DNA from: Escherichia coli
GTDB lineage: Bacteria; Pseudomonadota; Gammaproteobacteria; Enterobacterales; Enterobacteriaceae
Strand: one strand, 5' to 3'
DNA: 31,100 nt
NCBI RefSeq assembly: GCF_003334765.1
Contig: NZ_QOWT01000040.1
In this document: positions 1 through 31,100 of the stretch, in pieces
Numbering within the stretch: position 1 is the stretch's first letter
Layout: the number at the start of each line of letters is the position of its first letter
The notes under the pieces: model-generated
What the model was told of the DNA's origin: nothing
Database searches by the model: none
Seen by the model: only the letters and a program-made list of their open reading frames with translations
Made by a program: the position numbers and the translations under genes

Positions 1-74
1 AAATCGGCTCAAACATGAAGAAATGAAATGACTGAGTCAGCCGAGAAGTATTTCCCCGCTTATTCGCACCTTCC
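1..74 (+). mobile_element. IS5 right-end fragment; the element body lies left of the window
   Basis: Bases 1-74 match, from memory, the last ~75 bp of IS5. The reverse complement of 59-74 is the terminal inverted repeat GGAAGGTGCGAATAAG. The next 4 bp, TTAG (75-78), fit the IS5 YTAR target/duplication site. Not verified by alignment. Confidence 0.85.
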
Positions 75-130
75 TTAGTCGCGCGCTGAATGGAATTTAC
101 GCCTCTTTGGAAACATCTGATTGGGGAATA

Positions 131-487
131 ATGAAGTTATTTGAGGATTTAGCATATAGAAATTATAAGTCAAGCGCATGGTCCGCTATGCTAAGAAATA
201 AATTAAGATTGAGAATGGACGATAAGCTTGATGAAAAGATAATTTCAATAATTAATGAGAAAGAGCTTGGTAAAAAGTTTTATAGAATTGACAGAGATCG
301 TTTGTTATCGTTAATGTTAGATTATAATATTGATATACCAATTAATCTTAATAATATAATTTACCTTTGTAATTATTTTTTCATAAAATCTACGGAGCTT
401 CAGGATATAGCCCCTGCTTTAATAATGAAAAAGCTTACAGATGCTGATGAAAAATTCAATAAAAATACTATTTTAGCATCTAAATAA
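131..487 (+). CDS. hypothetical protein, 118 aa from ATG 131 (TTG 107 gives the 126-aa ORF)
   Basis: Very AT-rich ORF with no motif I recognise. The same frame stays open leftwards across the IS5 junction to a stop at 29-31, so this may be the 3' part of a gene split by IS5. A hairpin follows the stop codon. Confidence 0.45.
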   Translation: MKLFEDLAYRNYKSSAWSAMLRNKLRLRMDDKLDEKIISIINEKELGKKFYRIDRDRLLSLMLDYNIDIPINLNNIIYLCNYFFIKSTELQDIAPALIMKKLTDADEKFNKNTILASK

Positions 488-504
488 TAACTATCTCCGG
501 CTAT

Positions 505-534
505 TAAGTAGGCCTTGTATTTTAGGCCTACTTA
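505..534. repeat. 11-bp inverted repeat hairpin after the small ORF; possible terminator without a U-tract
   Basis: TAAGTAGGCCT (505-515) and AGGCCTACTTA (524-534) are perfect reverse complements with an 8-nt loop. Neither strand has a clear T-run after the hairpin. Confidence 0.4.
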
Positions 535-866
535 AAAAGTTTCATTATGTGAAGTGATGATGATAGCAAATCTGATATCTTTATGGTTGGATGCGAGAAA
601 ATATTTTTATCCCGACACAACAACTGGTAATGATAGAAAATTTAAACCCAAAAATGCTACAGTAGCCTCAGCTCACAAACGGAGTATAAAGTGGCGGTTA
701 CTCTTTAGTGGGAATACTGTAGATAGTTGATAAACTGGGCTGGATTTTCTTTTCTAACCGAAGGGAAGAAAAGCAAGGGGAACCCAAAGAAACAAGCGCA
801 GCGGCTTCGTAGGGTTAGCCCTTGCTTCTTTTATAATTGGCATTATTCATTCAAGAACAATAGGAT

Positions 867-886
867 CTTCGCTTGTACAAGCGAAG
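867..886. repeat. perfect 20-bp palindrome CTTCGCTTGT|ACAAGCGAAG
   Basis: The reverse complement of 867-876 equals 877-886 exactly. It lies in an ORF-poor AT-rich stretch downstream of the ParB-like genes. Half-site fragments ACAAGCG (792-798) and CTTCG (805-809) occur about 70 bp upstream. Confidence 0.8.
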
Positions 887-1539
887 CTATAATAAAAAAT
901 CAATTAATTATTTTAAAAGTATTAAGCAAGAGCCTATTGACATTCGTAAAATAAAAGTTATTTTTAATGTATGCCATAAATAAAAAGTTTTATGTCATAT
1001 GTATCCTGCACTATGTGCAGTTAATGTGCCACTTGTCCCATATATGGGAATATTGGAAAGGTTACTTTGTTTTGAAGTAGCCTTTCGTCCTTCAATATTC
1101 ACGATTACTTATTGCTATTACCAAGTCCAGTCGAATCGAAGAACATCTTTTATCTGAAACGACTCCTAATACCAGGTTGAAGCCACAATATCTCTCGCAT
1201 AAGTAGACCAAAGAAAAATTATGATATTAACTATGTGATTTTTTTTAGTGTTAAGTTGAATAATTATATACTGGAGAGTTTTCTGTACACTACCAATTGC
1301 TGGTTCATCTGTTCTGCCGCTGATGTTTCTGACTAATCTCCCGGTGACACAGAACTGTCCCTCTCTACCAGCCTTTATTCGACTCAATGTCCGGCTGCTG
1401 ATACGCAGTTATCCCTTCGTATCAATGACTGACTCTTAAACGCAATGCTTTGGTTGCTGGCGTATCTGACAGCTTCTTCGGCGTGAAGGTCGTTGTGTAA
1501 GTATACTTCTTGGTTTATTTAGGCTATATAAAACCATGA

Positions 1540-2436
1540 CTATGACTGGCTGTTTTCAGTAAGAGTCTTATCATCCAAAGAATTTATTCTAGAAATTCTT
1601 TTTAACTCATTAAGATAATCAACCTCGTTTTCTAAGAACCAATGAAGAACTTTAGAGTTGCCAAGTAATTTATTAATATATGACTGGATTATAACGAATT
1701 TCAACATATCTGAACCATACTCGGTTTGAAGTTTTTTCGTTTCTTCCGAAGTTGTTGCCATTTCTTGTTCCAGACGAAGTATGGTTTTTTTTATGTCCTT
1801 TTTATAGGGAGTGTTTTTCCCTTTATTTACTATCATCGATGACGGTGTTGCATCCAAGATGCTCATTGCAAATTTTTTACTATAATTATCAAAATTAATC
1901 ATTGTACCGACTGCTTCAATTTGACGAATTGGCTTCATTTTCCTCAAAACGTCAAATGTAGCCTTAGGTATAGGTTTATCAGAAAGTTTCGCAATTACAC
2001 TTGGATCTATGCCGTTCATCACATTAGCTTTATCTTTTATGGCATCAACAGATATGCCCAAAGCAGCACTAAGTTTTTCAATTGATACTTTTGCCAGAGA
2101 CTTAATTATCATTCTATGTTCTTCAACTACATTTATATGATTCACTTGTTTGTTAGGAGTGAAAGCATCATCTATGCTCGAAAGTATACATGGAGCTTTT
2201 TCTATATCTAAGTCTTTTAAAGCCTCAACCCTTAAATGGCCATCAAGTATCTTAGTGACATCTTTATCTTTGTCATAGAATACTATTATTGGTTCAATAA
2301 TACCCAAGCTTTCGATAGAGGTAACTATTTGATGATATTTATGGCTTCGCTTTACGTTTTCTAATAATTCCTTAGATGGAATTAACTTATTAGTTTCCAG
2401 GTAAATAAAATTTTTGCCAAAACGTATCTGAATCAT
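1540..2436 (-). CDS. ParB/Srx N-terminal domain protein B (298 aa), third gene of the triad
   Basis: ParB-like motifs: SIESLGIIEPIIV (compare GLLQPIxV), ILDGHLRVEAL (a D-G-x-x-R patch at residues 65-69) and an HTH-like IEKLSAALGISVDAIKDKANVM. Its ATG shares ATGA (2433-2436) with the upstream stop. An AGAGGT Shine-Dalgarno sits 6 nt upstream. Confidence 0.8.
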   Translation of the reverse strand: MIQIRFGKNFIYLETNKLIPSKELLENVKRSHKYHQIVTSIESLGIIEPIIVFYDKDKDVTKILDGHLRVEALKDLDIEKAPCILSSIDDAFTPNKQVNHINVVEEHRMIIKSLAKVSIEKLSAALGISVDAIKDKANVMNGIDPSVIAKLSDKPIPKATFDVLRKMKPIRQIEAVGTMINFDNYSKKFAMSILDATPSSMIVNKGKNTPYKKDIKKTILRLEQEMATTSEETKKLQTEYGSDMLKFVIIQSYINKLLGNSKVLHWFLENEVDYLNELKRISRINSLDDKTLTENSQS

Positions 2437-3329
2437 TTTGATACCTCTTTGTTTACTGGGTTTAATATCTGAGATGGTAGTTCTGAAAGATTCTCTTGTT
2501 CAAGTATATTTTGAAAGCTTTTATTCATCATTATGATGTTAAAAATCTCATTTATTATTAGTAGATTGGTTTTTATAAATTTCGAGTTGTTATAAACAGA
2601 TTTATGTTCAGCGATACTATTTTCATAAAGCTCAATCAACTCCTCTGCAGTCATCCTTTTTGATGGTTTGTGATAATAAAATCCGGCTGCTTTTGCACCT
2701 TTATTCCCAACTGTTCTTTGATTTAGAATGTATTTTATCTTTATAATGTCCCGACTTTTTATTAATTTTTTATCATATGCTTCGGTAAGAATATCTTGTG
2801 CTTCCTCAGTTTCACATCTTGCAAATTGCACTGCGAGATACAGAGGCAAATTACCCCGTTCGACTGCTGAGAGAAGTTTATGCTCTCCCTTATCAAGAAG
2901 CATATTAATACTGCTCACCCAGTTCGATGAATATCCAGTAATCTCACTTATTTCGGAGTCTGAAAGTCCTCTGATTTTCATGTCTTTAATCACCTGTAAT
3001 AACTCATTAGAACGTGGTCTTCTCCTTGCAATGTTTTCAACTAAACTCATAACGTAAGCATCTTCTTCTGATACATCTCTTATAATTGCTGGAATAATAG
3101 TTTCACCTAATGCAACAAGAGCCTCTATTCTCCCTTGACCACAAATTAAAGCATATTTGAAATCGTCTTCATCAATAGCTCTTACGCTTATAGGCTTGCT
3201 TAATCCTCTTTTTTTTATGCTTTCCTTTATTTCTTCATGCACTACCTTATTTCTTGTTCGTGGGTTAAGAAATTTTATTTTTGCAATCTCAATTTGAATT
3301 ATTGGGAATTCATTTTTTTCAGGCAGCAT
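2433..3329 (-). CDS. ParB-like N-terminal + HTH domain protein A (298 aa), second gene of the triad
   Basis: Motifs: FLNPRTRN, GLSKPISVRAI and ICGQGRIEAL (a reduced GxxR arginine patch at residues 64-67). SLVENIARRRPRSNELLQVIKDMKIRGLSDSEISEITGYSSNWVSSINMLL parallels the ParB ENLQR...HTH segment. The C-terminal ~120 aa is unrecognised. A GAGGGA Shine-Dalgarno sits 5 nt before ATG 3327-3329. The start overlaps the recombinase stop by 11 nt. Confidence 0.8.
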   Translation of the reverse strand: MLPEKNEFPIIQIEIAKIKFLNPRTRNKVVHEEIKESIKKRGLSKPISVRAIDEDDFKYALICGQGRIEALVALGETIIPAIIRDVSEEDAYVMSLVENIARRRPRSNELLQVIKDMKIRGLSDSEISEITGYSSNWVSSINMLLDKGEHKLLSAVERGNLPLYLAVQFARCETEEAQDILTEAYDKKLIKSRDIIKIKYILNQRTVGNKGAKAAGFYYHKPSKRMTAEELIELYENSIAEHKSVYNNSKFIKTNLLIINEIFNIIMMNKSFQNILEQENLSELPSQILNPVNKEVSK

Positions 3330-4875
3330 ATAGTTCCCTCACTTTCATGCGAGTAATAATTTGTAGAAATTTATCAAGATTATCAAATCTATAGAGATCT
3401 AACCGAATGTTGTTTGTTTCCATCATACACATTTTACTATATTCGTTTTCAATCTTTGGTATGATATAAAAATCAAGAGGTGAAATATTTTGTGAATTCA
3501 TTCGTATAACAATTGTTATGTCTGCTTTCTGTGAGTTATCAAACCGGACTTTCCATCTAAGTTTACCTGATTTCATATGTATGCATTTAGTAACAAGGAC
3601 GGAAATTAAAAACTCATCATTGATGTAAAGCATTGGGTAATATTTATACTCGTCTATATGACAGTTACTTTTTAATATTTCGCCCTTAAAATCCTCAATT
3701 ATCTCTGAGTAAAATGATCTTAGTGCTTCATTTATTTGGAGATAGCTGTAATCATGTTCTGGCTTATAACCAATCAAAGTATATGCTCTTAAAAGACCAC
3801 CAAATCGGGTTCTATAAACAGAAGATGAAGGGCCTGTATCATCTTCATCAATGATAAAGCCTGATAGTTTTCCATTAGATTCTAATTTTTCTTTTAGCTT
3901 TTCTAATAGATCTTCATTAGTCAAATGAATGGATCGGAGCTGAATTATTTCTTGAGCTTTATTATATTTTTTCTTTGAAATAATTGGTTTATATGCCTTG
4001 TCACATCTAATCCATTCATGTTTGGGGTTTTTTACAAGCTTACTTTTTAGTTTAGATGAGGTTTTGTTATATATGTTGTTTCCAATATATTTTTCATTTG
4101 TCAAAATTTGATGTATTTTTGCACGAGTCCATGATGTTCCATTTTCTGCAGGTATGCTCTGTTCATTTAATCTCTCAGCAATAATGAATTCTGGGACGTT
4201 ACTATCTATAAAGAGATCATAGATTCTATTTACAATTTTTATTTCATTTTTTGGTCCCGGAATTAATATTACCCTATCTGTTTGAATACTCTTTCTTTTG
4301 CGGAAATTCAATATTTCTTTAGCTATGCCATTTTCGTCTACTAAAAGACGTCTCAGCCCATAACCAGCCATACCGCCTTGATGATAACCAAGCTTTATTA
4401 AATTTACTTGCCCTATAAATACCTTTTCAGATAGATTCCTGCTGTGATATGCAGCACTTGATCTTTTTATATTCAGTATAACAGAGGACTCTAAAGGGAA
4501 ATCTTTAGTGGGTATAGGTTCGGAACAATATATAAGATCTACACCATTTCTTTCAAATAGAAAGGAATAATATGCAGCTTCATCACTATTTTGAAAACGA
4601 CCAAAACGGCTCACATCATAAAATAATACAGCCTGTATATCTATTTTCTTTTGTTCTACATCGCTAAGTAACTGCTGCAAAGAATGCCTGCCTACGATAC
4701 TGACTCCGCTCTTACCTGCATCATCGTAGGTATAAGCGATTTCCATATTGTTCTTTTCAGCATAATCTTTGATATATTCAGACTGATTATGTAAAGAATA
4801 TTGCTGATGGTCGGTAGACATCCTCAAGTACTGTGCGACCCTAACTCTATGATTTTTTTCATTTCCGCTAGCCAT
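3319..4875 (-). CDS. large serine recombinase family protein, 518 aa from ATG 4875 (ORF opens at TTG 4881)
   Basis: Resolvase catalytic-domain motifs: YLRMSTDHQ (the nucleophile Ser context), DAGKSG and VSRFGR. Recombinase-domain motif: WTRAKIHQILTNEKYIGN. No CxxC pair occurs anywhere in the protein, so no zinc ribbon is apparent. A GAGG sits 8 nt before ATG 4873-4875. Confidence 0.85.
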   Translation of the reverse strand: MASGNEKNHRVRVAQYLRMSTDHQQYSLHNQSEYIKDYAEKNNMEIAYTYDDAGKSGVSIVGRHSLQQLLSDVEQKKIDIQAVLFYDVSRFGRFQNSDEAAYYSFLFERNGVDLIYCSEPIPTKDFPLESSVILNIKRSSAAYHSRNLSEKVFIGQVNLIKLGYHQGGMAGYGLRRLLVDENGIAKEILNFRKRKSIQTDRVILIPGPKNEIKIVNRIYDLFIDSNVPEFIIAERLNEQSIPAENGTSWTRAKIHQILTNEKYIGNNIYNKTSSKLKSKLVKNPKHEWIRCDKAYKPIISKKKYNKAQEIIQLRSIHLTNEDLLEKLKEKLESNGKLSGFIIDEDDTGPSSSVYRTRFGGLLRAYTLIGYKPEHDYSYLQINEALRSFYSEIIEDFKGEILKSNCHIDEYKYYPMLYINDEFLISVLVTKCIHMKSGKLRWKVRFDNSQKADITIVIRMNSQNISPLDFYIIPKIENEYSKMCMMETNNIRLDLYRFDNLDKFLQIITRMKVRELYAA

Positions 4876-5157
4876 GCACAAAACCTCATGGATGATTCAA
4901 TACAATGTAGAGGATAAAATTGATCAAATTTTAACCGAATTCAACTGTTTTATCATTGATTAGAGCGAATTTGGTAGTTCTTCGAGGTGTATGATAATCG
5001 AGAAGAGATGTGAATTATTTAGCTGATATGACCGACAGCTTTCGTTATGTGGCCTCAAGGTACCCATTTGTAAATGGCTATGCTTAGTCCACATAGGTTA
5101 ATGGTGTGATCATTAATTCTTCAAATAAATCAAGATAGTTAACCCATCATGGAAGAG

Positions 5158-6387
5158 TTATGCGGCAATAACTTTGTATTTTTGAGACGAAACATAGTCA
5201 CTCCACCATTGCATGAGAACCACACGTTCTGTGAGATACTCTGCACGATTGTAGGCTGCAATTATTTCATCTTTTTTCGAGTGGGCAAGGGCGGCTTCTA
5301 AGACATCAGTTCTAAACTTGCCACACTCCTCAGCCGCCGTTCTAGCGATTGATCGCATACCATGAGCTACAAGCTCACCTCCGAAGCCCATACGGATTAT
5401 AGCCGCATTAGCTGTTTGTTCATGCATGTGATTGAGTGGAGCTTTGATACTGGGAAAAACCCACTCTCTATGCCCGCTGATGGCTTTCATTGAATCCAAG
5501 ACTCGCAAAGATTCTTTGCTCAGTGGAACTTTGTGAGGCTTCTTCATTTTCATAAACTCCGCCGGGATGTTCCACATGCTGGTTTCTATATCAATATCTG
5601 ACCATCTTGTGCGAACAGCTTCACCAGGGCGAACCCATGTGAGAAGTTGCCACTCAATCAGTAGCCTTGTTTCTAAACGGATAGAAGCATTGTTTAGAGC
5701 AACCAGGAAGCGGGGGAGTTCGGAAGGGGGTAATGCTGGCATATTCTGTTTTTTTGGCTTGCTGAACCGTTGCCCCAGGTTGTCAGCCGGATTGAATTCT
5801 ATGAGTTCTTCTGTTGCTGCATAGCGGAAAATTTCATTCAGGCGGGATATGACGCGGCGAAGTGTTTCAAGGACACCTCGTTTTTCTATGGGGTCTAAAT
5901 GCTGTTTAAGCATTTTAGGGCGAATCTCCTTAATGGGGGTATCACCCAACGTTGGAAAGATATTTCTCTCTAGGCTTCGCCAGATGTCGTTAGCATGATC
6001 CTGGGAGATGCCTGACGTTTTGACTTTCTCATCAAGCCACTTCTTGGCTACTGCTTGAAATGTATGTTCCGTTGCATCCTTAAGGGCATTGGCTTTGTGG
6101 GTGTTATGAATTTGTGGGTCTATACCATTTGCAAGCAACGACAAGTACTCATCACGTAAAGCTCGTGCCTTCGCAAGTGTAAGGTGAGGATAGGTTCCTA
6201 AGCTCACCTTAGTTCGCTTTTTGGTCACAGGCACTGCATATCTGAAATACCAATTTTTCTTTCCTCCCTTCGCTAAGGGGGCGATTCGCAGGAGCAAACC
6301 ATCGCCGTCAAAAAGGTTAACCTCTTTCTCGGCAGGTTTGGTGCTTTTGATTTCAGTGTCAGTGAGCTTCTTAGCGATTTTTGCCAT
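5158..6387 (-). CDS. int: P4/IntA-family tyrosine integrase, 409 aa from ATG 6387
   Basis: The N-terminus MAKIAKKLTDTEIKSTKP...FDGDGLLLRI is typical of P4-type integrases. Catalytic-region motifs: TWVRPGEA, HGMRSIART, LAH and AAYNRAEY. It lies directly next to the 3' end of ssrA. The 457-aa ORF extension to 6531 is rejected because it runs through the ssrA terminator hairpin, and a GAGGG Shine-Dalgarno precedes ATG 6385-6387. Confidence 0.9.
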   Translation of the reverse strand: MAKIAKKLTDTEIKSTKPAEKEVNLFDGDGLLLRIAPLAKGGKKNWYFRYAVPVTKKRTKVSLGTYPHLTLAKARALRDEYLSLLANGIDPQIHNTHKANALKDATEHTFQAVAKKWLDEKVKTSGISQDHANDIWRSLERNIFPTLGDTPIKEIRPKMLKQHLDPIEKRGVLETLRRVISRLNEIFRYAATEELIEFNPADNLGQRFSKPKKQNMPALPPSELPRFLVALNNASIRLETRLLIEWQLLTWVRPGEAVRTRWSDIDIETSMWNIPAEFMKMKKPHKVPLSKESLRVLDSMKAISGHREWVFPSIKAPLNHMHEQTANAAIIRMGFGGELVAHGMRSIARTAAEECGKFRTDVLEAALAHSKKDEIIAAYNRAEYLTERVVLMQWWSDYVSSQKYKVIAA

Positions 6388-6483
6388 GTTTGGGACCCTC
6401 ATGTTTTGGACCCTTTGTGTTGGGTCCCAAAAAGGGTGCCATAACGAGTAGATTCTAGCAATTCTCGGTAGACTACTATAGAC

Positions 6484-6520
6484 GTAAAAAAGCCCGCAAG
6501 GCTGGTTCCATGCGGGCTTG
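6484..6520 (-). terminator. rho-independent terminator downstream of ssrA, on the island side
   Basis: 9-bp stem AAGCCCGCA (6490-6498) / TGCGGGCTT (6511-6519). On the minus strand the hairpin is followed by TTTTTT. Confidence 0.7.
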
Positions 6521-6553
6521 ATAGACTTCACTGAACTTCAATATATCAAAAAT

Positions 6554-6916
6554 TGGTGGAGCTGGCGGGAGTTGAACCCGCGTCCGAAATTCCTACATCC
6601 TCGGTACTACATGCTTAGTCAGTCTTTACATTCGCTTGCCAGCTGCGGACGGACACGCCACTAACAAACTAGCCTGATTAAGTTTTAACGCTTCAACCCC
6701 AGGCAGGGCTTCCACGCGATCTCTTTTGGGTTTGACCTCTCTTGATCCCCGTCCTAAGAGCGGAGGCTAGGGAGAGAGGGCTCTAAGCAGGTTATTAAGC
6801 TGCTAAAGCGTAGTTTTCGTCGTTTGCGACTATTTTTTGCGGCTTTTTACGAGGCCAACCGCCCCTCGGCATGCACCTTGGGTTTCGCAAATCCCGTCGA
6901 ATCCAGAATCAGCCCC
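6554..6916 (-). ncRNA. ssrA: tmRNA (SsrA), 363 nt
   Basis: The reverse complement reads GGGGCTGATTCTGGATTCGACGGGATTTGCG ... GGGTTCAACTCCCGCCAGCTCCACCA. The tag reading frame GCAAACGACGAAAACTACGCTTTAGCAGCTTAA (ANDENYALAA) is at 6795-6827. Confidence 0.97.
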
Positions 6917-6930
6917 AATGTGTAAAGGTA

Positions 6931-6960
6931 AGTATACCAGATTTATGAGCGCCATGACCA
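6931..6960 (-). promoter_or_regulatory. putative ssrA sigma70 promoter
   Basis: On the minus strand: TGGTCA (6955-6960), 18 nt, TATACT (6931-6936). The predicted start falls about 7 nt before the mature GGGGCTG 5' end, consistent with a short processed leader. Confidence 0.5.
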
Positions 6961-7130
6961 GCCTCAATGGCGTTATCGTTAAAGATTTAGCACCCATGTA
7001 GCCTGATTTTTATTCGATTAAGCAATGGGATGGCAACATTTGTGTCGGATGTGATAGCCAATAAGATGTTCATTCGCGCCGCCGGAGAGGGAGGCGCGGT
7101 GAGGAACTGGTCAATAATTGGAGTGCAGGT

Positions 7131-7613
7131 TTAACGGTGGGCGTTTTTCATGATACGTGCTTTATCCACCTGCCATTCGCGCTCTTTGATATCTGAACGT
7201 TTATCGTGCTGTTTCTTACCTTTGGCGACGCCGATTTTCACTTTGCACCAGGCATTTTTCCAGTACAGGGAGAGCGCCACTACGGTATAGCCTTCTCGAT
7301 TGACGCGACCGTACAATGAGTCCAGTTCGCGCTGGTTGAGAAGTAACTTGCGGGTACGGGTAGGATCGCACACCACATGCGTGGAGGCCACGGCCATTGG
7401 CGTGATGTTAGCGCCAAACAGAAATGCCTCTCCGTCACGCAGAAGGACGTAGCTGTCGCTGATATTGGCTTTTCCTGCGCGCAGGGATTTAACTTCCCAG
7501 CCTTGCAGGGCAAGTCCCGCTTCGAACTCTTCTTCGATAAAGTATTCGTGACGGGCGCGCTTGTTAAGCGCGATGGTCGCTGAACCAGGTTTATGTGCTT
7601 TTTTCTTCGTCAT
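7131..7613 (-). CDS. smpB: SsrA-binding protein SmpB
   Basis: 160-aa ORF beginning [33 protein letters not shown]..., recognised as SmpB. Adjacent to ssrA as in K-12. Confidence 0.97.
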
Positions 7614-7744
7614 AAGCGTCGTGAATCATCGGTAATCTGAAATCGAAAACACCCCATATCAATCCTGCGGGGGACAAGGCTCTATCTTAGCATGAACCCG
7701 ATGTTACCCAGCGCCGGGATAGCGTTTTTTTTACAGCAGGATAA

Positions 7745-8221
7745 ATGATATTATTTGTTGGATTTTTGTTGATGGAAATTGTTATGCCTCAGATTAGCCG
7801 GACCGCACTGGTACCCTACAGCGCGGAGCAAATGTATCAGTTAGTGAATGACGTTCAGTCTTATCCTCAGTTTTTGCCGGGTTGTACCGGAAGTCGGATT
7901 CTGGAGTCCACTCCTGGGCAGATGACTGCGGCGGTAGATGTCTCTAAGGCTGGGATCAGCAAAACGTTTACTACCCGCAACCAGTTGACCAGTAACCAAA
8001 GTATTCTTATGAATCTGGTGGATGGGCCGTTCAAGAAATTGATTGGTGGATGGAAGTTTACGCCGCTGAGCCAGGAGGCGTGTCGTATCGAGTTTCATCT
8101 CGACTTTGAGTTTACCAATAAGTTGATTGAACTCGCCTTTGGTCGCGTGTTTAAAGAGCTGGCGGCTAATATGGTCCAGGCTTTTACGGTTCGTGCGAAA
8201 GAGGTTTACAGTGCCAGGTAA
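7745..8221 (+). CDS. ratA: RatA/PasT (YfjG), SRPBCC-family ribosome-association protein
   Basis: 158-aa ORF beginning [34 protein letters not shown]..., recognised from K-12. Divergent from smpB. Confidence 0.9.
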
Positions 8222-8501
8222 AATTGCCGTTGAGGTGGCTTATGCGCTACCTGAGAAGCAGTACCTGCAGCGAGTGACGCTGCAGGAGGGCGCGACGGTT
8301 GAAGAAGCTATTCGCGCCAGTGGCTTGCTGGAATTGCGTACCGATATCGATTTAACTAAAAACAAAGTCGGCATTTACAGCCGTCCGGCAAAACTAAGCG
8401 ATAGTGTGCATGATGGCGATCGGGTGGAGATTTATCGCCCTCTCATTGCCGATCCGAAAGAGCTTCGCAGGCAACGAGCAGAAAAATCAGCGAATAAATA
8501 A
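8211..8501 (+). CDS. ratB: RatB (YfjF), UPF0125 family, 96 aa from GTG 8211
   Basis: The frame contains [27 protein letters not shown].... GTG 8211 is preceded by GAGG (8201-8204) and overlaps the ratA stop. The longer 124-aa ORF from 8127 is judged an artefact. Confidence 0.85.
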
Positions 8502-8507
8502 CAGACA

Positions 8508-8538
8508 GAAAAAAGGTGCTCATTGAGCACCTTTTTTA
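8508..8538. terminator. bidirectional terminator between ratB and bamE
   Basis: Stem AGGTGCTC (8514-8521) / GAGCACCT (8525-8532), flanked by an A-run on the left and a T-run on the right. Confidence 0.8.
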
Positions 8539-8562
8539 ACGTCTTTGAGAGCAACTTTATTA

Positions 8563-8904
8563 TTAGTTACCACTCAGCGCAGGTTTGTTATCAATATTGG
8601 TCAACACACCGCTACTGTTAAAGGTCAGCGTCAGCGTTTGCTGAGTTACACCTTCATGACCTGGTTGCTGGCGGAAGACATAGAACCAGGTATTCGTACC
8701 AAATGGATCGGACATCAGCGGTGTACCCAATGCGTACGCAACTTGTTGTTGCGTCATGCCAACACGTATTTTGGATACGTCGTTAGCGGTCAGATAGTTC
8801 CCCTGGTTGATGTCAGGACGGTAAACCACTCGCTCCAGAGTGGAACAGCCTGCGGTCAACATCAATAGTACTGCTGCTGCAGCAGTCAGCGTTTTACAGC
8901 GCAT
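8563..8904 (-). CDS. bamE: outer membrane protein assembly lipoprotein BamE (SmpA)
   Basis: 113 aa. Lipobox LTAGC in [38 protein letters not shown]..., recognised from K-12. Confidence 0.95.
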
Positions 8905-9052
8905 AGTGATTTGATTCCTTTTCGGGCCCGAGCAGTACGTGGCTCATCTGTAATATGCCGATGATAATAGACCTTTCATCACTTTAAAACCTTTTGCTTT
9001 CCGGTCTTACGGCGTTTTGCTGTTTACTCTGACCGTGAAGCAGGAAAAAAGT

Positions 9053-10714
9053 TTACGCTGCAAGCAGTTCTTTCGCATTCGCCAGTGTATTACGTGTGAC
9101 TTCACTGCCACCAAGCAGGCGCGCCAGCTCTTGTAACCGCGCTTTTTTATTCAGGGATTGCATATGCGTTTCTGTCATCGCACCATCGGTTTCTTTGCTG
9201 ACAAAATAGTGTTGATGACCACATCCCGCGACTTGTGGCAGGTGGGTAACACACATCACCTGAGTTGATTCGCCGAGTTGACGCAGCAGTTTGCCGACAA
9301 CTGCCGCTGTTGGACCGCTAATCCCTACATCCACTTCATCAAAAATCAGTGCCGGGGTTTCCATTTTACGCGCCGTGATGACCTGGATTGCCAGTGCGAT
9401 GCGGGACAATTCACCACCGGATGCGACTTTGGCAATAGGCTGCATTGGCTGACCTGGGTTGGTGGTTACCCGAAACTCAATACGATCGGCACCGTCAGCG
9501 CCCAGGTGATGCTCGTCAAATTTAACATCGATCGTAAACTGCCCATGCGGCATTGAGAGCGCATGCATACTGTCGGTGATCAGCTGTGCAAGTTCTTCTG
9601 CATATTGCTGGCGTTGTTGGTGTAATGCGCGCGCGATTTCCAGTGCCTGCTGATGATGTTTCGTTACCGCCAGCGCAAGCGTTTCTTGTGAGTCGGCCTG
9701 ATCGTCCAGTTGCTGCTGTTCTTCCAGTAGCGACTGGTAATACTGTGGCAATGCCTCAGGGCTGACGTGATGTTTACGTGCCAGCGAAATCTGTTTTGAG
9801 ATGCGCTGTTCAAGTTCAAATAGTCGGTTGGGATCGAGATCCAGACGATCGCAGTAGTGGCGCAGTTCATCGCTGGCTTCAGCAATCTGGATGGTAGCTT
9901 CTTCCAGCATATCAAGTACGCCGGACAGTTTGCTGTCCATGCCAATCAATTCGCTCACCAGTTGTTTAGCCGTGTAAAGCTGACTTTGCAGGTTTGCGTC
10001 TTCACCGTCGGCCATTAATGCCAATGCATTCTGGCTGGTGGTCAGCAATTGACCGCTGTTCGCCAGACGTTTGTACTCTTCGTCGATTTGTTCAAACTCT
10101 CCGGGCTGCGGATTAAATTCGTTAAGTTCTTTTAATTGGTATTGCAGCAGTTCCGCACGGGCGGCGCGTTCCTGACTTAACTGTTGATGATGCGCGAGGT
10201 CACGGCAGCTTTGATGCCACAACTGATAACGTGCGGTCATTTCCTGCAGTAGAGAGGTTTCATTGGCATAGCCATCAAGCAGGAATTTTTGGTGCTCAGG
10301 TTTGGTGAGTAATTGATGAGCGTGCTGACCATGGATCTGAATCAGCAACTGACCCAGTTCGCGCAGTTGTGACAGAGGAACAGCTGTACCGTTGATGAAA
10401 CCACGGGAGCGACCATCGCTGCTGATCACGCGACGAAGCAAACATTCATGCCCGTCTTCAAGCTGGTTTTCTTCCAGCCAGCGCAGAGCCGCTGGCGTAT
10501 CTTTCAGAGAAAAACGGGCGCACAGGTCAGCGCGAGCAGCGCCGGTACGCACCATGTCGGCTTCAGCGCGACCACCGAGACAAAGACCGAGGGCATCTAT
10601 TGCAATAGATTTACCCGCGCCGGTCTCGCCAGTTATTACGGTCATGCCGCTATGAAAATCAATCTCAAGCTCACGAACGATAGCAAAGTTGCTGATGGTC
10701 AGTTGTGCCAACAT
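9053..10714 (-). CDS. recN: DNA repair protein RecN
   Basis: 553 aa. N-terminal Walker A GETGAGKS. Sequence [20 protein letters not shown]... recognised. LexA boxes lie upstream. Confidence 0.97.
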
Positions 10715-10740
10715 AGTCGTTTTCCTGTATGAAAAACCAT

Positions 10741-10782
10741 TACTGTTATTGTGTACAGTATAAACTGGTTTTATATACAGTA
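10741..10782 (-). promoter_or_regulatory. two tandem LexA (SOS) boxes in the recN promoter
   Basis: TACTGTTATTGTGTACAGTA (10741-10760) and AACTGGTTTTATATACAGTA (10763-10782) both fit CTG-N10-CAG. Confidence 0.9.
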
Positions 10783-10799
10783 AAGAGGCTGGCGTAAAA

Positions 10800-11678
10800 T
10801 TAGAATAATTTTTTTGACCAGCCGAGCTTGGTGCTTAATGTGTTGAAATAACTGTAATCTTTCGGATGAATCAGATTCAGATGGTAATCACAGCGACGAA
10901 TCAGGACATCTTCACCTTCCTGAATCGGCAGTGCTATCTGGCTGTCGCAACTGATTTCCAGGTCGTTACGGCGATGCGAAAAACGCAGACGGATCGTGCT
11001 GCTGCTGTTTATGACCAGTGGTCGTGCTGACAACGTATGCGGGAACATGGGCACCAGGGTAATCGCATCCAGAGAGGGGGTCAGAATAGGACCGCCTGCA
11101 GAGAGGGAATAGGCGGTGGAGCCTGTTGGCGTCGAAATAATTAGTCCATCAGATCGCTGAGAAAACGCAAAGATCTCGTCGATATACACTTCGAACTCAA
11201 TCATATGCGCCACTTTGCCTGGATGAAGCACCACTTCATTTATCGCGGTGCTGATGCGTTTCTGGCAATCTTGCTGACAGACTTGCGCTTCCAGCAAAAA
11301 ACGTTTCTCGCTGATGTAGTGGCCTTCCAGCACATCGGCTAACTGTTGCTGGGCGTTATCGGGGTCAAGGTCAGTCAGGAAACCCAGGTTGCCACGGTTG
11401 ATTCCAATAACTTTAATATCGTAACGGGCGAGTGTGCGTGCCGCGCCCAGCATATTACCGTCGCCACCAACGACTACCGCGAGATCAGCTAGTTGCCCAA
11501 TCTCCGCGAGCGTGCCAGTTTTCACATTCTTCAGTTGCAGTTCGTGAGCGATTTGTTGCTCAACGATGACCTCGTAACCTTTTGTGCACAGCCAGCGGTA
11601 GAGCATTTCATGTGTTGTCAGTGCAGTGGGGTGCCGTGGGTGTCCCACAATGCCAATACACTTGAAATGATTATTCAT
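10800..11678 (-). CDS. nadK: NAD kinase
   Basis: 292 aa. GGDGN motif ([14 protein letters not shown]). N-terminus [17 protein letters not shown] recognised. Confidence 0.95.
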
Positions 11679-11724
11679 TTTTCCGAGGTCCTTGTTGCGA
11701 AGATTGATGACAATGTGAGTGCTT

Positions 11725-11756
11725 CCCTTGAAACCCTGAAACTGATCCCCATAATA
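11725..11756 (+). promoter_or_regulatory. sigma32 heat-shock promoter of grpE
   Basis: CTTGAAA (11727-11733), 13 nt, CCCCATAAT (11747-11755). This matches the sigma32 consensus CTTGAAA...CCCCATNT. Confidence 0.75.
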
Positions 11757-11767
11757 AGCGAAGTTAG

Positions 11768-12394
<627 letters not shown>

Positions 12395-12415
12395 TTTCTG
12401 CTTTCGTAATAATTC

Positions 12416-12447
12416 ACGGCCCTGCATGCGAATGCCGGGCCGTTTTC
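12416..12447 (+). terminator. grpE terminator
   Basis: Stem ACGGCCC (12416-12422) / GGGCCGT (12437-12443) with inner GCAT/ATGC pairing, followed by TTTT. Confidence 0.7.
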
Positions 12448-12448
12448 G

Positions 12449-13711
12449 TTACTCCGCCACACTCTCGCGCAGCGGTTTCACAGGAAAAACTTTTACCTGC
12501 TTAATCATATTGTCCTGTACGTCGAGAATATCGATATCGTACTCGCCAATACGCACGCGGGTGCCTGCGACAGGGATCTCTTCCAGTGCCTCAAGAATGA
12601 CGCCATTAACCGTGCGGGCATCATCTTCCGGTAGATGCCAGTTAAAGGCTTTGTTGATTTCCCGCACGTTGGCGGTGCCATCGATAATCACCGAACCGTC
12701 GTTTTGCGGCGTGACCTCTTCGGCAAGTGTTGGCGACATCGACGTAGTGAAATCGCCGACAATCTCTTCCAGAATATCTTCAACCGTCACCAGCCCCTGA
12801 ATGTCTCCATACTCGTTGACGACCAGGCCGACTTTCTTTTTGTTGCGCTGAAACTTTACCAACTGCGTGCTGAGCGGCGTACCTTCCGGCACAAAATAGA
12901 TCTCGTCCGCGGCGCGCAGCATGGTTTCTTTGGTGAACTCTTTTTTCTCCGACATCAACCGCCAGGCTTCACGTACTCGCAGCATACTGATGGCGTCGTC
13001 CAGCGAATCACGGTAGAGCACGATGCGCCCGTGAGGTGAGTGGGAGAGTTGGCGCAGAATCGATTTCCAGTCATCGTTGATATCAATACCGATAATTTCA
13101 CTGCGCGGCACCATGATGTCATCAACGGTCATTTTTTCCAGATCGAGCACCGACAGCAGCATATCCTGATTGCGACGGGAAATTTGTGAGCGTGATTCGT
13201 GCACGATAGTGCGCAACTCTTCTTTGCTCAAAGAGCCGCTAACCACGATATCGGTTTTGATACCCATCATGCGCATCAGCATACGGGTGATAGCATTCAG
13301 CAACCAGACCAGCGGCATCATCAAAATTTGCAGCGGAGCCAGCAGAAAACTACTCGGATAAGCGACTTTTTCCGGGTACAGCGCGGCAATGGTTTTCGGC
13401 AATACCTCAGCAAATACCAGTACGACAAAAGTCAGCACACCAGTCGCAATTGCCACGCCCGCATCGCCGTACAAACGCATCCCAACAATAGTGCCGAGCG
13501 CGGAGGCAAGAATATTGACCAGGTTATTGCCGATTAACACCAGGCTTATCAGGCGGTCTGGCTTACGCAGCAATTTTTCGACGCGTTTGGCCGAGCGATT
13601 ACCCTGTTTCGCCATATGTCGCAGACGATAGCGGTTGAGGGTCATCATTCCGGTTTCGGACCCGGAAAAATAGGCTGAAATGACCACCATGATGATCAGA
13701 ATAATGATCAA
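12449..13711 (-). CDS. yfjD: CNNM/CorB-type inner membrane protein YfjD (DUF21-CBS-CorC_HlyC)
   Basis: The 420-aa ORF is recognised from K-12 synteny and sequence. The N-terminal boundary is uncertain. TTG 13709-13711 is the ORF-track start. The frame stays open upstream, and a GGAG lies 6 nt before CTG 13733-13735. ATG 13688-13690 is the first internal ATG. Confidence 0.85.
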   Translation of the reverse strand: MIIILIIMVVISAYFSGSETGMMTLNRYRLRHMAKQGNRSAKRVEKLLRKPDRLISLVLIGNNLVNILASALGTIVGMRLYGDAGVAIATGVLTFVVLVFAEVLPKTIAALYPEKVAYPSSFLLAPLQILMMPLVWLLNAITRMLMRMMGIKTDIVVSGSLSKEELRTIVHESRSQISRRNQDMLLSVLDLEKMTVDDIMVPRSEIIGIDINDDWKSILRQLSHSPHGRIVLYRDSLDDAISMLRVREAWRLMSEKKEFTKETMLRAADEIYFVPEGTPLSTQLVKFQRNKKKVGLVVNEYGDIQGLVTVEDILEEIVGDFTTSMSPTLAEEVTPQNDGSVIIDGTANVREINKAFNWHLPEDDARTVNGVILEALEEIPVAGTRVRIGEYDIDILDVQDNMIKQVKVFPVKPLRESVAE

Positions 13712-13755
13712 CGTAGTAGTAGAAATGTGTTCCAGGGGAAACTCCTTTTCTGGGT

Positions 13756-14547
13756 TTAGCTGATTAACTGCTGGACAATTCGGCTGCCGAAGTAGGCCAG
13801 TGTCAGAATTACCGCGCCCGCAACGTTAAACCAGACGACGCGGCGTCCACGCCATCCTTCATGATAATGTCCCCACAGCAGCACAATATAGACAAACCAC
13901 GCCACGATAGAGAGCACAGCCTTGTCGATATTTTCCATGCTAAATAAGTTGTGCATGTAGAACAGGCCAGTGCAAAGCGTGAGCGTTAGCAGCACCACGC
14001 CAATCTGCGTGATGTGGAACATTTTACGCTCGATACTCATCAATGGCGGCATTTCCTGGTTAAACGCCAGCTTCTTGTTCTTCAGTTGGTAATCAATCCA
14101 CGCCAGTTGCAGCGCGTACAGGGCGGCGATAATTAGCGTGGCATAGGAAAAGAGCGATAAGCCAATGTGCACCAGCATCCCAGGCGTAGCTTCCAGATGG
14201 GTGATGTATTCATTGGGCATGAAGGTTGCCAGCGCCAGGTTGATAAGCGCAAAGGCATAGACAATGGGTAGCAGCAGCCAGCCACGATTGCGAGAAGCCA
14301 CAATGGTCATTACCGTACAGATCATCAAACTGACCAATGAACCAACGTTCAGCAGGCTGAGGTTTTGTCCGCTATCACCGTCGGGCAGGATGCGGGCTTC
14401 CAGAGCGATTGCGTGGCAGACCAGCGCAATGACCGCAGAAATAATAGCCATGCGCCGCCAGCCGCCGTTTTTTTGCAGCAGACCGGGAACAATCAGCGCA
14501 AGACTGACGGAGTAGGCGACAAGCGCGAGCAGAGCAAAAACGGGCAT
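13756..14547 (-). CDS. ypjD: inner membrane protein YpjD (CcsA/cytochrome c assembly-like), 263 aa from ATG 14547
   Basis: Multi-TM protein beginning MPVFALLALVAYSVSLALIVPGLL.... The ORF-track start at 14622 would add 25 aa. The K-12 length, from memory, supports 14547. Confidence 0.85.
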   Translation of the reverse strand: MPVFALLALVAYSVSLALIVPGLLQKNGGWRRMAIISAVIALVCHAIALEARILPDGDSGQNLSLLNVGSLVSLMICTVMTIVASRNRGWLLLPIVYAFALINLALATFMPNEYITHLEATPGMLVHIGLSLFSYATLIIAALYALQLAWIDYQLKNKKLAFNQEMPPLMSIERKMFHITQIGVVLLTLTLCTGLFYMHNLFSMENIDKAVLSIVAWFVYIVLLWGHYHEGWRGRRVVWFNVAGAVILTLAYFGSRIVQQLIS

Positions 14548-14713
14548 AGTGATGTCGACAGTTTGAGCAATAAGAAAGAGAAGCAGTATAGCGTCAGGTG
14601 AACGCTGCTCCAACCGTTGCATAACAACAAAGACGCCTTCATGTTATACTGCGGCAAAATACTGATGATGTGTCGCGATTGCGGCCAACCGTTTCCACCC
14701 CAGGCGAGAGACA

Positions 14714-16075
14714 ATGTTTGATAATTTAACCGATCGTTTGTCGCGCACGCTGCGCAATATCAGTGGCCGTGGACGCCTCACTGAAGACAACGTAAAAGAT
14801 ACGCTGCGCGAAGTGCGCATGGCGCTGCTGGAGGCGGACGTAGCTCTGCCGGTAGTGCGTGAGTTTATCAATCGCGTAAAAGAGAAAGCGGTTGGTCATG
14901 AAGTTAATAAGAGCCTGACGCCGGGGCAGGAGTTCGTCAAAATAGTCCGTAACGAACTGGTTGCGGCGATGGGCGAAGAGAACCAGACCCTGAACCTGGC
15001 TGCGCAACCGCCTGCGGTCGTACTGATGGCGGGCCTGCAAGGTGCCGGTAAAACAACCAGCGTTGGTAAACTCGGTAAGTTCCTGCGCGAGAAGCACAAG
15101 AAGAAAGTGCTGGTGGTTTCTGCCGACGTTTATCGCCCGGCGGCAATCAAACAGCTTGAGACGCTGGCAGAGCAGGTGGGCGTTGATTTCTTCCCTTCTG
15201 ATGTTGGTCAGAAGCCGGTAGATATCGTTAACGCGGCGCTGAAAGAAGCCAAACTGAAATTCTACGACGTGCTGCTGGTGGATACCGCTGGTCGTCTGCA
15301 CGTTGACGAAGCGATGATGGACGAGATCAAACAAGTCCATGCGTCGATTAACCCGGTTGAAACCCTGTTTGTGGTTGACGCCATGACCGGTCAGGATGCG
15401 GCCAATACGGCAAAAGCATTCAATGAAGCGTTACCGCTTACCGGCGTAGTGTTGACCAAAGTGGACGGCGATGCCCGCGGCGGTGCGGCGCTCTCTATTC
15501 GTCACATCACTGGCAAACCGATCAAGTTCCTCGGTGTTGGCGAGAAAACTGAGGCGCTGGAGCCGTTCCATCCGGACCGCATCGCGTCGCGTATTCTCGG
15601 CATGGGCGACGTACTGTCGCTGATCGAAGATATCGAAAGCAAAGTTGACCGCGCGCAGGCAGAGAAATTAGCCAGCAAGCTGAAAAAAGGTGACGGCTTC
15701 GATCTCAACGACTTTCTTGAGCAGCTGCGCCAGATGAAAAATATGGGCGGCATGGCTAGTCTGATGGGCAAGCTGCCGGGCATGGGGCAGATCCCGGATA
15801 ACGTCAAGTCACAGATGGACGATAAAGTGCTGGTGCGTATGGAAGCCATCATCAACTCGATGACGATGAAAGAGCGCGCTAAGCCAGAAATCATCAAAGG
15901 TTCGCGTAAACGCCGTATTGCTGCCGGTTGCGGTATGCAGGTGCAGGACGTTAACCGTCTTCTGAAACAGTTCGACGACATGCAGCGCATGATGAAGAAA
16001 ATGAAGAAGGGCGGAATGGCGAAGATGATGAGAAGCATGAAGGGTATGATGCCCCCAGGCTTCCCTGGTCGCTAA
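14714..16075 (+). CDS. ffh: signal recognition particle protein Ffh
   Basis: 453 aa. GTPase motifs GLQGAGKTT and DTAGR, plus a Met-rich C-terminal M domain. Confidence 0.97.
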   Translation: MFDNLTDRLSRTLRNISGRGRLTEDNVKDTLREVRMALLEADVALPVVREFINRVKEKAVGHEVNKSLTPGQEFVKIVRNELVAAMGEENQTLNLAAQPPAVVLMAGLQGAGKTTSVGKLGKFLREKHKKKVLVVSADVYRPAAIKQLETLAEQVGVDFFPSDVGQKPVDIVNAALKEAKLKFYDVLLVDTAGRLHVDEAMMDEIKQVHASINPVETLFVVDAMTGQDAANTAKAFNEALPLTGVVLTKVDGDARGGAALSIRHITGKPIKFLGVGEKTEALEPFHPDRIASRILGMGDVLSLIEDIESKVDRAQAEKLASKLKKGDGFDLNDFLEQLRQMKNMGGMASLMGKLPGMGQIPDNVKSQMDDKVLVRMEAIINSMTMKERAKPEIIKGSRKRRIAAGCGMQVQDVNRLLKQFDDMQRMMKKMKKGGMAKMMRSMKGMMPPGFPGR

Positions 16076-16220
16076 TCGGCCTGGCTTGTTTGCCATTTTG
16101 GCACCGGGATGTGCTCGTCATCCTCACGTACTGCGTGTACGCTCCGGTGACTGCGCGCACTCCGGCACCAAACTGGCTGCACCGCCGACGGCCTTTTACA
16201 GCAGAGTTAGCAACTGTTGA

Positions 16221-16572
<352 letters not shown>

Positions 16573-16590
16573 TCTGTCACGGTGGTCATG

Positions 16591-17139
16591 ATGAGCAAAC
16601 AACTCACCGCGCAAGCACCTGTTGATCCCATCGTTTTGGGAAAAATGGGTTCGTCTTACGGTATTCGTGGGTGGCTCAGAGTGTTTTCTTCCACCGAAGA
16701 CGCCGAAAGCATTTTTGACTATCAGCCCTGGTTTATCCAGAAGGCGGGTCAGTGGCAGCAAGTCCAGCTGGAAAGCTGGAAGCACCACAATCAGGACATG
16801 ATCATCAAGCTGAAAGGCGTTGACGATCGTGATGCGGCGAACCTGCTGACGAATTGTGAAATTGTCGTGGATTCATCGCAGCTGCCTCAGCTTGAAGAGG
16901 GGGACTACTACTGGAAAGACCTGATGGGCTGCCAGGTAGTAACCACTGAAGGCTACGATCTCGGTAAAGTCGTCGATATGATGGAAACCGGATCTAATGA
17001 CGTTCTCGTCATTAAGGCAAACCTGAAAGATGCGTTTGGTATCAAGGAACGTCTCGTACCGTTCCTCGATGGGCAGGTTATCAAGAAAGTCGATCTCACT
17101 ACTCGTTCAATCGAAGTAGATTGGGATCCTGGTTTTTAA
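16591..17139 (+). CDS. rimM: 16S rRNA processing protein RimM (182 aa)
   Basis: [33 protein letters not shown].... The start was chosen at the third in-frame ATG, to match the K-12 length from memory. Confidence 0.9.
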
Positions 17140-17169
17140 ACCACCGGATAAACGGTAAAAGACGGCGCT

Positions 17170-17937
17170 ATGTGGATTGGCATAATTAGCCTGTTTCCTG
17201 AAATGTTCCGCGCAATTACCGATTACGGGGTAACTGGCCGGGCAGTTAAAAATGGCCTGCTGAGCATCCAGAGCTGGAGTCCTCGCGACTTCACGCATGA
17301 CCGGCACCGTACCGTGGACGATCGTCCTTACGGCGGCGGACCGGGGATGTTAATGATGGTGCAACCCTTGCGGGACGCCATTCATGCAGCAAAAGCCGCG
17401 GCGGGTGAAGGCGCAAAGGTGATTTATCTGTCACCACAGGGACGCAAGCTTGATCAAGCGGGCGTCAGCGAACTGGCAACGAATCAAAAATTGATTCTGG
17501 TGTGCGGTCGCTACGAAGGTATAGATGAGCGCGTGATCCAAACCGAAATTGACGAAGAATGGTCAATCGGCGATTACGTTCTCAGTGGTGGTGAGTTACC
17601 AGCAATGACGCTGATTGACTCCGTTTCCCGGTTTATTCCGGGAGTACTGGGACATGAAGCCTCGGCAACGGAAGATTCCTTTGCTGAAGGATTGCTGGAT
17701 TGCCCGCACTATACGCGGCCTGAGGTGTTAGAAGGGATGGAAGTTCCGCCAGTGTTACTGTCGGGCAACCATGCCGAGATACGTCGCTGGCGTTTGAAAC
17801 AGTCGCTGGGCCGTACCTGGCTTAGAAGACCTGAACTTCTGGAAAACCTGGCTCTGACTGAAGAGCAAGCAAGGTTGCTGGCGGAGTTCAAAACGGAACA
17901 CGCACAACAGCAACATAAACATGATGGGATGGCGTAA
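17170..17937 (+). CDS. trmD: tRNA (guanine37-N1)-methyltransferase TrmD
   Basis: 255 aa beginning [31 protein letters not shown]..., recognised. Confidence 0.97.
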
Positions 17938-17975
17938 GCCCCCGAGATATCAGTTTACCCAGGATAAGAGATTAA

Positions 17976-18326
<351 letters not shown>

Positions 18327-18356
18327 GATTTCGCTTAAGCGACATCCTGTTAAGAA

Positions 18357-18386
18357 GGGCTGGCCAATTGGCTGGCCCTTTTTTAT
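18357..18386 (+). terminator. rplS operon terminator
   Basis: GGGCTGGCCAA / TTGGCTGGCCC hairpin (two G-U pairs), followed by TTTTTT. Confidence 0.8.
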
Positions 18387-18401
18387 CTGTTTGCTGGTGT
18401 T

Positions 18402-18884
18402 TTAAGGGGTAGTAATCACCACTGCGACGCGGCGGTTCTCGGCGCGGCCCTGGGCGGTCTTGTTACTGGCTATGGGATATTTTTTTCCTAAACCCTGTGT
18501 GGTGAGATTGCTGCGTGGAATTTGTCCACCCATAGCCCATGCATCGGCCACGACATTCGCCCGTTTCAATGATAAGCCTTCGTTGTAACTGTCTTCACCA
18601 TAGTTATCGGTGTGTCCATCCATACGGGCATGTGTTAGCCCTGTCGAGGCCAATTTAGCTGCCATGGTTTGGATCTGTTGCTGGCTTTCCGGGAGCAATT
18701 TGTAGTCATTTTTTGCGAACAGAATGGCATCTGATAAGCCCAGCGACCAGTCGCCGGCGGATTCAGTAAATCCATAAGATTGCATAGCGGCGACTTGCTC
18801 AGGAGTAAACTTTCCCTGAGGGGACTGGCAGCCAGTCAGTATTAGTGAGGTGAAAACCAGGGGTGCTACCAGGTGCTTTATCAT
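18402..18884 (-). CDS. yfiB: OmpA-family lipoprotein YfiB
   Basis: 160 aa. Lipobox LTGC and a C-terminal OmpA-like motif (NRRV). Confidence 0.92.
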   Translation of the reverse strand: MIKHLVAPLVFTSLILTGCQSPQGKFTPEQVAAMQSYGFTESAGDWSLGLSDAILFAKNDYKLLPESQQQIQTMAAKLASTGLTHARMDGHTDNYGEDSYNEGLSLKRANVVADAWAMGGQIPRSNLTTQGLGKKYPIASNKTAQGRAENRRVAVVITTP

Positions 18885-18899
18885 ATCGATATATCCTTG

Positions 18900-20126
18900 T
18901 TATCTCACCAGCTTTTCGGCACGCTGGTGTTTGGCCTGATACATATTGTGATCGGCAAGCTCTTGTAATTTTTCCGCAGAGGCGTGCTCAATGGTCATCG
19001 CGTAACCAATGCTTAATGTCATGGTGGTCTGATGGCCATTATGAAGATCAAACGGGAGATTAAAGATTTGTGTCAGTGCTGAACATATCTGCTGCACTTC
19101 AGATTCCGACTGTACATCATAGAGCACCATAGCGAATTCATCGCCGCCCAGGCGGTATGCTTTATGTCGCAGCCCGCCAAATTCAGCTAACCGTTTTGCG
19201 ATTTCAATCAAGACTCTATCGCCCGTCGCATGACCCCAGGTATCATTGATGTATTTGAAATTATCGCCATCAAGAAATAGTAACGCCGACGTTTTTCGGG
19301 CATCGGAATTGTTCATCAACGTGTTGATGCCGCTACGAAACGCTGCGCGGTTAGCCAGCCCGGTTAATGGGTCATGTAGCGCGGTACGTAGAAGCTGCGC
19401 ATTTTTAGCCTGTAAACGAAGCTGCCACTCTTCCATTTCATCCAGCAGACTGTTGAAGTCGAGAGCGAAGCGGTGAAACTCAGCGATACGTTCTTCCGAA
19501 ACTCGTCGGGAAAAATTGCGGTTGGAACGCACATCATGTACGACATCGGTGATATTTTTCAGCGCTTCTACCAGGCCATTGTGCAAATGGCGGGTGAGGG
19601 TAATTGCGATGCCTGATGCTAGCAGAATACAACCGGTCAGTACGGCGAGCGAAAACCAGATAAAATGGCTGATTGAACTGTCGCGAGCGGTTAAGCGTAC
19701 TTCGCCAATGGTTTCACCATTGTGACGAATCGGCTGAATGATGGGGGCAGGGAAGAGCCAGTGGCTTATGAAATTACTGAAAGTATCGCCTGGATCCTTA
19801 CGGGTGTAATGCCAGGATGCCAGAATATTTTGCTGCTTATCACGTACTTCTGCAGTTGAAAATTGCCCTTGCTGGCCCAGCGCTGCCAGTGTTTCAGTTG
19901 CTGCAGGGCCATCGGCAAAAACGACAGCTGCTTCCAGACTGTAAGTCATTGTTGCTGCTGTCAGTGCCAGGTTTTTTTGCGCGTACTGTTTCAGGGTCAG
20001 CACCGAGGTCACGGAAAGCAGCAACCAGATCAGCATCATAGTGATAAATATGCTGGTCATACTGATGTTGCGTAATGCTCTTTTAAACGTGGGGCGCTTA
20101 TTAAGAGAATTATCGTTATCCATCAT
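18900..20126 (-). CDS. dgcN: membrane diguanylate cyclase DgcN (YfiN)
   Basis: 408 aa with two TM segments, a HAMP-like region and a GGDEF motif in [10 protein letters not shown]. Confidence 0.92.
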
Positions 20127-20634
20127 TTTTCTTCCGTGCGAGCATTAAGACATCCGGGTTGACCTTTACACCGCTACGCGATAAGGCATCCAGGTTTACG
20201 GCAAATCTGACGTCATTATTGTGGATGATCAGACAAAAGGCGCTACCAATAATGCACTCGGTATTTTGTTCGGCAATTAATAATAACGCCTTTGACGGAT
20301 ATTGTTCGGTTAATTCCATCTGGAATGTCGGTGACTCGTTGCCAAAATAAAAACCATTGCAGCCTGAAATCATCGCCTCTTGTTGAGTGTGAATGATGAC
20401 AGGCAGATAAGGCAAAGATGTCGCGGCATTCTCTTGTAGGGCGGTACTAAAACGTGAAGATGAAAAGATACATAACTTTGGTGGCCCTGATAGCGCAGGC
20501 CAGCGGGTGTAACTGACAATACCGGAAACCATCATACGCACGTTTTTCGCAACGTCAGAAGGCTCCTGAGCGAGTATTGGTGCTCCCGTCAGCAGGAGAA
20601 TCAGAAGTAAGAACAGTCGGTGAGAAAAACGCAT
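20116..20634 (-). CDS. yfiR: periplasmic DgcN repressor YfiR
   Basis: 172 aa. Signal peptide [24 protein letters not shown]. The stop overlaps the dgcN start by 11 nt. Confidence 0.9.
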
Positions 20635-20783
20635 TCAGGGATCCCCACCATCTTCGCTCGAAATGCATCGATATTTTTTCAGAATGCTCATTAAAATATC
20701 ATTTTTTCATGCGACCGTCATCAATGTGAGAAATAAAACACAATGAGTAAAATCTTATGTTTAATTTATTTGTGGGGTTTTAA

Positions 20784-21149
20784 TTAATTTAATCGTATTG
20801 TGCTGGCATTTTCATCAGCCCCTTTTTGCCATACTTCATGCAGTTGGCTGGCATTTTCAACATTGTTGCAGCTGGCAGGAAAGCTTTTACCGGAAAGTCC
20901 TCGGGCATAAGTAAAATCGGTCTGGCAAGTTTTCTTTTGTCCTTCGGCATATCCTTTAAGGTATAGACCGCGATCCGCCTGTGAATCGCTAAATGCATCG
21001 TCATCTTTTATGGCGCTGCCCGATATCGCATCTTCCATACCGACATCATACCAGTCGGTGCTGGTCAAGGTTGGCGCGTGAGTATAAGGATCAATCTGAC
21101 ATCCGCTAACCAGTAAAGCCAACAAGGGGGCGATAAACTTTTTCATCAT
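20784..21149 (-). CDS. yfiL: lipoprotein YfiL (121 aa from ATG 21149)
   Basis: MMKKFIAPLLALLVSGCQ carries a lipobox. The ORF-track start at 21188 adds 13 aa that precede the signal peptide. Confidence 0.8.
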   Translation of the reverse strand: MMKKFIAPLLALLVSGCQIDPYTHAPTLTSTDWYDVGMEDAISGSAIKDDDAFSDSQADRGLYLKGYAEGQKKTCQTDFTYARGLSGKSFPASCNNVENASQLHEVWQKGADENASTIRLN

Positions 21150-21246
21150 TTCTTTCTCCTTTTTCAAAGCATAGCGGATTGTTTTCAAAGGGAGTGTAAA
21201 TTTATATATACAGAGGTAAGGGTTGAAAGCGCGACTAAATTGCCTG

Positions 21247-21287
21247 TGTAAATAAAAATGTACGAAATATGGATTGAAAACTTTACT
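21247..21287 (+). promoter_or_regulatory. two TyrR boxes in the aroF promoter
   Basis: TGTAAATAAAAATGTACG (21247-21264) and TGGATTGAAAACTTTACT (21270-21287) resemble the TyrR box TGTAAA-N6-TTTACA. Confidence 0.65.
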
Positions 21288-21358
21288 TTATGTGTTATCG
21301 TTACGTCATCCTCGCTGAGGATCAACTATCGCAAACGAGCATAAACAGGATCGCCATC

Positions 21359-22429
21359 ATGCAAAAAGACGCGCTGAATAACGTACATATTACCGACGAA
21401 CAGGTTTTAATGACTCCGGAACAACTGAAGGCCGCTTTTCCATTGAGCCTGCAACAAGAAGCCCAGATTGCTGACTCGCGTAAAAGCATTTCAGATATTA
21501 TCGCCGGGCGCGATCCTCGTCTGCTGGTAGTATGTGGTCCTTGTTCCATTCATGATCCGGAAACTGCTCTGGAATATGCTCGTCGATTTAAAGCCCTTGC
21601 CGCAGAGGTCAGCGATAGCCTCTATCTGGTAATGCGCGTCTATTTTGAAAAACCCCGTACCACTGTCGGCTGGAAAGGGTTAATTAACGATCCCCATATG
21701 GATGGCTCTTTTGATGTAGAAGCCGGGCTGCAGATCGCGCGTAAATTGCTGCTTGAGCTGGTGAATATGGGACTGCCACTGGCGACGGAAGCGTTAGATC
21801 CGAATAGCCCGCAATACCTGGGCGATCTGTTTAGCTGGTCAGCAATTGGTGCTCGTACAACGGAATCGCAAACTCACCGTGAAATGGCCTCCGGGCTTTC
21901 CATGCCGGTTGGTTTTAAAAACGGCACCGACGGCAGTCTGGCAACAGCAATTAACGCTATGCGCGCCGCCGCCCAGCCGCACCGTTTTGTTGGCATTAAC
22001 CAGGCAGGGCAGGTTGCGTTGCTACAAACTCAGGGGAATCCGGACGGCCATGTGATCCTGCGCGGTGGTAAAGCGCCGAACTATAGCCCTGCGGATGTTG
22101 CGCAATGTGAAAAAGAGATGGAACAGGCGGGACTGCGCCCGTCTCTGATGGTAGATTGCAGCCACGGTAATTCCAATAAAGATTATCGCCGTCAGCCTGC
22201 GGTGGCAGAATCCGTGGTTGCTCAAATCAAAGATGGCAATCGCTCAATTATTGGTCTGATGATCGAAAGTAATATCCACGAGGGCAATCAGTCTTCCGAG
22301 CAACCGCGCAGTGAAATGAAATACGGTGTATCCGTAACCGATGCCTGCATTAGCTGGGAAATGACCGATGCCTTGCTGCGTGAAATTCATCAGGATCTGA
22401 ACGGGCAGCTGACGGCTCGCGTGGCTTAA
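21359..22429 (+). CDS. aroF: DAHP synthase, Tyr-sensitive (AroF), 356 aa
   Basis: [42 protein letters not shown]..., recognised. The ORF-track start at 21290 is an upstream extension. Confidence 0.95.
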
Positions 22430-22439
22430 GAGGTTTATT

Positions 22440-23561
22440 ATGGTTGCTGAATTGACCGCATTACGCGATCAAATTGATGAAGTCGATAAAGCGCTGCTGA
22501 ATTTATTAGCGAAGCGTCTGGAACTGGTTGCTGAAGTGGGCGAGGTGAAAAGCCGCTTTGGACTGCCTATTTATGTTCCGGAGCGCGAGGCATCTATGTT
22601 GGCCTCGCGTCGTGCAGAGGCGGAAGCTCTGGGTGTACCGCCAGATCTGATTGAGGATGTTTTGCGTCGGGTGATGCGTGAATCTTACTCCAGTGAAAAC
22701 GACAAAGGATTTAAAACACTTTGTCCGTCACTGCGTCCGGTGGTTATCGTCGGCGGTGGCGGTCAGATGGGACGCCTGTTCGAGAAGATGCTGACCCTCT
22801 CGGGTTATCAGGTGCGGATTCTGGAGCAACATGACTGGGATCGAGCGGCTGATATTGTTGCCGATGCCGGAATGGTGATTGTTAGTGTGCCAATCCACGT
22901 TACTGAGCAAGTTATTGGCAAATTACCGCCTTTACCGAAAGATTGTATTCTGGTCGATCTGGCATCAGTGAAAAATGGGCCATTACAGGCCATGCTGGTG
23001 GCGCATGATGGTCCGGTGCTGGGGCTACACCCGATGTTCGGTCCGGACAGCGGTAGCCTGGCAAAGCAAGTTGTGGTCTGGTGTGATGGACGTAAACCGG
23101 AAGCATACCAATGGTTTCTGGAGCAAATTCAGGTCTGGGGCGCTCGGCTGCATCGTATTAGCGCCGTCGAGCACGATCAGAATATGGCGTTTATTCAGGC
23201 ACTGCGCCACTTTGCTACTTTTGCTTACGGGCTGCACCTGGCAGAAGAAAATGTTCAGCTTGAGCAACTTCTGGCGCTCTCTTCGCCGATTTACCGCCTT
23301 GAGCTGGCGATGGTCGGGCGACTGTTTGCTCAGGATCCGCAGCTTTATGCCGACATCATTATGTCGTCAGAGCGTAATCTGGCGTTAATCAAACGTTACT
23401 ATAAGCGTTTCGGCGAGGCGATTGAGTTGCTGGAGCAGGGCGATAAGCAGGCGTTTATTGACAGTTTCCGCAAGGTGGAGCACTGGTTCGGCGATTACGC
23501 ACAGCGTTTTCAGAGTGAAAGCCGCGTGTTATTGCGTCAGGCGAATGACAATCGCCAGTAA
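22440..23561 (+). CDS. tyrA: chorismate mutase / prephenate dehydrogenase TyrA
   Basis: 373 aa beginning [34 protein letters not shown].... Rossmann motif VGGGGQMG. Confidence 0.96.
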
Positions 23562-23568
23562 TAATCCA

Positions 23569-23600
23569 GTGCCGGATGATTCACATCATCCGGCACCTTT
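23569..23600. terminator. terminator shared by convergent tyrA and pheA
   Basis: 12-bp perfect stem GTGCCGGATGAT (23569-23580) / ATCATCCGGCAC (23585-23596), followed by CTTTTC on the + strand. Confidence 0.8.
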
Positions 23601-23603
23601 TCA

Positions 23604-24764
23604 TCAGGTTGGATCAACAGGCACTACGTTCTCACTTGGGTAACAGCCCAATACCTTCATTGAACGGGTGATTTCCCCTAACTCTTTCAATGCTTTTTGC
23701 ATTTCCGCTGATTCAAGATTGGCCTGAATATCCAGATAGAACATCTCTTCCCATGGATTACCGTGAATCGGGCGTGATTCCAGACGGGTCATAATCAGAT
23801 TGTGGTTGCGCAGTACCAGCAACGCTTCAACCAGCGCACCGGCTTGTTGCCCGGTCGCCATTAACAACGTGGTTTTCGCCGGAACCTGATCAGACACGTT
23901 AATGGCTTTACGCGCCAACACCACAAATCGGGTGAAGTTTTGTCGCTGATTTGCTTCAATACGCTCCAGTACCTGCAAACCGTACAAAGTGCCGCCAGCT
24001 TCGCTTCCCAACGCAGCAACATGCGGTGATTTTGCCTGTGCAACCTTTTCCATTGCCGCAGACGTACTTTCGGTATATTCAATCTTCCAGTGCGGATAAC
24101 GATTAAGGAATTTGCTGCATTGCTGGAATGGCTGCGGATGGCTGTAGACCGTATTGATGGTGGATAAATCAGTAGTGCCGGAGACCAACAAACAATGGTC
24201 GATAGTTAACGTCATCTCGCCAACAATCGACAAGCTGGTATGTTGCAGCAGATCGTAAACGTCGTTTATGGCACCGGAGCTGGTATTTTCAATCGGTACG
24301 ACGGCATAGTCGGCCTGGCCGGTTTCCACCTGATTAAAAATATCGGCAAATTTGGCGCAGCCACTTTCAATGAATTGCTCAAAGTGACGGGCAGCATACT
24401 GGCGCGCCGCAAGATGGGAATAAGAACCTTTGGGGCCGAGAAAAGCGATGCGTGCTGAGTGCGGATTAATTTTATTGAGATGTTGTTGGAGCAAAGCCTG
24501 CTGAGTTAATACGGAATCTTCAATGATGAGCTGGAACAGGCGAGTAATGTAATGGGCGTCCAGATGGTGCGCTTTACCGAGCGTAATTAATCTTTCCAGC
24601 AAATCGCGTTCACGATCAATATCACGTACCGGGCGATGCGAGAGCAGTTTGGCTTTTCCCACCTCGACGGCCAGTTCGCGCCGTTCTGCCAGTAACGCTA
24701 ATAATTTTTCATCCAGCGCGCTGATTTTCTCTCGCAGCGCCAGTAACGGGTTTTCCGATGTCAT
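23604..24764 (-). CDS. pheA: chorismate mutase / prephenate dehydratase PheA
   Basis: 386 aa beginning [36 protein letters not shown]..., recognised. Confidence 0.96.
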
Positions 24765-24786
24765 AGTGTTGCCTTTTTGTTATCAA

Positions 24787-24816
24787 TAAAAAAGGCCCCC
24801 CGATTTGGGAGGCCTT
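24787..24816 (-). terminator. pheA attenuator terminator
   Basis: The minus strand reads AAGGCCTCCCAAATCGGGGGGCCTTTTTT, between pheL and pheA. Confidence 0.85.
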
Positions 24817-24862
24817 ATTGTTCGTCTTCGCATTCTGTTTCACACGACGAAACGCCTCCCAT

Positions 24863-24910
24863 TCAGGGGAAGGTAAAAAAGAATGCGAAGAAAAACGGTA
24901 TGTGTTTCAT
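24863..24910 (-). CDS. pheL: pheA leader peptide PheL (15 aa, [15 protein letters not shown])
   Basis: The minus strand reads ATGAAACACATACCGTTTTTCTTCGCATTCTTTTTTACCTTCCCCTGA, with 7 Phe codons out of 15. Confidence 0.95.
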
Positions 24911-24964
24911 GTTTGTTTCCTTAAGTGACTTTAGTACAGTACCCGTACTGTTTTCACGCTGTCA

Positions 24965-24990
24965 ACAAAAAACGCGCCCGAAGGCGCGTT
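24965..24990 (-). terminator. raiA terminator
   Basis: Stem AACGCGCC / GGCGCGTT with a CGAA loop. On the minus strand it is followed by TTTTTT. Confidence 0.8.
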
Positions 24991-25013
24991 GGCGATACAC
25001 TCAATATAAAGGA

Positions 25014-25409
<396 letters not shown>

Positions 25410-25578
25410 TCAAAATGTGTGATGAAAATCTCATAATTTTGTCACTTTTTGTCAACGAATCTTTTTTGTGAGAAATCGCAGGAAGAGATGTTTTTTTACT
25501 TGAGGAATATCTCAAAGCGAGCCATATTTGATGAGATCGATAGCGACTAAATCGCTTCAGTTTCACAACTGACAGAAT

Positions 25579-25611
25579 AAAAAAACGGCAGCTCAAGGGC
25601 TGCCGTTTTGT
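25579..25611 (-). terminator. bamD terminator
   Basis: Stem ACGGCAGC (25585-25592) / GCTGCCGT (25599-25606). On the minus strand it is followed by a T-run. Confidence 0.8.
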
Positions 25612-25625
25612 GTTTCAGGTTTCTG

Positions 25626-26363
25626 TTATGTATTGCTGCTGTTTGCGGCGATGATTTTCGCTACTTTTTCAGCTTGCGCATTCATCTGCATCTGACGGTA
25701 TGCATTTTCCATCAGCGGCAGCGCATCACGCGTAGCCTGGGTATCCGGGTAGTCGCGCAACATGCCTTCTACGCGGTTAACGACGGCAACCCATGCGCCA
25801 CGTTCTGTATAGTACTCGGCCACGGAGTATTCATATTTCGCCAGACGATCTTTCAGGAATACCAGACGTTTGGTGGCATCGGTGGTGTACTGACTGTTCG
25901 GATAGCCGCGCACCAGTTTGGAAAAGTCACTAAACGCAGCTCGTGCATGTTGAGGATCGCGATCGCTACGATCGACGCCAAAGAACCCTTGCAGCGCACT
26001 GTCATCCAGCGCCATATTGGTCAGGCCACGCATGTACATGACATAATCGATATTCGGATGGGTCGGGTTAAGGCGAATAAAACGATCGATGGCAGCCTGT
26101 GCTAACGGCAAATCGGCGTTTTTATAGTAGGCGTAGATGAGATCCAGCTGCACCTGCTGCGAATACGGACCAAACGGATAGCGATTATCTAACGCTTCCA
26201 GTTGCGTTATTGCCTGTCTCCAGTTACCGTCCTGCAGCTTTTGTTGTGCAGTCGCGTAAATTTCATTTGGCGGATTATCAGGTACTTCTTCCTTTGACCC
26301 CGAGCAACCCGCCAAAAACAGGCTTAGTGTGGCGGCTGCCACCAGATATTTCATGCGCGTCAT
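25626..26363 (-). CDS. bamD: outer membrane protein assembly lipoprotein BamD (YfiO)
   Basis: 245 aa. Lipobox LAGCS and TPR-like repeats. N-terminus [26 protein letters not shown] recognised. Confidence 0.96.
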
Positions 26364-26497
26364 GACGTTTTGACTTTCCTCAAAATGTAATACGGGAGAT
26401 TCTCTGTTCCTGCTCCCGGTTAAGACCAGCTACAATAGCACACTATATTAAACGGCAAAGCCGTAAAACCCCAACGATAAACGAAGAAGCAGTATAT

Positions 26498-27478
26498 ATG
26501 GCACAACGAGTACAGCTCACTGCAACGGTGTCCGAAAACCAACTCGGTCAACGCTTAGATCAGGCTTTGGCCGAAATGTTCCCGGATTATTCACGTTCGC
26601 GAATAAAAGAATGGATCCTCGACCAGCGAGTGCTGGTTAACGGCAAAGTTTGTGATAAGCCGAAAGAAAAAGTATTGGGTGGCGAGCAGGTTGCCATCAA
26701 CGCTGAGATTGAAGAAGAAGCGCGTTTTGAACCGCAGGATATCCCGCTGGATATCGTCTATGAAGATGAAGACATTATTATCATTAATAAACCGCGCGAC
26801 CTGGTGGTACATCCTGGCGCGGGTAACCCGGATGGCACGGTACTGAATGCGTTGCTTCATTACTATCCACCCATTGCCGATGTACCGCGTGCGGGCATCG
26901 TCCATCGTCTGGATAAAGACACCACTGGCCTGATGGTTGTGGCAAAAACCGTTCCGGCTCAGACGCGTTTAGTCGAATCTTTGCAACGGCGTGAAATTAC
27001 TCGTGAGTATGAAGCGGTGGCGATTGGTCATATGACCGCAGGTGGCACGGTGGACGAGCCAATCAGTCGCCACCCGACCAAACGTACCCATATGGCGGTG
27101 CATCCGATGGGCAAACCAGCGGTGACTCACTATCGCATCATGGAACACTTCCGTGTGCACACGCGTCTGCGGTTGCGTCTGGAAACTGGACGTACGCACC
27201 AGATCCGCGTGCATATGGCCCATATCACTCATCCGCTGGTGGGCGATCCGGTTTATGGTGGCCGTCCGCGTCCGCCAAAAGGTGCTTCGGAAGCATTTAT
27301 CTCCACGCTGCGTAAGTTTGACCGCCAGGCGCTACATGCAACCATGCTGCGTCTTTATCACCCGATCTCCGGCATCGAAATGGAATGGCATGCGCCTATT
27401 CCACAAGATATGGTGGAGCTGATTGAGGTGATGCGCGCCGATTTCGAAGAACATAAGGATGAAGTGGACTGGTTATGA
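26498..27478 (+). CDS. rluD: 23S rRNA pseudouridine synthase RluD
   Basis: 326 aa. S4 domain at the N-terminus and the RluA-family catalytic motif HRLDKDTTG. Confidence 0.96.
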   Translation: MAQRVQLTATVSENQLGQRLDQALAEMFPDYSRSRIKEWILDQRVLVNGKVCDKPKEKVLGGEQVAINAEIEEEARFEPQDIPLDIVYEDEDIIIINKPRDLVVHPGAGNPDGTVLNALLHYYPPIADVPRAGIVHRLDKDTTGLMVVAKTVPAQTRLVESLQRREITREYEAVAIGHMTAGGTVDEPISRHPTKRTHMAVHPMGKPAVTHYRIMEHFRVHTRLRLRLETGRTHQIRVHMAHITHPLVGDPVYGGRPRPPKGASEAFISTLRKFDRQALHATMLRLYHPISGIEMEWHAPIPQDMVELIEVMRADFEEHKDEVDWL

Positions 27479-28206
27479 GTAAGCTGATTGTCCCGCAGTG
27501 GCCGCAGCCAAAAGGTGTTGCGGCCTGTAGCTCCACTCGTATCGGCGGCGTGAGCTTGCCCCCGTATGACTCACTCAACCTCGGTGCCCATTGTGGCGAT
27601 AACCCGGATCACGTTGAGGAGAATCGCAAGCGACTTTTTGCTGCGGGCAATTTGCCTTCTAAACCGGTCTGGCTTGAGCAGGTACACGGCAAAGATGTGC
27701 TTAAGCTCACTGGCGAACCTTATGCCTCAAAACGGGCGGATGCCTCTTATAGCAATACGCCCGGCACGGTTTGCGCAGTGATGACTGCCGACTGCCTCCC
27801 TGTGCTGTTTTGCAATCGAGCGGGAACGGAAGTCGCCGCCGCTCATGCTGGCTGGCGTGGACTGTGCGCAGGCGTGCTGGAAGAGACGGTTTCCTGTTTT
27901 GCTGATAATCCGGAAAATATTCTCGCCTGGTTAGGGCCGGCAATTGGTCCACGCGCGTTCGAAGTGGGGGGGGAGGTTCGCGAGGCGTTTATGGCAGTAG
28001 ACGCTAAAGCAAGTGCAGCTTTCATTCAGCATGGTGATAAGTATCTGGCGGATATTTATCAGCTTGCCCGGCAGCGTCTGGCGAACGTGGGTGTTGAGCA
28101 AATTTTCGGCGGCGACCGTTGTACATATACGGAAAATGAGACTTTCTTCTCTTATCGTCGCGACAAGACCACCGGTCGTATGGCAAGTTTCATTTGGCTG
28201 ATATAA
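27475..28206 (+). CDS. pgeF: YfiH/PgeF (DUF152 laccase-like / peptidoglycan editing factor)
   Basis: 243 aa beginning MSKLIVPQWPQPKGVAACSSTRIGGVS.... Its ATG overlaps the rluD stop (ATGA). Confidence 0.92.
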   Translation: MSKLIVPQWPQPKGVAACSSTRIGGVSLPPYDSLNLGAHCGDNPDHVEENRKRLFAAGNLPSKPVWLEQVHGKDVLKLTGEPYASKRADASYSNTPGTVCAVMTADCLPVLFCNRAGTEVAAAHAGWRGLCAGVLEETVSCFADNPENILAWLGPAIGPRAFEVGGEVREAFMAVDAKASAAFIQHGDKYLADIYQLARQRLANVGVEQIFGGDRCTYTENETFFSYRRDKTTGRMASFIWLI

Positions 28207-28267
28207 CCTAAAGAATCAAGACGATCCGGTACGCGTGATTTTCTTTTCACATTAATCTGGTCAATAA

Positions 28268-28298
28268 CCTTGAATAATTGAGGGATGACCTCATTTAA
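28268..28298 (+). promoter_or_regulatory. sigma32 heat-shock promoter of clpB
   Basis: CCTTGAA (28268-28274), 14 nt, CCTCATTTA (28289-28297). This resembles the sigma32 consensus. Confidence 0.65.
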
Positions 28299-28335
28299 TC
28301 TCCAGTAGCAACTTTGATCCGTTATGGGAGGAGTT

Positions 28336-30909
28336 ATGCGTCTGGATCGTCTTACTAATAAATTCCAGCTTGCTCTTGCCGATGCCCAATCACTTGCACT
28401 CGGGCACGACAACCAATTTATCGAACCACTTCATTTAATGAGCGCCCTGCTGAATCAGGAAGGGGGTTCGGTTAGTCCTTTATTAACATCCGCTGGCATA
28501 AATGCTGGCCAGTTGCGCACAGATATCAATCAGGCATTAAATCGTTTACCGCAGGTTGAAGGTACTGGTGGTGATGTCCAGCCATCACAGGATCTGGTGC
28601 GCGTTCTTAATCTTTGCGACAAGCTGGCGCAAAAACGTGGTGATAACTTTATCTCGTCAGAACTGTTCGTTCTGGCGGCACTTGAGTCTCGCGGCACGCT
28701 GGCCGACATCCTGAAAGCAGCAGGGGCGACCACCGCCAACATTACTCAAGCGATTGAACAAATGCGTGGAGGTGAAAGCGTGAACGATCAAGGTGCTGAA
28801 GACCAACGTCAGGCTTTGAAAAAATATACCATCGACCTTACCGAACGAGCCGAACAGGGCAAACTCGATCCGGTGATTGGTCGTGATGAAGAAATTCGCC
28901 GTACCATTCAGGTGCTGCAACGTCGTACTAAAAATAACCCGGTACTGATTGGTGAACCCGGCGTCGGTAAAACTGCCATCGTTGAAGGTCTGGCGCAGCG
29001 TATTATCAACGGCGAAGTGCCGGAAGGGTTGAAAGGCCGCCGGGTACTGGCGCTGGATATGGGCGCGCTGGTGGCTGGGGCGAAATATCGCGGTGAGTTT
29101 GAAGAACGTTTAAAAGGCGTGCTTAACGATCTTGCCAAACAGGAAGGCAACGTCATCCTATTTATCGACGAATTACATACCATGGTCGGCGCGGGTAAAG
29201 CCGATGGCGCAATGGACGCCGGAAACATGCTGAAACCGGCGCTGGCGCGTGGTGAATTGCACTGCGTAGGTGCCACGACGCTTGACGAATATCGCCAGTA
29301 CATTGAAAAAGATGCTGCGCTGGAACGTCGTTTCCAGAAAGTGTTTGTTGCCGAGCCTTCTGTTGAAGATACCATTGCGATTCTGCGTGGCCTGAAAGAA
29401 CGTTACGAATTGCACCACCATGTGCAAATTACTGACCCGGCAATTGTTGCAGCGGCGACGTTGTCTCATCGCTACATTGCTGACCGTCAGCTGCCGGATA
29501 AAGCCATCGACCTGATCGATGAAGCAGCATCCAGCATTCGTATGCAGATTGACTCAAAACCAGAAGAACTCGACCGACTCGATCGTCGTATCATCCAGCT
29601 CAAACTGGAACAACAGGCGTTAATGAAAGAGTCTGATGAAGCCAGTAAAAAACGTCTGGATATGCTCAACGAAGAACTGAGCGACAAAGAACGTCAGTAC
29701 TCCGAGTTAGAAGAAGAGTGGAAAGCAGAGAAGGCATCGCTTTCTGGTACGCAGACCATTAAAGCGGAACTGGAACAGGCGAAAATCGCTATTGAACAGG
29801 CTCGCCGTGTGGGGGACCTGGCGCGGATGTCTGAACTGCAATACGGCAAAATCCCGGAACTGGAAAAGCAACTGGAAGCCGCAACGCAGCTCGAAGGCAA
29901 AACTATGCGTCTGTTGCGTAATAAAGTGACCGACGCCGAAATTGCTGAAGTGCTGGCGCGTTGGACGGGGATTCCGGTTTCTCGCATGATGGAAAGCGAG
30001 CGCGAAAAACTGCTGCGTATGGAGCAAGAACTGCACCATCGCGTAATTGGTCAGAACGAAGCGGTTGATGCGGTATCTAACGCTATTCGTCGTAGCCGTG
30101 CGGGGCTGGCGGATCCAAATCGCCCGATTGGTTCATTCCTGTTCCTCGGCCCAACTGGTGTGGGGAAAACAGAGCTTTGTAAGGCGCTGGCGAACTTTAT
30201 GTTTGATAGCGACGAGGCGATGGTCCGTATCGATATGTCCGAGTTTATGGAGAAACACTCGGTGTCTCGTTTGGTTGGTGCGCCTCCGGGATATGTCGGT
30301 TATGAAGAAGGTGGCTACCTGACCGAAGCGGTGCGTCGTCGTCCGTATTCCGTCATCCTGCTGGATGAAGTGGAAAAAGCGCATCCGGATGTCTTCAACA
30401 TTCTGTTGCAGGTACTGGATGATGGGCGTCTGACTGACGGGCAAGGGAGAACGGTCGACTTCCGTAATACGGTCGTCATTATGACCTCTAACCTCGGTTC
30501 CGATCTGATTCAGGAACGCTTCGGTGAACTGGATTATGCGCACATGAAAGAGCTGGTGCTCGGTGTGGTAAGCCATAACTTCCGTCCGGAATTCATTAAC
30601 CGTATCGATGAAGTGGTGGTCTTCCATCCGCTGGGTGAACAGCACATTGCCTCGATTGCGCAGATTCAGTTGAAACGTCTGTACAAACGTCTGGAAGAAC
30701 GTGGTTATGAAATCCACATTTCTGACGAGGCGCTGAAACTGCTGAGCGAGAACGGTTACGATCCGGTCTATGGTGCACGTCCTCTGAAACGTGCAATTCA
30801 GCAGCAGATCGAAAACCCGCTGGCACAGCAAATACTGTCTGGTGAATTGGTTCCGGGTAAAGTGATTCGCCTGGAAGTTAATGAAGACCGGATTGTCGCC
30901 GTCCAGTAA
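28336..30909 (+). CDS. clpB: disaggregase chaperone ClpB (857 aa)
   Basis: [34 protein letters not shown].... Two AAA+ modules with Walker A motifs GEPGVGKT and GPTGVGKT. The start is ATG 28336, preceded by GGAGGAG. The ORF-track start at 28324 adds 4 aa. Confidence 0.97.
28768..28782 (+). other. clpB: internal Shine-Dalgarno + GTG (Val149) start of the short ClpB isoform
   Basis: GGAGGTG (28768-28774), 5 nt, then GTG 28780-28782 at codon 149. The known dual-start arrangement of E. coli clpB is established knowledge recalled from memory. Confidence 0.7.
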
Positions 30910-30915
30910 ATGATA

Positions 30916-30942
30916 AAACGAGCCCTTCGGGGCTCGTTTTTG
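30916..30942 (+). terminator. clpB terminator
   Basis: AACGAGCCC-TTCG-GGGCTCGTT hairpin followed by TTTT. Confidence 0.85.
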
Positions 30943-30999
30943 TCTATAAGTTAGACGGAAAAGACTATATTTAAGATGTTTTGCCTGAAAAGTGAGCGA

Positions 31000-31060
31000 A
31001 CGATAAAGTTTTTATATTTTTCGCTTGTCAGGCCGGAATAACTCCCTATAATGCGCCACC
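31000..31060 (+). promoter_or_regulatory. rRNA operon (rrnG-position) P1 promoter with an A/T-rich UP element
   Basis: TTGTCA (31025-31030), 16 nt, TATAAT (31047-31052), then the GC-rich discriminator GCGCCACC. Downstream, ACTGACACGGAACAACGGCAAACACGCCGCCGGGTCAGCG matches the rrn P1-P2 spacer from memory. An A/T-rich tract lies upstream. Confidence 0.85.
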
Positions 31061-31100
31061 ACTGACACGGAACAACGGCAAACACGCCGCCGGGTCAGCG

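Follow-up and report, generated by a model that had tools for sequence, protein, structure and literature searches.

A serine recombinase-ParB triad beside the integrase at the ssrA-proximal end of a probable mobilizable defence island in Escherichia coli

We analysed a window of 31,100 nucleotides of Escherichia coli DNA (contig NZ_QOWT01000040.1), in which positions 79 to 6553 separate an insertion sequence end from the tmRNA gene ssrA. The ssrA gene, a P4-type integrase, a spacer and an AT-rich serine-recombinase triad were found at the coordinates given by the initial annotation. The features are as follows.

1-74: IS end (IS5-type), with terminal repeat ...CTTATTCGCACCTTCC, read from the sequence
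75-78: target duplication TTAG, adjoining the IS end
79-487, plus strand: 3' part of a RelA/SpoT-domain cargo gene, a RefSeq CDS in the related loci L001 (19510-20415) and L006
488-1491: relic, largely non-coding stretch from cargo to triad, including a GC-rich patch (1301-1500)
~1355-1466: IS3-family transposase pseudogene fragment (RefSeq annotation)
1492-1539, minus strand: conserved 48-bp tail after the ParB2 stop codon (alignment)
1540-2436, minus strand: ParB2, a degenerate ParB/RepB paralog (Pfam RepB, 5e-24, and ParB_N)
2433-3329, minus strand: ParB1, ParB/Noc/KorB-like (Pfam ParB_N and RepB)
3319-4875/4881, minus strand: large serine recombinase (LSR), 518 aa (Pfam Resolvase and Recombinase)
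4876/4882-5157: int-LSR spacer (276-282 bp), co-inherited with both genes
5046-5095: 50-bp quasi-palindrome, two 24-nt arms matching at 18/24 positions around a central GT
5158-6531 (ORF) or 5158-6387 (RefSeq start, 409 aa), minus strand: P4-type tyrosine integrase, int (Pfam, NCBIfam)
6388-6553, minus strand: island-side att arm and int upstream region
6554-6568: att core, TGGTGGAGCTGGCGG on the plus strand, equal to the last 15 nt of ssrA
6554-6916, minus strand: ssrA (tmRNA), tag ANDENYALAA (Rfam tmRNA, 295.8 bits)

The integrase contains the Pfam domains Arm-DNA-bind_3, Phage_int_M and Phage_integrase, matches NCBIfam NF007246 at 444 bits, and has the 3' end of ssrA as its target. Its alleles are mosaic through homologous recombination. 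A terminator-like hairpin with a T-run lies downstream of the ssrA 3' end, at 6503-6491.

In the source strain, the island is cut at base 75 by the end of an insertion sequence, which we take to be IS5. This IS occurs in multiple copies in E. coli, homology of uninterrupted islands to the window begins at position 73, and the IS5/island junction was present in none of the complete E. coli genomes searched. The distal end is described here from uninterrupted relatives, not from the source strain. In those relatives, the island is ~24 kb long and runs from ssrA to ypjA, which is the CP4-57 slot. The ypjA end carries an AlpA-family gene, a MobA/VirD2 relaxase gene and, beside ypjA, an inexact repeat of the ssrA 3' end with 1 nt deleted (TGGTGG-GCTGGCG, at 2217-2229 of L001, equal to K-12 'psaA'); this copy and the ssrA 3' end form a single att pair for the whole island. 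An excisionase gene and a distal att site are missing here because IS5 truncated the island. The initial annotation correctly reported no AlpA/Xis-like ORF in 79-6553 and no second ssrA 3' end in 1-6500, but relatives carry both at their ypjA end.

On the cargo side, the full-length RelA/SpoT-domain protein matches Pfam RelA_SpoT (E = 3.2e-15); the gene follows a NACHT-domain partner in relatives and is interrupted by IS5 in the window. In Klebsiella, an intact IS3-family element is inserted at the equivalent of window position 1392. The G+C content is 32.5% for the triad, 46% for int and ~50% for the core; to the left of the triad, it is 34.6% over 79-1539 and 28.9% in the RelA/SpoT gene. Base composition had been read as a sign that the triad is nested, with GC-richer DNA on either side. 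The hand counts behind this reading hold exactly, at 97/200 for 1301-1500 and 48/120 for 4981-5100, but the bracket on the left is a mere 200-bp patch, because the DNA there is otherwise equally AT-rich. The compositional argument for nesting fails, since the AT content of the cargo is as high as that of the triad.

All three triad genes are under purifying selection (dN/dS of 0.12-0.18 for LSR, 0.05 for ParB1 and 0.07 for ParB2). The LSR has the invariant residues Y18, R20, S22, Q26, D89 and R92, and its best structural matches are SprA, Bxb1 and phiC31, over ~330 columns that take in both the catalytic and the recombinase domain. The last ~190 residues of the protein are non-canonical (helical and beta-rich, with no conserved Cys4); no zinc-ribbon/coiled-coil domain was recognisable there by domain, residue-conservation or structure comparison, and integrase-like activity is therefore not assured. 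ParB1 keeps the CTPase-fold motifs PITV, GxGRxxA and ENxARR, plus an HTH region; its residues 8-188 align with Spo0J (1vz0), and it also aligns with Noc and KorB. In ParB2, DGHxR and QEHxM stand where the canonical motifs are expected, and its match to Noc (7ol9) is weak; the ParB motifs were compared across 69 orthologs. A full-text literature search found no description of an LSR-ParB1-ParB2 triad. It is an uncharacterised three-gene block carried on mobile elements of many bacterial phyla.

Among 5426 complete E. coli genomes, the triad is present in 661, always on the chromosome (0/662 places on a plasmid) and with a median of one copy and at most two places per genome, and int (at least 90% identity) is present in 635. 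Throughout the Enterobacteriaceae, the triad lies beside the same int in the same position, at a fixed spacing of 282 bp. The int and triad genes are 97.5-99.5% identical among E. coli, Klebsiella and Salmonella, compared with 83-95% for core DNA. The mobile unit today is int plus triad as one ~5-kb backbone, not the triad alone. The island cargo is variable and defence-like. Beyond the int-triad block, RelA/SpoT and NACHT genes in one set of islands are exchanged for Hxs/TIGR04141 in another, and Klebsiella, Enterobacter and Salmonella carry Mrr/HNH, OLD-TOPRIM with UvrD, and HNH_5. The last sequence common to all enterobacterial blocks is the 48-bp tail at 1492-1539; homology with the 94%-class islands stops at 1489-1493. 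BL21 has kept int and triad and lost the rest of the island through an IS1 deletion, and in Salmonella the ssrA site is occupied in tandem with a P2-like prophage.

The int-LSR spacer contains no small regulator ORF. Its quasi-palindrome is the sole instance in the 31-kb window (0.05-0.15 expected by chance) and is retained in BL21 and in locus L093, whereas no counterpart was found in other lineages. As an RNA hairpin or terminator it is unconvincing (z = -0.84). It is a candidate site of protein binding or recombination, and neither a half-site to pair with it nor an att pair was detected.

Across distant phyla, the order LSR, ParB1, ParB2 is kept in ~76 of the 80 loci sampled, and in most cases no P4-type integrase is nearby. 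The triad's usual place is the recombinase-proximal end of a mobile element. It lies in a tRNA-Ala island with a different tyrosine integrase (L030), directly after tnsA-tnsB-tniB-tniQ on a Piscinibacter plasmid, and on pAtC58, and homology drops sharply at the module edges in many independent locus pairs. Modules of other lineages include a small regulator gene of their own and an operator-like palindrome; alphaproteobacterial triads end in a covarying 133-nt RNA that is absent from Rfam. No triad locus has a ParA partner, and no repeats of the parS or res type were identified. As an evolutionary unit the triad is separable, ancient and phylogenetically widespread. Its ancestry is separate from that of int, beside which it is a guest module.

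Two kinds of locus bear on how the triad came to adjoin int. One E. coli ssrA island (L094) has no triad, and its int is directly followed by cargo. In sister lineages (Enterobacter, L093 and 64 E. coli genomes), ParB2 is immediately followed by a relic int 3' end, so that a direct repeat of int 3' ends brackets spacer and triad. This relic is a 5'-truncated pseudogene that extends past the int stop codon by ~25 bp, and at full length it matches the triad-linked int class best (82%). Two ssrA islands in tandem and a later deletion could equally account for the relic, and the point at which lineages diverge (window ~1492) may mark where a deletion ended rather than where the module ends; an Int tblastn alignment starts ~16 nt before it.

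We regard 79-6553 as probably the ssrA-proximal end of a ~24-kb integrative mobilizable defence island, with a guest triad beside int. The initial annotation had proposed nested mobile elements, and this stands in part: the triad is a separable unit, one island lacks it and elsewhere it is flanked by int 3' repeats, but composition does not support nesting, and for the triad by itself neither an att pair nor an empty site nor a circular form was detected. We think it unlikely that the triad is a still-active autonomous element, driven by the LSR with the ParB proteins as accessories. Sharp homology ends, an occurrence on plasmids, in a Tn7-like transposon and in islands with unrelated integrases, an att-like quasi-palindrome adjoining the LSR, and intact catalytic residues under selection all favour such activity. 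Against it stand the low copy number and absence from E. coli plasmids, the missing att partner, the unrecognisable serine-integrase-type C-terminal DNA-binding domain, and direct repeats of 230-330 bp, which are not a product of serine integrases. Within the Enterobacteriaceae, moreover, the triad moves with int at constant spacing; because it is never apart from this int there, it may be an integral island function and not a guest. Such a maintenance or regulatory module, not separately mobile, is conceivable, if doubtful; the LSR could resolve multimers or cointegrates, and the ParB pair could clamp, partition, silence or anti-silence the excised or integrated AT-rich island. Strict co-inheritance and intergenus transfer with int, placement, in elements of several types, beside the module for recombination or transposition, a ParB1 resembling the non-partition proteins Noc and KorB with its CTPase motifs kept, and the regulator and operator-like palindrome of other lineages fit this role. 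The missing ParA and repeats do not, nor does the persistence of triad-less islands of the same family, and BL21 retains the block although no island remains to maintain.

The relic also fits a history of tandem accretion, which we rate as possible but rather improbable: a minimal island of int and triad would have settled at ssrA beside a resident int-cargo island, and a deletion that took out the internal att site, together with the initial ~300 codons of the second int, would have fused them. The relic's truncation, its run through the int stop and its closest int class are as expected, and the site is used in tandem in Salmonella and by many elements (PMC10121019). Yet neither an intact tandem intermediate nor a free-standing int-triad mini-island was seen (that of BL21 being an IS1-deletion product), and the triad's recurrence beside unrelated mobility modules would be left unexplained. 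Least probable, and in our judgement improbable indeed, is that the triad belongs to the cargo, as a defence or inter-element competition system not yet described, in the usual cargo hotspot beside the integrase. The genes around it nearly always have defence or toxin roles (Gabija-like, Mrr/HNH, AbiE, Fic, HipA, PIN, NACHT, RelA/SpoT), and cargo accumulates at spots adjoining int or tniQ; but its position is fixed while adjoining cargo swaps, unlike that of ordinary cargo, and PADLOC matched neither LSR nor ParB1, and ParB2 only weakly, to the ParB-like N-terminus of a methyltransferase model. We know of no defence mechanism with an LSR as effector.

Excision and integration of the island would proceed as in CP4-57, by Int and AlpA. 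On our reading, the triad joined the 3' end of the int gene in an ancestor of the enterobacterial islands, and the ~5-kb backbone has since been inherited and transferred as a fixed unit, with exchange of cargo beyond it and recombination of int alleles. The LSR may be catalytically competent at a DNA site of its own, for which the quasi-palindrome at 5046-5095 is a candidate, and ParB1, probably with degenerate ParB2, may form a CTP-dependent DNA clamp. Their reaction might act on the module or on the excised island, in mobility, resolution or regulation, rather than in integration at ssrA.

Among E. coli ssrA islands (IntA/AlpA; att at the ssrA 3' tip), CP4-57 shares the ssrA-ypjA slot and the distal pseudo-ssrA repeat, with a flank 100% identical to K-12 'psaA'. 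Its IntA, also P4-type, is 49% identical to the island's int, and its AlpA 36% identical to the island's AlpA-family protein. Gene content differs: relatives of the window's island encode AlpA at the far end and not beside int, and the island has a relaxase, which makes it an IME rather than the remnant of a prophage, as well as the triad, which CP4-57 lacks. The tmRNA locus is a known E. coli defence hotspot (#9) holding IMEs (Hochhauser et al. 2023, PMC10121019), whose elements are likewise integrase-bounded and mobilizable with swappable defence-type cargo; 'serine recombinase' and 'ParB' are absent from the main text of that paper, and the int-triad backbone is undescribed there.

The LSR shares Ser/Arg catalytic and recombinase domains with SPbeta SprA, Bxb1, phiC31, TP901-1, TnpX and CcrAB, but its C-terminal ~190 residues do not align with the zinc-ribbon/coiled-coil domain, no att sites were identified for it, and its partners are two ParB paralogs instead of a small directionality factor. 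ParB1 shares box I, GxxRxxA, ENxxR and the HTH with Noc, KorB and VirB, which likewise have no ParA partner; BisD of ICEclc is presumably a further non-partition ParB-CTPase comparator. Unlike these, the triad has two paralogs, one degenerate, both with a RepB-type C-terminal domain and translationally coupled to a serine recombinase. Recombinase-in-trio (RIT) elements carry three tyrosine recombinases in fixed order, across distant phyla and diverse replicons; we take the triad to resemble them as a fixed, ordered recombinase cassette, though one without homology to them and made up of a serine recombinase and two ParB-like proteins.

The island next to ssrA was annotated with ARAGORN, Rfam, Pfam and NCBIfam, which found ssrA, the P4-type integrase and the serine-recombinase triad where the initial annotation had placed them:

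6554-6916, minus strand: ssrA (tmRNA), detected by ARAGORN and Rfam, with the enterobacterial tag ANDENYALAA
5158-6531, minus strand: open reading frame of int, the tyrosine integrase gene (5158-6387 and 409 aa from the RefSeq start); Pfam Arm-DNA-bind_3, Phage_int_M and Phage_integrase
between int and LSR: spacer of 276 bp
3319-4875, minus strand: LSR, large serine recombinase, 518 aa; Pfam Resolvase and Recombinase
2433-3329, minus strand: ParB1, 298 aa; ParB_N and RepB; overlaps ParB2
1540-2436, minus strand: ParB2, 298 aa; ParB_N and RepB

All four island genes (int, LSR, ParB1 and ParB2) lie on the minus strand. The int gene adjoins the ssrA 3' end directly and has the domain architecture of P4-type integrases; its product matches NCBIfam NF007246 with 444 bits and is 49% identical to IntA of CP4-57. 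A terminator-like hairpin with a T-run is found on the island side, ~50 nt past the ssrA 3' end (6491-6503, minus strand), so that ssrA seems to depend on the island for its downstream terminator. An Rfam match to IsrM at 6486-6563 was dismissed because its 42 bits fall far short of the gathering score, 376. The int-LSR spacer contained no small regulator open reading frame, promoter or terminator above chance. At the left end, positions 1-74 are the end of an insertion sequence, whose terminal repeat we take to be that of IS5, followed by TTAG at 75-78; the insertion interrupts a gene with a RelA/SpoT domain. On the other side of ssrA, positions 6917-31100 are conserved E. coli core (smpB, ratA, yfjF, bamE, recN, nadK, grpE and onward), as judged against E. 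coli H3.

The initial annotation saw no excisionase gene and no distal att repeat in the window. This held within 79-6553, where a combined open reading frame and Pfam search found no AlpA/Xis-like gene and an exact k-mer search found no second ssrA 3' end; uninterrupted relatives, however, have both. From base 73 on, 6.9 kb of the window is 100% identical in many complete E. coli genomes, and the IS5 junction is shared by none of the 5426 genomes searched. In H3 (locus L001), the uninterrupted island spans ~24 kb between ssrA and ypjA, filling the slot of CP4-57 in K-12, and carries RelA/SpoT and NACHT-type cargo, IS copies, a MobA/VirD2 relaxase gene (L001 9901-11148) and, near its far end and ~22 kb from int, an AlpA gene. 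This gene (L001 3634-3840) encodes a 68-aa Phage_AlpA protein (E = 1.4e-19) that is 36% identical to K-12 AlpA. The suggested search for a direct repeat of the ssrA 3' end beyond the window, run in the relatives, was also productive. On the ypjA side, the flanks of K-12 and H3 match at 100% identity and end in TGGTGG-GCTGGCG (L001 2217-2229), a sequence that is annotated in K-12 as the pseudo-ssrA psaA and corresponds to the ssrA 3' end TGGTGGAGCTGGCGG minus one base. Because of this 1-nt deletion the exact-word search had missed the copy, which was recovered by comparing the flank with that of K-12.

Thus, the excisionase gene and distal att site are probably missing from the window because IS5 truncates it. 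The psaA-like copy opposite the ssrA 3' end, together with AlpA and the relaxase, therefore identifies the element, in uninterrupted relatives, as an integrative mobilizable island with one att pair. The assignment as an integrative mobilizable element (IME) rests on the 24-kb H3 island, which has a relaxase and no annotated type IV secretion genes, and applies to the relatives rather than to the truncated window. By analogy with P4-type systems and with CP4-57, which shares both the slot and the distal psaA copy, Int and AlpA would excise the entire island and integrate it at the 3' tip of ssrA, and mobilisation by a helper conjugative element would be possible through the relaxase. In itself the island is an ordinary IME at a site already known for them: the tmRNA locus is E. 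coli defence hotspot #9, which is occupied by prophages, satellites, IMEs and transposons (PMC10121019).

The interest lies instead in the three-gene block beside the integrase, which is under purifying selection, has moved between genera with int and keeps the same order across several phyla. The triad is present in 661 of 5426 complete E. coli genomes (~12%), including BL21(DE3), and is always chromosomal, with none on plasmids; int is found at 90% identity or more in 635 of the 5426. The order ssrA-int-(282 bp)-LSR-ParB1-ParB2 was seen in every case inspected (E. coli H3, S3, EC7518, BL21(DE3), MRE162 and 2020CK-00188, Klebsiella quasipneumoniae, Enterobacter asburiae and Salmonella). The cargo after ParB2 is wholly different among islands, consisting of RelA/SpoT-NACHT, Hxs/TIGR04141, Mrr/HNH, ABC/ThiF, OLD-TOPRIM plus UvrD, or HNH_5/DUF5677 genes. 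These islands show that the int-triad backbone is fixed and the cargo exchangeable.

From the region upstream of int through int and the spacer to the triad, the window is 97.5-99.5% identical to the copies in K. quasipneumoniae and Salmonella enterica, whereas the core DNA adjoining this block is 83-95% identical or cannot be aligned. Therefore, int and the triad were recently transferred between genera as one unit. In Salmonella, a P2-like prophage lies in tandem at the same site. BL21(DE3) (NZ_CP053602.1, 19045-24988) keeps only int and the triad at ssrA as a result of an IS1-associated deletion; next to ParB2 is an IS1 that borders glaH, and neither the remainder of the island nor the chromosomal stretch up to glaH is present. 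This strain thus provides a convenient natural minimal construct for experiments.

Base composition had been taken as a sign that the triad inserted separately. The underlying hand counts were exact (G+C of 97/200 at 1301-1500 and 48/120 at 4981-5100), but this reading fails, as the DNA beyond the triad is equally AT-rich. Composition marks out the integrase, not the triad: GC content is 32.5% in the triad, 34.6% overall to its left (28.9% in the RelA/SpoT gene), 46% in int and about 50% in the core. The GC-rich 200-bp patch belongs to relic DNA in which RefSeq marks a pseudogene fragment of the IS3 family, and in Klebsiella an intact IS3-family element is inserted near the equivalent position.

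Purifying selection acts on all three triad genes (dN/dS 0.05-0.18). LSR matches Pfam Resolvase (7.6e-22) and Recombinase (5.4e-22), keeps the catalytic serine and arginine residues, with R20, S22, D89 and R92 invariant, and has PDB matches to TP901-1, TnpX and SprA. Both its sequence and its structural model, which is confident (pLDDT 84.7), match SprA, Bxb1, phiC31 and TP901-1 only over the catalytic and recombinase domains. LSR thus shares these domains with the serine integrases but has no recognisable counterpart of their C-terminal zinc-ribbon/coiled-coil domain: no zinc ribbon was detected by Pfam, no Cys4 is conserved among 30 homologs, and residues 330-520 of the model did not align to the zinc-ribbon and coiled-coil regions of SprA, Bxb1, phiC31 or LI Int. 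The last ~190 residues are predicted to be helical and then beta-rich, and none of their cysteines is conserved. ParB1 has the CTPase motifs PITV, GxGRxxA and ENxARR. Its alignment to Spo0J covers residues 8-188, and the alignments to Spo0J, Noc and KorB extend through the helix-turn-helix (HTH). ParB2 is a degenerate paralog.

Outside Enterobacteriaceae, the LSR family comprises 1351 clusters at E <= 1e-30, and its nearest relatives there are at most 46% identical. Among 80 loci fetched with a profile of diverse homologs (Alpha-, Beta- and Gammaproteobacteria, Acidobacteria, Planctomycetes and others), orthologs of LSR, ParB1 and ParB2 follow one another in the same order in about 76, and only 2 of these loci have a P4-type integrase within 10 kb. 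The triad is found on 67 plasmids. One of them is pAtC58 of Agrobacterium fabrum C58 (NC_003064.2, 6532-10340; ATU_RS24145, ATU_RS24140 and ATU_RS24135), where a small divergent gene (ATU_RS24150) lies upstream and the triad is flanked by an AbiE pair (with an AbiEii toxin gene) and a Fic gene. On a Piscinibacter plasmid (NZ_CP136338.1, 1485-10328), 93 bp separate the tniQ of a Tn7-like tnsA-tnsB-tniB-tniQ set from the triad that follows it, at the spot where Tn7-like transposons carry cargo. An acidobacterial tRNA-Ala island (L030) bounded by a 54-bp att repeat carries the triad together with an unrelated tyrosine integrase; at three further loci (L009, L019 and L065), no tyrosine integrase lies between the tRNA gene and the triad, and the genes there encode Fic, HipA or a phage remnant. 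A 7.5-kb, low-GC gut virome contig also carries the triad; it has no terminal repeat and so gives no evidence for a free circular form. Homology between divergent loci ends sharply around the module. Given the constant order, the varied settings and these sharp ends, the triad is old and self-contained, a unit found repeatedly on mobile elements of many kinds and often near recombination genes.

In Alphaproteobacteria, the module additionally includes a small divergent HTH gene, an operator-like palindrome upstream and a conserved non-coding element of ~133 nt, which lies 10-70 nt after the ParB2 stop and is always on the sense strand. It was aligned (alignments A3/A4) and modeled (RNA model R1) from these loci:

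L008, 13344-13475, sense strand: RNA element
L026, 4730-4863, sense strand: RNA element
L062, 13368-13499, sense strand: RNA element
36 further loci, sense strand: RNA element

In the alignment of 39 sequences, paired cells make up 97.4% and compensatory changes occur at 14 pairs; none of 500 shuffles reached the observed values, and many G-U pairs fit the sense strand only. No match at E <= 0.1 to any of 4227 Rfam covariance models was found in L008, L026 or L040. The element is a candidate for a new structured RNA family. R1 had no match in the E. coli window, E. coli-type loci, pAtC58 or the Piscinibacter plasmid, and therefore the RNA is not universal among triads. At one locus (L013), two copies of the motif (13340-13472 and 18374-18505) bracket a two-gene cargo, a 1162-aa open reading frame with no Pfam match and a PIN_12 protein, in a layout that resembles a cassette between repeated sites. 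At another (L079), the RNA is displaced by 4 kb by an inserted DDE transposase.

While the observations in the initial annotation were confirmed, its interpretation that the triad inserted as its own unit into an older ssrA integrase island, giving nested mobile elements, is partly supported. The triad recurs apart from int outside Enterobacteriaceae, and comparison with other ssrA islands identified one E. coli island that lacks it (L094), with an int 84% identical to that of the window; all inspected enterobacterial triads, however, lie beside int. In L094 a UvrD/OLD-nuclease pair and an MvdD gene directly follow int, the same cargo order that follows the triad in Enterobacter (L089). Just past a 48-bp tail after ParB2, an int pseudogene fragment (the last ~230-330 nt plus about 25 bp) starts in a 94%-identity class of 64 E. 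coli genomes, in E. coli 2020CK-00188 (L093) and in Enterobacter. The int 3' ends therefore form a direct repeat around the spacer and triad; if the two copies recombined, the triad would be lost and the arrangement would resemble that of L094. Two origins fit, namely a Campbell-type event that inserted a circle with the int 3' end, spacer and triad, or a deletion in tandem ssrA islands. The lineage of the window has lost the relic int 3' end, and other relic DNA extends leftwards from base 1491. The int alleles are mosaic: that of L093 resembles L094 over nt 1-500 (97-99% identity), but from nt 900 to 1230 and onward across the triad it is the window that L093 resembles (92-97%); therefore, homologous recombination inside int moves the int 3' end and triad between islands.

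The triad might also be an active nested element. Direct repeats flanking triads in other lineages yielded no clean triad att site: those in L030 are the tRNA-Ala att pair for the whole island, those in L074 are IS21-like fragments, and L064 and L077 have only short repeats of REP-like type. A 50-bp quasi-palindrome in the int-LSR spacer (5046-5095; TATGTGGCCTCAAGGTACCCATTT GT AAATGGCTATGCTTAGTCCACATA) has, with its 2-nt centre, the layout of a serine-integrase att site, but is only a lead. It is the single one in the window, where chance would give 0.05-0.15, and BL21 and L093 retain it. No partner half-site was found, and a search for 2-nt-centred quasi-palindromes near triads at 76 loci gave only one match, which was unrelated. 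As an RNA hairpin the palindrome was rejected (z = -0.84).

The triad might alternatively be an integral maintenance module. ParB1 shares its CTPase motifs and HTH with the ParB of ParABS partition systems, but a cognate ParA and parS were not found: no ParA-type gene lies beside the triad in any annotated locus, and no parS-like repeat family was detected. Another alternative is a defence system. PADLOC (PADLOC-DB v2) gave no match for LSR or ParB1 and a weak one for ParB2 (23.9 bits), against the N-terminal, ParB-like part of a type II methyltransferase model. No specific family in NCBIfam, Rfam or PADLOC names the triad or the alphaproteobacterial RNA, and a full-text literature search found no description of this triad, which is an uncharacterised variant made from known protein families. 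LSR might perhaps carry out a separate site-specific reaction, with ParB1 and ParB2 as CTP-dependent DNA clamps, and this reaction might serve the module's own spread, resolution, or regulation of the element. We consider it possible, if somewhat doubtful, that the triad represents an undescribed class of self-contained hitchhiker module, with its own small regulator gene in other lineages and a 133-nt 3' RNA in Alphaproteobacteria, that colonises the recombinase-proximal end of tyrosine-integrase islands, Tn7-like transposons and plasmids; an LSR with a non-canonical DNA-binding domain and a ParB-type CTP clamp pair, possibly with the RNA, would move the module or exchange adjacent cargo. If the triad is a recombination or maintenance device in which a ParB-type CTP clamp works together with a serine recombinase, neither protein family would have been known in such a partnership before, and the device might explain cargo exchange beside a fixed integrase backbone.

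Right after the ParB2 stop lies a GGTTAT/ATGGTT hexamer tract, which may be a hypervariable microsatellite, with 1-2 units in the window (~1520-1535), 3 in Enterobacter (L089 ~11340-11370) and about 13 in E. coli 2020CK-00188 (L093 ~5570-5655).

Follow-up and report, generated by a model that had tools for sequence, protein, structure and literature searches.

What does the DNA between positions 488 and 1539 do, and to which neighbours does it belong? In the window, the whole 31,100-nucleotide stretch of Escherichia coli DNA analysed here (contig NZ_QOWT01000040.1), this segment adjoins a triad of genes for two ParB/RepB-like proteins and a large serine recombinase, and it is poor in open reading frames and packed with palindromes. 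A sequence-only reading had proposed that the palindromes are parS-like or att sites acting in cis for the triad, or parts of a structured RNA. Our analysis indicates that the palindrome-rich gap is conserved non-coding DNA of a mobilizable E. coli genomic island and most likely includes its origin of transfer (oriT). In its fuller form, in which an integrative mobilizable element (IME) at ssrA has 488-1539 as its non-coding backbone, with the putative oriT and not triad sites, this is a reading we hold to be probable. The stretch is a mosaic of a cargo tail (488-738), a two-hairpin module (739-835), a palindrome block (836-1242) and a scrap of an IS3-family element (1358-1489). Segments 488-738 and 1243-1357 are lineage-specific and show no functional sign.

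All the palindromes and stem-loops described from the letters alone were recovered at the coordinates given for them: the perfect 20-bp palindrome CTTCGCTTGTACAAGCGAAG (867-886), the stem-loop with arms 766-779 and 819-832 (86% complementary) in which AACCC (781-785) pairs with GGGTT (812-816), CTGCAC-TAT-GTGCAG (1006-1020) and CCCATATATGGG (1037-1048), the last lying within a palindrome that is in fact 14 bp long (1036-1049). Fragments of the 20-bp palindrome, ACAAGCG (792-798) and CTTCG (805-809), are present as described. Additional hairpins were found at 504-515/524-535 and 1056-1067/1075-1086, together with a small one at 749-773. When 488-1539 was shuffled 1000 times with dinucleotide composition preserved, a perfect palindrome with 10-nt half-sites arose in 0.3% of the shuffles and a 12-bp perfect stem in none (0/1000), while the five perfect-stem hairpins of at least 7 bp (0.8 expected) were reached by 1.5%. 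Folding stability exceeded that of shuffled controls at 745-835 (RNA z = -3.4) and at 965-1095 (RNA z = -5.7 on the + strand and -3.6 on the - strand). A structured RNA remains a candidate for 965-1095 only.

The description of the region as ORF-poor is correct. ORFs longer than 60 aa all start with TTG (727-954 on the + strand and 1166-1387 on the - strand), and an exact look-up of the ORFs showed that only the 57-aa ATG ORF at 557-730, which does exist, has ever been called by gene callers, and then in E. coli only. Across variants, ORFs of at least 9 aa on both strands of 836-1300 are broken by frameshifts or stops in loci L020/L024 or L037, with two exceptions. A 10-aa ORF, MSYVSCTMCS (992-1024), was rejected as its three apparently synonymous changes are equally explained by RNA pairing and its frame is lost in L037, and a 22-aa ORF (1112-1180) was rejected as it is conserved at the DNA level only. 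Rfam 15 gave nothing in 488-1539 at the gathering score and only chance-level matches (E > 2.5) at a relaxed threshold, and a DNA similarity search against plasmids and phages gave no match for the region. A copy of the ssrA 3' end, sought in 1-5200 as an att repeat, yielded only words of chance length. It is scarcely credible that everything but the IS fragment is mere decayed filler or debris of pseudogenes with accidental palindromes: the IS3 remnant is truly debris, the two lineage-specific segments lack signs of function and the 57-aa ORF has no homologue beyond E. coli, but palindromes and hairpins exceed chance in the shuffles, 739-835 and 836-1100 are kept across genera and island types with compensatory changes, and this conservation and covariation refute the reading for 739-1100, leaving in place the earlier view of non-coding DNA with structured cis elements.

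The assignment of the palindromes to the adjacent triad did not survive a check of homologous triads, beside which they are not conserved. Downstream of triad homologues in Cronobacter (89% identity), Pantoea (72%) and Salmonella (59%), a different gene follows at 90-280 nt, and nothing there resembles 747-1539. The same is true of two triads, in Enterobacter and Kluyvera, that are 96-97% identical: another gene follows, with no similarity to 747-1539. Conversely, the hairpin module and palindrome block occur without an adjoining triad in E. coli islands at other sites (for example L020-L027 and L124), and this DNA also lacks an adjoining triad in L037 and L040. In L037 and L124 the block continues directly into the stop codon of the integrase gene, and the triad is therefore a separable insert. 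The triad is present in 655 of 5426 E. coli genomes; diverged hairpin copies (60-90% identity) occur in about 180 E. coli genomes, and those that were fetched (L020-L027) lie in other islands. BL21-type (B) strains retain the triad and have lost 747-1195, including the module, to IS1.

We therefore consider it highly improbable that the two ParB/RepB-like proteins load at the palindromes as at parS-like sites, or that the large serine recombinase uses them as att sites. Physical proximity speaks for such sites (the last ParB-like gene ends at 1540), palindromes of 12-20 bp are a suitable kind of object, and about 460 genomes of E. coli and close genera have block and triad together. Against them, the block is absent beside triads at 59-89% identity as well as the two at 96-97%, is present together with its palindromes in islands without an adjoining triad, and was lost from triad-bearing BL21-type strains; an IS3 remnant and 250 nt of lineage-specific DNA lie between block and triad; and the 20-bp palindrome is degenerate in L037/L040. 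The co-occurrence with a ParB gene expected of ParB loading sites is not observed across triads at 59-97% identity, nor are the palindromes conserved with recombinase homologues as serine-recombinase att sites would be. No word of at least 9 nt, direct or inverted, is common to the two triad flanks. With parS of ParABS or RepABC systems the locus shares a short palindrome near ParB/RepB-family genes, but there is no ParA gene here and the palindromes do not co-occur with ParB-like genes across relatives; we also know of no resemblance between them and TGTTNCACGTGAAACA or the RepB-type parS consensus. A PADLOC search on the triad returned only a weak ParB-domain match to a methyltransferase model. 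For the annotation of 488-1539, a parS or att label is tempting but wrong.

At one end of the mosaic, segment 488-738 preserves the tail of a RelA/SpoT-domain cargo gene that has been disrupted: ORF 107-487 is the 3' part of that gene and clusters with 301-aa RelA/SpoT-domain proteins. A perfect hairpin with a 12-bp stem (504-535, arms 504-515/524-535) lies 17 nt past the stop codon of this ORF; it looks terminator-like with no clear U tract (fold z = -4.8), and it is part of the variable cargo, not of the conserved block. Only 78 of 613 matching genomes contain 488-746; E. coli ML35 and 300709 match the window exactly throughout 488-1539. Variable defence-type cargo lies between the mob promoter and the hairpin module, 488-738 being the tail of one such cargo; the types found are type I restriction-modification, NACHT plus RelA/SpoT, DUF4209 and ABC three-component systems. 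Of the variable anti-phage cargo found at ssrA and ygbA, much is carried by this island family. The PIME island family (bioRxiv 10.64898/2026.01.12.698999) was considered and set aside as a different element, with trbJ, trbL and repA. At the other end, an internal IS3-family remnant (1358-1489, + strand) is about 72% identical to ISSen4, has a local GC content of 48% against about 30% in its surroundings and corresponds at 1355-1466 to a PGAP pseudogene. This dead fragment probably marks the junction of triad and backbone. The remaining 1490-1539 (- strand) is a 3' flank that moves with the last ParB-like gene and includes a 10-bp palindrome, AAGTATACTT (1499-1508); the L009/L010 relatives diverge exactly at 1491/1492, 48 nt past the ParB stop codon.

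The module at 739-835 (+ strand) unites the long stem-loop noted earlier, then described as 68 nt, with a second hairpin. Comparison of loci with differing flanks in E. coli, Enterobacter, Phytobacter, Leclercia and metagenomes places the limits of homology at about 739-748 and about 835, and the module is found in about 12% of complete E. coli genomes. Hairpin hp1 (749-773, + strand) lies directly 5' of the long stem-loop; its stem pairs 749-755 with 767-773, and further in CC (758-759) pairs with GG (763-764) to enclose a GAA triloop; the loop motif is AACCGAAGGG. Hairpin hp2 (774-824, + strand) has three stems (774-779/819-824, 781-785/812-816 and 789-793/804-808) and a variable apical loop. 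In an alignment of 34 module sequences, 94% of cells were paired, against 35-60% when the partner was slid. Both sides had changed in 12 of 25 pairs, with 63 cells in total, a level reached by none of 500 shuffles. In hp1, pairs 30-36 and 31-35 of alignment A7 change from CG to UA in 10 and 4 sequences, respectively. A strand test counting G-T versus A-C combinations favoured the + strand for hp2 (16 versus 4) but not for hp1 (8 versus 14), and these counts are not decisive. The loop and bulge sequences AACCGAAGGG, GTTAGC and GAAGC/GCTTC are conserved across relaxases that are only 45-60% identical.

In all 41 loci that show both, the module lies upstream of a mobC-like gene followed by a gene for a PF03432 relaxase, and its orientation relative to them never varies. 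The distance from module to mobC is 104-117 nt in 12 loci without cargo and 0.8-6.6 kb where cargo lies between; in the window's own relaxase class it is 4.5-6.6 kb. A -35 box of the mob promoter, TTGACA, can be read on the - strand about 25-30 nt from hp1. As the window starts in an IS5 end, the mob operon falls outside it, and mobC and the relaxase gene are present in genomes identical over the region. The mobC-like protein is 42% identical to MobC of pGNB2 (E = 9e-22). The relaxase shows 38% identity to the relaxase domain of the MOBP-typed IncQ-3 MobA and 46% to a relaxase from a Pseudomonas plasmid, with weak NCBIfam matches to TraI_MobP and MobB; a PDB sequence search with it returned nothing.

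On the basis of these sequence comparisons, the module most likely represents the putative oriT of the island. By MobC and relaxase, the IncQ-3 plasmids are the closest plasmid relatives examined for which an oriT has been described. The predicted nick region, TTAGCCCTTGCT (815-826, + strand), agrees at 10 of 12 positions with TTACACCTTGCT, the conserved 12-bp core of the IncQ-3 oriT, which is itself described as putative, by homology (PMC7557826). It is the single core match in the window, and each island locus has one exact copy, always inside hp2. Upstream of mobC in pGNB2, we read CCCCC-GACCGAAGGGAGC-GGGGG followed by GGTGAGAACC...GGTTACACCTTGCT, as well as the hp1 motif in the form ACCGAAGGGA; the Pseudomonas plasmid counterpart upstream of mobC reads AACTCGGC-GGA-GCCGAGTTAGCCCTGGCT, with the core-like TTAGCCCTGGCT. 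This homology between plasmid and island oriTs rests on motifs read by eye, and a covariance model trained on island copies failed to recover their plasmid counterparts (E > 3). The position, the 12-bp core, a hairpin 5' of the core on the same strand and a cognate MobC and relaxase, as in IncQ-3-like/MOBP oriTs, are all found here. According to a recent survey, the usual place of an oriT is the first intergenic region upstream of the relaxase, and oriT and relaxase are less than 5 kb apart in more than 99% of elements (bioRxiv 10.64898/2026.01.13.699239). The spacing of 4.5-6.6 kb in the window's relaxase class is at or beyond that figure and counts against an oriT.

By analogy with IncP and IncQ systems, hp1 and the three-part hp2 on the + strand would present TTAGCCCTTGCT to the island MobC and MOBP-type relaxase, which would nick the + strand in or just 3' of this sequence, and the hairpin 5' of the nick would serve recognition and termination. 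The DNA to the right (palindrome block, triad and integrase) would then enter the recipient first and the mob operon last. With this predicted direction of entry, the triad would therefore fall in the leading half of the element.

We consider it very unlikely that the module is a mere bidirectional intrinsic terminator or insulator, shielding the mob promoter from cargo transcription, with the oriT elsewhere. On the - strand, hp2 is directly followed by UUUU(C/U) in all copies (U4-6); on the + strand, a U-rich stretch follows hp2 and a scan calls a terminator-like site at 809-825; and cargo genes on the - strand of L022 and L026 end within about 15 nt of the module, hp2 being preceded by a gene end in some loci only. 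However, a terminator does not need loops and bulges conserved across relaxases as diverged as those above, and the A run, which would give the U tract, covaries with the T run as the stem of hp1. Moreover, plasmids have these motifs upstream of mobC, one of them being a named oriT core, and the module is the only conserved non-coding element that goes with the mob operon in every clade. A module could fill both roles at once.

The conserved block at 836-1242 contains the 20-bp palindrome, a sigma-70-like promoter and three to four hairpins. The palindrome (867-886) is an inverted pair of CTTCGCTTG, of which a third, degenerate copy lies in the hp2 loop (793-801). The ygbA-site islands L020/L024 retain it apart from a T-to-C substitution at its centre. 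L037/L040 have a degenerate form, and there the motif turns up again in a tandem repeat of 105 nt; L021, L022 and L025-L027 lack the palindrome. Palindrome and half-site CTTCGCTTG are probably binding sites for an island protein. The promoter-like site (937-964, + strand) reads TTGACA-16-TATTTT and points right. Its hexamers and spacing are kept in three lineages while the spacer diverges (-10 TATTTA in L003/L020 and TATTAA in L037); the number of promoter-like sites in the region, five against 4.7 expected, is not above chance. The hairpin core that follows (965-1094, + strand) comprises an inverted repeat (970-999) and hairpins H-a (1006-1020), H-b (1036-1049) and H-c (1056-1086). It is the best-conserved part of the block among lineages 72-82% identical and holds no conserved ORF; H-a, H-b and H-c each retain pairing through changes, and H-c includes G-T pairing specific to the + strand. 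The less conserved extension at 1095-1242 is common only with the ygbA-site islands, where it ends at the island-chromosome junction (L020 6505-6529). No remnant of an integrase 3' end was found in 1095-1400.

In triad-less relatives the block has the putative oriT on one side and the 3' end of the integrase gene on the other. It is missing from the islands L021, L022 and L025-L027 of this family and is therefore not essential for transfer. Separately, TATCCTGC occurs at 1002-1009 in the core block, apart from the module, with TCTCCTGC in L020; other family members lack it. The IncP-type ATCCTG was considered as the nick site of the family and rejected: it occurs only in the core of some lineages and is absent near the hairpin or mobC in L020-L027.

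Our preferred reading of the block, a tentative one, is that it encodes a candidate small RNA of about 120 nt, which would be transcribed from the + strand. An alternative, which we regard as quite unlikely, is that the core (937-1094) acts as single-stranded DNA, its hairpins forming an ssi-type priming signal (like those of phage G4 or Frpo) from which the recipient would synthesise the complementary strand. A + strand nick near 826 would make the block the start of the leading region, and 937-1094 would fall within the first 150-270 nt to enter. Folding of the hairpins is better on the + strand, and H-c retains a G-T pair, which the opposite strand would present as A-C. The C-GAA-G mini-hairpin motif of hp1, a known and unusually stable DNA hairpin, was also counted in favour of such a signal. 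A precedent exists in the F plasmid, for which single-strand promoters and ParB-like genes in the leading region are established (PMC13370423). On the other hand, the -35 and -10 hexamers have the canonical form for double-stranded DNA, where a hairpin is not required; the 970-999 inverted repeat, the would-be pairing partner of the -10, is not conserved in L037/L040; and a primer so near the 5' end would copy very little DNA. The absence of the block from several family islands and of similarity to plasmid or phage DNA also speaks against a priming signal.

A broader proposal is that 937-1094, with its promoter-like site and three hairpins, represents a new class of conserved leading-region element, with the triad as an establishment module; this we think unlikely. 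The core sits a short way in from the end of the transferred strand that is predicted to enter first and, in relatives without the triad, adjoins the integrase stop codon. In one form of the proposal, an unclassified small RNA convergent with the integrase gene would control integration or excision; in the other, a single-strand DNA signal would prime complementary-strand synthesis on entry. If true, the triad would lie in the leading half with the transferred strand as template, and would be comparable, as an establishment module, to the ParB-like HerB/YfjB encoded by the F plasmid. The candidate + strand small RNA remains the reading that we prefer for the block.

The putative oriT at 739-835 can be set beside known systems. 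With the IncQ-3 oriT (pGNB2, pBRST7.6 and the qnrS2 plasmid group) it shares a location upstream of mobC and the relaxase gene, whose transcription leads away from it, related proteins (42% identity for MobC and 38% for the relaxase domain) and a small hairpin with a ACCGAAGGGA loop, after which comes a larger hairpin with a 3' arm that continues into the core. In contrast to the IncQ-3 plasmids, the present element is chromosomal and integrative, its relaxase lacks the primase fusion of the IncQ-3 relaxase, its module is AT-rich with only the motifs recognisably similar, and kilobases of cargo may separate module and mob promoter.

The oriTs of IncP (RP4/R751) and IncQ-1 (RSF1010/R1162), which belong with relaxases of the same PF03432/MOBP kind, have the same architecture, with a hairpin repeat and then a short conserved single-strand motif beside the mob promoter. 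The island module differs from them in that its hairpin lacks the YATCCTG|Y nick motif and in that it has two adjacent hairpins in place of one repeat.

The third comparison is with oriT regions predicted for IMEs, which likewise include conserved intergenic sequence upstream of an E. coli island relaxase (bioRxiv 10.64898/2026.01.13.699239). According to that study, chromosomal mobilizable islands outnumber ICEs in E. coli, the oriTs of chromosomal IMEs were almost all previously undescribed, and 52 new oriT families were defined by a method that uses the first intergenic region beside the relaxase. Such a method would therefore miss copies displaced by 4.5-6.6 kb, as in the window's lineage. 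A candidate oriT of 90 nt with a plasmid relative makes it testable whether the island is mobilizable, with which helper plasmids, and which islands without their relaxase can still be transferred. The oriT of a mobilizable island is a known kind of element, of which the module at 739-835 is most likely an additional candidate member.

The window covers the E. coli chromosome surrounding ssrA, with Rfam matches to tmRNA (6554-6916, minus strand), the pheA leader and RyfD. Left of ssrA lie, all on the minus strand, the genes for a P4-type integrase (5158-6531), a large serine recombinase (3319-4881) and two ParB/RepB-like proteins (2433-3329 and 1540-2436), the last three forming the triad; a palindrome-rich gap (488-1539) is found to the left of the ParB/RepB-like genes. 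The sequence-only reading had located several palindromes in this gap, all of them at the correct positions, and was also right that no convincing ORF lies there. It had overlooked three hairpins: one with a 12-bp stem (504-535), one at 1056-1086, and a small one (749-773) adjoining the long stem-loop. Among 1000 dinucleotide-preserving shuffles, a perfect 20-bp palindrome arises in 0.3% and a 12-bp stem in none (0/1000), and five perfect-stem hairpins are observed versus 0.8 expected.

Strains 300709 and ML35 are among 78 complete E. coli genomes that carry the gap unchanged; about 475 of 613 matching E. coli genomes have only window 747-1539 in common, at 96.6% identity. The left boundary, at about 734-748, is the same in Enterobacter, Phytobacter, Leclercia, Kluyvera and a MAG, with unrelated DNA further left, and window 488-746 is therefore part of one cargo variant. 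Of a 301-aa RelA/SpoT-domain protein, the window retains the C-terminal part as ORF 107-487; in relatives, the gene comes after a NACHT-domain gene, and this remnant and its neighbor in relatives look like a disrupted two-gene defense-like cargo. Window 1-72 departs from relatives that are identical elsewhere; its terminal CTTATTCGCACCTTCC is taken as an IS5 inverted repeat, and 1-72 as an IS5 end. On the other side of the gap, 1358-1489 (48% GC) has 72% identity to ISSen4 and bears the PGAP label IS3-family pseudogene. In two relatives, L009 and L010, similarity to the window stops exactly at 1491/1492, where the 3′ end of an integrase pseudogene takes over. In these loci (L009 6895-7700 and L010; Enterobacter vonholyi, Kluyvera sp.) the pseudogene is of P4 type, has the same orientation and begins 48 nt past the ParB stop, so that the triad there has integrase sequence on either side.

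The hairpin module at 739-835, comprising a small hairpin (hp1, 749-773) and a long one (hp2, 774-824), is quite probably the oriT of the island, an integrative mobilizable element at ssrA. Where the mob operon is visible, it encodes a 127-145-aa protein without a Pfam match (mobC-like) and a PF03432 relaxase, and the module lies upstream of it in a single orientation. A metagenome scan by relaxase alignment yielded 80 loci, in 30 of which the module was detected by profile and covariance model. Module and mobC were both seen in 41 loci, with consistent orientation in 41/41. The distance from the module to the mobC start is 104-117 nt in 12 loci and 0.8-6.6 kb where cargo, including DUF4209, ABC three-component system, type I RM and NACHT genes, is inserted. 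In loci without cargo, a TTGACA on the minus strand, about 25-30 nt from the module, is read as the mob promoter. In the relaxase class of the window, ATCTGGATT ends the mobC side and GGCTGGATTTTC starts the hairpin side, which suggests that both sides were formerly adjacent.

The cargo slot between mob promoter and putative oriT (e.g., L001 3800-8250, L020 3984-5792, L025 1196-3782) carries interchangeable defense-type genes: NACHT plus RelA/SpoT, DUF4928, ankyrin, DUF4209, ABC three-component systems and type I RM. The L001 cargo has the 7-nt word CTGGATT at either edge. A second slot, beyond the other side of the module, contains retron Ec48, an AAA ATPase and a nuclease. Between mob promoter and mobC start, an inverted repeat, AAGCATATTCCTTATGCTT, likely an operator, is conserved in some clades (L021/L025/L022, e.g., L021 5920-5945); the window lacks it.

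In an alignment of 34 distinct module copies, fitted to the covariance model and hence biased toward structure, 94% of cells are paired versus 35-60% with the partner slid, and both partners have changed in 12 of the 25 pairs, a number that 0/500 shuffles reached. Plain MAFFT alignments show the same compensations (AACCC/GGGTT to AACTC/GAGTT to AACTT/AAGTT; CTTTTC/GAAAAG to CTTTAC/GTAAAG) and, in L099, replacement of a whole stem with compensated pairing. Loops and bulges (AACCGAAGGG, GTTAGC, GAAGC/GCTTC) are kept at the sequence level. With U4-6 following it on the minus strand and a position after a gene end in two loci, hp2 may serve as a transcription terminator, possibly besides its proposed oriT role, although termination leaves both the conserved loops and the homology to plasmids unexplained.

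The 20-bp palindrome consists of two inverted copies of CTTCGCTTG, a third, degenerate copy of which lies in the hp2 loop. In L037, a 105-nt tandem repeat (260-505; 2.4 copies, 83% matches) separates the hairpin module from the core of the following block, and every unit bears GCTTCGCTTGCA, the half-site of the window's palindrome, in an iteron-like arrangement. Since the palindrome is missing from several members of the island family, it falls outside the minimal oriT.

The adjoining block (836-1242) retains promoter-like hexamers and hairpins H-a (1006-1020), H-b (1036-1049) and H-c (1056-1086) across three lineages at 72-82% identity, the hairpins belonging to a core that extends to about 1094. 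TTGACA-16-TATTTT/TATTTA/TATTAA is retained in the three lineages despite a diverged spacer. Between lineages, CTGCAC/GTGCAG of H-a becomes CTGTAC/GTACAG, and the outer U-A pair of H-b and a U-G pair of H-c become C-G. The RNA fold z of the core is −5.7 on the plus strand versus −3.6 on the other. No ORF survives across block variants, and no match to the block was found in Rfam, plasmids or phages. The peptide of a 10-codon ORF (MSYVSCTMCS, 992-1024) is unaffected by three nucleotide changes between the window lineage and L020/L024; the ORF lacks a Shine-Dalgarno sequence, overlaps H-a and loses its frame in L037. The core is unclassified. Our best guess, a tentative one, is a small plus-strand RNA; a single-strand priming signal seems unlikely, and protein sites or terminators take the remaining probability. 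Window 1002-1009, 3 nt past an inverted repeat (970-999) in the core, reads TATCCTGC, which we take to fit the IncP/Ti-type nick consensus. L037 retains this motif, L040 has AATCCTGT at this site, L020/L024 have TCTCCTGC, and other members of the family lack it; either chance or a second oriT of helper type could account for it.

The proposal that the palindromes are sites for the triad proteins is contradicted, as this DNA is missing beside triad homologues and present without the triad, and the triad flanks have no repeat in common. No similarity to 747-1539 was found downstream of the triads of Cronobacter (89% identity), Pantoea (72%) or Salmonella (59%), where a different gene follows after 90-280 nt. 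A relative of 746-1242 (82% identity) ends islands adjoining ygbA with no triad beside it, and the hairpin alone (77-93% identity) occurs in further islands without an adjoining triad. In L037, L040 and 11 E. coli genomes, hairpin, repeat region and block core reach right up to the stop codon of the gene for an integrase with 85% identity to that of the window; in the window lineage, triad and IS scrap have thus been inserted between block and integrase. BL21-type strains retain the triad and have lost 747-1195 to IS1. In L004 (BL21(DE3)-derived Nico21; 6249-7344), the island is cut short by IS1 at window position 1196 and thereby joined to glaH/csiD, and laboratory B strains therefore retain integrase and triad without the oriT-like module and mob genes. 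The triad (1540-5157) is a separable module that 655 of 5426 E. coli genomes carry; an integrase adjoins it in every relative examined. Its distal ParB/RepB-like protein has 1373 protein matches in total, including plasmid-borne homologues in Alpha-, Beta- and Gammaproteobacteria, and PADLOC defense-system models gave nothing for the triad proteins beyond one weak ParB-domain match.

The closest plasmid relaxases include those of IncQ-3 qnrS2 plasmids (pGNB2; typed IncQ2/MOBP) at 38% identity, and a Pseudomonas plasmid relaxase reaches 46%; the small island protein shares 42% identity with MobC of pGNB2 (E = 9e-22). Upstream of mobC, pGNB2 carries CCCCC-GACCGAAGGGAGC-GGGGG ... GGTGAGAACC-AAGCGAAGCGTA-GGTTACACCTTGCT, and the Pseudomonas counterpart is GACCGAATCGAGG-AACTCGGC-GGA-GCCGAGTTAGCCCTGGCT. 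A putative oriT core, TTACACCTTGCT, is common to all 29 IncQ-3 plasmids (PMC7557826). In the window, TTAGCCCTTGCT occurs once, at 815-826, and hp2 of every island locus contains a single exact copy. The covariance model built from islands did not reach the plasmid copies, and the plasmid link thus consists of common motifs and common position. Nick placement and transfer direction are established for the oriTs of IncP and IncQ. By analogy with these, the plus strand would be nicked within or directly 3′ of the motif at 815-826, and DNA to its right would enter the recipient first. If this orientation is right, the triad is in the island's leading half and the transferred strand is its template. 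Elements of the oriT kind are known; the putative one at 739-835, from a common chromosomal island family, is undescribed or has at most been predicted by computation.

Follow-up and report, generated by a model that had tools for sequence, protein, structure and literature searches.

The large serine integrases (SPbeta SprA, Bxb1, PhiC31, TP901-1, TnpX and CcrA/B) combine a catalytic and a recombinase domain, and in those of phages the C-terminal zinc-ribbon/coiled-coil controls synapsis and gives site recognition and directionality. ParB-type proteins are known from ParABS and other CTP switches (Spo0J/ParB, Noc, KorB, VirB, RepB), and ParB/Srx folds also serve in the conflict systems DndB, GmrSD/BrxU/SspE and Osa. 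Small serine recombinases mark antiphage genes (PLoS Biol 2026, PMC13552941), and SCCmec Ccr elements carry defences (PMC11470126).

In a 31,100-nt stretch of Escherichia coli DNA (GCF_003334765.1, contig NZ_QOWT01000040.1; hereafter the window), we investigated a triad of genes encoding a serine recombinase (SR) and two ParB-fold proteins, ParB-A and ParB-B (Table 1). It represents, in E. coli, a widespread and so far unnamed cassette that resides in genomic islands and large plasmids. Neither PADLOC 2.0 nor NCBIfam gives this cassette a name, and none turned up in the literature that could be searched; likewise, an earlier note on this DNA saw no match to a named system of defence, partition or transposition.

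In sequence and in structure, SR is best matched by the large serine integrases, which share its catalytic and recombinase domains, have a similar size (~520 aa) and are also carried by mobile DNA. However, SR has a helical linker and a PD-(D/E)xK-fold domain in place of the zinc-ribbon/coiled-coil, its partners are two ParB-fold proteins and not a small directionality factor, and there is no defined attP/attB pair, with end repeats in Agrobacterium only. ParB-A shares the GxxR and ENxxR boxes and the HTH of the CTP switches, and the RepB HTH and C-terminal domain of repABC plasmids are present in ParB-B. In contrast to ParABS, the cassette has no ParA, couples two different ParB-fold proteins in fixed order to a recombinase, and is mostly chromosomal, within islands, and rare on plasmids. 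As a putative parS-like site, the E. coli cassette has one promoter-overlapping palindrome and one degenerate copy. Recombinase-marked defence cargo (PMC13552941, PMC11470126) likewise shows a serine recombinase beside variable defence or toxin-antitoxin genes in mobile DNA, but those recombinases are small and invertase-like or Ccr pairs, differing from SR in architecture, and ParB partners, of which the cassette has two, are not described for the small ones (PMC13552941). The DGHxR-type N-domain of ParB-B resembles ParB/Srx conflict proteins (DndB, DUF262 of GmrSD/BrxU/SspE, Osa, ParB-methylases), and in PADLOC its sole match is to a type II methylase model, in the ParB-like N-terminal part. 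The cassette differs from these systems in lacking HNH/DUF1524 nuclease, methylase and Dnd genes, whether fused or adjacent, and in the RepB-like C-terminal half of ParB-B.

Gene organisation and domains of the triad

Table 1. Features of the triad and its surroundings (positions in the window, or residues for protein domains)
Feature	Position	Strand	Remarks
Conserved non-coding flank downstream of ParB-B	1196-1539		blastn boundaries; relatively GC-rich
ParB-B gene	1540-2436	-	298 aa
ParB-A gene	2433-3329	-	298 aa
Serine recombinase (SR) gene	ORF 3319-4881	-	518 aa from ATG at 4875, start used by RefSeq relatives
Triad upstream control region	4876-5157	-	sequence; putative operator or ParB loading site
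P4-type tyrosine integrase of the ssrA island, outside the cassette	5158-6387	-	Pfam Arm-DNA-bind_3, Phage_int_M, Phage_integrase; RefSeq of identical strains
tmRNA gene ssrA (context)	6554-6916	-	ARAGORN; Rfam RF00023, 295.8 bits
SR, resolvase catalytic domain	residues ~10-160		
SR, recombinase domain	residues ~210-315		
SR, helical linker	residues ~300-400		
SR, PD-(D/E)xK-fold beta domain	residues ~405-490		

The SR and ParB-A genes share 11 nt, ATGCTGCCTGA, at 3319-3329, the ParB-A and ParB-B genes share ATGA at 2433-2436, and all three starts are preceded by a GAGG-type Shine-Dalgarno sequence 5-9 nt upstream. These overlaps and ribosome-binding sites, as well as the identical length of the two ParB proteins, are as the earlier note had described them, and the note was right to see a single expression unit in them. 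The GC content computed over 1501-5000 is 0.31-0.34, against ~0.50 in the core, and replaces the previous figure of 28-30 percent. Among the profiles that had been suggested for searching, Resolvase, Recombinase, ParB_N and RepB matched the triad proteins, while the zinc ribbon (PF13408, Zn_ribbon_recom) had no Pfam match in SR, which also contains no CxxC motifs.

SR matches Resolvase (PF00239, 7.6e-22) and Recombinase (PF07508, 5.4e-22, residues 212-314). Its resolvase-type catalytic domain keeps the nucleophilic Ser and the conserved Arg and Asp residues: Y16, R18, S20, Q24, D87, R90, G92, R93 and E99 do not vary among 40 homologues. In structure comparison, the DNA-binding recombinase domain, which follows the long alpha-E helix, can be laid over the integrases of SPbeta, Bxb1 and PhiC31, and Foldseek alignments to large serine integrases stop at ~325 residues. 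The C-terminal model matches PD-(D/E)xK nucleases in structure searches, with W441, D452, R458, D468 and P473 conserved; the acidic residues are present and the canonical Lys is not evident. By the model, this nuclease-fold domain takes the place of the zinc-ribbon/coiled-coil, a replacement that the earlier note had missed, and SR is an atypical large serine recombinase.

Small resolvases/invertases and IS607-type transposases, of ~180-220 aa with only a C-terminal (resolvase/invertase) or N-terminal (IS607) HTH, were considered and rejected, given the 518 aa and the recombinase domain of SR; the NCBIfam models IS607, YneB and Mpi score far below their cutoffs. Some SR homologues are named "DNA invertase Pin-like" by JGI.

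ParB-A matches ParB_N (1.6e-13) and RepB (2.7e-07) in Pfam and reaches 61.7 bits with TIGR00180 (cutoff 58.45). All its CTP-clamp boxes (NPR.R, GLK.PITV, Y.L.CG.GR.EA, S..EN.ARR) are family-conserved in 63 sequences; an HTH and a C-terminal region come after them. Its closest solved structure by sequence is Spo0J (1vz0, 1e-11), aligned through the HTH, other PDB sequence matches include KorB and Noc, and it corresponds to phrog_3951 (2e-82). ParB-A is a canonical ParB/Spo0J/Noc-like protein of the CTP-clamp type. ParB-B has a strong RepB match (5.1e-24) and a weak one to ParB_N (3.4e-05). Its divergent ParB/Srx-fold N-domain bears the signature LLDGH.R / TYN / QEH.MI (65 sequences), with DGHxR where the ParB family has GERR, so it resembles that family only in part, and its C-terminal half consists of a RepB-type HTH and a C-terminal domain. 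Noc (7ol9, 7e-6) is its sole PDB sequence relative, and phrog_31451 matches at 2e-206. The dN/dS values are 0.05-0.31 for ParB-A and 0.08-0.30 for ParB-B, and the cassette, which is conserved across phyla, is under purifying selection.

The two ParB proteins had been called paralogs, which holds at the superfamily level; otherwise they fall into two families, with 30% identity over 63 aa (E=0.003), anciently separate and differently conserved. They are functionally distinct types, a point that had been missed. The absence of ParA had been noted correctly: none is encoded in 1-6553 (ORFs, Pfam), none is annotated across the whole island of an identical strain or beside the unit on pAtC58 or p12939-PER, and none is a recurrent neighbour in 72 related loci.

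Context in E. coli and distribution of the cassette

The control region contains a palindrome, AAAATTGATCAAATTTT (4916-4932), and the -10 element of its best promoter-like site (4956-4928) overlaps with it, although in a promoter scan such sites are no more numerous there than in shuffles. Counting near-copies, the palindrome has 4 matches where 0.41 would be expected; a copy with 2 mismatches lies at 4103-4119. Alphaproteobacterial cassettes have an analogous conserved palindrome, CCGGAAA-CGAC-TTTCCGG, at the same position. The palindrome beside the operon could be a putative parS-like loading site. No remnant of a fourth gene (see below) was found in this region by tblastn. On the other side, the flank downstream of ParB-B is present in 554 genomes, only together with the triad, and is unannotated. 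Of the three E. coli types, two have it alongside the triad; with the third (H6/argW), homology stops at 1489-1492, the right edge of the shared segment in blastn. The flank gave no signal of RNA structure (z = 0.32) and no match to the alphaproteobacterial motif model R1.

The P4-type integrase sits directly upstream of the triad; in H6/argW-type islands, a further copy of its 3' end (5139-5382), ~80% identical, lies immediately downstream of the triad. The ssrA 3' end (6553-6598) is the island att repeat, and a 46-nt duplication of it brackets an extra prophage in strain 300709. The whole-island annotation includes a relaxase, so the E. coli island is an integrative mobilisable element that needs to persist as a circle. 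NACHT, RelA/SpoT, Hxs+DUF6119 and RloB+AAA_15 genes adjoin the triad in E. coli islands. Since the triad is conserved while the more distal genes vary, the "cargo slot" in which it had been placed is doubtful.

We fetched 80 loci independently, anchored on SR homologues of ~45% identity and covering at least six phyla. SR, ParB-A and ParB-B follow one another in this order, overlapping and with similar lengths, in 72 of them; in the other 8 the cassette is cut by a contig end or decayed. The three genes therefore co-occur in unrelated genomes, against the earlier concern that they might not be co-conserved. The cassette is found in Alpha-, Beta- and Gammaproteobacteria, Acidobacteriota, Planctomycetota, Myxococcota and Bdellovibrionota, and its arrangement recurs, at 37% identity, on a contig of the human-gut virome. 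Between loci, homology extends ~350-480 nt beyond the triad on its upstream side and 110-210 nt on its downstream side; the full unit measures ~3.9 kb. A small divergent regulator-like fourth gene is present in 29-31 loci, being typical of non-enterobacterial copies and absent in E. coli; the cassette is normally four-gene, which had also been missed. All cassette genes are of DNA-binding, recombination or regulatory type, and decayed or IS-hit copies exist.

The triad occurs in 12% of E. coli; across 5,426 complete genomes it is single-copy and was seen in two island contexts only. The cassette is on 59 of 72,556 plasmids, including large low-copy plasmids and megaplasmids, as well as on chromids. 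Downstream neighbours include ParB-methylases, DUF6361/DUF499/DUF3780, ResIII/SNF2 helicases, Cas1, RES, AAA_11/12+PLD and DEAD+MZB. In pAtC58, AbiE and Fic flank the cassette on either side, and an acidobacterial island that contains it carries MNT/HEPN. A tyrosine integrase lies near the cassette in loci L052, L053 and L055, and within 10 kb in 6 of 72 loci as counted with a home-made HMM of low sensitivity.

Mobility and the competing readings

The clearest relocation is in Agrobacterium, where the pAtC58 unit (L113 7602-11505, 3,904 bp) is 96.9% identical in pAt1D1460 and both flanks are unrelated. In each plasmid, exactly two copies of GCCTTGA-N6-TYGAACC in direct orientation bracket the unit as 20-nt repeats at its ends, and sites without the cassette have a single copy at the exact homology breakpoint. 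The repeat could belong to some other recombination system, because plasmids that lack the cassette also have it beside Fic and AbiEii genes. Outside this clade, a systematic search for end repeats gave background level. Between two E. coli island types, the dS of the triad is 0.03-0.05 against 0.16 in the adjacent integrase, 3-5 times lower, with divergence rising around 4800-5150. In Enterobacteriaceae the triad segment is found at both ssrA and argW; this move is bracketed by 244-560-nt integrase-3' repeats and looks like homologous rather than site-specific recombination. For E. coli and for an 11.2-kb acidobacterial island, a tyrosine integrase with tRNA-end att repeats fully accounts for integration. 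Of the three roles outlined in the earlier note, a self-mobile element is the only one with direct support (the Agrobacterium relocation and the lower triad dS), though with repeats in one clade.

Our preferred explanation, which we hold tentatively, is that the triad represents, in E. coli, an ancient and self-contained module for site-specific recombination, which is exchanged horizontally and uses ParB-type proteins as accessory factors. SR, with its catalytic serine intact, would cut and rejoin DNA at short sites at the module edges, so that the module, and perhaps adjacent DNA too, would be excised, inserted or deleted. Since SR has no zinc-ribbon/coiled-coil, site recognition and directionality would fall to the nuclease-fold domain, as a DNA-binding part, and to the two ParB proteins. 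ParB-A may load at the promoter-overlapping palindrome and close as a CTP-gated clamp, thereby autoregulating the operon and marking or assembling the recombination complex, with ParB-B as its obligate partner or modulator. The triad of E. coli appears largely fixed inside the ssrA and argW islands and may now serve them.

A possible but rather unlikely alternative is anti-phage or anti-plasmid exclusion, in which the ParB-fold proteins would sense or load on incoming DNA, SR, as effector through its nuclease-fold domain, would break or scramble it, and the divergent small gene would be the regulator. It is suggested by the defence-rich neighbourhoods (e.g. ParB-methylases, Cas1, DEAD+MZB, and NACHT and RloB+AAA_15 in E. 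coli), including AbiE/Fic and MNT/HEPN, although any island backbone gene would equally be expected near defence genes. The single-copy, patchy spread in E. coli fits as well, as do the PD-(D/E)xK fold within SR, the ParB/Srx folds of known conflict systems and the coupled operon with a divergent regulator, a common defence layout; however, the expected (D/E)xK lysine is not evident among conserved residues. PADLOC 2.0 gave no system match, with nothing for SR or ParB-A and the methylase-model N-terminus at 3.8e-06 for ParB-B. The three RefSeq accessions are not among the entries in the accessible part of the DefensePredictor supplement, and an E. coli defence-island survey does not mention the triad proteins. 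E. coli B and BL21, classical permissive hosts of T1-T7, have an intact triad, which speaks weakly against exclusion as its specificity may be narrow. The defence role proposed in the earlier note has its support in the neighbourhood, and no positive evidence for it was found.

Somewhat less probable is a function in maintenance or resolution of the carrier (island, integrative mobilisable element or megaplasmid). SR would act in the control of excision or in the resolution of multimers or tandem arrays, and the ParBs, with no dedicated ParA, would organise or silence element DNA (KorB-, VirB- or Noc-like) or retain the circle after excision. This agrees with the proximity to the integrase in tyrosine-integrase islands (E. 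coli, L052, L053, L055), the retention of the triad while distal cargo varies, the relaxase of an island that must survive as a circle, the large low-copy plasmids and chromids, the intact CTP-clamp boxes of ParB-A and its KorB and Noc matches. On the other hand, few plasmids carry the cassette, a nearby integrase was detected in only 6 of 72 loci with the low-sensitivity HMM, related loci have no ParA neighbour, and the unit moves independently of any single carrier type. Multimer resolvases are also normally small, whereas SR has recombinase and nuclease-fold domains.

A DNA-inversion or phase-variation switch, with SR flipping a nearby segment and the ParBs as enhancer-like cofactors, is very improbable: serine recombinases include invertases, as the JGI names recall, but the imperfect inverted pair 4100-4119 / 4916-4935 is accounted for by one arm being a palindrome, related loci have no conserved inverted repeats around any segment, and 661 E. 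coli genomes show no alternative orientation, the matches being co-linear single pieces.

Returning to the recombination module, we consider it conceivable, if unlikely, that SR represents a new class of serine recombinases, in which the nuclease-fold domain and two CTP-switch/ParB-fold partners replace the zinc-ribbon/coiled-coil, and the site-loaded partners license or target recombination. If so, the cassette would behave as a compact mobile element with site specificity. It might even be an integron-like platform, inserting both itself and nearby toxin-antitoxin or defence modules at short conserved sites immediately downstream of genes, and in this way redistributing cargo between islands and megaplasmids.

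Gene organization and protein families of the triad

The features by which the earlier note had recognized three coupled minus-strand genes were all found: the ORFs, an 11-nt overlap between genes 1 and 2 (ATGCTGCCTGA), an ATGA shared by genes 2 and 3, and GAGG-type ribosome-binding sites 5-9 nt upstream of the three starts. In RefSeq relatives, gene 1, which encodes the serine recombinase (SR), starts at the ATG at 4875, giving a protein of 518 aa. The domains proposed from motifs are borne out by Pfam, with ParB_N weak in gene 3, and NCBIfam results for the triad proteins are consistent with this, no equivalog-level model being reached. The triad is indeed GC-poor relative to the core of the window (~0.50), at a measured 0.31-0.34 instead of the 28-30 percent counted by hand. 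The products of genes 2 and 3 (ParB-A and ParB-B) are ParB-like as claimed, but as paralogs they show only remote kinship (30% identity over 63 aa, E = 0.003). All canonical CTP-clamp boxes (NPR.R, GLK.PITV, Y.L.CG.GR.EA, S..EN.ARR) are kept in the ParB-A family (63 homologues), while the ParB-B family (65 homologues) has conserved LLDGH.R, TYN and QEH.MI in their place. Judged by sequence, ParB-A and ParB-B are two distinct functional types. In E. coli the three genes have dN/dS values of 0.05-0.31, which indicates purifying selection.

Coordinates of the triad and of related features (L numbers designate individual loci)
Feature	Location	Strand	Description
Gene 1, SR	window 3319-4881	-	ORF; Pfam Resolvase and Recombinase
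Gene 2, ParB-A	window 2433-3329	-	ORF; Pfam ParB_N and RepB
Gene 3, ParB-B	window 1540-2436	-	ORF; Pfam RepB and weak ParB_N
tmRNA gene (ssrA)	window 6554-6916		P4-type tyrosine integrase between it and the triad
Fourth gene	L113:7641-8048	-	
Fourth gene	L114:7631-7984	-	
Fourth gene	L005:4258-4773	+	
GCCTTGA-N6-TYGAACC	L117:2084-2103, 5000-5019; L116:7309-7327		cassette-free plasmids
Integrase 3' copies	L003:11642-11885; L118:8175-8734 and 12452-12695		equivalent to window 5139-5716 and 5139-5382
3' motif	L076:9367-9535 and 36 other loci; also L095:13387-13555, L096:17234-17401		

Elsewhere in the window, a 126-aa ORF at 107-487(+), "hypothetical" in RefSeq, gave no hit in searches against Pfam, PADLOC, NCBIfam and PHROG. 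Rfam places a Phe leader (RF01859) at 24786-24911(-) and the sRNA RyfD (RF02768) at 28217-28355(+), both ordinary core-genome features, and GC dips to 0.42-0.45 at 20001-21500 and 24501-25500 inside the ~0.50 core.

Conservation, the fourth gene and a downstream structured motif

An exhaustive HMMER search recovered 1,351 cluster representatives of SR homologues at E <= 1e-30, many of them of ~520 aa and matching end to end. With an alignment of 40 homologues, 80 loci were fetched from reference genomes of Alpha-, Beta- and Gammaproteobacteria, Acidobacteriota, Planctomycetota, Myxococcota and Bdellovibrionota. SR followed by a ParB-A-type and a ParB-B-type gene (~298 aa each, few-nt overlaps), all on the same strand, is present in 72 of them, which settles in the affirmative whether the genes co-occur in unrelated genomes; the remaining loci either run into a contig end or hold decayed copies. 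The same triad is found at 37% identity on a 7.5-kb human-gut contig. Nucleotide homology between loci reaches beyond the triad by ~350-480 nt on the upstream side and by ~110-210 nt on the downstream side. Far from being a local accident, the triad is a deeply conserved cassette.

In the upstream stretch, about 30 of these loci (L031-L110), as well as pAtC58 and a Pseudomonas megaplasmid, contain a small, divergent fourth gene (118-136 aa; 118-171 aa in the set that includes L005), a conserved member of the cassette with the motif ER.VK.W..G..GPSG..L and no Pfam match. Neither the gene nor a remnant is present in E. coli, where a 283-nt gap separates triad and integrase. An alphaproteobacterial subgroup (L061, L076, L088, L100, L108) shares an extra ~1 kb of homology upstream of the recombinase, holding a ~102-aa ORF that by eye looks like a ParE/RelE-type toxin.

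Directly 3' of ParB-B, alphaproteobacterial cassettes contain a structured motif of ~115 nt (alignment A5), with 5 helices and 26 pairs, 10 of these showing compensatory changes. Pairing holds in 97.3% of cells, against 26-42% with the partners slid, and 53 cells show double changes compared to 12.8 in shuffles, the observed value being reached by 0 of 500. No Rfam family matches it. The motif is clade-specific, since its covariance model R1 had no match in the E. coli window, in L005 or in the non-alphaproteobacterial loci. The motif may represent a 3'-UTR RNA, or else a site at which the DNA itself folds. Structured RNA in the E. coli downstream flank was considered and rejected (z = 0.32), and an apparent insertion in L096, between ParB-B and a ParB-B fragment plus motif, is merely an IS element.

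Cassette edges and exchange between islands

Evidence that the cassette itself is mobile comes from Agrobacterium, where the pAtC58 unit (L113, 7602-11505) recurs in pAt1D1460 at 96.9% identity with both flanks unrelated, and other pAt plasmids contain the left (AbiE) or right (Fic) flank alone, homology stopping exactly at the cassette edges. These edges are direct repeats, GCCTTGA-N6-TYGAACC (in L113 at 7604-7623 and 11486-11505). Each occupied plasmid has exactly two of them, and unoccupied sites have one, just beyond the AbiEii or Fic stop codon. In cassette-free plasmids the 20-nt repeat lies 18-120 nt after Fic stops and 32 nt after AbiEii. Its reverse complement resembles the T-arm plus acceptor end of a tRNA or tmRNA (GGTTCAACTCC...). 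Terminal direct repeats were sought in all loci: Agrobacterium alone stands out, other clades being at background level. A second mobility test on the Pseudomonas megaplasmid copy yielded just two records, which are identical. A further argument against a general mobility of the cassette is that the Agrobacterium repeat is found beside other modules as well.

The triad is found in 661 of 5,426 complete E. coli genomes (~12%), always chromosomal and single-copy, and in no E. coli plasmid. Among its three sequence types, those of the window and of E. coli B/BL21 both lie at ssrA, adjoining the same integrase lineage, with distal NACHT and RelA/SpoT genes in one and an IS1 truncation in the other, and a relaxase module further out. 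In an identical strain, the island runs past the left edge of the window into RelA/SpoT-family and NACHT-domain genes. In E. coli B ATCC 11303 (L002:10905-11602; BL21 derivatives alike), IS1 lies ~400 nt beyond ParB-B; in the B lineages nothing of the island remains except the integrase and a triad that is still intact, a natural minimal setting well suited to experiments. Strain 300709 (L001:25200-41690) contains a P2-like prophage remnant and an "anti-phage dCTP deaminase" gene between ssrA and the triad island. This insertion is bounded by a duplicated 46-nt stretch of the ssrA 3' end (window 6553-6598), and the tmRNA hotspot thus holds a tandem array. The truncated copies of TUM9803 and EC571, considered as empty sites, are IS1-mediated deletions and uninformative.

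Between two E. coli island types, the dS of the triad is 3-5 times below that of the adjacent integrase, and divergence climbs around 4800-5150, which suggests that the triad has been exchanged on its own, apart from the integrase. The third, ~95% type is at ssrA in strain H6 and more often in an argW island (tRNA-Arg(CCU)) with an unrelated integrase and a RloB + AAA_15 pair; since the commonest ~95% variant is in such an argW island, we rejected the idea that the triad is always beside the ssrA integrase. In this E. coli/Enterobacteriaceae type, even at argW, the triad lies between two direct copies of the ssrA-type integrase 3' end, the second being an in-frame 75-codon remnant (~80% identity). 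No significant similarity to such a remnant was found in the flank of the window (E = 0.054). The relocation from ssrA to argW looks like homologous recombination.

A role of the recombinase as the island's integrase was rejected for E. coli and for the acidobacterial island L052, because both have a tyrosine integrase and att repeats at tRNA/tmRNA ends. The latter island is complete (11.2 kb, 45-nt tRNA-Ala att repeats) and contains, in order, a tyrosine integrase, small ORFs, the cassette, an MNT/HEPN pair and SRAP. In about one fifth of the loci, a tRNA gene whose 3' end points to the cassette lies no more than 10 kb away. Neorhodopirellula pilleata (L092:16726-21425) has 11 tRNA genes in an array ~3.4 kb downstream of the cassette, all on the cassette-facing strand.

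Possible roles of the cassette and their significance

The best-supported reading, which we hold tentatively, is a self-contained recombination module. In this reading, the edges of the module would be worked on by an atypical serine recombinase, whose two ParB-fold partners probably load at a palindrome (4916-4932) overlapping the putative promoter.

An anti-phage or anti-plasmid defence system is suggested by the neighbourhood only. Upstream neighbours are heterogeneous (105 Pfam families in 130 ORFs), and those downstream are rich in defence and toxin-antitoxin genes: ParB-methylases, DUF6361/DUF499/DUF3780, ResIII/SNF2, Cas1, RES, AAA_11/12+PLD and DEAD+MZB. PADLOC, the searchable literature and the DefensePredictor supplement entries listed give no support, and the intact triad of phage-permissive E. 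coli B is a weak argument against it. We regard this role as doubtful. In the literature, the ParB of a Bdellovibrio-defence paper proved to be a plasmid gene, and the "REPB" system of DefensePredictor is PF10723, an unrelated family. An IMG/VR scan with ParB-B gave close enterobacterial relatives and nothing else, all from calls adjacent to prophages.

Maintenance or resolution of the carrier element would fit the integrase-proximal position, yet the cassette is on only 59 of 72,556 plasmids, nearly all large, and has no ParA, and we regard this role as improbable. An inversion switch is unlikely.

The earlier note had recognized no named system, and neither PADLOC nor the searchable literature matches the triad or describes the cassette. 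By homology, its components belong to known superfamilies. No earlier description was found of the four-gene combination, the domain architecture of the recombinase, the association of a recombinase with two different types of ParB, or the clade-specific 3' structured motif. Classical serine integrases have a zinc ribbon and a coiled coil, while the cassette recombinase lacks both, and ParABS systems have the ParA that is missing here, so strictly the cassette is neither.

The cassette is common, its carriers including E. coli B/BL21, ML35, the model Agrobacterium C58 and Pseudomonas megaplasmids, and its current annotation as "partition proteins" is misleading. Its position at the border of island backbone and variable defence cargo may help to explain cargo exchange. 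Serine integrases are genome-engineering tools, and a recombinase family with a different targeting logic is therefore of applied interest. If the proposed mechanism is true, serine recombinases would have a second mode of control, in which a nuclease-fold domain and ParB clamps gated by nucleotides take the place of the coiled coil and the directionality factor, and the CTP switch of ParB would reach site-specific recombination, beyond segregation and transcription.

Follow-up and report, generated by a model that had tools for sequence, protein, structure and literature searches.

ParB-fold nucleotide switches already act beyond segregation, as in KorB, BisD, Noc and VirB. KorB of the IncP plasmids, a CTP-dependent clamp that represses together with KorA, is a regulator rather than a segregation protein and binds palindromic promoter operators, a role like the one proposed below for the proteins studied here. 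BisD of ICEclc is described as a ParB-like CTP clamp that, with BisC as its partner, activates genes for transfer competence from a distance (PMC12409273). As reported for diverse ParB-fold proteins, GxxR is a minimal P-motif whose arginine is needed for NTP binding (bioRxiv 10.1101/2025.10.10.680097), and a 2025 survey of the ParB-CTPase fold states that nucleotide specificity is not reliably predicted by sequence analysis or AlphaFold 3. The fusion of a ParB_N to a RepB domain is listed as a common bacterial architecture for which separate Box I and Box II logos are given, and the accessible part of the preprint describes no function, recombinase linkage or paralog pairing for this class (Kaljevic et al. 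2025).

Large serine recombinases such as TP901-1 Int, TnpX, SPbeta SprA (with its factor SprB) and XisF (with XisH and XisI) carry catalytic and recombinase domains. Several large serine recombinases need small accessory proteins for directionality.

Here we analysed a window of 31,100 nucleotides of Escherichia coli DNA (contig NZ_QOWT01000040.1) that encodes two ParB-like proteins, A and B, next to a recombinase of this type, R. The genes R, A and B form a fixed, uncharacterised three-gene operon that is led by R and has A and B as its last two genes, and this operon is not a plasmid-type partition system. No paper on the R-A-B triad was found in literature searches.

An operon led by a large serine recombinase

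The original prediction had described A and B as two divergent ParB-like paralogs of equal length in a paired arrangement. Both 298-aa reading frames are present on the minus strand at the positions given, with Pfam ParB_N/RepB matches (Table 1). The paired arrangement proved incomplete: A and B never occur as just a pair, R always precedes them, and the coordinates of the original prediction omitted this third gene (3319-4875/4881).

Table 1. Features of the R-A-B operon and the adjoining ssrA island, in window coordinates
Feature	Position	Strand	Description
51-nt tail after B stop	1489..1539	-	common to diverged island variants; holds 10-bp palindrome AAGTATACTT
ParB-like protein B, 298 aa	1540..2436	-	ParB/Srx N-terminal domain, HTH, RepB-type helical C-terminal half
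ParB-like protein A, 298 aa	2433..3329	-	NPRxRN, CGQGRIEA, ENIARR, HTH, helical C-terminal half
Atypical large serine recombinase R	3319..4881	-	resolvase catalytic and recombinase domains
Palindrome AAATTGATCAAATT	4917..4930		one mismatch from AAATTGATCAATTT; contains GATC; overlaps promoter-like site
Sigma-70-like promoter (ATGATA, 17 nt, TAAAAT)	4928..4956	-	consensus match only; directly upstream of and overlapping palindrome
P4-type tyrosine integrase of ssrA island	5158..6531	-	RefSeq product shorter, 409 aa
ssrA (tmRNA), island integration site	6554..6916	-	

The reading frames of A and B overlap by 4 nt (ATGA) and those of R and A by 11 nt, and in every case A and B are translationally coupled to the preceding large serine recombinase gene. 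R, A and B abut on one strand, in that order, at each of the 80 related genome loci whose upstream DNA was long enough, and the arrangement recurs on two megaplasmids and at metagenome and Geobacter loci. Purifying selection acts on R, A and B, with dN/dS values of 0.05-0.31 between alleles. Because truncated alleles of A and B are common among E. coli clusters (P0007, P0029 and P0129), the module is dispensable in some lineages.

R is 520 aa long when read from the TTG at 4881 and 518 aa from the RefSeq ATG at 4875. It matches PF00239 (7.6e-22) and PF07508 (5.4e-22), contains the motifs YLRMSTDHQ (resolvase catalytic domain) and SRFGR, and is a large serine recombinase by its resolvase catalytic domain with the Ser nucleophile followed by a recombinase domain. 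Its PDB matches (TP901-1, TnpX and SprA) end at residue ~325. The C-terminal ~195 aa gave no zinc-ribbon (Zn_ribbon_recom) or coiled-coil match, and residues 315-520 hold no CxxC pairs. The recombinases of other triads score 400-1167 bits against R of the window, compared to ~26 bits for other serine recombinases at those loci; judged by these scores, the triad recombinases are a dedicated clade.

Reduced nucleotide motifs in two diverged ParB-like proteins

The motifs lie where they had been predicted, with CGQGRIEA at residues 63-70 of A, followed by VENIARRRP from residue 97 and an HTH at 121-145, and DGHLRVEA at residues 65-72 of B. Canonical GERRxRA is absent from Box II, which reads GQGRIEA in A and GHLRVEA in B; the second arginine alone is kept and a glutamate replaces the third, so that GxxR is all that both proteins retain, as the single-arginine reading had proposed. 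In Box III, A has E98, N99 and R102, all of them invariant, which agrees with the ENxxR segment and HTH ascribed to it, and B keeps N95, its Glu being changed to Pro/Tyr and its Arg lost. Since neither family varies at its motif residues (C63, G64, G66, R67 and E69 in A; D65, G66, R69 and E71 in B), the reduced motifs are, on sequence grounds, conserved variants and not decay.

A matches ParB_N at 1.6e-13 (50.9 bits) and RepB at 2.7e-7 (31.2 bits), and B matches RepB at 5.1e-24 (85.8 bits, cut-off 30) and ParB_N at 3.4e-5 (24.2 bits, just under the cut-off of 26.3). Both thus have the uncharacterised architecture of PF02195 ParB_N plus PF07506 RepB, with the same two domains in their homologs, and both show the ParB/Srx N-terminal fold followed by an HTH. 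The structure models of the two proteins end in a long C-terminal helix (residues 228-267 in A and 213-259 in B). B has 1373 homologs in our searches and A has 362. Only in the lineage of the window are both proteins 298 aa long; elsewhere A measures 288-303 aa and B 297-310 aa.

The strong divergence that had been noted between the two proteins was confirmed, with a BLASTP identity of 30% over 63 aa (E 0.003). Aligned with each other, the family profiles match residues 8-146 of A to residues 8-141 of B with a probability of 95.6% (E 1e-8); by this comparison the distant paralogy of A and B is confined to the N-terminal domain and HTH. A kinship with DndB/DUF262 proteins, also suggested by the original prediction, was not borne out: neither protein has a Pfam or NCBIfam match to these families at E<=0.1, the genes lie in a recombinase operon, and in both sequence and fold the proteins come closest to Spo0J, Noc, KorB and PadC, followed by sulfiredoxin, SbnI and SerK. 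The profile of A matches Spo0J (1vz0) with an E-value of 2.4e-19, and Noc (7ol9) matches the profiles of A and B with 1.6e-15 and 1e-9, respectively. The DGHLR of B resembles the DGHxR class, and the SerK and SbnI matches are weak. In PHROGs, the matching families were either generic ParB-like ones or without a known function.

Distribution of the triad and its flanking DNA

The triad occurs in 656 of 5426 complete E. coli genomes, always on the chromosome and never on a plasmid. Because there is one copy per genome, and at most two, recent transposition is not evident. The system is widespread, with relatives of B encoded by at least 556 species, and it is intact inside an island remnant of E. 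coli BL21(DE3), hence easy to test. A single one of 50,697 phage records encodes a relative of B.

The E. coli ssrA island has the order tmRNA, P4-type integrase, R, A, B and then variable cargo, which differs 3′ of B between islands. Its junction to this cargo is not fixed and falls at window position ~734 or 1489, depending on the comparison; homology with loci L010 and L013 stops at 1489-1492. The gene-free 1 kb after B (488-1539) contains only short chance-level repeats and the terminator hairpin of a neighbouring gene and has no Rfam match. Among the records listed, integrase alleles of at least 90% identity always occur with the triad and no empty site (same integrase, no triad) was seen in E. 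coli; alleles of 79-84% identity represent other island types.

Loci L015 and L017 have 3557 bp in common at 96.7% identity within unrelated flanks, and homology is likewise confined to the cassette, with unrelated flanks, in L018/L019, in L033/L030 and in a Rhodobacterales set. There are no obvious terminal inverted repeats or common target motifs at the cassette ends, and we identified neither recombination sites nor circular junctions nor empty sites for R-A-B. At L015 the right-hand boundary, read by eye, is apparently an IS256-like transposase gene.

The palindrome at the promoter of R (14-16 bp) occurs once in the window. It is exact at the equivalent place in L010, L013, L018, L019, L028 and L035 and near-exact in L020, L025, L030 and L033, and the proteins of the enterobacterial triads that have it in common are only 40-57% identical. 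This conservation points to a candidate operator or loading site. In non-enteric triads the palindrome was not seen, and a small divergent HTH-like gene is found there instead. The palindromes at 867-886, 1006-1020 and 1037-1048, which had been put forward as parS-like sites, were discarded: their region is absent from other intact, selected copies, and the conserved palindrome is the one upstream of R.

A covarying RNA-like motif of ~136 nt lies 3′ of B in about half of the non-enteric copies and is absent from the window and from enterobacterial and betaproteobacterial loci. It corresponds to no Rfam family and is a candidate new structured RNA family. An origin as a tRNA or tmRNA fragment was rejected, there being no Rfam or ARAGORN match and no conserved ‘CCA’, and a second copy that could mark the other end of an element was not found. 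Twenty-one copies of the motif occur without B.

Proposed function, rival readings and known systems

Our preferred reading, held tentatively, is that R-A-B is a self-contained, horizontally shuffled recombination cassette of chromosomal islands in which A and B regulate or assist R. We infer that A and B serve as nucleotide-switch DNA-binding accessories or regulators of R. A has a complete predicted nucleotide pocket, consisting of GxxR and the Box III Glu, Asn and Arg, and B keeps GxxR and the Asn but lacks the catalytic Glu. Together they would make up a DNA clamp that is switched by nucleotide and probably composed of both A and B; the heterodimeric clamp of the original prediction is plausible because the two genes invariably occur together, the stop of one overlapping the start of the other, and a long C-terminal helix is present in both models. 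Loading at the palindrome that overlaps the operon promoter, the clamp would repress R-A-B, and by sliding or bridging in cis it would also license or target R. R is without the zinc-ribbon/coiled-coil module, the usual source of site choice and directionality, and A and B would supply that control. The reaction under control would excise, resolve or integrate the cassette or adjacent island DNA.

We consider doubtful a more far-reaching form of this reading, a new mobile recombination class in which a heteromeric ParB-fold NTP clamp replaces the zinc-ribbon/coiled-coil of the recombinase and sets site and direction, with the ~136-nt RNA or folded strand as a fourth component in many alphaproteobacteria. 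Such an RNA or folded single strand might be, for example, part of the recombination site, a guide or a scaffold.

It is unlikely, in our view, that R-A-B is an anti-phage or anti-plasmid defence system in which foreign DNA is bound or sensed by the ParB-like proteins and the effector is either the recombinase or some further activity of the C-terminal domains, or, as a variant, that the cassette toggles neighbouring defence genes. Like defence systems, R-A-B moves as a discrete operon among unrelated islands, and its neighbours include type I R-M, AbiEi, a DISARM-like DUF1156 plus SNF2/PLD helicase pair, a WYL protein, HxsABCD with TIGR04141, RloB with an AAA ATPase and a RelA/SpoT-domain gene. 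In E. coli it adjoins the tmRNA-island integrase, a site that is often a hotspot for defence genes. However, the triad is backbone in E. coli, always accompanied by one integrase allele, and it is the downstream genes that vary. PADLOC-DB v2 returned no match for R or A and only a weak one for B, which hits a methyltransferase model at its ParB-like end (E 3.8e-6). Crude queries found type I R-M or DISARM-like neighbours in only 8, and any tested defence-type gene in 14, of ~72 non-redundant loci. Conservative site-specific recombination is moreover unlikely as an immune effector, and next to R-A-B we found no inverted repeats of the kind expected for an invertible switch.

Distinctly improbable is a stability module of an excised or replicating island or of a megaplasmid, in which R resolves multimers and A and B are centromere-binding proteins without a ParA of their own that borrow the host ParA or tether the element to the chromosome. 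The names ParB_N and RepB in Pfam and NCBI recall it, pairs of a resolvase and a partition system being common on plasmids, as do the plasmid-borne copies on Sinorhizobium, Agrobacterium and Pseudomonas megaplasmids and a relaxase in the E. coli H3 island, which may be mobilisable. Against it, relatives of B are found in only 103 of 72,556 plasmid records, none enterobacterial, and both megaplasmid copies examined lie away from annotated replication or partition genes and adjoin catabolic or sugar-transport genes. The island remnant of BL21(DE3) leaves nothing to partition, yet the triad in it is intact. The original prediction had also reported the absence of a ParA, and this stands: none is annotated in the island of the window, no ParA-type Pfam family occurs in 9 annotated contexts and no Soj-like ORF lies within 10 kb in 90 loci (approximate Soj query, no positive control). 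Nor did the profiles place the proteins in a plasmid RepB/ParB family with a ParA or RepA in cis, the outcome that it had named as its own refutation. A reaches 37 bits against the repABC RepB model TIGR03454 (cut-off 201.5) and 21 bits against PRK13866 (cut-off 522), in both cases with the N-terminal domain only, B matches neither model, and there are no repA/repC neighbours at the island or the two megaplasmid copies. Labelling A and B as ‘partition protein’, as hundreds of E. coli genomes do, is probably misleading.

That the enterobacterial A and B are instead regulators or directionality factors of the neighbouring P4-type tyrosine integrase of the ssrA or tRNA island, with R as an unrelated passenger, is very unlikely, for although integrase, R, A and B follow each other on one strand by a tmRNA or tRNA gene in E. 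coli, Rahnella, Pantoea, Novosphingobium, Sphingopyxis, Aureimonas and Defluviicoccus, and no Xis/AlpA-type gene is annotated beside the integrase in the island of the window, only 13 of ~72 loci have any tyrosine recombinase within the flanks covered, R being present in all, and the Paraburkholderia integrase lies downstream on the opposite strand.

If R-A-B is a recombination cassette controlled by A and B, this fixed partnership of ParB-like proteins and a recombinase would add a new output, the control of DNA rearrangement, to the ParB-fold switches, and it would explain the targeting of a large serine recombinase without the usual specificity module. Compared with the known large serine recombinases, R is without a zinc-ribbon or coiled-coil region, and its accessory genes encode two ~300-aa ParB-fold HTH proteins, partners of a kind that we did not find described in the literature searched. 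KorB resembles A and B in its ParB/Srx N-terminal domain and HTH, but it has the full GERRxRA motif, is plasmid-encoded together with IncC (a ParA) and KorA, and has neither a recombinase partner nor a second paralog; its C-terminal domain also differs, A and B having no KorB-type Pfam match. BisD, likened here by its description, is an orphan ParB-like protein of an integrated element with a dedicated partner and no ParA, as are A and B, whereas its partner, as described there, is not a ParB paralog and its operon has no serine recombinase (PMC12409273). Spo0J and Noc, the best sequence matches, have the same order of N-terminal domain and HTH. Relative to canonical ParB, Box II is cut to GxxR in A and B, B has lost the Box III Glu and Arg, no ParA accompanies them, the C-terminal half is Pfam RepB and the operon includes a recombinase.

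The fixed triad of recombinase and ParB-like genes

The genes of the two ParB-like proteins, A and B, are in fact part of a triad with the gene of a large serine recombinase, R. The original prediction of two 298-aa ORFs with their motifs at given residues was borne out. In the window, which is E. coli chromosomal DNA, the integrase gene, R, A and B follow one another on the same strand, and the stops and starts of R, A and B overlap (11 nt for R/A and 4 nt for A/B). The integrase is the first gene of an island left of ssrA that is low in GC (31-36% vs about 50% elsewhere). Beyond B, about 1 kb free of convincing ORFs is followed by the end of a RelA/SpoT-domain gene. The latter comes after a gene for a hypothetical protein of 470 aa, and these two cargo genes might form a toxic small alarmone synthetase pair or a defence pair. 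A sub-threshold Rfam match to the IsrM sRNA (42 bits vs a gathering score of 376) covers the ssrA 3′ end and the DNA directly downstream, inside the longest integrase ORF.

Searching with the B-family alignment against one genome per species, we found relatives of B in at least 556 species. The order R, A, B on one strand, abutting or overlapping, was seen in all 80 fetched loci with enough upstream DNA, which span Enterobacterales, Alpha-, Beta- and other Gammaproteobacteria and a few MAGs labelled otherwise. Precomputed Pfam labels gave the same order in Rhodovulum, Paraburkholderia, Geobacter and metagenome contigs, and it also occurs on Pseudomonas and Agrobacterium megaplasmids. Triad recombinases are a clade of their own, scoring 400-1167 bits against the window R, compared with about 26 bits for other serine recombinases of the same loci. 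R contains the catalytic and recombinase domains of large serine recombinases; profile and structure-database searches returned no match to anything, and no zinc ribbon, for its last ~195 residues. Upstream of R, about 30 of ~70 loci outside enterobacteria carry a small divergent gene for a product of 86-135 aa, conserved at its N-terminus (MSFPKKGK...) and HTH-like in its middle, which has a Pfam match in Geobacter alone (Cro/C1-type HTH) and none elsewhere. In the window, the integrase occupies this position.

Coordinates of features in the window and in related loci (L numbers)
Sequence	Position	Strand	Feature	Remark
Window	107-487	+	RelA/SpoT-domain gene	C-terminal part
Window	504-535		Terminator-like hairpin	12-bp arms, just past RelA/SpoT-domain gene
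Window	867-886		Palindrome CTTCGCTTGTACAAGCGAAG	Perfect, 20 bp
Window	1540-2436	-	ParB-like B
Window	2433-3329	-	ParB-like A
Window	3319-4881	-	R, large serine recombinase	From TTG; RefSeq start is ATG at 4875 (518 aa)
Window	4917-4930		Palindrome AAATTGATCAAATT	One mismatch from AAAATTGATCAATTTT
Window	5158-6531	-	P4-type tyrosine integrase
Window	6486-6563	-	IsrM-like match
Window	6554-6916	-	ssrA (tmRNA)
Window	7131-7613	-	smpB
L001	13098-15415		Upstream part of RelA/SpoT-domain gene region	470-aa hypothetical gene
L010	11712-11936; 15685-16212		P4-type integrase fragments	E. coli PEC199
L013	65-670; 4415-4627		P4-type integrase fragments	Kluyvera
L066	17913-18100		~180-nt segment	Adjoins tRNA-Ser gene
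L053	6672-6858		~180-nt segment
L061	6697-6879		~180-nt segment
L087	5379-5554		~180-nt segment
L047	11907-11998		~180-nt segment
L066	10891-11027	+	RNA-like motif
L090	10908-11043	+	RNA-like motif
L045	6939-7074	+	RNA-like motif
L002	5041-5424	-	Small gene before R	Non-enteric
L004	5111-5470	-	Small gene before R	Non-enteric
L007	6106-6366	-	Small gene before R	Non-enteric
L253	4061-4414	-	Small gene before R	Non-enteric
L254	4083-4490	-	Small gene before R	Non-enteric

Boundaries, habitat and cargo

Alignments of copies indicate that the triad behaves as a discrete cassette. Homology between close copies is restricted to the cassette and the flanks are unrelated: Scandinavium and Erwinia have 3557 bp in common (96.7% identity), beginning about 200 nt ahead of R and ending 19 nt past B, and the same was found for Yersinia vs Rahnella and for Erwinia vs a MAG. 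The common block of Rhodobacterales runs from the R ribosome-binding site to about 215 nt after B (at least eight comparisons), and between the E. coli type and a diverged variant homology stops 51 nt after B and within the integrase gene. No terminal repeats or common target motif were found at the cassette ends of the compared copies.

In E. coli PEC199 and a Kluyvera genome, integrase fragments bracket the triad, both on the same strand and without N-terminus, which suggests a rearrangement between tandem islands. In one Rhodobacterales genome a ~180-nt segment adjoins a tRNA-Ser gene at a distance of 7 kb downstream of the triad; in others it lies, without the tRNA, 0.7-2 kb upstream of the triad; it could be an att-arm or backbone piece of a tRNA-Ser island.

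The triad is present in 656 of 5426 complete E. coli genomes, always chromosomal and in one copy (maximum two), located at ssrA behind a single integrase allele. Among the records listed for E. coli, no integrase allele of at least 90% identity was seen without the triad; alleles of 79-84% identity lack it. BL21(DE3) carries the integrase and an intact triad of 98.4% identity, beyond which lie IS1 and core genes. The cargo beyond B varies among strains and species: strain H3 has a RelA/SpoT-domain gene along with a relaxase and IS elements, PEC199 has TIGR04141 and HxsABCD, and in the copies of Enterobacter and Leclercia this DNA is unrelated. A tyrosine integrase lay inside the fetched flanks of only 13 of ~72 loci. 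Relatives of B were found in 103 of 72,556 plasmid records, mostly rhizobial megaplasmids, and in almost no phage records. Sinorhizobium meliloti pSym replicons (plasmid matches H66 and H71-H76) have two to three B-like places each, many of which match in several pieces and lack a listed gene; this points to multiple decayed copies.

Conservation and structure of A and B

Pfam matches were clear for ParB_N (1.6e-13) and marginal for RepB in A, and clear for RepB (PF07506, 5e-24) and sub-threshold for ParB_N in B. The two proteins hardly align with each other (30% identity across 63 aa) and their family profiles match with 95.6% probability across the N-terminal domain and HTH; they are old paralogs. 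The reduced motifs are invariant within each family (C63-G64-x-G66-R67-x-E69 in A and D65-G66-x-x-R69-x-E71 in B). R, A and B are all under purifying selection, with dN/dS in the more diverged comparisons of 0.05-0.07 for A and B and 0.11-0.18 for R. Shortened forms, common in E. coli and Salmonella data, appear in protein clusters P0007, P0029, P0129 and P0139 (B of 245 aa with 794 members and 178 aa with 386 members; A of 224 aa with 956 members and also 165 aa). This looks like decay of the module in certain lineages, unless part of these entries are fragments from contig ends.

AF2 modelled the N-terminal domain, HTH and one long C-terminal helix of A and B with confidence (pLDDT 80-82), and the models matched the folds of PadC, KorB, sulfiredoxin, pNOB8 ParB, SbnI, SerK and Spo0J; structure comparison gave no solved analogue for the C-terminal halves. 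A retains NPRxRN, GxxR and ENxxRR. B retains GxxR and the Box III Asn, the Glu is replaced by Pro/Tyr and the Arg is absent. Because replacement of the Box III Glu in ParB stops hydrolysis and leaves binding intact, B may, by analogy, be a non-hydrolysing partner.

Candidate regulatory elements and proposed function

Divergent enterobacterial triads, including those of Yersinia, Rahnella, Pantoea, Erwinia and Kluyvera, have in common the palindrome AAAATTGATCAATTTT between a -35-like box and the R start. Its window counterpart, AAATTGATCAAATT, includes a Dam site (GATC) and overlaps a promoter-like match of the R operon; it is the best candidate for a site at which A and/or B load or which serves them as operator. 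The palindrome CTTCGCTTGTACAAGCGAAG and the terminator-like hairpin lie within DNA absent from other triad copies. The window palindromes originally proposed as binding targets can be set aside, their DNA being missing from other intact copies.

A ~136-nt GC-rich, structured RNA-like motif, absent from the window by motif search, begins 1-30 nt past the B stop on the same strand in 40 of 80 genome loci, most of them from Alphaproteobacteria. Its identity between genera is 80-95%, and their proteins are far more diverged. Of the 33 pairs predicted by RNAalifold, 14 have compensatory changes. Another 88 sequences, picked by pattern from contigs of metagenomes and IMG/VR, were aligned to the model: 98.1% of cells were paired and 20 of 32 pairs had double changes, in an alignment whose fitting to the model favours structure; these values were attained by 0 of 500 shuffles, and slid controls were 22-45% paired. 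The G-U pairs are compatible with the coding strand only, and Rfam 15 gave no match. Carriers include over 120 stretches of metagenome DNA and 42 contigs of IMG/VR; of the 149 motif copies preceded by 400 nt or more of DNA, 128 follow a B gene and 21 do not.

A full-text literature search found no publication on the triad. With slightly less than even confidence, we read R-A-B as a self-contained recombination cassette, in which A and B would together make up a DNA-binding complex under a nucleotide switch, autoregulating their operon and directing R, a recombinase lacking the usual specificity module. A defence system is possible and weakly supported: neighbours outside E. coli include type I R-M, AbiEi and DISARM-like genes, and crude queries placed such neighbours in only 8-14 of ~72 loci. 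A partition role fails the tests that define it: no ParA-like ORF was found in 90 loci (with one query sequence and no positive control), as originally predicted, and no annotated replication or partition genes lie near the triad in two megaplasmid copies examined.

In a 2025 survey preprint on proteins of the ParB-CTPase fold (Kaljevic et al., bioRxiv 10.1101/2025.10.10.680097), RepB fusions are a common class, presented there without a function, GxxR is the minimal P-motif, with its Arg required for NTP binding, and the ParB fold is able to bind CTP, ATP or GTP.

Follow-up and report, generated by a model that had tools for sequence, protein, structure and literature searches.

For placing large DNA segments in genomes, large serine recombinases are the principal tools. 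To our knowledge, how these enzymes recognise their sites and keep to one direction has been explained solely in terms of a zinc-ribbon/coiled-coil domain. In the Tn3/gamma-delta and Sin resolvases and the Hin/Gin invertases (Fis or HU), additional DNA-binding proteins or sites license a defined synaptic architecture. These accessory-dependent enzymes are small, feature a simple helix-turn-helix (HTH), and use host architectural proteins or extra subunits, with no co-encoded ParB-family proteins. Other proteins combine the Resolvase and Recombinase domains with arrays of the PF18780 repeat (P0122, P0146, P0158, and P0226), and these also appear to be uncharacterised.

The recombinase described here lies in a 31,100-nt stretch of an Escherichia coli contig (NZ_QOWT01000040.1, assembly GCF_003334765.1), hereafter the window. 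Like the phage-type enzymes SPbeta SprA, Bxb1, phiC31, and A118/LI, it has a resolvase domain that houses the Ser/Arg active site, followed by a long alpha-E helix and then a recombinase domain. Unlike them, it lacks the zinc ribbon, the four-cysteine site, and the embedded coiled coil, and continues after residue ~315 into an HTH unit and a predicted PD-(D/E)xK-fold domain. It further differs in being obligately linked to two ParB-like genes, here called ParB1 and ParB2, and in being almost absent from bona fide phages. Literature searches found neither this architecture nor the triad described, and as a putative recombination module of mobile elements the triad is apparently undescribed. The features of the locus are listed in Table 1.

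Table 1. Features of the recombinase-ParB1-ParB2 locus and its surroundings (positions in the window).
Feature	Position	Strand	Basis and remarks
Distal end of shared sequence	1489..1539	minus	Homology of L007, L008, and L026 starts at 1489-1492; different DNA there
ParB2, 298 aa	1540..2436	minus	Diverged ParB_N and RepB C-terminal domain
ParB1, 298 aa	2433..3329	minus	ParB_N, HTH, and RepB-type C-terminus
Recombinase gene	3319..4875	minus	ORF, RefSeq CDS, Pfam Resolvase and Recombinase; 518 aa plus stop
C-terminal PD-(D/E)xK restriction-endonuclease-like domain (residues ~377-518)	3322..3747	minus	
HTH unit, HNH_repeat-like (residues ~316-376)	3748..3930	minus	Holds the motif GFIIDEDD...YKPEHDY
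Recombinase domain (residues ~210-312)	3940..4248	minus	PF07508, E ~5.3-5.4e-22
Catalytic resolvase domain (residues ~14-152)	4420..4836	minus	PF00239, E 7.6e-22
Cassette-specific upstream non-coding region	4876..5144	minus	No ORF; presumed promoter
P4-type tyrosine integrase of the ssrA island (context, outside the module)	5158..6387	minus	Pfam Arm-DNA-bind_3, Phage_int_M, Phage_integrase; RefSeq CDS
ssrA (tmRNA), attachment site of the island (context)	6554..6916	minus	ARAGORN and annotation

Architecture of the Recombinase

Judged by its sequence, the protein is a catalytically intact large-type serine recombinase, in agreement with a sequence-only reading of the window that had taken its N-terminal part for a standard one. 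Pfam places the Resolvase and Recombinase domains within the first ~314 residues. The resolvase domain bears R18, S20, D87, R90, and R93, all conserved in the family; in the family alignment Y16, S20, T21, Q24, D87, R90, and R93 are invariant or nearly so, and the sequence matches of this domain in the PDB are the TP901-1 and TnpX catalytic domains. The PF07508 domain is found in all 18 family members compared (31-59% identity) and matches residues 189-310 of the SPbeta integrase by sequence and serine integrase structures by Foldseek. An AlphaFold2 (AF2) model with a pLDDT of 91.4 (93.5 in a second model) aligns with the SPbeta, Bxb1, and phiC31 integrases over only ~328 columns, which correspond to the catalytic and recombinase domains (E 5e-16 against the SPbeta integrase; sequence matches PDB 9dxh and 3bvp). 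The gene has a dN/dS of 0.12-0.25, and its domains taken separately give 0.04-0.30. RefSeq starts the protein (WP_000146253, 'recombinase family protein') at the ATG at 4875; the ORF reaches 4881 (3319-4881, minus strand), where an alternative TTG start would give 520 aa.

The absence of a zinc-ribbon/coiled-coil module, the central claim of the sequence-only reading, is borne out by Pfam, a cysteine census, the family alignment, and the structure models. Zn_ribbon_recom (PF13408) has no match in the recombinase, even at E<=1, and none in the 18 family members (31-59% identity). The five cysteine contexts listed earlier are exact, the protein contains no CxxC or C-x(2-5)-[CH] pair, and the family alignment shows no invariant cysteine. 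In the AF2 model, no protruding antiparallel coiled coil is seen, and the sole long C-terminal helix (residues 377-402) falls inside the stretch that matches an endonuclease fold. Pfam at E<=1, the census, the alignment, and the two models together rule out a cryptic zinc ribbon.

The C-terminal ~200 aa, in which the sequence-only reading had left a motif unassigned, can now be assigned. The motif GFIIDEDD...YKPEHDY belongs to an HTH unit with homology to the homing endonuclease associated repeat of Pfam (HNH_repeat, PF18780): residues 314-374 match the 3-7 tandem units of proteins that hit PF18780 at 1e-12 to 1e-24. The E. coli protein itself scores 12.8 bits against PF18780, below the Pfam gathering cut-off of 26, and 10 of the 18 relatives match at E<=0.1, the best at 7e-5. 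The last ~140 aa are predicted to form a PD-(D/E)xK endonuclease-like fold with the core alpha/beta fold of the superfamily, nearest to that of I-Ssp6803I (PDB 2ost), a tetrameric homing endonuclease to which there is no detectable sequence similarity. Profile searches of this domain against Pfam and PDB sequences returned only noise, and just the fold comparison was informative. I-Ssp6803I is free-standing and intron-encoded, whereas here the fold is a C-terminal appendage of a recombinase. Conserved positions include N419, W441, D452, R458, N463, D468, P473, and R496, of which the 'PD' aspartate (D452) and D468 are invariant or nearly so. Two residues past D468, in a register set from secondary structure, Tyr, Phe, or Leu occupies the position of the lysine in the (D/E)xK motif, and the invariant R458 and R496 could serve as stand-ins for it. 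The C-terminal region is matched by 580 clusters at 50% identity (E<=1e-10).

In the structure models, the zinc-ribbon/coiled-coil domain is thus replaced by one homing-endonuclease-type HTH unit and an I-Ssp6803I-like domain. The PF18780-array proteins share the N-terminal domains and the type of HTH that takes the place of the zinc ribbon, but differ in having 3-7 repeats and no terminal endonuclease-fold domain; no ParB-like gene was called on their contigs. The sequence-only reading had held that a zinc ribbon or a known DNA-binding domain in the C-terminal part would speak against a different mode of DNA recognition. With the HTH unit and the endonuclease-like fold identified, the second of these has in part been found, while the zinc ribbon is still absent, and the recombinase probably carries its own replacement DNA-recognition module.

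ParB-Like Partners and Distribution

The tight coupling of the recombinase to two ParB-like genes, also pointed out earlier, is confirmed. The ParB1 ORF overlaps the 3' end of the recombinase gene by 11 nt, the ParB2 ORF overlaps ParB1 by 4 nt, and both proteins combine ParB_N with RepB. The three genes form a strictly conserved cassette that is apparently coupled in translation. In Pfam, ParB1 matches ParB_N at 1.6e-13 (50.9 bits) and RepB at 2.7e-07 (31.2 bits); its sequence matches in the PDB are Spo0J, ParB, Noc, and KorB, and its invariant motifs are NPRxR, CGQGRxEA, and ENxAR. ParB2 matches RepB at 5.1e-24 (85.8 bits) and ParB_N at 3.4e-05 (24.2 bits, slightly below the cut-off), resembles Noc, and has a conserved DGHLR motif. 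The two are barely alignable with each other, yet they are always paired. All three genes are under purifying selection (dN/dS of 0.05-0.3 for ParB1 and 0.06-0.3 for ParB2), even where the flanking integrases are pseudogenes.

ParB1 shares ParB_N, the HTH, and the RepB-type C-terminus with the ParB/RepB/KorB/Noc CTPase clamps. Unlike those systems, the module consists of two paired paralogues without ParA, and both have a degenerate GERRxR box, which reads GQGRxEA in ParB1 and DGHLR in ParB2; because of the reduced box of ParB1, clamp behaviour driven by CTP is uncertain. A ParA/RepA-type ATPase gene is absent from the cassette in the window and in the Xenorhabdus, annotated E. coli, Agrobacterium, and Sphingobium loci, and no ParA occurs in the 10 most recurrent neighbour-gene clusters scanned downstream of the diverged loci.

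The order recombinase-ParB1-ParB2 is kept down to ~34% recombinase identity across Proteobacteria, plasmids, and metagenomes. It is found in Xenorhabdus (59% identity), in metagenomic relatives (34-43%), on pAtC58, on Sphingobium plasmids, on one fecal contig, and, among diverged IMG/VR loci, in all 47 whose downstream sequence was long enough, the viral contigs having been scanned with a profile from a 6-sequence alignment. Among 5426 complete E. coli genomes, 657 (12%) carry the module, E. coli C among them, always on the chromosome and in one copy per genome. The family also occurs in 71 plasmid records, and its carriers comprise integrative islands, conjugative plasmids, and chromids, in which the cassette is cargo. 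In six loci, a DUF3987 helicase-like gene comes immediately after ParB2. A role as a phage integrase was rejected, with a full-length homologue in only 1 of 50,697 phage records; true phage integrases match residues 6-318 only. The E. coli-type IMG/VR matches are neighbouring prophage calls over-extended into the island, and for this reason the fact that the recombinase often lies close to a 'provirus' end was not counted as evidence.

An ordinary stand-alone integrase could in principle lie by chance beside an unrelated partition gene pair. ParB and RepB are common plasmid partition proteins, and RefSeq annotates ParB1 and ParB2 as such. However, the same order and overlapping ORFs persist over 34-59% recombinase identity at every locus with enough sequence, two independent metagenomes encode a recombinase-RepB fusion protein, and the cassette has no ParA partner. 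Incidental adjacency is also at odds with the near-absence of full-length homologues from phages, and with the HNH-repeat-only relatives P0122 and P0146, on whose contigs no ParB-like gene was called, the P0122 contigs stopping just past the recombinase. This explanation is very improbable and is disfavoured. On the available contigs, the ParB link appears specific to the endonuclease-fold subfamily.

Location and Ends of the Cassette

In E. coli, the module is a ~3.65-kb cassette of low GC content (33%, against 50% in the core genome) that sits in the ssrA island, immediately downstream of its P4-type integrase, and contains the three genes and nothing else. Integrase homologues from islands lacking the triad match only from ~5145 onward, and the sequence common to different island backgrounds stops ~50 bp past the ParB2 stop and ~15 bp past the integrase stop codon. 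At its ParB2 side, the cassette of ET791, Enterobacter, and Kluyvera borders directly on a second 3' integrase fragment, a diverged one covering codons ~364-457, and in Xenorhabdus the cassette is reversed relative to an integrase remnant.

These boundaries, the second integrase fragment, the reversed orientation, and the minimal gene content would fit a small self-mobile element that targets the 3' end of P4-type integrase genes or the DNA just downstream, with the recombinase as its integrase or transposase and the ParB proteins as accessory or directionality factors. Such an element is nonetheless decidedly unlikely. There is one copy per E. coli genome and thus no sign of current mobility, E. 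coli plasmids carry no copies, and a P4-type integrase lies near only 5 of 53 diverged loci. Candidate att or parS sites were sought as direct or inverted repeats on either side, as conserved ends of the cassette, and as palindromes in common, with nothing above AT-rich chance, and no empty-site/filled-site pair of the cassette was found. The duplicated integrase fragment could equally have arisen from tandem islands through a deletion that was inherited once and then spread. A 14-bp palindrome within the recombinase gene was discarded as a candidate site, as its position is not conserved in other taxa.

The slot downstream of the island integrase takes variable cargo: in strain E41-1 it is occupied by a ThiF (E1-type) gene, an MPN (JAB-type) gene, and two genes without annotation, a set that may resemble the Bil defence system. 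Fic toxin-like genes adjoin the module in nine diverged loci and on pAtC58. An alternative possibility is that the triad serves anti-phage or anti-plasmid defence, exclusion, or anti-defence. In this role, the ParB-like proteins would detect foreign DNA or load onto it, and the recombinase would be the effector, acting through covalent double-strand breaks at the serine site or through the endonuclease-fold domain. The defence-like cargo of the slot, the toxin-like neighbours, the endonuclease fold with its conserved PD...D motif, and the maintenance of an intact module under purifying selection while flanking integrases decay all favour such a function. Against it, PADLOC-DB 2.0 models match neither the recombinase nor ParB1, and the ParB_N region of ParB2 only weakly matches a Type II methyltransferase model. 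The nuclease fold has Tyr, Phe, or Leu in place of its canonical catalytic lysine, and the module is present in E. coli C, a classically phage-permissive host. We know of no precedent for serine recombinases as defence effectors. The neighbourhood evidence is not specific, since such regions also collect modules for stability, toxin-antitoxin, and partition functions. On balance, a conflict role is rather unlikely.

Proposed Function

We give an even chance to the explanation that fits these observations best, in which the triad would serve mobile elements as a module for conservative site-specific recombination assisted by its ParB proteins. The three proteins would act together as one recombination machine. 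The recombinase would cut and rejoin DNA via Ser20, and reading the flanks of the crossover site would fall to the recombinase domain, the HTH unit, and the endonuclease-fold domain. I-Ssp6803I is a tetramer in which two subunits are on the DNA and two serve quaternary contacts (PMC3384342). The endonuclease-fold domain of the recombinase may give the dimer-dimer (tetramer) contacts that are the coiled coil's part in phage integrases. The ParB1/ParB2 pair would bind a nearby specific site and recruit, license, or direct the reaction, a role analogous to the licensing seen in accessory-dependent serine recombinases. The strict synteny, the overlapping ORFs, and the fusion proteins make it plausible that the ParB-like proteins would take over att recognition or directionality. 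The carrying element would benefit from the outcome, either by its resolution or stabilisation or by its integration and excision.

Several observations stand against ParB-assisted recombination. Searches turned up no recombination sites, no parS-like sites, and no conserved repeats at the termini, and the junction between recombinase and integrase shows no inversion or excision polymorphism in 645 of the 657 E. coli carriers, each with its single copy. The ParB1 box is degenerate and ParA is absent, and many neighbours are defence genes, which would fit a conflict role equally well. A more specific and unlikely version makes the triad a so far unrecognised kind of machine, in which a ParB heteromer, possibly a nucleotide-gated clamp, would target or license a recombinase that itself bears a homing-endonuclease-type module for binding or cleaving DNA. 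It would act either as a programmable-looking integrase whose sites are chosen by separate DNA-binding subunits or for defence or exclusion by breaking or rearranging invading DNA.

This family meets the problem of site recognition and control otherwise than the phage-type enzymes, with a homing-endonuclease-type HTH, a restriction-endonuclease fold, and two dedicated ParB-like partners, and it raises the question of the ways in which targeting and regulation of serine recombinases may be achieved. ParB proteins that determine the site or the direction would be separable subunits for targeting; a triad that turns out to be a conflict system would be the first such system built around a serine recombinase.

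A 594-aa ORF may fuse ParB1 and ParB2, as judged by length and position only. Matches in a promoter and terminator scan were no commoner than in shuffled sequence; the non-coding region upstream of the recombinase has one weak promoter-like match, at 4956-4928, and may possibly also hold recombination or ParB sites.

Recombinase Architecture

WP_000146253, a real ORF on the minus strand that RefSeq names "recombinase family protein," begins as the sequence-only reading proposed. Its only significant Pfam domains are Resolvase (residues 14-152) and Recombinase (residues 210-312), and the catalytic residues R18, S20, D87, R90, and R93, together with their neighbors, are conserved in an alignment of 18 full-length relatives (31-59% identity). 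That reading had also held the zinc-ribbon/coiled-coil module to be absent, and this was borne out: Zn_ribbon_recom found no Pfam match in the protein even at E<=1, and in Foldseek comparisons with a confident full-length AlphaFold2 model (pLDDT 91.4, 70 sequences) the SPbeta, Bxb1, and phiC31 integrase structures align over only ~328 columns, corresponding to the catalytic and recombinase domains. The cysteine contexts it quoted are exact, the sequence contains no CxxC-type pair, and no cysteine is invariant among the 18 relatives.

The C-terminal ~200 residues nevertheless have recognizable content. A phmmer search of 1.84 billion cluster representatives with residues 313-518 returned 1478 matches at E<=1e-3 (580 at E<=1e-10), which fall into two classes; the last ~140 residues are restricted to ~520-aa recombinases of the same architecture and have no sequence match in Pfam or PDB. 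A separate model of residues 313-518 (pLDDT 93.5, 89 sequences) has as its best Foldseek match the homing endonuclease I-Ssp6803I (E 1.7e-5, 131 columns, 18% identity), with the SPARDA nuclease subunit, Eco15I-N, and PvuII ranking next. On the predicted structure, the zinc-ribbon/coiled-coil module is thus not simply lost; its place is taken by two modules characteristic of homing endonucleases, an HTH unit (residues ~316-376, homologous to HNH_repeat, PF18780) and a PD-(D/E)xK-type endonuclease-fold domain (residues ~377-518). Residues N419, W441, D452 (in a literal "PD"), R458, N463, D468, P473, and R496 are conserved across the family. The D452...D468-x-Y spacing is compatible with a PD...(D/E)xK register, but the lysine position is occupied by Tyr, Phe, or Leu, so that this domain may or may not cleave DNA. 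The protein groups with the large serine recombinases by its first two domains but lacks their third defining feature, the zinc ribbon with its embedded coiled coil, and is therefore a variant architecture of that group rather than a standard member.

Conservation of the Three-Gene Module

The three reading frames run into one another: the end of the recombinase gene, stop codon included, shares 11 nt with ParB1, whose own end shares 4 nt with ParB2. The ParB1 protein has a largely canonical layout of ParB_N, HTH, and RepB-type parts, and its sequence matches the structures of Spo0J, ParB, Noc, and KorB; ParB2 is a diverged paralogue, barely alignable with ParB1, that has a strong RepB C-terminal domain. 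Invariant motifs are NPRxR, CGQGRxEA, and ENxAR in the ParB1 family and DGHLR in the ParB2 family; neither family keeps the classical, arginine-rich GERRxR box in full.

The recombinase-ParB1-ParB2 order is widely recurrent, usually with overlapping or abutting ORFs. It is found in Xenorhabdus (59% recombinase identity), in metagenomic relatives (34-43%), on Agrobacterium pAtC58 and Sphingobium conjugative plasmids, on a 7.4-kb fecal contig, and in all 47 diverged IMG/VR loci with sufficient downstream sequence, from a total of 53 diverged loci. One relative has a single RepB-like gene in place of two, and two independent metagenomes contain a recombinase-RepB fusion of 773 aa. The idea that the recombinase lies beside ParB genes by incidental adjacency is contradicted by both the synteny statistics and the fusion proteins, and we regard it as highly improbable. 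No ParB-like gene was called on the contigs of two HNH-repeat-array recombinases that lack the endonuclease-fold domain, although one of these contigs stops shortly past the recombinase gene.

Comparison of E. coli-type alleles gave dN/dS values of 0.12-0.25 for the recombinase and 0.05-0.31 for the ParB genes; taken one by one, the four recombinase domains gave 0.04-0.30. Because these low ratios hold even in E. coli ET791, where both adjacent tyrosine integrases are pseudogenes, they indicate that the triad is a selected functional unit.

A 594-aa ORF directly follows a 46%-identical recombinase gene on one plasmid record (L025 7545-9329) and, judged by length and position only, may be a ParB1-ParB2 fusion. 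The record is labeled as a Lactiplantibacillus plantarum plasmid (NZ_CP110863.1); its dense overlapping ORFs are a pattern typical of high-GC sequence, so this organism label may be a mis-assignment.

A Possible Recombination Machine

The intact serine-recombinase active site, the replacement C-terminal module of DNA-binding type, and the obligate genetic coupling to two ParB-family proteins suggest, with what we judge to be an even chance, that the three proteins work as a single machine for site-specific recombination. Strand exchange would fall to the recombinase, and the flanks of the site would be bound by three of its parts: the recombinase domain, the HTH unit, and the endonuclease-fold domain. 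By analogy with the I-Ssp6803I tetramer, in which two subunits sit on DNA and two serve quaternary contacts (PMC3384342), the endonuclease-fold domain may provide the dimer-dimer contacts that the coiled coil gives in phage integrases. The ParB pair would mark or license the site, much like the accessory factors of resolvases and invertases. Since the search for candidate recombination sites yielded no convincing repeats, conserved cassette ends, or common palindromes, and no rearrangement polymorphism was seen at the recombinase-integrase junction, the biological output could be of either kind: the carrying element might be stabilized or resolved, or it might be integrated and excised.

No account of the recombinase architecture or of the recombinase-ParB-ParB module turned up in full-text literature searches, and RefSeq names are generic. 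The module is common, conserved, and structurally unexpected, and bears directly on the targeting and control of serine recombinases; its function is as yet inferred.

Cassette Limits and Distribution

The window is a piece of the E. coli chromosome. From 73 to 7000 it matches several complete genomes at 100% identity, and smpB, recN, grpE, ffh, and other core genes occupy it from ~7000 onward. A low-GC island (33% versus 50%) lies at its left end; past the tabulated genes come ~1 kb and then a RelA/SpoT-domain gene, represented by its 3' portion.

Features of the ssrA island, in minus-strand order
Feature	Position	Strand	Remarks
ssrA (tmRNA)	6554-6916	minus	integration site of the island
P4-type tyrosine integrase	5158-6387	minus	next after ssrA
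Recombinase gene	3319-4875	minus	next after integrase; RefSeq WP_000146253, 518 aa
ParB1	2433-3329	minus	ParB-like, after recombinase gene
ParB2	1540-2436	minus	ParB-like, after ParB1

The ~1 kb past ParB2 (488-1539) is without a long ORF and contains a GC-rich bump (48% at 1301-1500, against 33% in the rest of the island); an integrase-like match from tblastn in this stretch falls short of significance (E 0.057). In islands without the triad, integrase homologues match the window only from ~5145, and a second island background has sequence in common with it only down to 1489-1492. By these limits, the module behaves as a ~3.65-kb cassette immediately 3' of the integrase stop codon. The triad occurs in 657 of 5426 complete E. 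coli genomes, on the chromosome in every case and with essentially one copy each; the ssrA island of E. coli C consists entirely of the integrase, the triad, and IS1. The recombinase family is also found on 71 PLSDB plasmids and chromids, mostly of Alpha- and Betaproteobacteria. A full-length homologue was found in one of 50,697 phage records, with phage integrases matching residues 6-318 only, and the family is essentially absent from sequenced phages. IMG/VR matches of the E. coli type are predictions of a neighboring prophage that extend too far, into the island.

In ET791, Enterobacter vonholyi, and Kluyvera, a second integrase 3' end (codons ~364-457, 66-71% protein identity) directly abuts the ParB2-side cassette end (L026 6693-6996, L007 11386-11670, and L008 4337-4627), so that the triad is bracketed by integrase 3' ends. 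Either insertion of the cassette or tandem islands followed by deletion could have left this arrangement. The recurrence of the duplicated, diverged fragment in three genera is what a self-mobile cassette targeting integrase 3' ends might leave behind, but tandem islands and deletion explain it equally, and we consider self-mobility distinctly unlikely.

Positions 1-72 differ from the genomes to which the window is fully identical from position 73 onward. This stretch recurs as a multicopy repeat across 1781 E. coli genomes, chromosomes and plasmids alike, with as many as 42 locations in a single genome. It is probably the end of an insertion sequence that interrupts the RelA/SpoT-domain gene, of which 73-487 is the 3' portion.

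Neighboring Cargo Genes

In E. coli E41-1, whose island belongs to the same ssrA family, the slot right after the integrase holds a different set of four cargo genes (L039 1915-5817): one encodes a ThiF (E1-type) adenylyltransferase, one an MPN (JAB-type) protein, and two are hypothetical and unannotated. The presence of another occupant marks the slot as a cargo hotspot. The position in a cargo slot, together with the gene neighborhood, favors a conflict or defense system, but neither the recombinase nor ParB1 has a PADLOC match and the nuclease lysine is missing, making this role for the triad rather unlikely.

The neighborhoods themselves are varied. A His-Xaa-Ser (Hxs) radical-SAM system and a TIGR04141 protein adjoin the triad in ET791 (L026 1529-6552), and on a metagenome contig (L031 2651-7716) HxsD and radical-SAM genes, preceded by a 579-aa unannotated gene, adjoin a distant recombinase-RepB fusion gene. 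Among the diverged IMG/VR loci (L070-L119), nine have a Fic-family gene and a small 128-aa ORF, nine an unrelated ORF of ~159 aa immediately before the recombinase gene, six a DUF3987 helicase-like gene directly after ParB2, and eight GTA-type tail genes; the small ORFs on the upstream side may represent a fourth component, absent in E. coli. A DeoR-like gene and a 375-aa gene in Sphingobium, superficially AbiEi/AbiEii-like, gave no match to AbiEii. On Agrobacterium pAtC58, the triad is closely preceded by an AbiEi/AbiEii pair (L024 5635-7483), and the ORFs upstream of the triad in Xenorhabdus (L010 6871-7659) look, by eye, like AbiEi/AbiEii remnants.
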